Of a DNA stretch of 64,000 nucleotides, positions 1 to 64,000 are shown in pieces (position 1 is the stretch's first letter; each line of letters opens with the position of its first letter). A program made the position numbers and the translations under genes. This stretch comes from Selaginella moellendorffii (lineage: Eukaryota; Plantae; Lycopodiophyta), in assembly GCF_000143415.4 (NCBI RefSeq), contig NW_003314273.1:1-64000 (forward strand), read 5' to 3'. The notes beneath the pieces were generated by a model that was not told where the DNA came from, did no database searches, and saw nothing but the letters and a program-made list of their open reading frames with translations.

Positions 1-193
1 TCCTCTCACAATCAATTATACAATTAATATGGGCGGCTCTTTAAGATTCTCATATCTCTCTAGATTCTAAACGGTTGTATATTTTGTTAAAATAATTAAC
101 TTGTCCTTTGCAAGGATATAGCTAATTAATGCTCACAATACAGAAGAATATCTTTGTTCTTTCTTGTCAGTTTCTCCCCAAATTTTTTTCTAA

Positions 194-3100
194 GTGCTCG
201 AGCAAGGAGAAGATATGAGAGAATTCTATTTGAAGTTCGATCAAGAGCCTCCAATTGTTTTCTCTAGGAGTGTTATAGGAGAGAACTTCCTTTGCAGAAG
301 ATTCAAGCTGAAGCCAGGATCAGTTAGTTTGGAGAATGTATGTCGTGATAAGGGTAATCAGATAGAAAAATCCATTCTTCTCGACAGTGGTGTGGGAGAG
401 AATGGGATTCAATGGGATCTTGATAGATGTACAGGTCAAGAGATTCTAGTTACAGGATCTCCGAAGCGAGGAGAGGAGAGCGCATCAGTTTCACAGCCAA
501 CTGTGCAAAGAGTGAAGGATGAAGTTATTATTCTCTCCAGTGACGAAAATGAAGAAGATGAGCTTCCTGACATAGCTTCCCAGACAAGTAGGTGTGTTCC
601 TTCTGGACCAGTTTTTGAAGTGGTGGATAAGGCATTTCGGCAATCTCGATCATTACGGTTGGAATTGAAGGAGTTCCAGTACATGAGAGGTGAGGAGCTT
701 CCTTCTTCCTATAATGGGAATATATTCTTCGAGTTTCCACCAGCAAGTTCGTCAAGTAGGAAAAGGGGTATGGAAACACGTCTTGATCCACATAATTGGT
801 GCAGAGTAAAGACGACCCACTTCTCTCATTTCGATGGATCTGTGTCCATAGTCCATTGCGGTGGACAGCTTCAGTGTGTCGCTGAGAAATGCATTTCTGA
901 TCATGGCAAGAATATGTGTTTCTTTGAAGGCTCAGCAATCAATCCCCCTAGGCGTGATGAAGTTGCTACAGGATTTAGATGTCGCAAATGCGGGGCAACA
1001 CCTGTGTGTCAAGCATGTTGCGATGCGAAAATGTATTATTTTCTTCCACGGGATGGATGTTTAGGCAGAGCAGCAGTGCATATTGGATACCACCAACACG
1101 CAATTGAGGAAGGAATCCGCTGTGATTCTTTTCGCAATTTGAAGACTGCTGTTACTACAGAGGCTAGGAAGAAAAGTGTAGCAACTCCAAAGTGTGTTCA
1201 ACAGTCTATACTAAAGGACTATGTGGTGGACATATTGTTACAATCTGATAGCCAAAAAGAGTTCACGGAGAATAGCTTGAAGGACCTACTTCGAAATATA
1301 GAACCTATGACAAATTTAAACAGGTATAAAATTAACACTTAACTCTACTTTATCACTAATAACACTCTTTTTTTTTGTAGAATAAAGAACTGGATGCGAG
1401 AAGGGCGAGATGGAAAGCTTCAATCTGGATTGGATGGGATTTTGGAGCTAAAGAGAAAATGTCCCTATGAGTTTATTCATGGGAGCTTATTCGTTGGCCA
1501 AGTGACTTCGAACAATCAACGCCCTTTCATCTTTAAGATGTCTACCCTTGGTCCTGCTTCTGGTGTGGACTTTGTACAACGAATGGATATGGATGGAGAT
1601 GGGGATTTAGCTAATTCCTGGATCCATTTTGATCATATGGAACGAGTTTCAGGCTGGTCAACAATGGGAGCTCATGTTTATGATCACAAGTAAGTGGCTT
1701 TTCATTTTTTAAGGATCTATACCAATTTACATTATAACCATTCCTTTTATAGGTTGCAGTGCAATTTGACTATAGCTATAGCCGAATTCAAAGTTCAAGA
1801 TTTTCAAGCACAAAGCATCTTTTGGACATGTATGTCCGAGGTTGTTGAACAGCGAACCGGGAAGAAACCCAACTTCCGTGGTTTCATGGCAGATGCAGCT
1901 AGTGCTAACTGGTTGGCTGTACGACAAGTATTTGGAGGTGATAAAAGTCAGCCATTACAAGGTAGAGAGAAGAGTTGTGAGTTTCATTGGGCAAAGAGCG
2001 TCAATGAACATTGCCGATGCATCAAGTCTACCTTCCATCACGAGTTCAAGCAGCTTTGTCGGAAATGGATGGATGCACCAACTAAAGAGGAGCACGAGGC
2101 AAAGGCAAATGAAATGCGCATATGGTGGCGTGAAGGAGACAAAGTGCCAATTGAAAACCTTCCACAAATGGAATGCTGGCTTGCATGGTGGGAAGTTCGA
2201 ATGTTTCAGTGGGGTCATTATACTCTCCATGTAAGCTTTCTCTCATTTTCTTTCTTGTCACATTCAAATGTTGCATTTTTTGTAGGATCAACCACTTGAT
2301 GATATTGCACTTACACCAACAATTAATCTCTTTGAGAGCAAACATTGGAGTTGGAGAGCTTCCGAAGCAGGGAAAGGAAAAGTGTCCCTCTATGAAGCTA
2401 CACTCTCCGACCTCACTAGATCTCTTGAGCAATCATCAAAAGCTTTGGCTGCACAGGAAGCAAGGTTTGCTAGTACAGGTCCGAACTTAGACAGGCTTCA
2501 AGAGCGGGTTGGTAGAAGGACAACACCAGCAGCAGGGTCAATGTCCAAGATGGTGGAGGAAGTTGTTGCTGGAACTCCTATGAAATCAAGTTATGAGCCA
2601 CTTGGGGACATGAGAACAGCCCGTATGAAGCGTCGACAAACATTTGATGGGTCAAACATCACTCCTTCTAGCTCTCACCGTCCAGAGTTTGACTACCATT
2701 CTGTTCCACGACACCGGAAAAGAACTAAGGAACATGGAGTGGAGGAGGTGCCAGTTGTTACACAAGTAAGTCCAGTGCCAGAGGTTGAAAAGGTTATTTC
2801 TCGCGAGCCAGTTTCTCGTATCAACTGGGCAATTCGAAGAGTCAGTGCCAAGAGCAATGCACGTTGCTCTGGAATGATTGGGAGTCGAGGTCAGTGTCTC
2901 GCTTTTGTGCGCTCAGGTTGAAGTTCTTCAGTAGTGCCATGTTTCTGGGGCTGTCGAGATCTAGGAGTGAAGGGCCGCCAGTCAAGCTGGATCTACTGTT
3001 GTGGGACTGATGTTACTCATACAAGCCGGATCCACAGCTCAATTATTTTGAAGCCAGATTCTGTGCCAGAGGAGTGGCCAGTTGAGCGAAGCTGCAATCT

Positions 3101-3578
3101 TTTGAAAGAAGAGATTGAAAGTCTGGAGAGAGCAGGTTTCAAGCTAAAGACTTCCTCAAATGTTGCTGTTAGTACTGCTATGCCACCAATATCAACACTA
3201 GACCGGCATACACGACCAGCTAGGAATGGGAAGGCTATACAATACAGGTCTTCCATTTCGAAAGGTGCACAAGAGAAGATCAAGCTGGCAAAAGAGCTAA
3301 AGTGCACAATCACAAAGACAAACTACATCAGTGCTATGGCTAAGGAGTTTATTATTGTGACTGAGTCATCAAAGGGTACAAGCTACACTGTTAAAATCTG
3401 CGAAAATCCATCCTGTACCTGTCCAGATTTTACACAGCGGGAGAACAGGGGAAAGGTATATTTAGCCTGCAAGCACATCTATTACATTTTTATGCAGGAA
3501 CTAAACCAAGATCCTAAGATTGACCATCACATCCACCAGGCAAGCCTTACAGTTGCGGAGCTTGAGAAGTGTTTTTAG
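194..3578 (+). mobile_element. Mutator-like (MULE) transposase gene: GCM/WRKY-like Zn domain, DDE core, C-terminal SWIM finger; 3 introns; one premature stop; 5' end possibly outside window
   Basis: ORFs join in frame across GT-AG introns 1324-1380, 1690-1752 and 2231-2285. MULE-type motifs FMADAASANWLAVRQVF, CEFHW and NLFESKH. SWIM motif CTCPDF...CKH. In-frame TGA at 2919-2921. Confidence 0.8.
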
Positions 3579-3715
3579 ATTGCTTTTAGTGTTCGGATCT
3601 ATATTTATATTTGTATTTTATTAGTCGAATTTACTTGGAAATATAGATTAAATCAAAATTTGAAGAATGGAAAGATGTTGGTTCGGGACGAACCAATGTT
3701 TTTCTTGTGTTTGAG

Positions 3716-3773
3716 AAGCCGTGAGCTCAGCTCATGAGCTCAGCTCGTGAGCTCATGAGCTCAAAACCTACCC
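3716..3773. repeat. Probable right terminus (TIR/subterminal) of the MULE, built from GAGCTC/TGAGCTCA palindromes
   Basis: gccgtgagctcagctcatgagctcagctcgtgagctcatgagctcaaaacctaccc is followed abruptly by LTR repeat sequence. The partner TIR is not in the window. Confidence 0.45.
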
Positions 3774-4055
3774 AGGCTCCGATCTCGGACTTGATCTCAG
3801 ACCCGATCTCGGACCCGACCTCGGACTCGACCTCGGACTCGGTCTCGGACCCGATTTTTGGATCTCAAACTCGGTCTCGAACTCGGTCCCCGAGTCGGCC
3901 TCGGACTCGATTCCGGACTCTATCTTGAACTCGGTCTTTGAGTCGGTCTTGGACTCGATCTTTGACTTGGTCCCATCTGATGAACTCTTTGTCATTTTGG
4001 TCATGCTTTCGGGGTTCCTTTAGCCTACGACACCTCGGCGAGTTGGTTCCTTACA
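3774..4055 (-). repeat. 3' LTR of Z copy 1 (partial, cut at the MULE end)
   Basis: Matches ~9460-9747 plus 11986-11994. Ends CCTTACA next to the PPT. Confidence 0.85.
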
Positions 4056-4840
4056 ACTCCACCACCCATAGAAAAAGTTCGATGCCCACATCGAATGTCT
4101 CTTTTTTATCCTACGACTTGTTGACCATGTCTCCGGGGGCATCCCCCCATTTAGCAGTGTGCCTAAGTTAGCCTCCCCGGCCAAGAGCCCATGACAACGG
4201 AATATAGGTGTCCCTATACTCCTCACCTCACCACGCCCTAGTATGGGGTTGGGACTTGAACCCAGCCTTGCTTTACTAGGGGGTTGGGACTCGAACCCAA
4301 CCTCCGTAGAATATGTCTACGGGTTCGACATCCCCGCAGGGAGTCGGGCGTAGCTCCCTACGCCTGGTCGACCTAGCTAACCCATGCTAATTAGCTTACC
4401 TTCGGCGCACCTTCGGGTCCCAACATATGCCATTGCTCAACTTCTCAAATTGATACTTTTAATTGAACTTTGCATAAGTACATAGAGTTTTGCTTTGCAG
4501 AAATTCCTCCACTAGATCTCGCCTGTTCGCTAGGTTCTCCTCCGGTTCCCATGTTGCTTTATAGTGTGGAAATCCTTTCCACTTCACATGGAACTCTCTC
4601 ACCTCACGTCCTTGTCGCTTGCTCTTGCGCGCAATGAGGATGGCCTCCACTTCGTATTCCTCTTCCCCTTGGATAACCTCAGGTAAAGGTCTTATTTGGT
4701 CCTTGCGAAGTGGATCCTCAAAATATAACTTAAGTAAGTTCACGTGGAACACGGGATGCATCTTCCCCATCTCTCGAGGAAGTCAAAGACGGTAAGCCAC
4801 TTTACCGATTCGAGCCTCAATCTCGTAAGGCCCTGCGAAC

Positions 4841-4892
4841 CTGCTTAAGGAACTCAAGATCAATTCATTTACAGGAATACATGCATTTTTAC
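4841..4892 (-). other. Predicted 52-nt spliceosomal intron in the integrase C-terminal GPY/F module
   Basis: CAAAG|GTAAAA...CCTTAAGCAG|GTTCGCAGGGCCTTAC. Removal gives SRKVTQRFAGPYEI. Same 52-nt insert at 15623-15674. Confidence 0.85.
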
Positions 4893-5309
4893 CTTTGGGT
4901 GACCTTTCGGCTGATCCCACTTGGTAGCCTGAGGTTCTTGGTGTTCAGCCACACCTTCTCCCCAGCTTGGAACTTTACGTCCCGGCGCTTCTGGTTCGCG
5001 TACTTGGTTTGCCTTTGTTGCGCTCGTTCCAAGGAATCCCTCACTAGATTCTAAATGTTGAGTCTTTCTGCTGTAAATGCCTCCACTGCGGGTAGCTCTT
5101 CATGATACTCGGCCACGCCGAGTTCCACAGGACCTTCAATAGCTCGCTCATTGATGACTTCCCATGGACTCACCCCGATACTTGAATGTGGTGAGTTGTT
5201 ATAACACATTCCGCAAGTCCCAAATGACTTACCCAATCGGTCTGGTCTCCCGAGACATAGCATCGCAAATAATCCTCCAACTGCCTATTCACCCTTTCCA
5301 TTTGTCCGT

Positions 5310-5356
5310 CTGTCAAGAAGTGTTAGTGCCACCAAACTTGAGTTAATACCTCATAC
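5310..5356 (-). other. Predicted 47-nt spliceosomal intron in the integrase catalytic core
   Basis: GTATGA...CACTAAC...TTGACAG. Removal gives HPQTNGQMERVNRQLEDYLRCYV. Same 47-nt insert at 16083-16129. Confidence 0.88.
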
Positions 5357-8300
5357 TTGTCTGTGGGTGATAGGCTGTGCTGAATTTCAACTTGGTGCGA
5401 TACTGTTCCAGGAGGGTCCTCCAGAACCTACTAGTGAAGATCTTATCTCGATCTGAGATGATCTCTTCTGGCCTTCCCCTCACTCGAACCACTTGTTCGA
5501 AGAACAATTTCGCCACACCTTCCGCATCCACTTCCGTTGTGGTGGGTATGAAATGTGCCATTTTCGAAAATCAGTCCACCACCACGAATATCACATCAAA
5601 CCCCTCGCTTGGGGGAAGTCCCGTGATGAAGTCCATCGTAAGACATTTCCATGGACAATCTGGAATTGGGATGCTTTGCAACAAGCCCCCACTAGCCTTA
5701 GTCACGGCTTTGACCTGCTGACATGTTCGGCATGTCTTTACATAGTCATGGACGTCCTTAGCCATATCTGGCCAATAGTACTTCCTCTTGAGTAAGCCCA
5801 TCGTCTTGGGCACTCCGCCGTGTCCCGCAAGAAGTCTGTCATGACACTCTTCTAAGGCTACCTTCCTTAGTTCCCCTTCTGGAACATACACCCTCGTTTG
5901 CTTGTAATAGATGAGTCCGTTGCGTTCCGCATAGCCCGTTTTCTCTTCCGTTGGCAGCTCACTTCTCTGGTGAGCTTCTTGTGCCTCTAGATTCCTCAGC
6001 AACACTTCTTGTGCTAGACCATTGTTCTCATATGCTGTCCGCACATCGTCCCAGAAGGTTGCTGTTGCGCTGGATATCGCCAACCTCAAGCTCGCTTTTC
6101 GACTTAGCGCATTTGCCACGATATTGCTCTTCCCAGGCTTGTACAGAATCTCGCAATCAAACTCGGCCAAGGCATTGGCCCACCGACCTTGTTTCCCTCT
6201 CAGGTCGGGCTGTGACAAGAAGTGTTTTGTTGCCACATTGTCCGTGTAAACTTTGAAGTGTCTCCCAAGGCAGTGTCGCCACTCCTTGAGTGCCTTGACC
6301 ATCGCGAACAATTCCTTCTCGTGGGCAGGCCACTTCCGTTGAGCCTTGTCCAACTTCTTTGAGAAGAACGCTACTGGATGGTTGTCTTGCTTCAAAACTG
6401 CGCCCAACGCAAAGTCCGAAGCATCCGTGTCTACACCAAAATCTGGTAATGCCAACACGAGAGCCTTCCTCAACTTCCCTTTGAGGTGGACGAATGCCGC
6501 CTCGCATTCTGCTGTCCATACCATCTTCCCTTTTCCTGTTTGGTCCGTTAAGGGCAGGGCTACTCTCGAATAGTGTCTGATAAACTTTCAATAGTAGTTG
6601 TATAGCCCCAAGAACACCCTCAACTCATGTACATTCAATAGTCGCTCCCATTCCTGGATCGCTTGGACCTTCTCCGGGTCCACCTTGAGCCCGTCTTGGC
6701 CCACCACATGCCCGAGAAACTTTACCTCTTGTTGAGCAAAGTCACATTTGCTCTCTTTAGCATATAGTTTGCGTTCCCTTAGTTTCTCAAACACCTTCGC
6801 CAAGTGTTCGGCATGCTCCTCTAGCATCTCGCTATAGATCAGGATGTCGTCGATATAGACGACCACAAAGTGATCCAGATAGGGTACAAAGATGTGGTTC
6901 ATCAGCGCCGAAAACGTTGCCGGCGCATTGCATAGCCCGAAGGGCATCATCAGAAACTCAAAGCTCCTATACCTCATTCGACAGGTTGTGTTCTCGACAT
7001 CTTCCTCGGCTACCCTGATCTGGTAGTATCCTAACCTTAGGTCAATCCTCGAGAAGTATTTTGCCTTTCCCAACCTATCGAACAGGTCCTCAATTCTTGG
7101 CAAAGGGTACTTGTTCTTCTTTGTATACTTGTTGAGCAACCGATAGTCTATGCACATGTGCATAGAACCATCTTTCTTTTTCACAAATAACACCGGCGCC
7201 CCATACAGCGACTTGCTCAACCTAACATACCCTTTGTCCACCAACTCCTCTAGTTGGCACTTGAGCTCCTTGAGTTCTTTTTCGTTCAAACGATAGGGGG
7301 GACGAACCACCGCCTCAGCACCCTCGACCAGCTCAATCTTATATTCTATCGGTCGTGCGGGGGGCAACCCCGCCGGTAGCTCCTCCGGCATGGTATCCTG
7401 GAATTGGTTCAACACCCGCTGGATCACCAAAGGTACTTCTTCCGTTCCTGTCTTTTTGTCACTCTTCACCGAGAGTAAGCACAAAAAGGCTGCCTTAGTT
7501 TCTTTGGTGAGTTGTCCTCTCGTGGACACCAGATTTAAGCAGGAATCTTTGGTCTTGCTTTGCCCTACCTTTAGATCCTGGGCCTCCACCCTAGATCTTC
7601 TTCCTTGGGCATTCGCCAGTACCACAAGGTTCCTACCTTGTCCATGCAGGGCTACCACGAACCGATTAAACCAATCCATTCCGAAGATCACATCAAATCC
7701 CGCCATGTTTAACACGGTGAAATCCATGTTTACTTTCTATGTCCCTACTTCGACTCTCACTTGTCGAAGTACCTCATCGGTGCTTTGGCTATCTTGAACA
7801 AACTCTATAGTCCTTGGTTCGCCTAGCCGCTACACCATTAGTCCGGCTTGCCGGACTATGTCTGCAGCCACAAAATTATCCGAAACACCCGTGTCAATAA
7901 GGATCTTAACAAAGCTACCTCCGAGCTTCCCTCGGAGGGCTAGTAGATGTCGCGAACAACTCTCTACCAAAGTTGCTCGTGTAATGAGTAACTTTGAGTT
8001 AGGGACTGGATCACATACCTCAGTTTGGACTTCACTCGACTTGATGGCCATATTAGCTCTGGCCTTCTTCGGGTAGGGACATTCCCTTGAAAAGTGTCCC
8101 GCTTCACCGCAGTTGTAGTATACGTTGTTTCCCACGTTGCTATATGACTTGACCTTCTTATCCATGGGTTTGTCTTTTTTCGCTTGACTCCCCCACGTAC
8201 TCGCTTGCTGGCCACCGGATTTGCCTTTCCGGAACCCCAAGGACTCATTCTTAGAGAAATTCTTCTTGAATTTCCCCCTGCTATACGTTCCCCTTGGTTT

Positions 8301-9258
8301 GGCCCCTTTGCTAAACGTGGATCCCGACCCCGTCGTGTTCCCCTTTCGCAGGTTATCGTTGAAATGCACCTTGATGGCTGCATCCAACGCTTCCTTATAG
8401 TTAGTCGGGTTCTACCGCATCACCTCACCGCGAGCCCAGGTTTGCAAACCTGATATGAAGGCATGGAACACATCCATATCCCCCATGTCCATGACCAGTA
8501 TCCTCTTTGCCATGAACCCATTCACATATTCTTGGATGGTTCCAGTCTGTTTCAGCCTACTCAGCTCATCTCTCAGATGCAGAGTGGCATTTGGAGGAAC
8601 GTATGTTGCGCGAATCCTCGCCTTCATCATGTCCCAAGTGGCCACCGGTCCTTCGTTGGCTTCCGTCGTTCTCCACCAAGACTTGGCATTATCTGCCAAG
8701 TATGGTTTTGCACATGGGACCTTCTCCGAGCTCGGTAATCGCAATGCTTGGAAGTAGTCCTCCATATCGTAAAACCAATCCTCCACCACCTTATAGTCAT
8801 TCACTCCCTTGAAGACCGGTGGGGGCTTTGGTTTGTACTTGGGAATTGCTTGAGGGACTGATTCTACTTCGGTCTGTTCGACCTTGTTTGGTTCTGCCTC
8901 AGTCCCTGCCGAAGGGTCCGCACCTTCTGCGCTGCCAGCATCCGCAGTCTTTCTCTTTTTCTTCCGCTTCTCGTCATGCTTTAGCTTGCGTACGAGAGTC
9001 TCCAGCAGGGCATTGGTCTGTGCCAACTGTCCTAGCACGTCCAATCGAGCCTTGGACGACCGAACCTCGCCACCGGACTCCTGTTTGGAAGTTTCCTCAC
9101 TAGAGCCCTCCTCATGCAAGGATTCCTCATCCATAGCCTCCTGTTCAACCGAAGGCTCCAGCTTCGGCGGAGGTTCCGTCTCTGCCTGGGTTCACTTACG
9201 CCCTGCCCTTGCCATCTCCCAGCAATCCGCCTCTATCCTTCGCTAGAACTGAGGAAAA

Positions 9259-9271
9259 GGCTCCGATACCA
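9259..9271 (-). promoter_or_regulatory. Primer binding site (initiator tRNA-Met type) of Z copy 1
   Basis: Minus strand TGGTATCGGAGCC, 3 nt from the LTR end. Confidence 0.9.
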
Positions 9272-9747
9272 AATTGTAAGCCACAAATTTTTCCTTTCCA
9301 ATTTGCCAGCTTACCTCGTCTATCCGACCAACACTGCCTTGGCTTGTGCTAAGGGAGACGCACGCTTTGGGCTTTCACCCCTTGACCCGTATTAGTATTT
9401 GGACTTAGTCTTTGGCTCGATCTCGGACTCAATTTCGAATCCGACTTCGGATTTGGTCTCGGACTCGATCTCGAACTCGATCTCAGACTCGATCTCGGAC
9501 CCGACCTCGGACTCGACCTCGGACTCGGTCTCGGACCCGATTTTCGGATCTCGGACTCGGTCTCGAACTCGGTCTCGAACTCGGTTTCGAACTCGGTCCC
9601 CAAGTGGGCCTCGGACTCGATTCCGGACTCTATCTTGAACTCGGTCTCCGAGTCGGTCTTGGACTTGATCTTCGACTTGGTCCCATCCGATGAACTCTTT
9701 GTCATTTTGGTCATGCTTTTGGGGTTCCTTTCACCTCGGCGAGTTGG

Positions 9748-10746
9748 TGTGAGACACAAAATCCCTAGGCCCCAAAGTGGAGCCGGAAGGGCGCCACATG
9801 GTAGTGGCCGAAGCGAGAGCCAAACGAGTGTAACACGTTTGGACCAAAAGCTCCGACTTGAAAAGTCAAGAGCGGGAGTGGAACTCCCAACGAAGTGCTC
9901 GAGGAACGAGCACGAAGTGAGCAAAAAGTGAGGCTCCAAAAAGGGACCCAAAAGGACCAACACATGACACGTGGAAGTGTCCGAGATGGACTCGAGTTGG
10001 AGTCCGAAGTGGAGTCCGAGATGGACTCGAGTTGGAGTCCGAAGTGGAGTCCGAGATGGACTCGAGTTGGAGTCCGAAGTGGAGTCCGAGATGGACCCGA
10101 GTTGGAGTCCGAAGTGGAGTCCGAGATGGACCCGAGTTGGAGTCCGAGATGGAGTCCGAGATGGACCCGAGATGGAGTCCGAGATGGAGTCCGAGATGGA
10201 GTCCGAGGTGGACCCGAGATGGACCCGAAATGGAGTCCGAGATGGAGTCCGAAATGGAGTCCGAAATGGAGTCCGAGATGGACCCGAGATGGAGTCCGAA
10301 GTGGAGTCCGAGATGGACCCGAGTTGGAGTCCGAAGTGGAGTCCGAGATGGACCCGAGTTGGAGTCCGAGATGGAGTCCGAGATGGACCCGAGATGGAGT
10401 CCGAGATGGAGTCCGAGATGGAGTCCGAGGTGGACCCGAGATGGACCCGAAATGGAGTCCGAGATGGAGTCCGAAATGGAGTCCGAAATGGAGTCCGAGA
10501 TGGACCCGAGATGGAGTCCGAGATGGAGTCCAAGATGGAGTCCGAGGTGGACACGAGATGGACCCGAAATGGAGTCCGAGATGGAGTCCGAGATGGAGTC
10601 CGAGATGGAGTCCGAGATGGACCCAAAATGGAGTCCGAGATGGACCTGAGATGGAGTCCGAGATGGAGTCCGAGATGGACCCGAAATGGAGTCCGAGATG
10701 GACCTGAGATGGAGTCCGAGATGGAGTCCGAGATGGAGTCCGAAGT

Positions 10747-10841
<95 letters not shown>

Positions 10842-11980
10842 TCGGGACCGAGACCGAGACCGAGGCCGAGGCCGAGACCGAGGCCGAGGCCGAGCCCGAG
10901 TCCGAGTCCGAGTCCGAGTCCGAGTCCGAGTCCGAGTCCGAGTCCGAGTCCGAGTCCGAGTCCGAGTCCGAGTCCGGAGCCTGAGAGGGTGAAAGCCCAA
11001 AGCGTTCGTCTCCCAGACCCTGGGGGGTTTGGTGAGCTCCAAAAGTATAGTAGGGGGAGGACTGCAGTGGAGCCAGTTTGGCCAGGAAAGGCCAGTTTGG
11101 CCCAGGAAGGCCGGACCCAGTGTTGGGTGATGAGCTGCCCACTGGGAAGTCCAAGACTAGAGTGAACACAGACCGACAAGCGGGGTAGCTTGGTGAAGTG
11201 TTCAAGAGCCGGCTCTAGTTCCCCCGGGAGATCGACTGGCCGATGCTCCCAGTCCAAGTGTGGGTGGCACTACCTACTTGGATACCTGGCGTGGCTCAAC
11301 GGAACCCGCTCTAAGCCCATGGCTAGAGCACCCAAGGGCAGAAGGCGAGGAGAGTACCCAGGTGGCTCGCGTAAGGCCACGGTGTTCCGAAATGTTGTCC
11401 CAAAGGCCCAGACTGTGGAAAGGAAGAGGAGCAGTCCTATTGGGGTAGTGACCAAGGACACAGTCGTGTGGTGAGGAAGTCCCAGAGAACCGTGGGACTT
11501 AGTGGTCGGGCCTGTGGGTCTCGATCCAGTGGCAGTGTTGGCAAACACGGCCAGGGGCAGAAAGGGACTTAGTGGGGACTGACAGAGGGATATTGGGGAA
11601 GGCTATTCCCCTTGTCAGTGGGCATCCTAAGGATGCTAAGGAGTGGATCTGAGATGACCACTCACGGATGGTTTGCCTAGTCTTGGAGAGCCAAGATGGT
11701 GATGCAAGTGGTATTGGACTACCAGTGTGGCAAAGGTGATTGGGCATGGCCTTGGCGTAACGGGCTGCTATGTCGGTTGTACCTTTGAGTGTCGGTCATG
11801 GGATTGGACACGTGGAGCACTTGGACCAAGTGCAAATGTTGAGTGGCATGGATGCCATTCTCGGGGCTAGCAAGTCCCAAGTCCTGGATTGGACTTATGG
11901 AGGTTGTGAATGAGACTCCTCCAAGTGGTCAGAGGTGTGGTTAAGTGACTAAAGTAGAATGGAAAATTTAGTCGTTTACA
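9748..11980 (+). mobile_element. Solo LTR of a related family, in opposite orientation to Z
   Basis: TG...CA ends with 5-bp TSD GTTGG (9743-9747, 11981-11985). Shares the repeat type and GGGTGAAAGCCCAAAGCG motif with Z LTRs in reverse complement. Confidence 0.88.
9978..10980. repeat. CpG-rich 6/12-bp tandem array (GAGATGGAGTCC, GAGACC, GAGTCC) inside the solo LTR
   Basis: Directly visible. Produces long low-complexity ORFs in several frames. Confidence 0.95.
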
Positions 11981-14900
11981 GTTGGTTCCTTACACAGGGT
12001 TCTTTTGTAGATGGGCTAGGATCTGATGGAACATTAGGAGGAGGTATCGGTGGATCTGTAGGTGGTATCAATTGTTCTTAATCCCTTTGTCAAAGTGTTT
12101 TAAGTACTAAATATGCACAATTTTTGGAGGATTAGCTTGTTGGATGTCATATTGAACCTCATAAACTTGTGGTTCAACTTGCCGTAACACCTAATACAAT
12201 CCTTTCCACTAAGAAAGGAGCCCCTTTAAATAAACCACGTACCATAAGATGGGGAAAACGGACTAACACCAAGTTATCCATTTTGTACTCTGTAGGTGGA
12301 TGATGATAGGAGTTGTAGTGCTATTGTTATCTTATTTGTATGTGGTTTAGGTGTTTGGCAGACTCTATTTGGACAAATGGAAGAATGCTCATCAAATATT
12401 AATCCCACAACTTAACATCAGCAGATCGTGGCAATTGCGAAGGTAAACTAGGAGTTTATATGGTGAAACACTAATAAAACTCTGCACCCTTGTAACATAT
12501 GCATACTGAAGAGATGGCAAATAACTATCTCAATCCAAATGCTGAAAGTTCACGTACTTCACGATCATCCCTTTGAACTTCGAACGAGTTGTTTCACCAA
12601 ACCATTTGATTATAGATGATAAGCACTTGTGAAAGTGTGATGTATCCCCAACCAAGATGTCAAAACATGAAATGCCTTAGCCATAAATATGGGATTATTA
12701 TCCAAAGAATCTGCTCCGAACAAAAATGCTAGAGCACCAATTTCCACCCAACAAATCAAGTAATCAGAAGCAATAATAATATACTCATTGTCAACAGTTG
12801 ATTATGAAAAAAGTCCCATAAGATCAAACACCACCAACTCAAATAAATGGGAAACTGCAATTGACTCAAACTGTCCTTTCGCAACACAAGGGGGAGTATT
12901 ACGAGCTTAACACCAAATGCAGCTATGTACATGTTGGATAACATCACGTCCTATCTCCAGTCAATAGAAAAACCTGTGCAATTACTTAGAATAGGAAAAT
13001 CATAATAGGCATGGAGAAACCATGTAATAAAGATTAAAGGCACCACTAGCCCTAAATGATCATTAAGATATGTCCCCACAAAATAAAGAAAGCCATCTTC
13101 AAGACAATATCATGAATATGAATGCCTAAATGGCAAATTATCAGTAAGTGATGCAAAATTCTCAAACCCTTCTCAAAGTTTTCAAATCCATGGCTCAATC
13201 TTTTGAGCCTCATAAACCTCATCAAAAGAAGGTAGGTCTTTCTCTGTACCTTATGGATACTGAATATCAAGTATAGTAACCACCAATAGCATAGAATCCT
13301 CGTCTAGAAAATCCACAAATGCTGGAACAATAGGCTCTTCAGAAACATGATAAAAGAGTGAAGAAGGAAGAGGAGCCTGAGAAAGGGCATCAGCATCAGG
13401 TATAAAACTCCCTGAACAATGAATAACATCAAAATTATATATTTGAAGCTTCAAAGCTCATTGAGTAGTATGACCAATCAGGTTCTTCTGCTTCAAAATG
13501 AAGTAACGGCAGCATAATCACCTTTTAGTAACATCCAAGAACCATGTAGATGTGTATGAAGTTTTTCAAAACCCCAGAATGCTGTTAAATACTCATTCTC
13601 TATCATAAAGTAGTTCACCTCTGCTGGTTTTAATGTACAACTAATGTATACAATGGGATAACATTGACAAAGAACATTTGGGTTCTTTTGCATCAACACA
13701 TTTCCAAAACCAATATTAGAAGCATATTTTTCCTTTCCAATTGGCCAGCTTAGCTCATTTATCCGACAAACACTGCCTTGGCTTTAGCTAAGTTCCCTCA
13801 CCAAGGTTCCCGCCTATTGTACCAGCTCTTACTTGGTTTTACTTGGTTTCAACTACTCACTGCACAAGCAATGGAGCGTTAGCTATCCATCCACGGATTC
13901 CCAAATCTCTCCCAATCCTCCTCTTTGGGTTGGATTAAACTTAAGGTTCGGCTACACTCCCTGCAGACACAAGCAGCCAAGCACATTAAGCCTCCAGGTT
14001 TCTAACATCCCTTGGTATAGCAAAACTTGATTATGGGACCCTTTAAATCCCAAGCCTTGGGTGCAACATTTGCTTTAGGATATGGGGCGAAACACCATAG
14101 CCTAACGCTTAGTATGGGTACCTCTACCCCCCCCCCCCCCCACTTTCATTCCAAAGGGAAGGCCCAGGCCCCTAAGAAGGGCAAAGACCAATGAGTCATA
14201 AGGTACTCAAGTGGGGCACCACTCTACATGAGCCAGGAGCACTGTAGTCAGTTTCCTTTCCGAGAGTGGGAGCTGCTCTTGAGCACTTCCTTGGGTGGCC
14301 CCTCCAGCACCACCCGAGTCCATGCTCACTCCCACTCAAGGCCCTTCGGCCCTAGTTTCAACCTCAAGTTAGTTTGGAAGCACCACTGGAGAGTTCCTTC
14401 AAGACTAGTTCCTAGACCTCACTAACCCTACTATACTTTTTGGAACCCCTTGCAGCCCCCCCCCCACCCCTGGGAGACACATGCTTTGGGCTTTCACCCC
14501 ACGACCTGTATTGGTATTCGGACATGGTCTCGGACTCAATCTCAGACTTGATTTTGAACTCGACTTCGAACTCGGTCTCGGACTCGATCTCAGACCCGAT
14601 CTTGAACTTTGTCTTGGACTCATCTCGGACTCGATCTCGGACTCGATCTCGGACTCGGTCTCGGACCCAATATCGGATCTCGGACTCAGTCTCGAACTCA
14701 GTCTCGAACTCGGTCTTGAACTCGGTCTTGGAGTCGGTATCGGACTCGATCTCGAACTCAATCTCATTTGATGAACTCTTTATTATTACAGTTGTGTCTT
14801 CGAGAATCCTTTAGCCTTTGACACCTCGGGGAGTCGATTCCTTAAAACTCCACCACCCATAGAAGAAGTTCGATGCCTACATCAAATGCCTGTTTTTAAT

Positions 14901-15622
14901 CCTACAACTTATTAACCATGTCTCTAGGGGCATCCCCCCACTTAGCGGTATGCCTAAGTTAGCCTCCTCGGCCAAAAGCTCATGACAACAGAGTATAGGT
15001 GTCCCTACATCCCTCCCCTCACCATGCCCTAATATGGGATTGGGACTTAAATCCAGCTTTGCTTTACTAAAGGGTTGGGACTCAAACCCAACCTTCGTTA
15101 AATACATTTACGAATTCGACATCCCCGCGGGGAGTTAGGCATAGTTTTCTATGCCTGATCGACCTAGCTAACCCATGCTAATTAGCTTACCTTTGGTGCG
15201 TCTTCAGGTCCCAACATATGCAATTGCTCAATTTCACAAATTGATACTTTAATTGAATTTTGCATAAGTATATAGAGTTCTGCCTTGCAGAAATTCCTCC
15301 ACTAAATCTTACGCATTTGTTAGGTTCTCCTTTGGTTCCCATGTTGCTTCATAGTGCGGAAATTCTTTCCACTTCATATGGAACTCCTTCACTTCATGTC
15401 CTTGTTGCTTGCTCTTGCATGCATTGAGGATGGCCTCGACTTCGTATTCCTCTTCCCCTTGGATAACCTCAGGTAAAGGTCTTACTTGGTCCTTGCGAAG
15501 CAAATCCTCAAAGTACGACTTGAATAAGTTCACATGGAACACTGGGTGCATCTTCCCCATCTCTCGAGGAAGTTGAAGGCAGTAAACCACTTTATGCCTC
15601 AATCTCATAGGGCTCTGCAAAC

Positions 15623-15674
15623 CTACTTAAGGAACTTAAGATCAGTTCATTTCTAGGAATACATGCATTTTTAC
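15623..15674 (-). other. Predicted 52-nt integrase intron (copy 2)
   Basis: CAAAG|GTAAAA...CCTTAAGTAG|GTTTGCAGAGCCCTAT. Restores KLTQRFAEPYE. Confidence 0.85.
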
Positions 15675-16082
15675 CTTTGGGTCAACTTCCAGCTGATCCC
15701 ACTTGGTAACTTCAGGTTCTTGGTGTTCAACCACACCTTTTCCCCAAGTTGGAACTCTACATCCCAGCACTTCTAGTTCACGTACTTAGTCTGTTTTTGT
15801 TAAGCCTGTTCCAAGGAATCCCTCACTAGATTCCAAATATTGAGTCTTTCTGCTGTGAACACCTCCACCGTGTGTAACTCTCCATGATACTCAGCCACGC
15901 TGAGTTCCACAGAACCTTCAATAGCTCGACTTCCCATGGACTCACTTTGATACTCAAATTTGGTGAGTTGTTATAGCACATTTCTGCAAGGCCCAAATGA
16001 CTTACCCAATCAACTTGGTCTCCCGAGACATAGCATCGCAAATAATCCTCCAGCTGTCTATTCACCCTTTCTGTTTGTCCAT

Positions 16083-16129
16083 CTGTCAAGAAGTGTTAGT
16101 GCCCTCAAACTTGAGTTAATACCCAATAC
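16083..16129 (-). other. Predicted 47-nt integrase intron (copy 2)
   Basis: ACAG|GTATTG...CACTAAC...TTGACAG|ATGGACAA. Restores the canonical HPQTDGQTERVN. Confidence 0.9.
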
Positions 16130-18150
16130 CTGTCTGTGGGTGATAGACTGTGCTAAATTTCAACTTGGTGTAATATTGTTCCAGAAGAGTTTTCCAGAAC
16201 CTACTGGTGAAGATCTTATCTCGATCTGAAATGATCTCCTCTAACCTTCCCTGCACTCAAACCACTTGTTCAAAGAACAACTTCGCTACACTTTCCACAT
16301 CCACTTCTGTTGTGGTGGGTATGAAATGTGCTATCTTTGAAAATCAGTCCATCACCACGACATCAAACCCCTCACTTGGGGGGAGTCCTGTGATGAAATC
16401 CATCGTAAGACATTTCCACGAACGATCTGGAATTGGGATACTTTGTAACAAGCCCCCACTAGCCTTAGTCATGGCTTTGACCTGCTGACATGTTATATAT
16501 GTCTTTACATAGTTTTGGATGTCCTTAGCCATATCTGGCCAGTGATACTTCCTTTTGAGTAAGCCTATCGTCTTGGGCACTCCACCATGTTCTGCAAGAG
16601 GTCTGTCATGATACTCTTCTAAGACTACCTTCCTTAGTTCCCCTTCTAGAATATACACCCTCGTTTGTTTATAATAGATGAGTCCATTATGTTTCGTATA
16701 GCTTATTTTCTCTTCCGTTGGCAGCTCACCTCTTTGGTGAGCTTCCCGTGCCTTTAGATTCCTCAGCAACACTTCTTGTGTTAAACCATCATTCTCATAT
16801 GCTGTCTGCACATTATCCCAAAAGGTTGTTATCACACTAGATATCACCAACTTCAAGCTCACTTTTCGACTTAGAGCATCCGCCACGATATTGCTCTTCC
16901 CAGGCTTGTACAAAATCTCACAATCAAACTTGGCCAAAGCATTGGCCCACTGACCCTGTTTCCCTCTCAGGTCGAGCTATAACAAGAAGTGTTTCATTGC
17001 CACATTGTCTGTGTAAACCTTGCAATGTCTCCCAAAGTAGTGTCTCCACTCCTTGAGCACCTTGACCACTGCAAACAATTCTTTCTCGTGGGCAGACCAC
17101 TTCTGTTAAGCCTTGTCCAACTTTTAAAAGAAGAACGCTACTGGATGGTTGTTTTGCTTCAACACTATGCCCAATGCAAAGTTTTAAGTATTCGTTTCTA
17201 CTTCAAAGCCCTTACTAAAATTTGGTAACGTCAACACAGGAGCTTTTCTCAACTTCCCTTTGAGGTGGACAAATGCAGCCTTGCATTCCACTGTCCATAC
17301 CATCTTCCCTTTTCCCATTTGGTTTGTTAAAGGCAAGGTTACTCTCGAATAGTGTTTGATAAACTTTCGATAGTAGTTGCATAGCCCCAAAAATGCCCTT
17401 AACTCATGTACATTCGATAGTCGTTCCCATTCCTGAATTGTTTGGACCTTTTCAAGGTCCACCTTGAGCCCATTTTTGCCCACCACATGCCCAAGAAACT
17501 TTACCTCTTGTTAAGCAAAGTCACATTTGCTTTTTTAAGCATACAGCTGGTGTTCCCTTAATTTCTTAAACACCTTCATCAAGTGTTCAGTATGTTCCTT
17601 TAGTGTCTCACTATAGATCAGGATGTTGTCAATAGAAACGACCATGAAGTGATCCAGATAGGGTACAAAGATATGGTTCATCAATGCCGAAAATGTTACC
17701 GGTGCATTGCATAACCCAAAGGGCATCACTAGAAACTCAAAGCTCCCATACCTTGTTCGATAGGTTGTCTTCTTGACATCTTCCTTTGCTACCCTAATCT
17801 GGTAGTATCCTGACATTAAATCAATCCTCGAGAAGTATTTTGCCTTTCCCAACATATTGAACAAGTCCTCAATCCTTGGCAAAGGGTATTTGTTCTTCTT
17901 TGTATATTTGTTGAGCAACCGATAGTCTATGCACATGCGTATAGAACCATCTTTCTTTTTCACAAATAACATCGGCACCCCATACGGTGATTTGCTCAAC
18001 CTAACATATACCCTTTGTCCACTAACTCTTCTAGTTGGTGCTTGAGCTCCTCTAATTCCTTTTCGTTCAAACAATAAGGTGGACGAACCATCGCCTTAAC
18101 ACCCTTGACCAGCTCAATCTTATGTTCTATCAGTTATGCAGGGGGCAACC

Positions 18151-18538
18151 CCGCCGATAGCTTCTTTCGCATGGTATCTTGGAATTGGTCCAACACCCAC
18201 AGAATCACTAAAAGTATTTCTTCCGTTCCCGTCTTTTTGTCACTCTTCACCGAGAGTAAGCATAAAAATGCTGCTTGGTTCCTTTAGTGAGTTGTCCTCT
18301 CGTGGACACCAGGTTTAAGCAGGAGTCTTTTGCTTTACATTGCCCGCCGATAACTCCTCCGGCATGGTATTCTGGAATTGGTCCAACACCCACTGGATCA
18401 CTAAATGTACTTCTTCCATTCCTGTCTTTTTGTCACTCTTCATTTAGAGTAAGCATAAAAAAGCTGCTTTAGTTCCTTTAGTGAGTTGTCCTCTCGTGGA
18501 CACCAGATTCAAATAGGAGTCTTTTGCCTTATATTGCC
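18151..18538. repeat. ~190-bp tandem duplication within the Z copy 2 PR-RT linker
   Basis: ccgccgata...gcatggtat...gtggacaccag...attgcc occurs twice in tandem and once in copy 1. Confidence 0.8.
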
Positions 18539-21500
18539 CTACCTTTAGATCTTGAGCCTCCACCCTAGATTGTTCTCCCCGGGCATTCACCAGTACCACA
18601 AGGTTCCTACCTTGTTCATGTAGGGCTACTATGAACCGATTGAACCAATCTATCCCAAAGATTACGTCAAATCCCGCCATGTTCAACACGGTGAAATCCA
18701 TGTCTACTTTCCATGTCCCTACTTCGACTCTCGCTTGTCAAAGTATCTCATCGGTGCTTTGGCTACTTTGAACAAACTCTATCGTCCTTGGTTCACCCAA
18801 CCACTGCACCATTAGTCCAGCTTGCCGGACTATGTCTGCAGCCATAAAACTATCCAAAGCACCTGTGTCAATAAGGATCTTAACAAAGCTACCTTCGAGC
18901 TTCCCTCGGAGGGCTAATAGATGTCGCAAACGACTCTCTACCAAAGTTGCTCGTGTAATGCGTAACTTTGAGCTAGGGATTGGATCACATACCTTAGTTT
19001 GAATTTCACCTAACTTAATGGCGATATTGGTTCTGGCGTTCTTCAGGTAGGAACATTTCCTCAAAAAGTGTCCCACTTCACCGTAGTTGTAGTATACGTT
19101 GTTTCCCACGTTGCTAGCACACTTGATCTTTTTATCCGTGGGTTTGTCTCTTTTTGCTTGATTATCCCACGTACTTGCTCGTTAACCACCGGATCTGCCT
19201 TTCTGGAACCCCGAGGACTCATTCTTAAAGAAACTCTTCTTGAATTTCCCTTTGCTATATGTTCCCTTTGGTTTGGCCCCTTTGCTAAACGTGGACCCCA
19301 ACCCTGTCATGTTCCCCTTTCGCAAGTTATCATTGAAATGCATCTTGATAGCTGCATTCAACGCTTCCTTGTAGTTGGTTGGGTTCTAACGCATCACCTT
19401 GCCGCGAGCCTAGATTTGTAAGCTTGATATGAAGGCATGGAATGCATCCATATCACCCATATCCGTGACAAGTATCCTCTTTGCCATAAACCCATTCACA
19501 TACTCTTGAATGGTTCCCGTTTGCTTCAGCCTACTCAACTCATCCCTTAGGTGCAGAGTAGCATTCAGAGGAACGTAAGTCGCATGGATCCTCGCTTTCA
19601 TTATTTTAAGTGGCCACCGGTCTTTCGTTGGCCTCTATTGTTCTCCACCAAGATATGACATTATCTGCCAAGTATGGTTTTGCATATGGGACCTCCAAGC
19701 TCGGTAACCGCAATGTTCGAAAGTAATCCTCCATATCGTAAAACCAATCCTCCACCATTTTATAATCATTCACTCCCTTGAAGACCAGTGGGGGCTTTGG
19801 TTTGTACATGGGAACTACCTGAGGGACTAATTCCACTTCGCATAAACTCAGCATCAGGCATAGAACTCCTCAGGCAATGAATAACATCAAAATCATATAT
19901 TTGAAGTTTTAAAACCCATCGAGCAATACGACCAATCAGGTTCTTCAATTTTAATAATGAAGTAATAGTAGCATAATCACCTTTTAGTAACATCCAAGAA
20001 CTATATAGATGTGCATGAAGTTTTTTGAAACCACAAACTGCTGTTAAATACTTATTCTCTATCATAGAGTAGTTCACCTCCGCTGGTTTTAATGTTCAGT
20101 TGATATATACAATAGGATGGCACCGACCAAACACACTCGAGCTCTTTTGCATCAACACACCTCCAAAACCAATATTAGAAGCATCCACGTGCAAAATGAA
20201 AGGTCAAGTGTAGTCAGAATATACCAAAATCGAAGGAGTTGTTAATAGCTCTTTGAGATCCATGAATGCCCACTCACAGTTATCAGACAAAATAAAAGAC
20301 GACATTAATGATTTCAACAATGCTCACAACAGTGCAGTGCAATCAAAAAGGTCATCCACAAAACGACTGAGATACTGCACCTTGCCCAAGAAGCGTTGCA
20401 CGTCATTCACACACTTTAGAGTAAGAAACTTTAGAACATCCACAAATTTGTCAAAATCAACTTGCAAACCCTTACGAGAAATAAAGTACCCAAGATAATC
20501 GTGTCCTTGGACCCAAACACGTACTTCAACCACTTTAGCTTTAAACCAATATCTGTAAGCCACAAATTTTTCCTTTCCAATTGGCCAGCTTAGCTCATTT
20601 ATCCGACAAACACTGCCTTGGCTTTAGCTAAGTTCCCTCGCCAAGGTTCCCGCCTATTATACCAGCTCTTATTTGGTCTTACTTGGTTTTAGCTACTCAC
20701 TCCACAAGTGTCATAAATGCGACTTTGGGTATCGAAAGATATTTGTCAGCCAGTCCTTACGAACATACTCTCCTTACTGCCACGATGGTAGGAGGTTGGT
20801 ATTGCTAAACCCTTTATTAGTCCCTCTTGTTCAAGTGTTAGTAAATTGGATTTTGCATTTGTACTTAGCCGGACGAGCATAAGGAAGGAATTCCTAAGTG
20901 TCTATTTAGCCAAGCATACTTGGCCTGGCTTTTTAGTTCTCTTTTGCTTTGTCTTGCACTGGCTTAGCAAGAACCCTCATGTATTGAGACTAGTCCCTCA
21001 ATATCGCTGGATGATAGCTTACTGTGTTTGCCAAACACTCTCGCTATCACGCCCTTTGTGTTAGTCTCATTTCGGTCCCAAATGCTATTTATGGAAAGTG
21101 TCTAGATTCACTCATTTGGCATATCTATGGAATGTAGAGGTCGGCCTAAACACAATGGTGTTCATCCCGTGTCTAAATTCGCAATCTAGCACCATTCCAT
21201 ATTTAGTAAGTTTCGAGCTTGTCCCAGAGACTAACTCCTGATACTAAGGGAGGTTTGGGGTGAAAGCCCAAAGTGTGTGTTCCTCAGGGGGGGGGGGGCT
21301 CCAAATGTATAGTAGGGATAGTGGTTAGAATGCATGTTCGACCACTTGAAACATTAGTTTGGCTCTCGCTGGGCTATGTCGCTCCTTGTTCTATGTCCGG
21401 CTTGGGTTTAAGCCCAAGCTCCATGTTGCTCTAGTCAGTGGGGTACCTTCCTCCTCACGTTAGGCCACCGGTATGCCAAAATTGTGCCAAACTCTGTCTG

Positions 21501-22961
21501 ACACCATTTTGCGTGCAGGTGTTGGATATGAGGAGCTGGTGCTCGTGGGATTGTACCGGATCCTCGTTTCATAGCGCAACAGGCTTGGAGTTCGGCTCCA
21601 AATTCAAGTGCGCTACATTTGGTATCAGAGGAATTGTCTTAGCAATTCCTATCCAACTTTTGTCGGATTTTCTAACTCAAGTTGCATATGCAGAGACTTT
21701 TCTAGTAGATCTGAAGCGATTTGTGTAAAATTAGTTGGATTGCACCATTTGGTAAGAATGTTGTATGCATGTTTAGTTACTGACAGAGACATGCATGCAA
21801 CTAGCGGGATGGTGAAGAGGAATTGTGCTGATGACGCTGAAACCTCTAGACAGGTGAATCGAGAGGAGGAAACTTCTGCTAGAGATGCTACGGAAGAGGT
21901 TGAGGCTGAATCAGAAAAGGACGAGCCAGATGTTGCAGCACTACAGCATACAGCTCAGGAAGTTGAGATCGAGAATTTGCGAAGGGAGATTCACAAATTG
22001 AAGAAGGAGAACAAGAAGAGGAAGAAAGAAGCTGAGGCAACTAAACCAGCTAAGCTTAAGCAACTGGATTCCTCCTCAAGTTTTAAGGACGATGAAGTTC
22101 TGCAGCCACCCTCGGTTGCATGAGTTTCAAAGTTTAAGCCTCCGAAACCACCCAACTTCAAAGGCATGCGGGACTATCAAGTTTTGGAAGACTGGGTCTA
22201 CGATATGGAAATTATTTCATAGCGGCAGACGTAGATGATCGTACGAACATTGCGTGCGTGCAGTCCTTTCTCATCGATTATGCCAAGACTTGGTGATGAC
22301 AGGTGTGTGCTTAAAAAGGGTAGACTAGAAGTTGACCAAGATGCGGTCTCGTATCCGTAAGGAATACTTGTCGGATGATCTTGGTCTGAGACTTCGCACG
22401 GAGTTGCGGCGGTTAAAGCAGTGAGGGGACCTCATGCATTACATTAATGTGTTTGCTTAGAAGCGCATTATGATTGCAAATATGAGTGACGAAGATGCAC
22501 GGAGTTATTTTTTGAAGGGTTTAAGTTCACTTTCTCGCAATGAGATTTTGAAGTTTAAGCCGAAGACATACTTGGAGTGTAAGGAGGCAGTGCAGCAAGT
22601 TGCCTTTAATCACTCACTCATGGAACAATATCAACAACCGTATGTTGGTAACTCAGATAAGAATAGGAATTCTAAGAATAAACAAGATGATCGGAAACAG
22701 AGGGTGGAAAGCAAGTTCCACCCTGGAGGCTCACAAGCAACAGTTAACAAAGGTGGTGGTGGTTGGAGACCACCAGCAGCTTCTTCTAATCCTAGGCCCT
22801 CTATTCCTCCTCCTGGTGGGTACAAGTAGCAGCAACCTACAAAACCTACTCCTAGTGGAACGGGTAGTGTGGGTCATTGCTTCCATTGTGGAGAGTCGGG
22901 ACATAGATCCTCAGAATGTCCCAACAAGCATAAAACATAGTCTCGTGTTAATGTCATGAGG

Positions 22962-23668
22962 TGTAGCGCACGTTATCTCTCTCCCCTTAAACCAACTGGA
23001 AAAGGGGTAATTGCTTGATGAGAGAGCCCTTAATGGCTATTTTATCCCTATTTATCCCCCAAAGTTCCAAGGATCCATAGTGACAGTATATCCAAATCTC
23101 ATCCTATGATCAATGCGCTACACTCACCCCCCCTTTAAAGATGTCAATGTCTTTATTGACTATTGACTAACAACCTCTACTGAGCCCTTTAGAGATGTCA
23201 ATGTCTTTATTGACTATTGACTAACAACCTCTACTGAGCCAAGGGGAACTAACACCTCCATTTTCGCATTGAATCTACCAATCCTTTCATTGTGTAGACT
23301 AGCTATTCCATGTGAGACAACTAGTCATTCACCTGTACCGTAGTCCCACGGACGAAGACCTTCGTCTGGAACTCCACAAGAAGAAGGATATACACATGGA
23401 TGCCCAATATGTACAATTTTCAAATTTAGGGGTAGGAATATACCTTGCTCATATTTTTAAGTAGCCACTAATCAATGGGAATCGAACCCGTGCCATTTGC
23501 TTCGATACCAACTTATCTCTCTCCTCTTAAGCCAACTGGAAAATGGGCAATTGCTTAATGAGAGAGCACTTAATGGCTATTTTATTTTATCCCCATTTAT
23601 CCCCCAAGGTTCCAAGGATTCACGGTAATAGTATATCCAAATCTCATCCCATGATCACATATGTTACA
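22962..23668 (-). mobile_element. TRIM (non-autonomous miniature LTR retrotransposon), 707 bp
   Basis: ~160-bp LTRs at 22962-23122 (TGTAGCGCA...TGCGCTACA) and ~23512-23668. PBS TGGTATCGAAGC and PPT AGGGGGGGTGAG on minus. TSD TGAGG. Confidence 0.9.
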
Positions 23669-24903
23669 TGAGGGAAGATGGTGGTGGTGAAGCTGAAGGG
23701 GTTGACGAGTTGGTCAATGCAGACTATGAGGAAGAGGAGGTGAGTTACTTTCGTTGCTTTCCTCAAGCTTTTCTCGCAGTCAATGCAAACACTAATCCGT
23801 TGATGTATCTGGTAGGCTTTGTCCGCGGACATTGAATCCAAGTGATGATTGACACGGGAGTTATGCATAGCATGATATCCGAAAACTTAGTTAAGTTGTT
23901 AGGATTAAATGTTGAGCAAATGTCACCTATACACTTCCGGTTTGCAGAAGGTGGGCAAGTAGCCAGAAAGTTTGTGAGTGATGTTCCAATAAAGATATCC
24001 AAGTGGAAAGAAAGAGTGGACTTGGTAGTGTTAAAGATACTAAATTTTTAGATAGTGTTTGGTATGGACTTCTTCAACAAATATATAAAAGGGATTTATG
24101 GTGCTAAACAAAGTTGTATCACATTAAACTTAGAAGGACGACCTAATGTGTCCTTCCAGTTGCAAAAAAGTTCCTCAAAGGATTGGGATGCTAAGTTCCT
24201 AATTGCAAGGGCCGTTCAAAAAGCAGCTATGAGGGGATGTCAGACCTTTTGGGTTCAAGTGATGGAAGCTGAGAGTGTTGGTGACTCAATTTGAATCGGT
24301 GACGGGGTTGATCCTGTACCAAAGAAGATATTAGAGTTGTTGGCAAGGAATCAGGATATCTTCCCGAAGGATTTGCCACTAGGGCTACCTCCTAGCCATG
24401 AGGTTGATCATTGGATTGAGGTTATTCTGGGTTCTAAACCACCTACGAGAGCTCCATATCAGTTGAACATCAAAGAGATGGCTGAACTCAAGAAGCAACT
24501 CACAGAACTTTTTGACAAAGGTCATATCCAATCAAGCAAATCACCTTATGGAGCGTCGGTCCTTTTCGTTATGAAAAAGGATGGAATCATGAGGATGTGT
24601 ATTGACTATCAAGCACTCAACAAGGTCACGGTTAAAAACAGTTATCCTTTGCCATGCATTGATGACTTGTTTGACCAACTCTTAAAGGCTAAGTATTTTA
24701 CGCGACTCGATTTGCAGTCCGGGTATCATCAGATACGGGTGGCGGATCAAGATGTGGAGAAGACAGCCTTTAAGGCTCGGTACGGATCTTATGAGTTCCT
24801 TGTCATGCCGTTTGGGTTATGCAATGCTCTAGCAACGTTCAACACTATGATGGATAGAATATTCGGAGATTATTTGGATGCATTTGTTGTCCTATATATC
24901 GAC

Positions 24904-27468
24904 CATACTTGCATTCGAACAGGTATGATTAATAAAAAATGCCATTTAAAACGGGCGTATAATACAGCATTTAAACACCAAGAATATTTTTAAAAAACCC
25001 TAAAGAATATGCTTTCTTTTACTTAGGATTAGGGTTCATGTAAAATCAAGGTTCGCAGGATCCGGAAGCACTGAGGTAAGTCCGGGATGGGGGGAGGAAG
25101 GCAGCCATGCTGGAGTTGGGCTGATGTTCTGAAACTGAAGCCGACATCCGAGACAAGCCACAGCGTGAGTCCATGGAAGTGTAAGTATTGCTCGAATACT
25201 TACACTGGCATGGCTGAACGAGTTCGCGCTCACCTTAGGGGTGTGAAAGGAAGGAATGTAGAGATTTGTACATGACAGGTGCCACTAGAGGTGGTGAACA
25301 AGGCTCAAGCATCTTTTAATCGTGTGGAGCTCATGAAGAGCTCCATGATTGCAGCAAGTCCCCAAGAGAGACTTGCCTTAGCTCACGAGACTGAGGTCGG
25401 TGAGGTGAGCGGTGGTGCCAGCTGCGGGGCAAGTGGTGGGGCTACTAGAGGGCTGGGCGAGGCAAGCAGCGGCAGCATTCCACTTTCCGGGAGCAACAGT
25501 CTTAAACGACATGCTGCACCGGTGTTGGATGGTGACATTCGAAAGATGATGAAGTCTGCAAAGGTTCAATGTCTGGATGATGCCGTGTCCGAGTTCTTCT
25601 ATATTGAAAATATCCCTTTCAACACCATTCGGAGGCCAAATCTGAAGAAGTTGCTTCAAGCTGCTATCGACTTCGGCCCTAGAGCTCTTGCACAGATGAT
25701 GGGATATGAGAAGCTCTGGAGTACATAGCTGAAGAAGCTTTATGATAGTGTCAATGCTCAACTTGATCCAATCCGTGAGGGGTGGAGAAGATATGGAGTT
25801 AGCATTGTCACCGATGGCTGGTCTGACAATTGTAGCCAATCCTTGATCAACTTTATGGCCTCCAAAGTCCAGGGTTCGGTTTTCTTGAAGTCTGTAGATT
25901 CCGAGGGCAGGACAAAGACGGGAGAGTGGATTTGGGTCGAGCTGAAGAAAGTGATTCAAGAAGTTGGCAAAGAAAACGTTGTTCAAGTGATCACTAACAA
26001 TGCATTAAACTGTGCGTAGATAGGAGAACTCATGACAGCTGAGTATCCTCACATTCTCCACAGCCGGTGTGTGTGCCACGTCTTGGACCTTCTCTTTGAA
26101 GACATCGGGAGCTTGTCATGGGTAAAACCATTGGTGAAAGGCTGCAACGAGGTGGTAACTTTTATCACCAAAACACCTCGTGTTTTTTCTTTGTTTCAAA
26201 AGCTGAGCAATCAGGATCTCATCAAGCCAGCGAGCACAAGGTTCGCTTACATGTTTCTAGTGATGTCTCAGCTCCTGAATCTAACGACCTTGGAGGCATT
26301 GAAGGAGATGGTTGTGAGCTCCAAGTGGTGGCGATTGGACGTCACGAAGACTGCCAAAGCCTAGCGCATTCGAACTCGAATCTTAGAAGAGACTCCGAAC
26401 TCTTTCTGGACTAGGTGCCAGCACTTGTTGGTGCTGCTTGGACCGCTCCTCAAGGTCTTGAAGCTTGCGGAGTGGGAGGGGGCAACTTTTGATCTCATTT
26501 TCAAGGCTATGGACCGGATGAATGAGAAGCTTTCAAAGGCTGTTGAGACTGGGATTTTAGCCAAGGAAGAGGTCGAGGAGATCAATAGGTTCATGATGGA
26601 GGATCATGGCGAGGGAGGTTGGAAAGTAGCTCATTGGTTCCAGATGCATTTGATCTTGCATGGAGCTGCTTTTGTTCTAAACCCAGCTTTTCTTCATCTC
26701 CCTCTCGACCAGGAGGCTTAGGAAGATTTTGTGGAGTACCTAGAGTTGTATTGCAAAGGAGATTGAGGACTTAAACACAAGCTGCTGCATGAGTTTCAGA
26801 GTTTCCGTCAACAACTTAGCATTTATTCTCTTCAGAGGCAGCAAAGCAGGTGCATATAAACTGTTTGTTTGTCAACATTTTAGACTGATTCTATTGTACA
26901 GATGGAGAACCAAAAACACCCAGTGAGTTGGTGGAGCAACTTTGGTGCAGGCACACTAGAACTTCAAAGGCTTGCTTTATGGATCTTGAGTCAGCCAGTT
27001 TGTGCTTCACGATGCGAGCGAAACTGGACCTCATGGAGCATGATCCAGACAAAGAGGAGGTCTCGACTGCTCTCCAAAAACTCGGAGAAGCTGGTTTTTG
27101 TGCACACAAATATGCGTGTTGTATAGAAGATCGAGTCCGGGAGTTTGAGGCTTATCGAGCATGATCTTGATAACCTTGAGCTTGAGCCTCAGTGGCAAAG
27201 GATCCTTGCACTTTAGGAGGTTGTTGAAGAACCTCTTCAACAACCTGATGACGACGGCATTAGTGGTGATGATGTTCTAGATTCGGAGGATGAAGATTAG
27301 ATTAAACCTATATTATATTATATTAAACTTTATTTAGTAACAGTTAATTATTTTTAATTATATTAAAACTAAAAACCATTATACCCATTCGAAAAAAAGC
27401 TAAACAGGTATTAAACGTTCGATACCCGTTCGAATCCAGTTGCGTTCAAATGTTCGGATGCAAGTATG
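24904..27468 (+). mobile_element. hAT DNA transposon (BED finger, DUF659-type core, hAT dimerisation domain), degenerate
   Basis: 18-bp TIRs CATACTTGCATTCGAACA / TGTTCGGATGCAAGTATG, 8-bp TSD ATATCGAC. Motifs WKCKYC..RVRAHL, TDGW, CVCHVLDLLFEDI, SRCERNW. Several stops. Confidence 0.95.
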
Positions 27469-30400
27469 ATATCGACGATGTTCTAGTCTTCAGTGAAACG
27501 TTGGAGGATCATTTGAAACACTTGGAGTTGGTGTTTCAGAAGAAGTGCGAACACAAACTGTATGCTAAGGAAAATAAATGCACTTTTGATCAATTGCACG
27601 TAAACTTTCTCGGACATATAGTTGGTGGTGGCGTGCTTGAAGTCGATCCAAAGAAGGTGGAAGCGGTGAAGTCTTGGGAAGTCCCGACCACTGTATCAGA
27701 TGTTCGTTCCTTTCTTAGTTTGGCGGGATACTATTGCAAGTTTGTCCGCAATTTTGCAAGAATTGCTCTTCTGTTGACTGAGTTGACGAAGAGTAGTATT
27801 CCGTTTCATTGGACACTAGCTTGCTAGCGTGCTTTTGTACAATTGAAGGAGATCTTGACTATAGTTCCTGTTCTCAGAATCCCAGATCTTGATAAATCCT
27901 TTGAAGTGCATTGTGATGCATCTGGCTATGCTATTGGTGCCTTGTTGCAGCAAGATTGTGACAAAGCAGTTGGTGTTACGCTAAAGCGACATGGTTGTCT
28001 CGTTGCATTCTATTCCAAGAAATTGGATGAAACTCAACAAAGATGGCCAACGCATGAGAAAGAGATGTTTGCTATAGTGTTGGCCCTGGAACACTGGAGA
28101 TACTACTTGGGTGGACATACCAAGGTTTATACAGATAGTAACACATTAAGATACTTTGCTACGCAACCTAAGCTTATGCCGAAGCAGGCTTGTTGGCAAG
28201 AGAAGCTTGCTAGATATGATATTGAAATCATATATAAACCTAGTAAAGACAATATTGTTCTGGATGCATTGTGTGTTCCTCTAGGGGGGGGGGCTGTGGG
28301 GGGTTCCAAATGTATAGTAGGGATAGTGGTTGGAATGCATGTTCGACCACCTGAGACATTAGTTTGGCTCTCATTGGGCTGTGTCGCTTCTTGTTCTGCG
28401 TCTGGCTTGGGTCTAAGCCCAAGCTCCATGCTGCTCTAGTCGGTGGGTACCCTCCTCCTTGCGTTAGGTCACTGGTATGCCAAAATTGTGCCAGACTCCG
28501 TTTGACACCATTTTGCATGCAGGTGCTGAATACGGGGAGCTAGTGCTTGTGGGATTGTACCGGACCCTCGTTTCATAGTGCAACGGGCTTGGAGTTCAGC
28601 TCCAAATTCATGTGTGCTATAACAAGCAACAGAGCATTAGCCATCCATCGACGAATTCCCAAATCTCTCCCAATCCTCTTCCTCAGGTTGGATTGGACTT
28701 AAGGTTCGACTACACTCCCTGCAAGCACAAGCAGCCAAGCACACCAAGCCTCCAAGTTCCTAACATCCCTTGGTATAGCAAGACTTAATTATGGGACCCT
28801 CTAAATCCTAAACCTTGGGTGCAACACTTGCTTTGGGACGCCGGGGCAAAACATCATGGCCTAACGGCCCGGTATGGGTACCTCTAACCCCCCCCCCCCC
28901 CCCCCCCCCTCACCCAAAGGGAAGGCCCAAGCCTCTAGGAAGGGCGAGGACTAATGAGTTGCAAGGTACTCAAATGGGGCACCACTCCATATGAGCCGGG
29001 AGCACCGCAGTCGGTTTCCCTTCTGAGAGTGGGAGTTACTCTTGAGCACTTCCTTGGGTGGCCCCTCCAGCACCACCCGAGTCCATGCTCATTCCCACCT
29101 AAGGCCCCTCAGCCCCAATCTCAACCTCAAGTCAGTTTGGAAGCACCATTGGAGAGTTCCTTCAAGATTGGTTTCTGAACCTCACTATCCTTACTATACT
29201 TTTGGAACCCCTTGCAGCCCCCCCTAGGAGACACACGCTTTGGGCTTGACCTGTATTAGTATTCGAACTCGGTCTCGAACTCAATCTCGGACTCGGCTTT
29301 GAACTCGACTTTGAACTCGGTCTCGGACTCAATCTTAGACCCGACCTCAAACTCTATCTCAGACTCAATCTCAGACTCGGTCTCGAACCCGATATCGAAT
29401 CTTAGACTCGATCACGAACTTGGTCTCGGAGTTGGTCTCGAACTCGATCTTGGACTCAGTTTCAAACTCAGTTTTAGAGACGATCTTGGACTCAATCTCG
29501 GACTCGGTCTCATCCGATGAACTCTTTATCATTTTGGTCGTGTCTTCGGGGATCCTTTAGCCTTTGACACCTTGAGGAGTCGGTTCCTTACACCCGTAGC
29601 CGATCCAACACTTTACAAACATCATAGATGTGTTCCTTCGACATCCCCTTTTACTAGATTAAGACATCATCAATGAAGTCAGTAGTCACCTTTGGCATAT
29701 CACAAAAAACTTCGTCCATCATTTGCTAAAAAGTCACTAGAATATTATTCAAATCAAACAGCATCACCAAGAATTCATACAAACCAAACAATATATGAAA
29801 AACAGTCTTAAGAATATCTTTTTTAGCCATTAGTACTTACCAGTACCTAGAAGTAAAATTTATTTTGGTGAATCAACAACTTCTCCCCAAACAATCCAAA
29901 AGATCAACAGTGTGAAGAAGTGGGTATTCATCCAGGATTGTCACTTCATTTAACGTACGATAATCAATGCAAAAATGAATACTCCTATCAGGCTTCATCA
30001 CAAGATGAGGTTCACATATTTAAGGACTCTGCGGCTTTCGAATGACACCCTTTTCCAACATCTCCTTGATGTTTGCATGTAAAATGTTGATCTCTTTGGG
30101 TGACTGACGACGAATAGAAACTTTGATTGGACGAGCATCCCCAATTGAAATCAAATGACGTGCGGCAATCTTGGCCCCAAACAATAGGTCAAATTCAAAG
30201 AAATCAACATATTCCTTCATAAGCCGGTCAACCATTGCAATACAAAGATTGTAAAAAGGGATTGGAAAAGGGAAGAGCAGAATAAAACGGAAATATAAGA
30301 GGAAGTAGTGGGGAGACAAAAGTATTAAAGCAAAGGTAGAAGTAAAAAAATGAAGAGGTACGGAAGTGAGAGGAATTGATGAAATAAAAAAAGTATGAGA

Positions 30401-31973
30401 CAAAAGGGAGAAGCCTCAAAATCATACTTGGCATAATTGCATTGCAACCAATCTATACCAAGGATGAGGTCAAAAATTTGACTCAGCACCATCCACAATC
30501 ACTACAACTCAAGCTTAAGATTGCCCACATGCACAACTAGGTCTACCTCATCCTGTGCACATGCATGTATATGGCCATTGCCATAAAAAATGAAAATTAG
30601 CTCCACTACATGATATAAGTGTAGATGGCAACATGTGGCAACAAATCAAGCAATAGAAGATAAACTCAAACCTATATCAAACATAGAGAAAATAATAAGA
30701 GACCTTTTGTTATAAAAATGAGCTTGGAAAGTAAATATTAAATGAACTGGTGCCAAGTGAACCCTTTGATGATACTTCTGAAAGAAAGATGGAAGGGTCA
30801 CTGACTTATTTGCGCAAGGTCCCTTCCTTACTTGCATGACTCCTCATTTCCTAGATGCATCTCGATATCCAGCATTTCCATTGCAACAACACCAACAGGA
30901 CGTTGACACCAAGGTCTCCACCCAGGAAATTGATCACCAATATGAAAAACGCCAATAACGCCGATAAGTGTGACCAACTTCATCACATGCCCAACAGCGA
31001 ATATCATGACCATGACCACGTCCTCACCCTTGTTCTTAGACTCGAGCAGCAGCAGCATCAACCTCCATTGGAATAGGACCATCACCCACATGAAGTGGAG
31101 CTGAAGGACGTGTAGCAAGAAGTGGAAGAAGCAATATCTCATAACATTGTGCCAAGGAAAGAGCATCGTTAAATGTGGTTGGAGTAAGTGCATACACAAG
31201 TCCAGCAAGATCTTGATAAGTGTTGTCCACAACAATCCTAGCTTGATCTGCTCCGACATATTTGTCTCCACACAAAGTAACAGGCTTCAGAAATGAGCAC
31301 TAAATTGCATCACTGACTCCAATGGCCCTTGACGAAAACAATGCAATTGTTAGAAGGCATCATCACAATCATCGGCATGTCTAAATGTGTGTTTGAAGAC
31401 GTCTGGGAAAACACTCCATCCCTACGAGTGGCTGCACTCAAACAATTGTACCATTGCAGTGCCGTCCCTTGGAGACACGTGGGAAACTCATGCAAAAAGT
31501 GAACATCATCCTAAGAATGATTGTGGCAATCACCGTGAAGTGATCAAACTAATAATATACATCATCCCCAAGATTCCCATGAAAGAACTTTGGTTGAACG
31601 TGAAGATTGGCACCAAGAGCAAGAGGAGTTGTACCACATGCTATGAATATCGCCATCAACTAAGTTTGATTATTCAATTGTAATCACATAACATCAAGCA
31701 ATTGCATCAATTGCTGCTCCAGAGTCAAAGGAGGAAGAGACTATTGCTTTGCTATGAAAATGAATGAAAAGGAAAGAGCAAAAGAAGAGAAATGAAAAAA
31801 AAAAAACTAAAAGGAAAGGGAAATCTAAATAATGGAAAAGCTAGATCTAAACCAAAATCTTAAAAGAAAACAATAAAAAAAAAGAAATGGAAAAAATTAG
31901 ATCTAGATAATGCAAAAGTTAAATTTAAACCAAAATCCCAAATCCAAGCACTTCTTAAGGACATTGAAATGTG

Positions 31974-31989
31974 CCCCTCACTTCCACCA
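31974..31989 (-). promoter_or_regulatory. Putative PBS of element X (tRNA-Ala-like), next to a probable LTR starting at 31991
   Basis: Minus strand ...CTCACA T TGGTGGAAGTGAGGGG upstream of gag. The LTR's other end was not determined. Confidence 0.45.
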
Positions 31990-32663
31990 ATGTGAGTGCA
32001 TGGAATATGGAAAGAGAATACAAAAAATGTGCATATTAATTAACCAAAAAACCTTAGTTTATATATAAAAGTGAGTGGTCTGGATTGAAACCAATTTAAC
32101 AATTACCAAAATCCCATTATGCTAATATTAGTATATGGCATCGTAACTATACACTTGGACCTCATAATGGGAAATTATATTTTTGGTAGACATTAGAAAC
32201 TATCATTTAGTGAATATTGAGGGAAATGTGTCATATAAATATGTCAAAGGGTTAAAGTGTGCCCATCATATATAATTATGGTTTTAAACTAAGTATGATT
32301 AATTAGTGATATATTAGCAGTAATCAAAAATTTAAACTAAGTGTGCTTAATTAGTGGGGAATTAGTAATAATTTTAGGGTACACCAATTGAGATCCTTAA
32401 ACTCTTGGGCATAAACTGGTGTCAACGTTCAATCTAGTTCTACTATGACAGCTGACTCATACTCTGAATCATTACTTCATTGATAAGGCTTTTATCCCCA
32501 AAGTGTGCACTCTTGGGGCGGTTTTCAGATGGAGGCCATTGTATCAATAGTAGGAGACAAAATACAACTTGTGTTAGTGTTTGCAGAGTTTCTTTCCACA
32601 TCAAGGTAAATAATGTCCTATTGATTTAATGTTTTATTTTTCTCTGGTTTGTTTGTACGTTTG

Positions 32664-32790
32664 GATGGGATAAGAGTTTTAGCGGAGCCACCAGTGGAGG
32701 ACCGCTTGCAAGTGGAAAGCAATGGGAAATCCACCACCTCGGATATACAGACTTCAAGCTTGCGGACCGAAAGCTGATCGACGCAAAATT
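32664..32790 (+). pseudogene. Deletion-riddled fragment of the synaptotagmin last exons
   Basis: ttagcggagccaccagtggaggaccgcttgc is identical to ~54259-54289, with further patches matching up to ~54475. Confidence 0.85.
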
Positions 32791-32866
32791 GAGACAACGG
32801 CCGGATTTGTGTTTAATTAACGGCAGTGACGCAGTTTAGCAATTTTAATTAGGTCGAAGCGGAGCT

Positions 32867-34241
32867 ATGGCGGTGGTGTGGGTGAAGTGGGGGGACGAGG
32901 CGCTGTGCTTCCCACTCCAGGACGGCGCCAAGATGATGGTAAGCTCCATCGCTCGCCACTGGGGCCTGGACCCGGACTCCCTCCGCATCGCCGACTGCGC
33001 TCTAGTCCCAGACGCCGACGGCAACTCGGTGCTCTCGCTTGACGACATGGTAGCCTTGCTCCAAGACCAGCCCGACTTGGGCGATGGTAGCAGCCACGAC
33101 CAAGCACTCCTCGTCACTGGCCGCCGCTGCTCTGCCACCAGGGATGCGTGCTCGGCTTGCGATCACCCCGCCGTCCAGGATCTCATCCGACAGCGAGACG
33201 AGGAGGATCTGGTGGCAAGGAAGAAGCAAAGGAGAGAGGCCGCAGAGTCGAGGCAGCGCAAGGCATTCCACAACAGTGTCAAAAACCTGTGGCCGTACGT
33301 CAAGGAGCTCAAGGGCGGTGGCCCGTTTAGGCGCTTGAGGCCAGAGCAAGCTCGCGAACTGCTACAGTCCAGCGTCTCCAAGATGGTGGCTCGCTTGCAC
33401 TTTGTGGAGGGCGATGACGAGCCGAGCGACGACAACTACAGGGGCATGGCCGCCTTGGTGAAACCCGATGGATCTTGCTTCACCGCCGCCTCTTGCTGCG
33501 ACCGTAGCTCCACCTCTGGCAGGCACATCCTGGTGTTCTCGGATCCAGCACTGGAGTACGAGTGCATGGTGTCTTTCAAGGATCCGATCGCCGTTCTGAC
33601 GCCGATCGAACCTGGCGTCATCTTCAACTATTGCATCAACTGGAATGACTGGTTCTGCAACTCGGGTAGTCCCTATAGCTGGAAGCGCGACCCAGAGTCC
33701 GGGGACATCAAGTGCGTGTCGGGCATCTTCCTTGACGGTCGAAGCCTTAGCAGTGGCGAGTGCAAGCCTTACCGCAAGGTGATCTTCCGTTCGAGATGGT
33801 GGAGGTTGGTGCTCCAGTACTTGATAGCCGTGGAAATCTTGGCGGAATTGTGGTGGAATTCGAGGAGATCCCGGCTCGCGATACTCGGTCCAAGAAGAAT
33901 TATGGGCAGAGGAAGTTCGATATGATTAGCATCCGTGACTTCTACAGCAAGATGATCAGCAGGGATCCTGACTTCGCGAAAGGTTTGGTTTCCGGCCACC
34001 CTTCTTCTTGGCAGTTTTAACTTAACTGTAACTGTCTGATGTCCTCAGCGCTCGGTGCTGCCCTTGAGCACCGGAAAGCAGCCGTTTATGTGGCATGTGG
34101 CGGTACTGGTCTGACGACTCTTTGGAAGGATTGGATGACAACTCATCCCGTCGAAGGTAAGATACATTCTGGAATACGTGACTTTGACTCCGAAGGTTGT
34201 GGTTTTTATCTGACACAGAATATGACATTGATGAGCCTTGA
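32867..34241 (+). pseudogene. Uncharacterised protein (N-terminal header domain, basic helix, trypsin-fold domain lacking catalytic residues), copy 1, frameshifted
   Basis: Paralogue of 46229-47566. 1-nt frameshift near 33783. Predicted introns 33983-34048 and 34157-34218 at the same positions as in copy 2. Confidence 0.75.
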
Positions 34242-34699
34242 AGTAAGAGGTGTAGCACTGTCAATGAGGAAGACCTCCATTCAGGCTACGTAAAATCTTT
34301 AGCTATTATAAGATAGGAGTGTTTTGGAGCTGAGTCCAAAGCTCTTGGAGACCTGGCATTCATTTGCAATGTTTTTGTTTCAGCCGAAAAGGAATATTCG
34401 GCATCTTCTTGCAGAGAAGTTGGATTGCTGCTATGGCTGCCTGGATCGCTGCTTGCTTGGCTCACGCTGCTCTCTCGTTTTTGTGTGTGTTGGTCTTTCG
34501 TTTTTGCAAAGATTTCAAATGAGCTCCTGACCGGAGGAGAAGGAAGAGGAATAGCCACTTGATCTTGTTCTTTTTCTCTTCCCAAGAGGACTACGAGCTA
34601 CGCCACCAATATTTACAGGCTTGTCCCAAGGAAGTTTCTATGGCTCTTGCAACTCCGACGCATCTGGCACGTAAGGGATGATCTTGAGCATCAATCAAG

Positions 34700-34950
34700 C
34701 GCCCACAACTCCACTCCTTTTGTATCTTTGAACACGCTCTTTCTCACTCCCATATGTGGGACGACCGCGCACTTCTCACCGCATTGAAGGCAAGGATTGA
34801 ACCACGCTGTGGTGTGAAGGACGCGAGCATGGATCGCCCAGCCGATGCCGAGATCCCTGGCGATGCTGCACGGCACGCGGGGAAGGAGGCGGCACTTGTT
34901 CCAGGGGAAGCTCGCACTGCGCCGCCTAACAGGGCCGCCCTCTTGCACAC
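34700..34950 (-). pseudogene. PPR (PLS-class-like) gene fragment
   Basis: CSIARDLGIGWAIHARV resembles the L-motif ACS...L..GRAIHARI. Confidence 0.45.
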
Positions 34951-35269
34951 CTAGGGTGCTACATCATGTCATCAGCCTCGCGAAATTTCAGAAGTTCTTT
35001 CATTCGCCAATTGATGTGGGACTCCCAACTGGTAGAATGTATAAAAGCTCCCACAAAGTTTTAAAACCAGCTTCTACAGACCGAAGTGCTCTCGACTTAA
35101 ATGTGCCTTACAGGCTTGGGGGAGTTGCGTTCTCAGGAGTCCACAGCTTTTATACATTGTGGGAGTTGTGTTTTAATCGTTTTTGCTCTTGTGTTTGTTT
35201 TCAGTATCTTGCTACAGATAAATCTCTTTCTCAATCAATACCTCTGTCCTAATGAGAGTTGAATTTATT

Positions 35270-36175
35270 TGCCGAGATATTACATACCGTCAGCAGGGAG
35301 CTTTCCAGGCTTCAAGGCATCCAGAATGAGTCACCACTTTGCGGGATCTATCGCAGGAGCTCCGACAGTAGGAGGCTTTTGCGTTTCATGCACAGGATCG
35401 ACACGTCTGCTCGAGCCTATCTCTACTCGGCTGCAGCCATGGAGTGGGCCTCTATGAGGCTATAACTCCTCACCAACTTGGTTTCTGTTTGCTTCTACTC
35501 GGTTATCTCTCCCGGCAGCAGTACTCTCGCATTCGCAGCGAGGCACCATGAGAGATTGAAGACTCTAAGCTTCCGGAAAGCTGGCCTGGAAACGCTTCAG
35601 TGTTTCCACTAGTGGAGCTTAAGGTAGGAATTTCTAAACTTCTATAATGGCTTTGGAACTTTAAATAACAACAAAGGCATAAATTCACCGCTTGCGATCC
35701 GTCCAGTGGTATTCTTGCTGGGCCGAGTGAATGGGCAGTACATTATCGAGGGTTTATCATCAGGATTTATGTTTGTTCTTGGTGGAATGAGGCAAAACAA
35801 TTGTCTCTGTCCCATGCTCCAGTTCTCACCATTTTCAGACATAAGAAAAGAAAGAAAACTTTTACACGTTTACTGCTTTTCTTCTTTGCCACGCACGAGG
35901 TCTCCTAGTCATTTATCCAAGGGTGCACTTACCAATTACAAGAATAACTAGTTTTAAGAAACTTAGCAAACTGTCCTATCAGCGTTGGATCCTGTGGAAT
36001 GATGCTGAGCTTGGATCGCAGATCATCTTCGTTATTCCTGGACGAGTTATGCTAAAACAAGCCCGTGTTGGGGTACTGGACGAGGCCACTGCATCCGTGA
36101 ACAGTGCTACTGATGGAGTGATTTCCACCATCGCTCGCCTAACTGTGGTGGACAGCGACTAAGTCCTAAACGATG
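35270..36175 (+). pseudogene. ABCC/MRP transporter fragments with an internal inverted block
   Basis: Plus: RELSRLQGIQ, AAAMEWASMRL, IEDSKLPESWP, GRVMLKQARV.VLDEATASV. Minus (~35788-36030): [43 protein letters not shown]. Confidence 0.85.
35695..35787 (+). pseudogene. Fragment of oligosaccharyltransferase subunit OSTC/DC2
   Basis: [29 protein letters not shown] matches the recalled OSTC consensus. Confidence 0.75.
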
Positions 36176-36309
36176 GTATTGTTTTTGTTTTGGTGATAAA
36201 AATCTTTCTAATAAAAAGGAGCTCACATTTCTTCTATTCCAAGATATCTTCTGCATCATCAACTTAAGTCTTTGTAATTTCAGAGCCTTTTAAGTTCGGT
36301 TGGCTCGTG

Positions 36310-36666
36310 TCAGACGCTACAGCGGCAAATCGGGCAAGTGTGTTTCTTGGAGAGCCACATCGAGATACAGTCGCGATGGTAGAAGTGCCTGCACTTGGGC
36401 AACACATTCACCTCTTGCCCATCGCCAAAATCCCCAAGGCAAATGGGGCACTCCTCTCTCCCTCGCTCCCTCACGCTGTAGAGCTCCAGGGGAAGTACCA
36501 CCGAATCCATGCCATTCTCAACTTTCTTCTCGGCCTCGCCATCCCTGGTGGAAGCTCCAGTGCCATACCCCGCCTCACCAAAGCTGCAATCTCCATCTTT
36601 AATGCACAACCAGCAGCTCCAACCCGCAAACCACGCGCCACCCAACAAGCAACAGATTTCAGACAT
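36310..36666 (-). CDS. RING-H2 (ATL-type) E3 ligase, possibly a fragment
   Basis: CPICLGDFGDGQEVNVLPKCRHFYHRDCISMWLSKKHTCPICR. Start uncertain. Confidence 0.7.
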   Translation of the reverse strand: MSEICCLLGGAWFAGWSCWLCIKDGDCSFGEAGYGTGASTRDGEAEKKVENGMDSVVLPLELYSVRERGREECPICLGDFGDGQEVNVLPKCRHFYHRDCISMWLSKKHTCPICRCSV

Positions 36667-36699
36667 CGCCCACTATAGTCGGTGTGATAGGGTTTGTCC

Positions 36700-37194
36700 T
36701 TTCACCTCTTTGGGGCTCTTTTATACCAGTCCGCCACCTTTTCCGATGAGCCTTTTGCGGGCACCGTACCACCGTACAGCCCTGTCCGAACCGGCAGCAT
36801 GGCACCAAGCTCGCTCCTCCACACCCCTTGCAAGCCGTCTCTCCGCCCGCTTGGATCATGCAAGAGCTTGCGAAGGTGGCCCTTGTTTTTCAATTCGTTC
36901 ACGCCACCAATGTACCTGAGGAAGAGAACAAACGAGGACGGACTGTGATGGAGAAGCTTATATAGTTTCGAGATCGTGGGGGTGGGGACGTACCTTCCAT
37001 CGATTCGACTGTAGCCATCGCCCAACTCCGGCTCCATCGTGGAGACTCCTTTGTTCTCGAACGCAATGCTGTGGATCGCTGTGGTGTTGCTGCATTCCTT
37101 GTCGTGTGGTTTGAACTGGAGCGTGAGTCTGTCCCTGGATCGTCGAGCTCGGGACCTCCGAGATCCAGTCTTCGTTTCGAATATTCTCCATCAT
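36700..37194 (-). pseudogene. Glutaredoxin-like, cysteine-rich C-terminus (GRXCR-type) gene remnant
   Basis: RYIGGVNELKNKGHLRKLL, then in another frame CKGCGGASLVPC...VVRCP. Confidence 0.65.
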
Positions 37195-37234
37195 GGACTC
37201 GAAAGTAGAGAGGAGATCACTTGGCGGCGTTGTC

Positions 37235-37575
37235 TCTGAACCTCAGCTCCAATTCTCCATCTCCCAGATTTTCAAGAAATTCATCTTCAAAACAGATGCT
37301 TCTGATGCTGGAGTGGGAGCTATCTTGAAGCAAGTGCATGGATTAATAGCTTTTGAGAGCTGGAATTTCTCGGAGGTGGAGTCTTGCCAACCAGCAAATG
37401 GACAAGAGATGCTGGGAATTATCCATGCAGTGACAAAGTGGAGGCACTACCTGAGAGTCATTCTCTGAATGGATCATTTTAGTTTCTCCTCAAGCCAACA
37501 AGAAGCGAAGGAGGTCGATAGAGCAGCTGCAATCACTCGACTTTACTATTGAATATAAGCCGGGAAAACATTCTT
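37235..37575 (+). mobile_element. Ty3/gypsy RNase H fragment
   Basis: TDASDAGVGAILKQ...EMLGIIHAVTKWRHYL. Confidence 0.8.
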
Positions 37576-37855
37576 GACAGCGCATCCAGATAGCCACGCG
37601 GTGATGATTGTTTTTAGGTTATTCAACATTAATCAAGATTCTGTAAAATTAAAATTAAAATTAGAGTTAAATATATATACTAATATTGACCACCATAGCT
37701 TTGAAAAACACATCTGCCCGTTCAAGTTCCTCGGCACCAAAAAGCCCAGTGTAATTCGTTTCACCTGCAACCGAGTGAGTCACAAAAGCAGTTCACCTTA
37801 CCATCTTTAAACATGACGCACAGGTACAGTACGCCACCTCAAAATATGAGTTAAG

Positions 37856-38990
37856 TTAGTCGTTTGCAAGGGTGATCCTTACTATCCGCAACCTTTCGTC
37901 GACCCCGTGACAAGAGAACGCCTGGATGATCTGCTGGCTATTTTCATCAGAGCCCGGATAGTGGGCAAAAGCAAAGAGCCGATTCACTATGTCCCTGAGT
38001 ATCTCGAACGTCGACTCATGGCCTTCCTTTTCCACCGGCCACTTGTGTTTCACAACATCCTTGGGTATGGTCAGCAACTAGATTGACAATAAGAGAATAA
38101 GTCGCCTTGTCAAAGGAAAAGAAGGCAGAAACCTGAAGCGGGGTCATACAGTGTCAAACTAAACACAAACCCACCTTTCCCACAGATATTGGGCTCTGCT
38201 TCCTAATTCGTCGTCTCCAAGACAGTCGAACTCGTAGAATCTGAATATCAACTGCAGAAAGACAAAGAGAAGCAACAGAACTTGGTTATAAAACACACCT
38301 TAACGAGCTTCAACGTAGAATCATAGCGCTGACTTGTATAAACAAGGCGATCACGATTTGTCGCCAACTCGATATTGTCAAAAGCTCCACGGATCAGCCG
38401 GGTCGCGTCGATGGCCATGAGCGCTCCTGCTATTTCAAACGCCTCCTGCAAGTCCAAGCCCATGCAGGATAGCGCCACTCCGTCCTTAGCATCCATAGAC
38501 ACTACAAACAAGATGGTTACGGAAAGCAAGAATGAATGAACTGGCCTCACTAAGAAAATCTCTCCCGCGATACACAAGTGCAGAGCAATCATCTGGCACT
38601 TCATCAAAAGAGACTGTATAAAAGAATCAGAAACCTGGATGGAACCGACACAGCAGTTATGATTACCCATCGACCAATAACTGTTCACAGCCTGATTAAG
38701 GTTGCCGCTTCACCTGCGATGTGATTGTCAGTCCTCGAGAATAACAGCTGCATGCAAGCTTACCAACAGCATGAACATATAGGTGCAAACACACAAATGG
38801 CTATGTTGCACAAATGAGAAAGGAGGAGCTACCAGATGCAGGTCAAGAACTTCGTTCTTGGAGCGCGAATCGAAGAGCTCCAAAGTGTCAAGCATCTTAT
38901 AAGAGATAATCACTGACGACTGCTCCAAAACAACAAAAGAATCTCTATCTAGCTAACGTACCGTGACCAAGCAGCGTCCGGAAAACTCTA
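37856..38990 (-). CDS. Uncharacterised multi-exon gene or pseudogene
   Basis: Short open segments separated by GT-AG intron-like spacers (e.g. LIFRFYEFDCLGDDELGSRAQYLWE; last exon ...RIVRITLAND*). No family recognised. Confidence 0.4.
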
Positions 38991-40798
38991 CAGCTTGCGT
39001 CGTAGGCTTTGCCACTGAAAGCTTCTTCAAAGCACTGCAGCAAAACCAAAGTCAGCCAGCTCCTCTCCACTTGCGAAGCCTACTGGGATAACCAAACTGG
39101 GTTCCACATCCCTCAGCTTGATCACCCCCAATCTCTTGCCGAACTCTACTCCGCTACTTTCAAACATCTGAGCGAAACCCCAATGGAAGAAAAGGTTTAT
39201 TATTGAAGAGCATACATTAAGGGATACGCGAAGGATTTCAGAAGTACGTCTGGGATTCAAGCCGTGGGTGGAGGCCAAAATGTGGGAAAGGACCTTCGAA
39301 TGGAGCATAACTCCCACTCTGTTGGAACCTCTGTCAGGCTTGGCAAGATTGTCAATGGCTGAACAGGACGAGCAAACCAACCTCCACGTCATGCTGTGAA
39401 GAATCTGTTACATGCATTGAGGACTTGTTTAGTGAGAATGTAACTAAAAAAATCAATTTAAATTTCATCCACCCAAAAAGTAAACTGGACTTCCAAAGTA
39501 AACTGGTGAGGCCAGTTCATTCAGTGCAAGGTAAAAGAAGTGCACAATATGCTCATGTTCGAAGCTTTCAAGTGTTGGAAGCTTTGAAGGATCTCAAGGA
39601 GGAACATGGCAGCAAGATCTTCTGGCAATTCATCCTCTAACTAATGACTCAGGATACATGAAAAAAACGTCATCCCCACAGGCTTATTAACCAAACCTTT
39701 TTCAGCTACTATGAGATGGCGCCAATGGACAGCAGCAGTAAGGATCACGACACTGAGAGGATGCCTGTGGACAGCAGCAACAAGAATGACAACCTTGCAT
39801 GGGCATCCATTCCCATATATTGGGATGACAAGCAACTTACCCATCTACGCTGATTTCATGGCTATGATATCTATTTTGGTTTTAGTTGTGGACAGAACAC
39901 AAACTTTGGCCAGGTTGGATGGTGGTAGCCACTTCCTAATTATGTGCTAAATAATTTTCCAAAAAAAAAATTGTATTATAAAATTTTGCAAATGGTAATA
40001 TTTCAAATTTTACTTTCTCATATAAAAATCATTTTATATTATTTAAGTTTTTCTGTTATTCCATGAATTTATTTCTCCTTATATTTTTATAAAAAAAAGA
40101 TATAATATCAAACTATAAGGCTTATAAATATATGTTTCTATTGTTTATTCTTCATCTGCAGTATTTCCTAGTGCATAATCATTTATAACTTACATAATTC
40201 TTATCTCAATTTAGTGTTGAGTTGAGTGTTCTTTTTTTCTTCCTTATACTAATTTAGATGTTGAGCATGTGCATGAAGTTGAGAATATTTCTTTTGTTTC
40301 ATTGGTAGAATTTTTAATCAATTCTAGTGTTCAATATTCCCATGTTAAATCACTTTAACTAAAGTTTTAAATTGAGTGCATGTCCCCACATAGGAGTCCC
40401 ATGAAGAGCCTTTATTTTACTATTACTGCTAATGATTTTATATATTCCTTTAAGAGTGTGGATATTTCTGTTGATTTTTTAATCTTAAATATTGAGTTAT
40501 ATGTTGAGGAGGTTAAATAATGTGAATTTTTTGCTTATATTGTGGTAACTAAAGTATTTTATGACATCTTATTTTCTAAACTTTGAGAATATATCCTTTT
40601 TTTTATTTCCCTATTTCCACATTGCCAACTACTGAAAATTTCTCTTTCAATGCTTTTTTATCTATTTTTTTTCTTCTATAATGGTTTTTCTAATTTTTCT
40701 CTCTTTTTCATTTTTGCCCGCGATTTTTCAAACTTTTTTTCCTTCAAAGAGGGTAGAGAGGACAAATGGGAGTCCAACCCCAACAATAGAGGCAACTT

Positions 40799-40804
40799 TA
40801 TATA

Positions 40805-40842
<38 letters not shown>

Positions 40843-40938
40843 CATATATATATACATATATATACATATATATATACATATATATATACATATACATATA
40901 CATATATATACATATACATATACATATATATACATATA
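40799..40938. repeat. (TA)n/(TATACA)n microsatellite
   Basis: Directly visible. Confidence 0.97.
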
Positions 40939-41386
40939 GGATCATTTGAAACACTTGGAGCTGGTGTTTCAGAAGTTGCACGAACATAAACTGTATGCTA
41001 AGGAAAGTAAATGCGCTTTTGGACAATTGCGCGTAAACTTTCTCGGACATATAGTTGGTGGTGGCGTGATTGAGGTCGATCCAAAGAAGGTGGAAGCAGT
41101 GAAGTCCTAGGAAGTTCTGACCACTGTATCAGATGTTCGATCCTTTCTCGGTTTAGCGGGATACTATCGCAAGTTTGTCCACAATTTTGCAAGGATTACT
41201 CTTCCGTTGACTGAGTTGACAAGGAGTAGTATTCCATTTCATTGGACACCAACTTGCCAGCGTGCTTTTGCACGGTTGAAGGAGATCTTGACTATAGTTC
41301 CTGTTCTTAGGATCCCAGATCTTGATAAACCCTTCGAAGTGCATTGTGATGCATCTGGCTATGCTATTGGTGCCGTGTGCAGCAAG
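40939..41386 (+). mobile_element. RT/RNase H fragment of family Y, running into the gap
   Basis: Close match to ~27506-27954. Confidence 0.9.
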
Positions 41387-41847
41387 NNNNNNNNNNNNNN
41401 NNNNNNNNNNNNNNNNNNNNNNNNNNNNNNNNNNNNNNNNNNNNNNNNNNNNNNNNNNNNNNNNNNNNNNNNNNNNNNNNNNNNNNNNNNNNNNNNNNNN
41501 NNNNNNNNNNNNNNNNNNNNNNNNNNNNNNNNNNNNNNNNNNNNNNNNNNNNNNNNNNNNNNNNNNNNNNNNNNNNNNNNNNNNNNNNNNNNNNNNNNNN
41601 NNNNNNNNNNNNNNNNNNNNNNNNNNNNNNNNNNNNNNNNNNNNNNNNNNNNNNNNNNNNNNNNNNNNNNNNNNNNNNNNNNNNNNNNNNNNNNNNNNNN
41701 NNNNNNNNNNNNNNNNNNNNNNNNNNNNNNNNNNNNNNNNNNNNNNNNNNNNNNNNNNNNNNNNNNNNNNNNNNNNNNNNNNNNNNNNNNNNNNNNNNNN
41801 NNNNNNNNNNNNNNNNNNNNNNNNNNNNNNNNNNNNNNNNNNNNNNN
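41387..41847. other. Assembly gap (N run)
   Basis: Ns. Confidence 1.
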
Positions 41848-42600
41848 CATAGCTTTGCTCTTGCTAGCACATTTGCAACTATTGTTGAATACTTCTTTCT
41901 TAATCAAGTGGTGTTTCAACATTCTTGTCTAAATTGAATTCTATTAGATAATGGTCCTGCATTTATGGCTAAGGCATGTTACATTTTCACGTCTTAATTA
42001 GGGATATGCCACACTTTCATGAGTGTTTATCATCCACAGTTAAACAATTTGTTGGAATGGCTCATTTGGACCTTCAAATGGATAATCATGAAATACGTAA
42101 ATTTTCAACATTCAGATTAAGATGGTTATTTGCCATCTTTTCGGTGAATTGGGTTTACCTTTATGATTGCCAAGTTGCCAATGCTAAGTTGTAACATTAA
42201 TATTTGATGAGCATTTTTCCACTTGTCCAAACTAAGTCTGCCAAAAATCTAAACTATGTATAAGTGGGACAATAACAGCTCTACAACTCTTATTATCGCC
42301 CACTTGTAAAGTACAAAGTGAATGTTTATTTCCCTAATTTTACAGTACATAATTTATTTAATGATCTTTTTGCTTAGTGGAAAGGATTGTATCAAGTGTT
42401 GTGGCAAATGGGACCACAAATTTATGAGGTTCAATATGATGTTTAACAGGCTGATCCTTTAGAAATTATGTATGTACATTAGTTGAAATACTTTATACAA
42501 AGGGATTAAGAACAATTGACATCACCTACAAATTTATCAATGCCTACTTTTAATGTTTTTTTAGATTGTGGCCCATCCACGAAAGAATCTATTTTATATC
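41848..42600 (+). mobile_element. Degenerate integrase-region fragment related to element X
   Basis: Reverse-complement similarity to ~12000-12750 (e.g. tttatgaggttcaatatga, caaagggattaagaacaattga). Confidence 0.7.
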
Positions 42601-42779
42601 ATTCTGAGAGTAAAGGATGCAATGCTATAGACTGATATTAGGATAGTGGAATTTTGGTAGCCATCGAATTGGTTTCAATCTAAATTATATATTCTTATAT
42701 ATAAACTAAAGTTTTTAGGCACATTTCTGTATTTCATTTCCATATTCTATGCAAAATGTGAAATTATAAAAGTACCATT

Positions 42780-44200
42780 TTAGGGTTCTAGCATTTTGAT
42801 TGTGGTGGCTAGTTTGGCCATGATTGGAAGCGGCAAATGTACGGTGATGTCCATGCTCCTCCCGCCCCTAGGGCTTGGATCGAAGAAGCAGAAGCCGTCC
42901 CATAGGAATCGTCCATGGCGCACCGCCACAGGTTTGCCCCATCCGAAATCCACCTCGTACAGAGGGTGCCGCAACGAGCTCCCAAAGAAGATGTCCACTC
43001 CATCGGTCAGCCCCTGCGCCATTGGATTTTTGTTGCGGTAGTTCTCGTGGTAGCTCTGGATTTGCGACCGGATCTCCTCCATTCCAAAGCTCCTGATGGA
43101 TTTCTTGAGCAGCCCGGCCGCCACCGCCTTGCTGCCGGGTGCCGTGAGCTCGCCGATGGTGGACACCGCCAATCCGGGGAGAACAACATTGCCGAAGTAT
43201 TCCTGTGGCACCGGCGGCACGATCTTTGGGCGGCAGTTGACGGCAATCTGGGCTCTCGTCGTCTGCGACTTTGGAAGATCTCGAGCACGGCAGAGCTCCA
43301 CCCAAAAGTGTGCCGCAACGGCCTCGTAGGTGGTAAAGCTCTCGTGTTCTCCGTTCTCTTGCTGGTCGGAGTTTCCTTCGAGCACGAGTGTTTTCATCTT
43401 CTCCACCTCGTCTTCGTCGAAGGAGAAGATCCTGGACTCCACTCCAGCTGTTGGATCCACGAAGGTGTACTGGAATGGAGCCGAATCATCAACTTTGGCT
43501 GCCAGATCTTTGTTCCTCCGCTCAAAGTAGCGGTCATGGACTGGAGGCTTGGAGATCGGCTTGCCGCTGCTTGCCTCGGCCCAGGAGGTGATGAAGTGCA
43601 TCATCGCGATCCCGTCAACTGCCAGGTGATCGAAGGACCAAGCAACTGACACAGCTCCACACTTGAACTTGGTCACCTGGGAGATCCACCAAGAACAGAT
43701 CAACCAAGAATACTTGAGAGCTGTGCCCAGGAAAAAGAAGGAAAACTCTACGGTACCTGAGCAGCGAAGAGTGGTGCTGTGCCGGTCATGGTGGTCTCTT
43801 CGTAGTTCCCACGCAGTATGAGCTTCTTAAACAGCGGTGAGTACTGAGAGGTGTCCAGCTCTTCCAGTGACGCATTGGCCTCGGCCACGCTCAGCTCGAC
43901 GCCATGGTCGTTGCAATCCAGCTCCGGCATGCCACCTCCTGAGAAACTTATCCTTCCGGCAAAGGGATAGAAGTCCACCAAAACTTTGGCGAGGCCCTCC
44001 TTCATGTTGCGGACGAGGAGATCTGCGCCTTTACCAGTGGATTCATAGAACGCTACTCTTTGAAGGTATGGCATGGAGTCCCTCTTTTGCATTAGATCGA
44101 ATGTTGTGAAGGGGAGCTGACACCTCTCTGTGGGATTTGCAGGCGAGACAAGATGTACCTCGGTGATTTTCACTTGAAAGTCGTCCATTTTCATCTTCAT
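42780..44200 (-). CDS. BAHD acyltransferase (exons 44200-43757, 43676-42780)
   Basis: FYPFAGR, HLAVDG (HxxxD), DFGWG, single intron at the conserved Q|VT position. Confidence 0.95.
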
Positions 44201-44377
44201 CCCGTCGAAGATCCAAGCCCGAACTCGCAGTGACAAGCAAAGCAGCACAGGGACTCCTAGAGGCTCGGGGATATTATATTCTAAACAGCACGCACGGATT
44301 GATTGGAGTCAAGTCATGTCACACAAGCAGACGAGACGATGGACTCTGGATATTAACACGTAAGGTGGTACACAGGA

Positions 44378-45716
44378 TTAATTCGTTTTGACTTTCTCAC
44401 TGAACTTCGCCATTGTTTCAGGAGGAAGGAACACCGTGACTTCAATGGCTTTCCCACCTCTTGGTGACGGGTCGTAGAAGCAGAAGCCGTTCCACAGCTT
44501 CGTAGCATGTCGAACAGCGGCTGGTTTCCCCCATCCAAAGTCCAGACTATACATTGGAAATCTTGGAGAGCTGCCACCCCAGGTATCCACACCATCTGTC
44601 ACGCCTTTGCTGAACGGGTTACTCCCTTTGGTGTCTTCGTTGTAGATGGCAATTGCGGAGCGGATCTCATCCTTCTTGAAACTCGTGATTGCCTCGTGGA
44701 CAACAGCTCCCGTGAATGGAAGGCCTCCAGTCACAAGTTCCCCGGCTGTGGACTCGGCCAACGCACAGAGCACACAGTTTCCAAAGTAGCCCGCCGGGAG
44801 AGGAGTGCTCAGCCGGCTTCTACAGTTGAGTGGAAGCTGATGGCTGGTTTTCTGAGACGCTGGAAGACCGCGAGCCTTGCAAAGTGCTATCCAGACCTGT
44901 GACGCCACGACCTCGAACGCTGAGAAACGACCCGACGCCAAGAACTTAAGCCTCTCGATAGTCTCGTCATCGAACTCGAAGATCTTGGCCTCCATGCCAG
45001 TGGAAACGTCCTCGAAGACACATGAAAGGGAACTGGTCGGGGTTATGCTGGAGAACTGCTCGTGCTGCTGCTCCAAAAACCGGTCGTGAGTTGGAGGCCT
45101 GGAGATGGGAAGGCCTCGACAGATCTCGGACCAGGAACACATGAATTGCCACTGCGAGCTGCCGTCCATGACGAGATGATCAAACGACCAAGCAACACAC
45201 ACCCCTCCGCAGCGAAACTCAGTCACCTGTTCTTCACGAGATCAAACGCGAGAAAAAAGTCTTTTGCGGGATCTTTACCTGGATAGTGATGAAAGGTATG
45301 TTGGTCGACAAGCCACTAAACTCATAGTTTCCTCTTTTGATCAGCTTGGAGAACCACGGCCGGGGCTGGGAGTAATCGAGCTCTTCCAGGGAGATGTTTG
45401 CATCAGCGACGCAGAACTCAACGCCGGTTCCGCTGCAAGAGATCATAGGTCTGTCTCCCTCGTTTTGGATCTCTAGCCTTCCAGCTAAGGGATAGAAGGC
45501 CAAGCACGCCTTCATCCTCTCAATCAAGCTCTCGTTACTGCTACTGCTACCGCCTTTGGATTCGAAGAAGCAAACGCGCTGGAGGTAAGGCATGCTGCTT
45601 CTCTTTTGCATTATGTCGAAAGCCGTGAATGGAAGCTTGGAGCAATGACCATCTTCCAGTTTCTTCTCGGGAGAGATCATTGAGACTTGGCGCTCTTGCA
45701 CTTCAAAGCTCGCCAT
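44378..45716 (-). CDS. BAHD acyltransferase, tandem paralogue (exons 45716-45279, 45226-44378)
   Basis: FYPLAGR, HLVMDG, DFGWG, Q|VT intron. Confidence 0.93.
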
Positions 45717-46228
45717 GGCCGGAAGTGCGGGACTAGAGAGAGAAGAACAGCACTAGTTTATGTCCCATCGTGTCACAAGTCCTCGAAGGAAACGTCAAGC
45801 TTTTGGCATCTTCTAGGATATGTCTTACTCTGAGAATTTGCCATCAATACATATATATATACTCTGGGATTTGAAAACGAACCACCCCAACATTTACCGG
45901 TAATGAATGATCACCTCAAAGCAATACAAGCAGTGCATTCCAATGTGCAACAACGCTTAGAAGGTGTGATAGTATATTCTAGTGTGTGATTTTATTAGTT
46001 TTTTCTAGACTTGCAAGTATACGTTGCTGCATTGAGAATGCTCTCTAAGGCAAAAAGTTTGCTTCTTTCTTCTCTTGTTTAAGACTTAACTCGTGGAAGT
46101 TATAGGAAGTCATGGTCAAAGCGACGACCTCGTGGAGAAGGCTGCCATTCACAACTCTAGGTATATTTCTTAAAAATTAGCTGCTCCTATGCCTGGATGA
46201 GGCGAAGCGTCCGGCACTCCAATCTCTC

Positions 46229-47566
46229 TTAAAGCTCAAACTCTGTCAGGAAAACAAAAGAAATACTCAAACTTAATTCCCTGATATCCTTACCTTTCAG
46301 AGGATGAGCTCTCGCCCAATCGTCGCAAACAGTTATCAAACCAGCAATGTCCACACACCCGACGTAAACGACGGCTTTGCGGTGCCTGAGCCCAGCCTCG
46401 AGAGCTGAAGACAAAAAGAAACAACAGTTAGACAGTATCAATCCTCCGCCAAGAATATCCAAACCTTTCCCGAAGTCGGGATCCTCCTCGACTCGTCTTT
46501 GGAACTTGTCGCGGATGGCAGTCTGATCGAGCCTCCTCTCTCCCTTCTTCTTCTTCTTCCTCTTCTTCGTCGATCGAGTATCACGAGCCGGGATCGCCTC
46601 GAATTCCACCACCACTCCGCCAAGACTTCCTTCATCGTCAAGGACAGGGGCACCAACCTCCACCGTGCTCTCCACCGGAAGCATCACCATGCGGTAAGGC
46701 ACGCACTCACCAGTTGTGAGGGTTCGATCCTCAAGGAAGATGCCCGCCACGCACTTGATGTCCCCGGACTCTGGGTCGCGCTTCCAGCTGTAGGCATCCC
46801 CCGACTTGGCAACCCAGTCAGTCCAGTTGATGCAATAGTTGAAGCTGACGGGTTTGGTCGGCGTCAGGATGGCGAGCTGTTCGATCTCTTCCTCGTAAGT
46901 CACCACGCACTCGTACTCCAGTGGTGGATCCGGAAACACCAGGACGTGCTTGCCGGAGGTGGAGCTGCGGTCGCAGCACACGGCGGCGGTGAAGCAAGAG
47001 CCATCGGGCTTCACCAAGGCGGCCAGGCCCCTGTAGTTGTCATCGCTCGGCTCGTCGTCACCCTCCACAAAGTGCAGGCGAGGCACCATCTTGGAGACCC
47101 TGGACTGCAACACGCTGCGAACTTGCTCTGGCTTCATGCCCTCTGGCTCCAGCTCCTTGACGTACGACCACAGGCCCGCGACGCTGCTCTTGCACGCCTT
47201 GTACCACCTCGACTCTGCGGCCTCTCTCCTTTGCTTCTTCCTTGCCACCAGATCCTTCTCGTCTCGCTGCCGGATGAGATCCTGGACGGCAGGGTGCACG
47301 TAAGTAGCGGCAGAGCAGCGGCGGCCGGTGATGAGGAGCGCTTGCTCCCGGCTACTACCGTCACCCTGGTCCTGCATCATCGCGGCGATGTCGTCCAGGG
47401 AGAGCATCGAGTTGCCGTCGGGGCCTGGGACTAGAGCGCAGTCGCCGATGCGGAGGGAGTCCGGGTCCAGGCCCCAGTGGCGAGCGATGGCACCCACCAT
47501 GAGTTTGGAGCCATCCAAAGGGAATCGCAGCGCCTCGTCGTCCCGCTTCACCCACACCACCGCCAT
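46229..47566 (-). CDS. Uncharacterised header-domain plus inactive trypsin-fold protein, copy 2 (apparently intact)
   Basis: 445-aa ORF with GLAALVKPDGSCFTAAVC, EQLAILT and EVGAPVLDDEGSLGGVV. Predicted introns 46405-46464 and 46243-46293. Confidence 0.8.
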   Translation of the reverse strand: MAVVWVKRDDEALRFPLDGSKLMVGAIARHWGLDPDSLRIGDCALVPGPDGNSMLSLDDIAAMMQDQGDGSSREQALLITGRRCSAATYVHPAVQDLIRQRDEKDLVARKKQRREAAESRWYKACKSSVAGLWSYVKELEPEGMKPEQVRSVLQSRVSKMVPRLHFVEGDDEPSDDNYRGLAALVKPDGSCFTAAVCCDRSSTSGKHVLVFPDPPLEYECVVTYEEEIEQLAILTPTKPVSFNYCINWTDWVAKSGDAYSWKRDPESGDIKCVAGIFLEDRTLTTGECVPYRMVMLPVESTVEVGAPVLDDEGSLGGVVVEFEAIPARDTRSTKKRKKKKKGERRLDQTAIRDKFQRRVEEDPDFGKGLDILGGGLILSNCCFFLSSALEAGLRHRKAVVYVGCVDIAGLITVCDDWARAHPLKGKDIRELSLSISFVFLTEFEL

Positions 47567-48639
47567 AGCTCGCTTAGATCAGGAACCCTAAATCTGCTCG
47601 ATATGAAGCGATCTGGGAATGGGAAAGAGAAGATTTCATTGATATGTTTTGTCGCCATCACTCCAACCGAGCAAAACGTCGAGAAGAACCACAGTGTCCA
47701 TTACCATGCATGTCAAAGTTTCGTGAAAGTCCATTACCATCCAAGGTTTGTTGAGAGGTAATTTTGCTTCTCCTGTCTTCTGTATGGACTACATTGGCAA
47801 TCTTTTTTAAAATGACATTTCTAAATTTTATGTTTCATGGTGGGCATATATAAATGAATGAATGATTAAAAAAATTATTCAATGTTCTCTTTAATGTATA
47901 CAACTGTGGAAGATGGACCAGGAGCTTAAGTAGGCTCAAAAAGAGCAATCACTTGTATAATTCATCATTGGGACAAAAACTTTATTAGGGGGAAAAATTG
48001 TTAAGTCTTAATCTAAACCCTAAACCATATGGTCAACATTGGTCAAAAGAAAGCTTATAGGCATATAAAAGCATGTTAGGGTAAGGAATTTAAAATGAGT
48101 GGTGAGGCAATTGAGTTTTTTAAGGTAGTTTGGAGTGAGGAACATTAAAAGGAAATATAGTGTAATTTAAGAAAAATAATCTTTATTTTGGGACATTTAA
48201 CCCTAAGTGGGTGATTTTCCTTTTATATTTAAACTTTATAATCATTTTTCAATTCATTTTCTTTAGTTGTTTATAATTCACCATGTTTCCTTACAAATTC
48301 ACACCCTCATGAACGGAAGTTAAAAGTCATAACTCTTTCAAAAACTTTGCTTTATTGACATCCTAAAAGCACACTAAACTTGCTAAATATCAATTAACAT
48401 ATAATGTAATTCTTTCAGCTAACTAACAAAGTCAGATCTTGAAACCCCTTTTGATACCATCTACCTGACATAACTCAAAAGTATATTAAGGCATATTAGA
48501 GTAAAGAACTTAAAATTACCTTAGGGCTCACAATTGAGCGGCAGGACAATGAAACTTTTCAAAAGTAAACTAGATCTTTATCTTTTTACACCAGATCATA
48601 ACAAATATAAATTTTGATTTAAAATTGTATTATAATCAT

Positions 48640-49752
48640 TCAATAAAGTTTCTTCTAGAACAAAGAAAAGGCAAACTTAACTCATCAGAGAAGTCATCAA
48701 CATTAACGATTGCATCAATAAGTTGCCTCACATGAACTTTCTTTTGGGTAAAAACGACATGCACGCTTTTCATCACACCAGAGTTTGCAAACCTTGCTTG
48801 GCTACGCTTTCTCTTTGCCTTTTCGGCTGCCACCCCAGGGAGGTGGCGGTGGAGGACAAAGGACTGCCTCGGCCCCTGCTGCTACTGCCACCTCTGCCGT
48901 GGCTGCCGCCATCACCCAGTTGCTAGCTCGGCCATCACCTCGGCAGCTGCTGCCACCTCCGCCATCACCTCGACGGCTGTTGCCACCTCCGCTGTCACCA
49001 TGTCCCCCACTCCCACCAGCTGCTCCACCGCTCGCACTAGCTTCACGTAGAGCGCTCATGACAAAGTAGCACAAAAACTCAAGTTTCCCCAGGTGGATGC
49101 CCACTAGCCTGGCTGGATGAATAGAGAAGATCGCTCCCCCGCGATCCTCATCTCCAACGTACGCGGTTTTCAAACAAGAAAAGAAAGATTAACTCACAAT
49201 AAGAAACGGTATGATCAAAATATACCAGCGTACATCGTGGAAGAATAGTGGCAACGATCAGCACTTTGTCCTCCTCGTCCGTCGCATCTCTCTGCGTAGT
49301 ACTGCTGATCAACCTCCGGGAGGTATGCCAAGAAGTGACCGCCTCCCTAGCTTCATCAGCTCCGTGCTTACTGGGAGAAAAGGCATGTCCTTTTCGATCT
49401 GCAGCATTGCGATCTCGTGCTCCTCATCCACAGCGACAAACGTAGCGCTCATCCTGGCCTGGAAAAGAACTGCCCATTTGCACCGGAAAGGGTCGTAGCC
49501 GGAGAGAGCAGGGACGCCTGCAAACCAAGGCGAGGGAGCAGCATGGATTTCTAGCCAGGAATCAAGAGAAAGTTCTCACCTTGGATCCACCATGACGACA
49601 GTCGTGATCGTTGTGACAGAAGAGAGGAAGTGTACTTCACCTTTGACCACTTAGAAGTGTAGCCGACCCAGTGCCGATCGTGCATCACGGAAATCATCAT
49701 CTTCCACCTCGAATCTTCCATAGCGCCGAGCCGTCTCGCTGCTAGAAGCCAT
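48640..49752 (-). pseudogene. Third, divergent trypsin-fold gene (stop and frameshifts)
   Basis: SALGRLHF*, TVVMVDP, ATFVAVDEEHEIAMLQIEKDMPFLPV, DRGGAIFSIHPARLVGIHLG. 3' end uncertain. Confidence 0.6.
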
Positions 49753-49772
49753 CAGACCAATTGGTAGAAGAC

Positions 49773-51390
49773 TAGGGTTTAAGGGGGTTTTACTAGAAAG
49801 AAGTGTTTTTTAGGAGAGTTTTCTTTTCTTTCCCGCGCGGCGAAGCGTGCTTGGCCTTTGTCTTCGGCTATTTCCTCTTCATCTACGTCACGCCCGTGGA
49901 TGTCAAGGTAGGGATTCTCGCCACGAATGTAGCTAGAGTTTGAGAAATTTATGATCACTTGGACAAGGAGCTTGAAGCCAAGCCGCTACGCCGGAGATTC
50001 CTTTAGTCCAGAGTAAGTGCCAATCTTTCTTTCCTCTTTCATGTCGCATTTTTCTAAAACAAATTCTTAGCGGATCTACCTTGACATTGCTTACTCTGGC
50101 TTGCAAATGCAGGCTATTTGCAAAACACTGCTAAACCATACTGGGATACCGGGCGAAGTTCAAGCCATAGATGTCACCTTATCGACGGTCTCAACTTATC
50201 GATGGGACTGACGTCTTGATCACGAAGTGGAAGGAATACGATAACCAATACTGGAAGCTAGTTCCTACTCGTAAGTTTTTCGATGGTTTTGTCTTGGATC
50301 TTCGCTAAATGAAGTATCTACAGGTGATAGCACTGGTGGAGCCGATCATTTCCACCGTGTTTTGAGGACCGAGAACCGTGTGGCTGATCGCTCCTTGAAT
50401 CACCACCAAGGCCGGAGAAGGTTACAGCGTGACTGCGCGTTGTCCTCGCTCGAATTGGAGTCCTCGACATTAATCACGTTTGTAGGTAGTTTTTTTCCTT
50501 TGTTCTTGTACGTACTGTGTTTGACGACTTCGTCTCGCAGGCATCAAAGTGTTTGATACTCACGTTACGGTCAAGGCGTTTGGCCTCTCCAGCTTGGTAG
50601 CTACATCGCTTTTCTGTTCTCTCTCTTCCAGCGTCTGAAATTTCTTTCTTTCTTCGTGAAGTACGTTGCTGCATTCGGGAATGCTTCGAGGGATCACAGT
50701 CTCTCTAACGCAGAAGGTTTTCTTCGTGAAAGTTCTTTTGACACAGTATTCCTGTCAGCCTCTTGTGGATCTGGTTTGAAACCTGTTCATGTCGGCTTTT
50801 GCGTTTGTCCAGGTTGTATGGAATGCGATAGAAGAGTTTTACCTTTGTACTGACAAAGCGATCAAGGATAAAGTATCGGAAATGTACTTATGGCCCAGAA
50901 CAATGGAAATCAACGTCAAAGACGATCCGAGGTAAGACTTAGCGTGGAAGTCGTACATATACTCATGAATACCTCTCAGAGCGCTGTTGCGGAAAGTCAA
51001 GGTTGTCGGGGCGAGTGGTGAAAGACCGTTTGCCAAGAAACCGTGAAAAAGAACACTCTCAATCCAAATTCGAACGAAACCTTTAACGTTTGGAATCTCA
51101 AGCTCTTGAGCTATTTGTCTAACTGGGCAAAGGTACGTGACGAGGCTTCTGATTCATACCAAGCCCATCCATAGTGTTTAAGGGAAGAAGTTGCTAATGC
51201 CGTCGAAAAGCTCCAGAAGAAAACGGTTTGGTGCCGAAGACTTGGAAGGCAAGCATCACACGAACTGAGGCTCGCATTTAGAGGCAAAGCAAAGAAAACC
51301 AAGGTACGCAGAGTCCTCCCTTGATTTGGTTTTTGTTCTTTCTCTGTTGTCTTTGCTGGTGGTTTCTCAGGTTATAAAGAAGAACAAAGA
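49773..51390 (+). pseudogene. Deletion-riddled synaptotagmin duplicate with foreign inserts
   Basis: Colinear patches identical to 52200-54230 including intron sequence (e.g. gtggatgtcaaggtagggattctcgcca). Confidence 0.9.
50195..50270 (+). pseudogene. Ricin-B/EUL-type lectin exon fragment
   Basis: DGTDVLITKWKEYDNQYWKLVP (QxW motif) followed by a GTAAGT donor. Confidence 0.55.
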
Positions 51391-52232
51391 TAAAGAACAA
51401 CCTTCAAGTTCGAAAGATCTTTTAAAGAAAATATACAAAAGAGGTTTAGATGGTCCTTGCGTTATCTTGACATTTGTACTAACTTGGCTGCCTGCGCAGA
51501 CCGTTTTCGCTCAAATCTCTCGAGCACTGAGTTTTCTCCCCCAATGGCATTGAGCTTACCTCGGGCAATTGTGAAGACTTCCCTGATGAGTTGAGTTCGT
51601 CTTTTCTTTGTTTTCACAGGAAGAACTGGTGTTTTCACATGTTGTTCCAGAGGCAAGATTCAGAGCTTACGCACGAGGAAACTCCGGCTACATCGTGAAG
51701 GCAGCCATTGTCAAGAAAGAAAGATCGTAGCTCACTAGCGGACGTAGAAGAAACCTGTCGAGAGCTCAAGTTCAAGCGGTTGATTTTCAAGCCGAGTTTC
51801 TACTCGAAAAGCAAGCTCTCCAATCCAGTTTGCAGGCATTCGTTTCGTTCAGGGTGACATACACACTTGCCAGAGGAAGCCGCGCCAACGATGGCGTCGC
51901 ATTGTGCTCTCTTCGATTATTGTTAACTCTATTATATATTTATTACCAAATTAGAGAGAGAGAGAGAGAGAGAGAGAGAGTGTGTGTGTTCCTCTATATC
52001 AAAATTTTAAGAGCGGCTAGTTATGTACTAAGTTCACGGACACACGACCAAGTGCCCTGCCACTTGTCCTTCGATGGGAATATCCATGTCTTTGTTGACA
52101 AAGTGTCGGCGAATATTCCACTATCCAATACTTAGTAAAGCGCGTTTCAGGGGAGAGAAGTGTGAGGCTTCTACATATGGACACGAGGCGCCGGTGAGAG
52201 AATAGGGTTTTTCTTTTCTTTCGCGTGCGGCA

Positions 52233-54522
52233 ATGGGGTTGATCGGCACCGTGCTGGGCCTTGTTGGATTCGCCTGGGGAATCGGCTTTGGCGTCGTCAT
52301 TGGCTACTTCCTCTTCATCTATTTCACGCCTGTGGATGTCAAGGTAGGGATTCTCGCCATGAATGTAGCTAGATTATGAGGAATTTCTCATGTGCTGATC
52401 GCTTGCCTCGCAGGATCCTATAATCCGACCTTTGCAGGAGCTTGATACCAAGTCGCTGCAGGAGCTATTGCCAGAGATTCCTCTCTGGGTTAAAAATCCA
52501 GACTATGATAGAGTGAGTGCCAATCTTTCTGTGATTCCTTTCTTCGATGGACGATCATGGTCGCATTTTCTTTTGCCAGGTGGACTGGCTAAACAAATTC
52601 TTAGCGGATCTTTGGCCTTTCCTTGACAAGGTGTGATGCTTGAACAATATGGCTAGATTTTATTATATCTTACTTTATGGTTGCATGACTTGCAAATGCA
52701 GGCTATTTGCAAGATCATTCGTGACACTGCCAAACCATACATTGATGAATACGGGGCGAAGTACAAGCTACAGTCGTGCGAATTCGAGGCCTTGACATTA
52801 GGCACGCTGCCACCGACGTTTGTAGGTAACGTTTTTCATTTTTCTTTTTCTTTTTCTTTTTTTTTTTTTTGTTTTTACGACTTCTTCTCTCAGGCATCAA
52901 AGTGTATGATACTCAAGAGAAGGAGATGATTATCGAGCCGTCTCTTAAATGGGCTGGAAATCCAAACATTCTCGTTGCTGTCAAGGCGTTTGGTCTCAGA
53001 GCGACTGTCCAGGCTAGTAGTTACAGCGCTTTTTTTTCTCTTCCAGCGTCTGAGCTTTTGCCCTTTCTTCAGGTTGTCGACTTGCAAGTGTTCGCCACCG
53101 CACGCGTTACGTTGAAGCCCCTTGTTGCTGCATTCCCATGCTTTTGCAAGATCATAGTCTCTCTAATGGACAAGGTTTACTTTTTTTTTTTCTCCTGTTT
53201 AAGTTCTTTTGACATAACATTCCTGCCAGCCTCATGTGGATTTTGGTTTGAAACTTCTCGGTGGCGACTTAATGGCAATTCCAGGGCTTTATGCGTTTGT
53301 CCAGGTTTTTTGGAATTCGAAAAAAAGTTTTACCTCTATACTCACAAAGCTGATTTCTCAGGACCTGATCAAGGATAAAGTCTCAGAAATGTACTTGTGG
53401 CCAAGAACACTGGAAATCAACGTCATAGACGATCCGAAGTAAGAATTTAATTCGGGGACATCATACATATACTTTATAATTACCTCTCAGAGCGGTAAAG
53501 AAACCTGTTGGAATGCTGGAAGTCAAGGTTGTCAAGGCGATGGGCCTCAAGAAGAAAGACCTCATGGGGAAGTCTGACCCATACGTGAGGCTGGTCCTCG
53601 GTGAAGGACCGTTTGCCAAGAAGAAAACGACCGTGAAAATGAACACTCTCAATCCAGAATGGAACGAAAACTTTCACATGCTTGTTCTGGATCCAGAATC
53701 TCAAGCTCTTGAGCTATTTGTTTACGACTGGGAAAAGGTACGTGGTTCTCCTACAAGCATTATAACGAACTTAAATGGGCTTGCAGATTGGATCCCATGA
53801 CAAGATTGGTATGCAAGTTGTTCCATTGAAAGGCATCGTTCCTGGTGAAACAAAGACTTTGACATTAGACCTGGTTAAGAGTATGGATCCCAATGATCCA
53901 GCAAATCAGAAGCCTCGTGGTCAGCTTACAATTGAACTGACTTACAAAGCGTTCAAGGAGGATCAAGACATTCCAATCGAAGAAGAAGATGCTAATGCCG
54001 TCGAAAAAGCTCCCGAAGGTACTCCCGAAGGAGGTGGTCTGCTTGTTGTGACTCTCCATGGTGCCGAAGACTTGGAAGGCAAGCACCACACGAATCCTTA
54101 TGTGAGGCTGACGTTTAGAGGCGAAACAAAGAAAACCAAGGTAAGTAGTGTCCGGTTGATTTGGTTTTTGTTCTTTCTCTGTTTTGTTCACGCGTGGTTT
54201 TTTTCAGGCTATAAAGAAGAACCGAGATCCCCGATGGGATCAAGAGTTCCAGTACCTTTTAGCGGAGCCACCAGTGGAGGACCGCTTGCGAGTGGAAGTC
54301 ATAAGTAAAGCAATGGGAATTGGAGTCCACCTGCGTGTAAGTTTTTCTAGCCATGTACTTCCAGGAACAGCGTCTTAGTTACGGCAAATGCAGGAAAATC
54401 TGGGATACGCAGACATCAACCTTGCGGACGTGGTGAATAACAAGCGGATCAACGAAACTTATCAGCTGATCGACTCCAAAAACGGCAAGATTCAAATCGA
54501 GATGGAGTGGAGAGCGAGCTGA
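52233..54522 (+). CDS. Plant synaptotagmin (TM-SMP-C2-C2), SYT1/SYTA-like, multi-exon
   Basis: N-terminal TM segment, EIPLWVKNPDYDR, LTLGTLPPTF, KKKDLMGKSDPYV, KHHTNPYV, ending KNGKIQIEMEWRAS*. Confidence 0.95.
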
Positions 54523-55049
54523 GCCAACACAACGGGAGACTGTTCGTGGCAGCTTCTTCAGAGGAATCAAGTCATCCGGGGCGTGAGCGAGCGTAAAATG
54601 GAGAAACAATAAACAATCCACATAGGCTTCATAATCTCTGTACAGTTTGAGCACTTTTCTGAGCTGTTGTAACTAAGGTTTGATTGGAACTAGTAGTCCA
54701 ATGTGATGTTAAGACTGGCCACATTATTTTCTATAAAGCTTCCCTACTCTTTTCTGCCTTAAGAGTTCACGCAGTAGCAGCAGCAGCACACGATCCGTCA
54801 AACAAGTAGGCAGGATCATACTTCAAGCCCTTGTTCACCTTGACATCACCCACACCATTGATAGCCTTGATCAGCTCAATGATCGTCGTCCGTCTTGGCT
54901 ACTTTCACACCACCGCTAGCGCACACCTCGTGATCAAAGTCCTCTACCCTCGTGTTGAAGCAAGATCGTTCGCATCTTCTAGACTTGTCTCCCCGGTCTT
55001 GCTCGCTCTCAAAGTTGCGTGACAGCAGCAAGTTTGTCATGCCCTCGTC

Positions 55050-55410
55050 ATGGGCTTTCTCCTCTCCGGCACCGCTCCACTTGGCTATAGTTCCAAAACG
55101 TCTCCTCGCTCATGAGCTTGGGGACGTTGTCCTCAAAGTAGCGCCGGAAGTGAGGCTTGAGCTGGTGTGGGGCGTGGGCATGTGATCGGCTGACTGCCGG
55201 AACTGGACCCTCTGCCTCTTGAACAGCCGGACGGTGATGCCATCTTGTTCGCTCGTCTCGAGCATCAGGTTTTGGATTTGCCGTGGGTGGCAGCGGACAC
55301 AAGACTTTTCTACTCCACGCACCATGTTCTTCGTAGTGGTAGTCGTCGTTCCCAGCATCACTCGTTCTTCTTCATCATCAAGGCTTGCAAGACAGAATGG
55401 AATCAAGTGC
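55050..55410 (-). pseudogene. BSD-domain gene fragment
   Basis: PHFRRYFEDNVPKLMSEETFWNY resembles the BSD VP..MSEE.FW motif. Frameshifted. Confidence 0.5.
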
Positions 55411-55588
55411 TAGACAAGATGGTAAACCTGTCTCATACAATTGCTAGAAGTCCCAATGCGTTTTAGCGGCATTGCCCAGCTTGAGAGGCCATCTGTTGAA
55501 AGGTTTGAAGACCACCACCTTTTATCACCAGTGTCTAAGAATTCTTGTTTTAAGAAAATTAAAAGAGTTTAAAGAAAAAAAATTTACA

Positions 55589-55661
55589 TGGAGATGGGAG
55601 GTATCGATCCTCCTACCTGTTATATGCGGAACAACTGCTCTACCATTTGAGCTACATCCCC
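55589..55661 (-). tRNA. tRNA-Ala(CGC), atypical C33
   Basis: GGGGATG TA GCTC AAATGGTA GAGC A GTTGT TCCGCAT ATAAC AGGTA GGAGG ATCGATA CCTCC CATCTCC A. Full cloverleaf, G3:U70, downstream T-run. Confidence 0.88.
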
Positions 55662-56032
55662 TAATTGTTATAATGCACATATAAACTAAACTAAATCAAA
55701 TGAAAATAGTTCGTTTATAATCAAGCTTATGTTTAATCTCTAGCCGCTCAACCAAGCATATGATCAATACACTCAAAAAAGAAAAATAAGAAAAGGAATT
55801 CATTTTTGTTTTCCTTTGCTAAGTTTCTGTCTCTGTGCTGGTTGCCATGGACGAGCCAGAGGCTAGACTAACAGATGCCAAGATGGCTACTGAGTTACCA
55901 CCCGGCTGACCAGTGGCTCTTTTTCAATAATTCGACATCTACACAAAGATGGTTTAGTTTGATGCATATATATTCTGATACAAATTTCAAGAAGTTCCGT
56001 TGTGGAAGAATAATCAAAACCATTGCTTTTGA

Positions 56033-57650
56033 AGCTCCGGGCTCCTCATTGGTTTTACCCCTGCTGTAAATATTTGTTGAAGAAGGTATGTCACTTCCAT
56101 TGCATGCCAGACATTTACTTATGTTGCTCATGGTTTGGATCCCTCTCTCCGGAGATCTAAGCCATTCTAGGTAATAAAACTCTAAATCTCTTTTGATGCT
56201 CTCACATTTTCTATTCTACTTTTTGCAGCGCAAACTTTTGAAAGTGGAGAGGACAAAAGTAAGCTGCACTTAAATGTATACTACCTACCAAGTTACAAAT
56301 ATAGATACTTGAAGCAGAGTTTTTACGTATTGCAAGTCTCTCATAGCATCAGGGTCCAGGAATTCCACTTGATTGGCATGGATTTGAGCTTCAACTTCCT
56401 TGACGAGTTGGTTCACTTTTCTTTTAAAGTCGATGCAGAGGAGAATGTAGTCATGGTTCGCATCTACTACTGTGTTCATTAAACCATCTGCTAGCGAGAG
56501 AAAAGGTTCCAAAGCGTTACTGTGGAGAGATTAAAGCCTCGAGATGCAAGGATGTTGGAGGCGCTGGTGATACTCCCAAGCCAAGCATTGGCGCAGCCTT
56601 ACTCTGAAACCAAGAAACACACTGACTTTCTCATATTTGCTTGCCGCCAAGTCGCCCTCGGCGCTAGAGCATCTCAATTGATCAAATATCTTGTATTTAT
56701 ATGAATCATTGGTAGTATTGTCTCAACAGGCTGGTGTTTTCCTTTGTGCACAGATAAAATTGCTGCACTAATTTGAATTTTATATAAGAAGTTAAAATAC
56801 TTTTTAACCTCTTGGCTCAACATGTTTCTATAGCTCTCTATGATGCAAATTTAACAAGTCGGAGGAGACCGAAGAGGCAAGTGTTCCCCCTTTTCTTGCA
56901 TTTGAGTGATGAAATTTTAGGCTGGCATAGATGATAGGTGATACTGAAGATCTCACCCACTATTGCTTCTGGTGATCAAAACTGGTCTGGAACTGGCAGG
57001 ATGACAAGAGAGAGAGGCTGTGGAAGCTCTTGATCTACTATGTACAGAGAAGTTGGAGCCTCTTCTGAGATTAACACATTGAAAAGAGCTATGGTTGCTT
57101 TTAACAAGTACAAGATCATGAAGAGGAAGTTGAGGCGATTTCTCAGCGAGATGCTAAGGAACAATGACACTGAGTGGCTATGCTGAAGGTTTTCCCCTCA
57201 ACTCCTTAACCTCGTATGATCTCAACAGAACCTTGAACGTGGAACAATTAGTCTAGAAAGCGTAGAACTTTTAAAAGTGTAATTGACCATTGTTGAACAT
57301 TCAGCTGACTCAAGCTTGACTCCTCCGTCACAACCATGGTTGACTGTTATATCAGTGGCTCAAATTTGACAAGCACTAGTCAACCTTAGTTGACTATCTT
57401 CAGAAGACCCCCTGTGGATAAAAACAGTGTAGAAAGTTCTTTCTTTTACCTTTGTGTACGAGAGTTGTGTCACTCCACCGATTGGGGTGCCGCAAAATCA
57501 AAATGAGGATCGTATGGTTCATGCCAAGACATTGATCCTTGTTTTAACATTTGCAAGATTTTAATCGATGCAATGCAATGCAATGGAAGTGACATACCTT
57601 CTTCAACAAATATTTACAGCAGTGGTAAAACCAATGAGGAGCCCGGAGCT
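56033..57650. repeat. 73-bp inverted repeat pair (56033-56105 and 57578-57650)
   Basis: One mismatch between arms. No TSD seen. Confidence 0.9.
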
Positions 57651-58397
57651 CGTGAGCTAAACAAGTCAATGAAAGTCAATAAAAAGTCGCCAATAAAGTC
57701 AAATAAAGTCAACATAAATCTCCAAAGACTGTCCATTCATCGCATCGAGCCGAACACCGTGATTGTATGACGTATCTGTGACCTCTTTCTCCGCGGTCCT
57801 ACCGTATACACATATTTATAGTAACCCTAATTGACGAATATTCACTTGTCCGCCCTGAAAAGATCCAAATATGCATCTCCGCATTTGCTGCTTCTGGTTC
57901 TTGGTCTTGATGATCACGTAGGAAGCAGGATCAGCATCATGATCATCGGCAGCAAAGTAGACGGTCTTGACAATCCACTTCATGAAAACATTAGGGCTGT
58001 TGTCACTGTCCAGGGAAATAATCGTTGGGAGCGTTCTGGTTCGGCTGAAAGTTTCTGTATATGTCGCCTACTTCCAAAATAACAACAAAGAAAACGCTAA
58101 CGATTGTCCGTATGTACAGAAATACATTGTTGAAAAATATTGACGAATAAAACAAAAGAAAGCCAAGTGAACATCATCAATTAGTCAATCAAACAAACCA
58201 AATAAGTAAACACACCTGGGATCGTGAACAAAACCAGCCAAGCTGAATATTCTACGTCGTAAAGCGTGATAATATTCCGTCAAGTGACCGTGGAGCGTGA
58301 GAAATCGCGGTCGTACGGACATTCGCGAGCGAGGGAAAGAGAGGAAGAGCTAGACGAAAGAGAGGGAGAGACAGAGGAAAGAAGGAGCGAGCCGGCA

Positions 58398-61300
58398 ATG
58401 GCGAGGAGGAAGAATCGGAGGTGTTCGCCGTCAGCCGATGATCGCGATGCTGCTCCCGCCGCCGCCGCTCCTCCTCCTTCTCCTCCTACTCCACCTCCGC
58501 CTGGAAATTCCTCTCCTCTGGTGTCGCTCGAGATGGAATCCAGCACAATGCAGGAGATCACGCGCGTCGTGGGGAGGATCGTCGTCGACAAGCCAGCTAT
58601 CCAAGAAGCGGAGGCGCCGCAGCCGAAGAAAGATCCACCCGGCGAGCCGCAGAAGCAGCAAAATGCACAGATTTCGCAGCCGATCCATCGATCTTCGCAG
58701 CCGGCGGATGGATCCGGCGGGACGAATCTTGCCGCGGCTATGCATGGCGCTCCATCGCGAGCATTGCTCGTCTCTGGGATCCCGCAGCACATCGTCGACC
58801 CTCTGGTGATGCAAGATCTGGAATCTTGGGGTCCCATTCGATCTTTCTTCCTCGGCGCTCGAGCGCAAGGCTGTATTACGGTCTACTACTACGATCTTCG
58901 CCACGCGCAGGACGCGCTTCTCTCCATCCGGTCGCAGTACTTCTTCCAGCAGTGTAATCCGGCTCGTTTCGCGCAGCATTCCTACCAGAATCCCCAGAAT
59001 CACCAGGCTTTGGCTGGCCCCTCGCAGCCGCCACAGCAATCTTGCGGCCCAAAGCCATACGAGCCGGTGAAACACGAGCTGGCCAACATCGGATTTGTCA
59101 CGGAGGATCATCTCCATCGCCAGCAGCAGCAGCAGCCCGAGACGATCCCTCCTTCTGCTTCCAAGTTTTCTCCCTTTGCGATTCCCTTCGTCAGCGATCT
59201 CAGCTACAGCGAGGGCCGCGGATTGATCGGCGGATGCCCAGCATGGGCGGAGTTCGTCACTATCTCTCCCTCGTATCCCTTGATCGATTCGCCCAACCAG
59301 GGGACCTTGGTCGTGTTCTATCTCCGGATGAACATTACTCACGCCGAACTCGCAAGTATCTTCAAGCAATACGGTAAGCCCATGCATTTTCAAGAATTTG
59401 AGCATATCTATAGAACTAGACCATCCCATTGAATTGCTTCCAAGACTGTAGCTTCATGTTAGTTCAGTTTTGATTTGCGTGATCAGTTTATGCATGAATT
59501 CTTTGTGGCTTGAGTGATTGTTTTTGTGTGTGTCTAGTTTGGTATTAGTCAAGGTTTGCTCGCGGATTTGCTTGATATCATAGTGGATTCTTGGATATGT
59601 ATGAATTCTCTTGTAGTTTCTTCGCCAACTAGAGTTCTAATCTAGCGAAAGCCTCTATTCTAAAGTTTTCAATCTTCTTTTAACGCAGGTGACGTGAGAG
59701 AAATCCGCGAAGCCCCCAGCAGGAGGAGCAGATTCGTGGAGTTTTACGACATACGGGACGCTGCCCGGGCCAAGGAAGCTCTGGACGGGCTCGAGGTATT
59801 GGGACGGCGGATTAAGATCGAATTTAGCAGGCCGTGTCAACCAAGGAACGCCTACAACACCACCCCGGCCTTATATCCTTCCTTCGTCCCGTACTACCCG
59901 TACTACTACAACGCAAGCTCCGCCACGCCACCGTACCACCAGCACGATCAAACTACTGAAACGGCATACTACACGTACGGCCCCTCCCCGCAATACGATC
60001 ACGCCGCCAACACCAGCACTGCAGACACCGCCTACAATTTTGGAAGAGCCGCCGCATTCCACTATTATGTTCCAGGGGCATACAACCTTAGTTACGCTCT
60101 CGGTACCGGGTACTATGGCTATCCAAACTACAGCCACCACCACTACCAGCAGCAACAGCTTTACGGATATTACAACCAGCAGCAGCAGCCGCAACAGCAG
60201 CAGTACTCCCGGACGTACGCTAGCGCTCCCCCACTGTTGCCGTCACCACGGTTTAATGCGAGCGTACCTCGTGGATATGGTCGGGCTGGACCAGCGGCGG
60301 CCTCAGTCACCACCAGGCGGCGCTTTGAGATCAGCGCTTACAATCAGCAGCAGCCAGCGTCGCTCAGAACCCGGGACGAGAGCGCTGCCAGTGCCAGTGG
60401 CAACCTTGGCGATGGCAGAGGCTGCATTGTCAGCTTTTCTTCGGAGCGTATCTACGAAGAATCCAAGTGGACTGGTAGGAAGCACAGGGTGGTGAGAAGG
60501 ATCGCAAGGGACGAGTCTCAGTACGTTTTCAACACGGGGGAGGAAGAGGAAAGCGGACGTACCACGCTGATGATCAGGAACATTCCCAATAAATACAGGT
60601 AGACTTGGTCGAATATATGCTTTCTGATCGTTAGCTTTTTTCACCTCTTTTCTTTTGTTGTAGCCTTCGCATAGTGATTCGGGTGCTGGACCAGCACTGT
60701 ATCACCTACAACAATGGCCTGGGAGAGGACGAAAAGGTTTCTGCTTACGACTTTGTTTATCTCCCAGTGGATTTCATGTAAGCCACGAAACCTTTACGCT
60801 TGCTTTCTTTTCCTTCATATTGATTACTGTCGTCAGCTATGATCAATTAATACTGGAGCTATGCGCACGCAGGAACAGATCCAACCTTGGATACGCCTTC
60901 GTTAATTTCACCACGGTGGTGGCAACCAAAAGGCTGCACAACGACTTCCACGGCCGACGCTGGGAGGAATTCAAGTCCCGGAAAGTCTGTCAGGTTGCTT
61001 ATGCCCGGCTCCAGGCGAGTAAAACTCTAGAACCAAACGATCTCGGATAGCTGACTTGTCAACATTGTTTTGCTACAGGGCCGAGAACAACTAGAGGAGC
61101 ACTTCAAGAACTCCCGATTTGCCTGTGACACCGACGAGTACTTGCCGCTGGTGTTTAGTCCTCCAAGGACGGGCTTGCAGTGTTCTTCGCCAACGGTGGT
61201 GTCCTCCTTGGCCGCGAGAAAGGCCGGGGGCAAGCGTCTGGAGATTAAGTCACTCGAGAATTTGCCGACACCAGATCCATCGCAGGAGGCGACCGAAGCG

Positions 61301-61477
61301 CCACAGACAAGCATTGATCTCGAGTCGGGATCCGAGCAGCCGTGGGAGGGCGATCAGATTGACGACGACGACGACGAGAACTTTGAGTCTGAGGATCTGG
61401 AAGAAGAGCTGGACGAAGACGATGACGATGGTGGATCCTCGCAGGATAATGACGAAGATGGAGAAGGCAACCAGTGA
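58398..61477 (+). CDS. Terminal ear1-like / MEI2-like RRM RNA-binding protein
   Basis: RRM1 (VYYYDLRHAQDA), RRM2 (NQGTLVVF, RFVEFYDIRDAARA), RRM3 (RTTLMIRNIPNKY, YDFVYLPVDF, NLGYAFVNFT). Introns 59374-59688, 60599-60663, 60778-60872, 61015-61078. Confidence 0.93.
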
Positions 61478-61557
61478 GAGTGGTGAGCGCTCTCTGGAAG
61501 AAGTTAACGCCAATGAAATAAACATCCTTCATTCCAGATTTTAGGGTTCTTGGCAGG

Positions 61558-64000
61558 ATGAACGGGAGAACGCGCGGGAGCTCTCGGCCGGGATCAGCAG
61601 CGGCCGCGGTGCGCGCCTCCCACACGCCGATCAAGCCGCCGGCGGTGACGTGCCGGGAGCGCGTCCAGGTTGTGGTGCGATGCCGTCCAATGTCGCATCA
61701 GGAGGCCATGGATGGGCGCCAATGCTGCATTGTCGTTGATCAGCAGGAGAAAACCATAGAGGTGAGTGCTTGGATTGTCAGATTCCATCGAAATATTTTG
61801 GGAATTTGGAGTCTCTGCTTCTCCATTGACACGGTTTCTTGTGTTTAGGTGTCTGGCGATGGGAGGAGAGGCAGCAGCAACGATTCCAACATCAAAGTCT
61901 TTACATTCGATCGTGTGTATGATTCCAAGTGCACACAAAACCAGCTCTACCAGGAAGTGGCTCATCCGATCGTCCAGAGCGTCATGCACGGCTACAATGG
62001 AACCGTGTTGGCTTATGGCCAGACGGCCTCCGGAAAAACATACACTATGGAAGGATTTGATGACTCTCCAGGTAACAAACTTTCACTAGCTCCAGAGGTT
62101 GGGGATAGATCATAGCTTAGAAAAAAATCTGTTAGCTTTTCTATAGCATATAGCAGTTCTAACTACGAATTTTCCTTGTGTTACAGAGTTACGTGGTATA
62201 ATTCCTCACGCGTTTGAGGAAATTTTTTCTCACATATCTCAAAGCCAGAGTTCCGATCGTTTTCTCGTGAGAGCCTCCTACCTGGAGATTTACAACGAAG
62301 AGATCCGGGATCTCTTGGCACCAAGTACTTCGCCAGGGGCGAGACTGGAGCTAAAAGAGAGCCCGGACGCGGGTGTTTACGTGAGGAATCTCACTTGCCT
62401 GACCGTGCATAGCCTCTCGGACATCATTCGACTACTGATGGTGGCTATTTCATCTTTAATCCATTCTTTCTAAGTCACAGTAAGAACGGCAAGCTTGGTA
62501 AGATGGTTTTTGTTATTCTGGCTCTTGCTCAATGTTGGTTAGTAGCTTACAGGTTGGGAAAAAGAACCGATCTGTCGGAGCAACTCTTATGAACCAAGAC
62601 TCGTCGCGTTCGCATTCCATATTCACCATAACTGTGGAGACTAGTGTGGAGGATCCAGAAACTGGCTTGCACATACGAGTTGGGAAACTAAACCTGGTAT
62701 GCACGTTGAAGATTTCGTTTTCTCATCTTTAGGATTAACAACGCTCATTCAGGTCGATCTTGCTGGTAGTGAAAGAATGAGCAAAACTGGAGCTACTGGG
62801 GATAGATTGAAAGAGCTCACCAACATAAATTGGTCTCTTACAGCTCTTGGAAATGTCATCTCGGCCCTGGTTGATGGAAGGAGTACGCACATTCCCTACC
62901 GTGATTCGAAGCTGACCAGGCTCTTGCAAGACTCACTCGGTGGGAATACAAGGACTGTCATGGTGGCAAACATTGGACCTGCTGATTATAACTATGAAGA
63001 GTCCGTCAGCACACTACGGTATGCCAATCGTGCAAAGAGCATTAAGAACAAACCGCGTATCAACGAGGATCCAAAGGACGCGTTGCTGCGGGAGTTCCAG
63101 GCTGAAATTATCAGGTTCATTGGCTTGATATGTGTTCTCAAGCTTATGAACTCTGAAAATTGTGTTAACAGGTTAAAAGCGCAGCTTAGTGGCGATGCTG
63201 TTAACGATTTGACCAAGGAAATCTGTACGCTAAAGAACGAGAAAGAAATGGTGGAAAAGAACTTGAGAAACTTGAGGCAGCAAGCTGGAGTTGATCCTTA
63301 CCTGTGCCAGTCATTCAGTGAACAAGCCATTTCATACATTAAAGCGGATTTAGAGAAAAAGGTAAGCCTCGTCAAAAAACACGCCATGTTGGTATGAAAG
63401 GGTCCGTGTTTTGCAGGCGCATTTCGACATTGAGTGCTTGCGAGCAGAAAAGGAGCGTTCAGACGAAGAGAAGCAGAAACTGACGGAGCAGCTGCTCAAG
63501 CAGTTGAAGGACATGCAAACCCATTATGAGGTATGCGGAATGAAACATGGTTGCTTTTATTAGGCTATTTTTTCTCTTGTGCAGTCGTTTGCCAAGGAAA
63601 AAGAAGACCGTGATTTCCTAACTAATAAGCTGAGAGCTTTGGAGGACAAAGTTTTGCATGGTTCCAACAACGATAACGAGAAGCTGGTGGAGAAAGCAAA
63701 GCAGCAGGAGGAAGAGCTTGCTCTTTACCAGCATCATATCCAAGAACGGCAGCAACTGGATGAAGAGCGCCAGCGGAAGATAGCAGAGCTTGAGGTAAAA
63801 AAGGAAACACGCTTTTGCATTTTCCACTCACTTGGGACGTCGCGTGTGACAGGACGCACAACTGATGGCCGAGGTGAAGTGCAGCACAATGGAGGAAGAG
63901 TTGGAAATGAAAACGACCAAATTTCGAAAGCTGATGGCGTGTTACCAGCAGAGCAAAGCCGACTTAGCCTCGTTGCGGACGGAGCTGCAGGACACAATCC
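61558..64000 (+). CDS. Kinesin-2 (KIF3/FLA10-like) motor, truncated by window end
   Basis: [52 protein letters not shown] and the kinesin-2-type neck [19 protein letters not shown], followed by coiled coil. Confidence 0.92.

Follow-up and report, generated by a model that had tools for sequence, protein, structure and literature searches.

Retroelements are expected to shed introns since they are copied through RNA. An intron-like insert within the catalytic core of the integrase of such an element therefore raises the question of whether it is a spliceosomal intron and how it could have been kept. The insert in question, 47 nt long, was found in a stretch of 64,000 nt of spikemoss DNA (Selaginella moellendorffii, contig NW_003314273.1, positions 1 to 64,000), which is called the window here. 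We conclude that it lies in a decayed copy (copy 1) of a family of spikemoss Ty3/gypsy chromoviruses, in which a single gag-pol frame carries three GT-AG introns (A, B and C), the 47-nt insert being intron B.

The original prediction, made from the letters of the sequence, placed the insert in an LTR retrotransposon, and the surroundings agree with this assignment. Copy 1 (~3780-9730, minus strand) is a decayed gypsy element with TG..CA ends of the LTRs, both of which are truncated, a primer site and a polypurine tract (Table 1). The Pfam domains follow the gypsy order of Gag, CCHC knuckle, aspartic protease (weak), RT, RNase H, integrase zinc finger, rve and chromodomain, and the position of the chromodomain at the C terminus of the integrase assigns the element to the chromoviruses. 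Ty3 Gag-Pol was the sole match of the integrase piece among solved structures. The primer site at 9259-9271 matches a query motif which we take to be that of tRNA-Met. The best protein matches of the element reached 50-53% identity over RT-RH-INT. Two protein searches with the RH-INT frame gave no match above 51% identity, and none above 63% was obtained when the integrase piece was used in a profile search; no protein member of the element's own family was therefore found in those searches. The Atlas search returned generic Gag clusters only. In a FastTree phylogeny of 85 rows (the 84 of 120 hits that were long enough and the window element, named clade references being absent), the element was located on a long branch in a set of 42 rows (support 98) together with seed-plant elements and five unnamed ones. 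The label Galadriel, which we attach to the element presumptively, comes from likeness, as the tree contained no named Galadriel reference. The tRNA-Met primer site, the single ORF and the chromodomain are traits of the Galadriel clade (supplement 5 of PMC6317226), although they are common to other clades too.

Table 1 Features of the two element copies in the window (^ marks a splice junction; X1 and X14 are two of the aligned runs)
Feature	Position	Strand	Remarks
Copy 1: 5' LTR remnant	9275..9730	-	CA end at 9275; internal deletion; outer end approximate
Copy 1: primer binding site, tRNA-Met type	9259..9271	-	3 nt after LTR end
Copy 1: gag exon, 399 codons, likely ATG to donor A	8019..9215	-	capsid domain and CCHC knuckle; stops in copy 1
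Copy 1: intron A, 157 nt, GTATGT..GCTGCAG	7862..8018	-	open in frame; holds protease DTG motif; skipped in X1 contig
Copy 1: rest of protease, RT, RNase H, integrase zinc finger, first part of core	5357..7861	-	in gag's frame; several stops in copy 1
Copy 1: intron B, 47 nt, GT..CACTAAC..CAG, phase 1	5310..5356	-	inside integrase catalytic core; skipped in X1 contig and one X14 read
Copy 1: integrase exon with catalytic Glu	4893..5309	-	decay frameshift and one stop in copy 1
Copy 1: intron C, 52 nt, AG^GTAAAA..AAGCAG^GT, phase 2	4841..4892	-	splits integrase core from GPY/F motif and chromodomain
Copy 1: last exon, GPY/F motif and chromodomain	4459..4840	-	Pfam Chromo PF00385, E 1.2e-15
Copy 1: polypurine tract	4056..4067	-	adjoins 3' LTR start
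Copy 1: 3' LTR	3780..4055	-	TG start at 4055; truncated near 3780; 12-nt repeat array
Copy 2, more decayed	15250..19840	-	about 86-87% identical to copy 1
Copy 2: intron A	18836..18992	-	145/157 identical to copy 1
Copy 2: intron B	16083..16129	-	43/47 identical to copy 1
Copy 2: intron C	15623..15674	-	47/52 identical to copy 1
Near-complete LTR, ~1.1 kb, 3' side of copy 2	13707..14846	-	inner end approximate

Inspection of the sequence bore out the letters of the insert that had been predicted (a GT donor, CACTAAC and the acceptor TTGACAG): on the minus strand, the segment 5310-5356 opens with GTATGA, contains CACTAAC and closes with TTGACAG. It is positioned in phase 1 of the codon which follows HPQT. 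If the insert is skipped, copy 1 reads HPQTNGQMERVN (the reading across the 47-nt skip is also given as HPQTNGQMERVNRQLEDYLR), and if it is retained, the reading HPQTSMRY ends at an in-frame TAA. The codon of the catalytic Glu occupies 5296-5298 (minus strand), and the second catalytic Asp and this Glu are exactly 35 residues apart only without the 47 nt. The proposals that the insert interrupts the integrase core ahead of the catalytic Glu of DD35E and that translation of unspliced RNA stops within it thus proved correct, and the stop inside intron B together with the D-35-E spacing supports the further proposal that active integrase comes only from spliced mRNA. The junction ACAG^ATGGAC, also predicted, exists in copy 2 (16083-16129) but is not the junction of copy 1 itself. 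When the bases of intron B were shuffled (200,000 trials, fixed register), GT..YAG ends appeared in 0.27% of the trials, and these ends with a CTRAY word in 0.037%. The GT-AG ends, the branch-like word, the presence of the insert in two copies and the removal of exactly 47 nt in sequence data (X1 contig and one raw RNA read of X14) support the assignment of intron B to U2 spliceosomal introns, as had been suggested.

The sequence data came from four runs (X1, X14, X15 and X16), which were aligned to 4300-9250. X1, whose status as RNA is a guess, was covered entirely and provided three contigs; X14 is recorded as RNA and ~12% of it was sampled, as was the case for X15 and X16. The X1 contigs are ~95% identical to copy 1 and show skips of 47, 52 and 157 nt. 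Introns B and C are both skipped in one contig of 2500 nt and intron A in another. Support from recorded RNA is thin: one of the nine aligned raw reads of X14 skips the 47 nt with 45 letters on its short side, which is below the three-read threshold for listing; no junction was detected among the four aligned reads of X15, and X16 provided no reads. Two of the X1 joints have CT..AC ends on the plus strand, and the 47-nt joint, in which four letters are ambiguous, was reported with an offset of one base. It would fit GT..AG if the donor of the transcribed copy is preceded by G, as is the case in copy 2. We interpret the skipped forms as RNA that was transcribed from intron-bearing copies and then spliced. 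Among the contigs, which drop rare forms, and the listed joints, there was no form that retains intron A and no completely unspliced RNA. As the A-spliced contig extends ~760 nt into RT, a fully spliced RNA coding only for Gag could be the source of all three joints. X1 differs from copy 1 at 40 listed sites and at 171 more; at the 40 listed, it has the letter of copy 2 in 22 cases, a letter of its own in 16, a third letter in one and a gap in one. X1 therefore represents a third lineage of the same family.

Intron C combines GT-AG ends with a branch-like word (TTGAT in copy 1, CTGAT in copy 2), as is characteristic of U2 introns, and its precise skip was seen in the X1 contig only. Its retention leads to an immediate TAA. 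Introns B and C can be considered host-sized because introns of 52 and 80 nt are present in two acyltransferase genes of the window. These tandem genes (42780-45752, minus strand) belong to the BAHD type, and an acyltransferase encoded in the window shares 97-99% identity with a protein named from Selaginella moellendorffii, which points to this species as the host. Intron A is of a different kind. Its splicing shifts the frame, and Gag then ends with ..EVQTET-stop, one codon past the junction. No working element could have started from DNA with this 157-nt skip, which deletes the protease motif and shifts the frame; the skip must therefore have been made by splicing. Intron A, which was absent from the original prediction, is the likelier switch between Gag and Pol. 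The tuning of integrase levels and the mimicry of host genes that were put forward in that prediction are hypothetical. Short words are shared by the introns: introns B and C have a complementary word of 8 nt in common (p 0.03 by shuffling, in a post hoc test that was one of six comparisons), which is broken in copy 2, and introns A and B a direct word of 8 nt near their donors (p 0.08). These words are possibly a signal for coordinated retention and possibly a product of chance.

All three introns also occur in copy 2, and their GT and AG ends are intact in both copies. Stops and frameshifts are found in copy 1 as well as in copy 2, neither has two whole LTRs, and these are the only two genomic copies seen. 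A distance of 11 kb separates them; both have the same orientation and belong to a rearranged cluster of repeats. A further LTR with unrelated flanks is located at 28622-29592; no target-site duplication was recognized around it by eye, and in copies 1 and 2 the outer LTR ends are missing. Within the cluster, the LTR end of the family is joined at two places (13390-13868 and 19848-20708) to a piece of RNase H from another gypsy element. In copy 2 this junction takes the place of the 5' portion of gag, and 193 nt within the PR-RT linker of copy 2 (18163-18356) are duplicated in tandem. A long array of 12- and 35-nt repeats at 9900-11050, related to the LTR array and in the opposite orientation, is probably the LTR of a related element. 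The window also contains a different gypsy element (21620-28439, plus strand), which is interrupted by other sequence and has a separate tRNA-Met primer site at 21620; its integrase part is not in view. A SWIM-finger, transposase-like gene (194-3578, plus strand; weak Pfam SWIM, E 0.049) has an in-frame TGA near 2919, and short GT-AG introns are predicted at three places in it, near 1324-1380, 1690-1752 and 2231-2285. Finally, 32849-33925 and 46229-47578 form an inverted pair of related genes of no known identity, with 86% DNA identity.

The divergence of the two copies was used to evaluate their history. The dN/dS ratio between copies 1 and 2 was 0.25 over 1383 codon pairs (0.25 downstream of intron B and 0.22 downstream of intron C), compared with 0.36-0.55 in neutral simulations (n=100). 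Of 56 transversions, 26 were silent, where 16% would be expected (p 1.6e-7), and of 476 transitions, 225 were silent, where a methylation-context model predicts 185 (p 1e-4). Constraint was similar in every domain between Gag and the chromodomain, these two included. Since the divergence is biased towards silent changes and the introns are present in both copies, the lineages were under selection after their split and kept all three introns. Judged by these sequence comparisons, the introns were likely inherited via active lineages, and unspliced RNA would have been the template for reverse transcription, as two intron-bearing copies diverged under purifying selection. The identity of introns between the copies (90-92%) exceeds that of exons (86-89%), which we do not read as selection because short introns are lower in G+C and decay is mostly deamination.

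The relatives of the element show what preceded the inserts. HPQT and GQxE are separated by exactly one residue in all 94 motif-matching polyproteins among 120 homologues (26 did not match the pattern). By a strict pattern, 124 of the 150 profile-search hits are contiguous at site B, and most of the others have substitutions or cut ends. Among 15 distant DNA loci, from which a locus with a weak 23-residue match (L017) was omitted, 14 are contiguous at site B and one ends there, while 12 have a single frame through site C. The uninterrupted relatives show inserts B and C to be derived; both were likely acquired at MAG^-type sites in the lineage of the element. Two integrase fragments (P0321 and P0420) diverge directly past HPQT; they are protein-only sequences, and both a frameshift and an intron at this site fit. 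The junction repeats comprise 5 nt at intron B of copy 2 and 4 nt at intron C, and inverted ends typical of introners were not apparent by eye at introns B and C. A search of the window for the motif of intron B hit the two copies and nothing else. A single metagenome match to this motif (L001) was rejected as a chance match of 22-26 nt next to a bacterial gene.

We propose that RNA of the element would be sorted in three ways, that is, as unspliced RNA, as RNA which has kept intron A and lost B and C, and as RNA from which A has been spliced. The unspliced form would be packaged and reverse transcribed. The form with intron A and without introns B and C, an mRNA whose existence we infer, would code for Gag-Pol with a working integrase, whereas RNA without intron A would provide Gag alone, intron A thus setting the excess of Gag as in copia elements. 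Introns B and C would persist since new copies derive from unspliced RNA. As a side effect, packaged RNA would be unable to code for active integrase, which would separate template from messenger. A packaging preference for unspliced RNA is suggested by analogy with barley BARE, the packaged pool of which is reported to be uncapped, non-polyadenylated, unspliced and distinct from translated RNA (PMC3735527). As a whole explanation, a chromovirus with three introns and three-way sorting of its RNA appears to us probable. We regard as evenly balanced the more demanding claim that this is an autonomous LTR retrotransposon which gained host-type introns inside a catalytic domain, kept them through reverse transcription and runs a programme of three isoforms (genome, Gag-Pol and Gag) with packaged RNA barred from making active integrase.

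Other explanations of the same data have to be weighed. The active masters of the family might have no introns in the integrase, either originally or after regeneration from spliced RNA; the intron-bearing copies would then belong to a side branch that depends on mobilisation in trans, and the contigs with skips would be transcripts or DNA of the masters. Reverse transcription of spliced RNA is indeed expected to erase introns, which is the principle of reporters (PMC12786077), and the transcribed copy, ~5% off copy 1, is known from the sequence of X1 alone, a run called RNA by guess. This explanation is nevertheless unlikely, since both intron-bearing copies were under purifying selection downstream of the introns, which is hard to explain if they were not translated. 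Moreover, X1 also has the frame-breaking 157-nt GT-AG skip, a mark of spliced material, and its agreement with copy 2 at 22 of the 40 listed sites places it inside the same small family.

Purifying selection would fit equally well a domesticated or immobile gag-pol gene which gained introns as host genes do and was then duplicated as DNA, so that intron-bearing RNA need not have been reverse transcribed. The copies 11 kb apart in the same orientation, the rearranged cluster, the locally duplicated junction and the lack of a target-site duplication among the ends inspected are also in line with such an origin. We consider it quite improbable because the LTR, primer site and polypurine tract have been retained, an additional LTR is present at 28622-29592 between unrelated flanks, constraint is similar from Gag to the chromodomain and the sequences fall into no fewer than three lineages (copy 1, copy 2 and the transcribed one). 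That the inserts are neutral junk in dead copies, removed by cryptic splicing, has been largely refuted and is highly improbable: although both visible copies are dead and transposon RNAs are often spliced at canonical sites (PMC13547354), at two independent sites the frame becomes exactly that of the homologues once the inserts are removed, the chance of the signals is below 0.3% each, and both inserts are older than the split of lineages under selection.

An integrase active site assembled by splicing requires a strict separation of messenger and template. The presence of introns across copies can serve as a measure of how frequently spliced RNA is packaged and tests intron loss driven by reverse transcription, and the family would allow intron gains to be dated in a known coding context. 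Annotation based on ORFs would score such families as dead. If the more demanding claim made above is true, the family represents a natural system for studying the choice of unspliced RNA by a retroelement, the gain of introns and the means by which introns avoid loss mediated by reverse transcriptase.

Plant LTR elements are generally without introns, Ogre and EVADE being the exceptions named in a 2025 review (PMC12786077). The original prediction had held that the known cases of splicing in LTR elements do not involve small introns in the integrase, and our search found no counterexample in the literature covered. No case of an intron in the integrase of an LTR element is described in the accessible parts of PMC2864245, PMC7730604, PMC13547354, PMC13148404 and PMC7175516, and no report of one was found in the literature covered, which did not extend to Repbase, subscription journals and the element table of PMC6317226, so that prior annotation is possible. 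Galadriel-like chromoviruses (PMC6317226; sister group Galahad, PMC2864245) resemble our element in the single gag-pol frame, the tRNA-Met primer site and the aromatic residues of the chromodomain. In contrast to it, relatives are uninterrupted at both integrase sites, and the survey summary gives no intron for the clade (PMC6317226). Penelope-like elements keep introns after retrotransposition, and one was inferred in a Selaginella family (PMC8557442). Spliceosomal introns thus survive copying through RNA in them as well, but they are not LTR elements and have neither integrase nor a virus-like particle. In foamy virus, Pol is translated from spliced RNA (PMC7828637), and integrase hence comes only from spliced RNA distinct from the packaged genome, as proposed here; the splicing, however, removes gag upstream of pol and does not join pieces of a catalytic domain.

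The closest parallels are found among plant elements. The gypsy element Ogre has a single intron of about 274 bp between protease and RT (PMC6317226, PMC4408406). As in our element, full Pol requires splicing of some transcripts and the intron persists in genomic copies, whereas here two introns of 47-52 nt are found inside the integrase of a chromovirus, one of them within the D-35-E core. An Ogre-type non-coding intron between PROT and RT is absent, as PR and RT share one frame and nothing is skipped between them. Splicing that generates shGAG is known in Ty1/copia elements, namely EVD of Arabidopsis (PMC5580714, PMC12786077), BARE1 of barley (PMC3735527) and Tyran and Varan of sunflower (PMC7730604); no intron in the integrase of copia elements is described in the accessible portions of these articles. 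Splicing of intron A is analogous, since it drops protease sequence, shifts the frame and ends Gag. The element described here has, unlike these, the gypsy domain order, which sets it apart from Ty1/copia, and its A-spliced form continues at least 760 nt into RT. On the early polyadenylation that belongs to the copia strategy, the A-spliced X1 contig with its ~760 nt of RT gives no verdict, contigs being unable to reveal RNA ends. For Arabidopsis gypsy elements, no such conserved splicing was reported in the accessible part of PMC5580714. The spikemoss element works like Ogre and like the copia elements with shGAG splicing, and is a member of neither.
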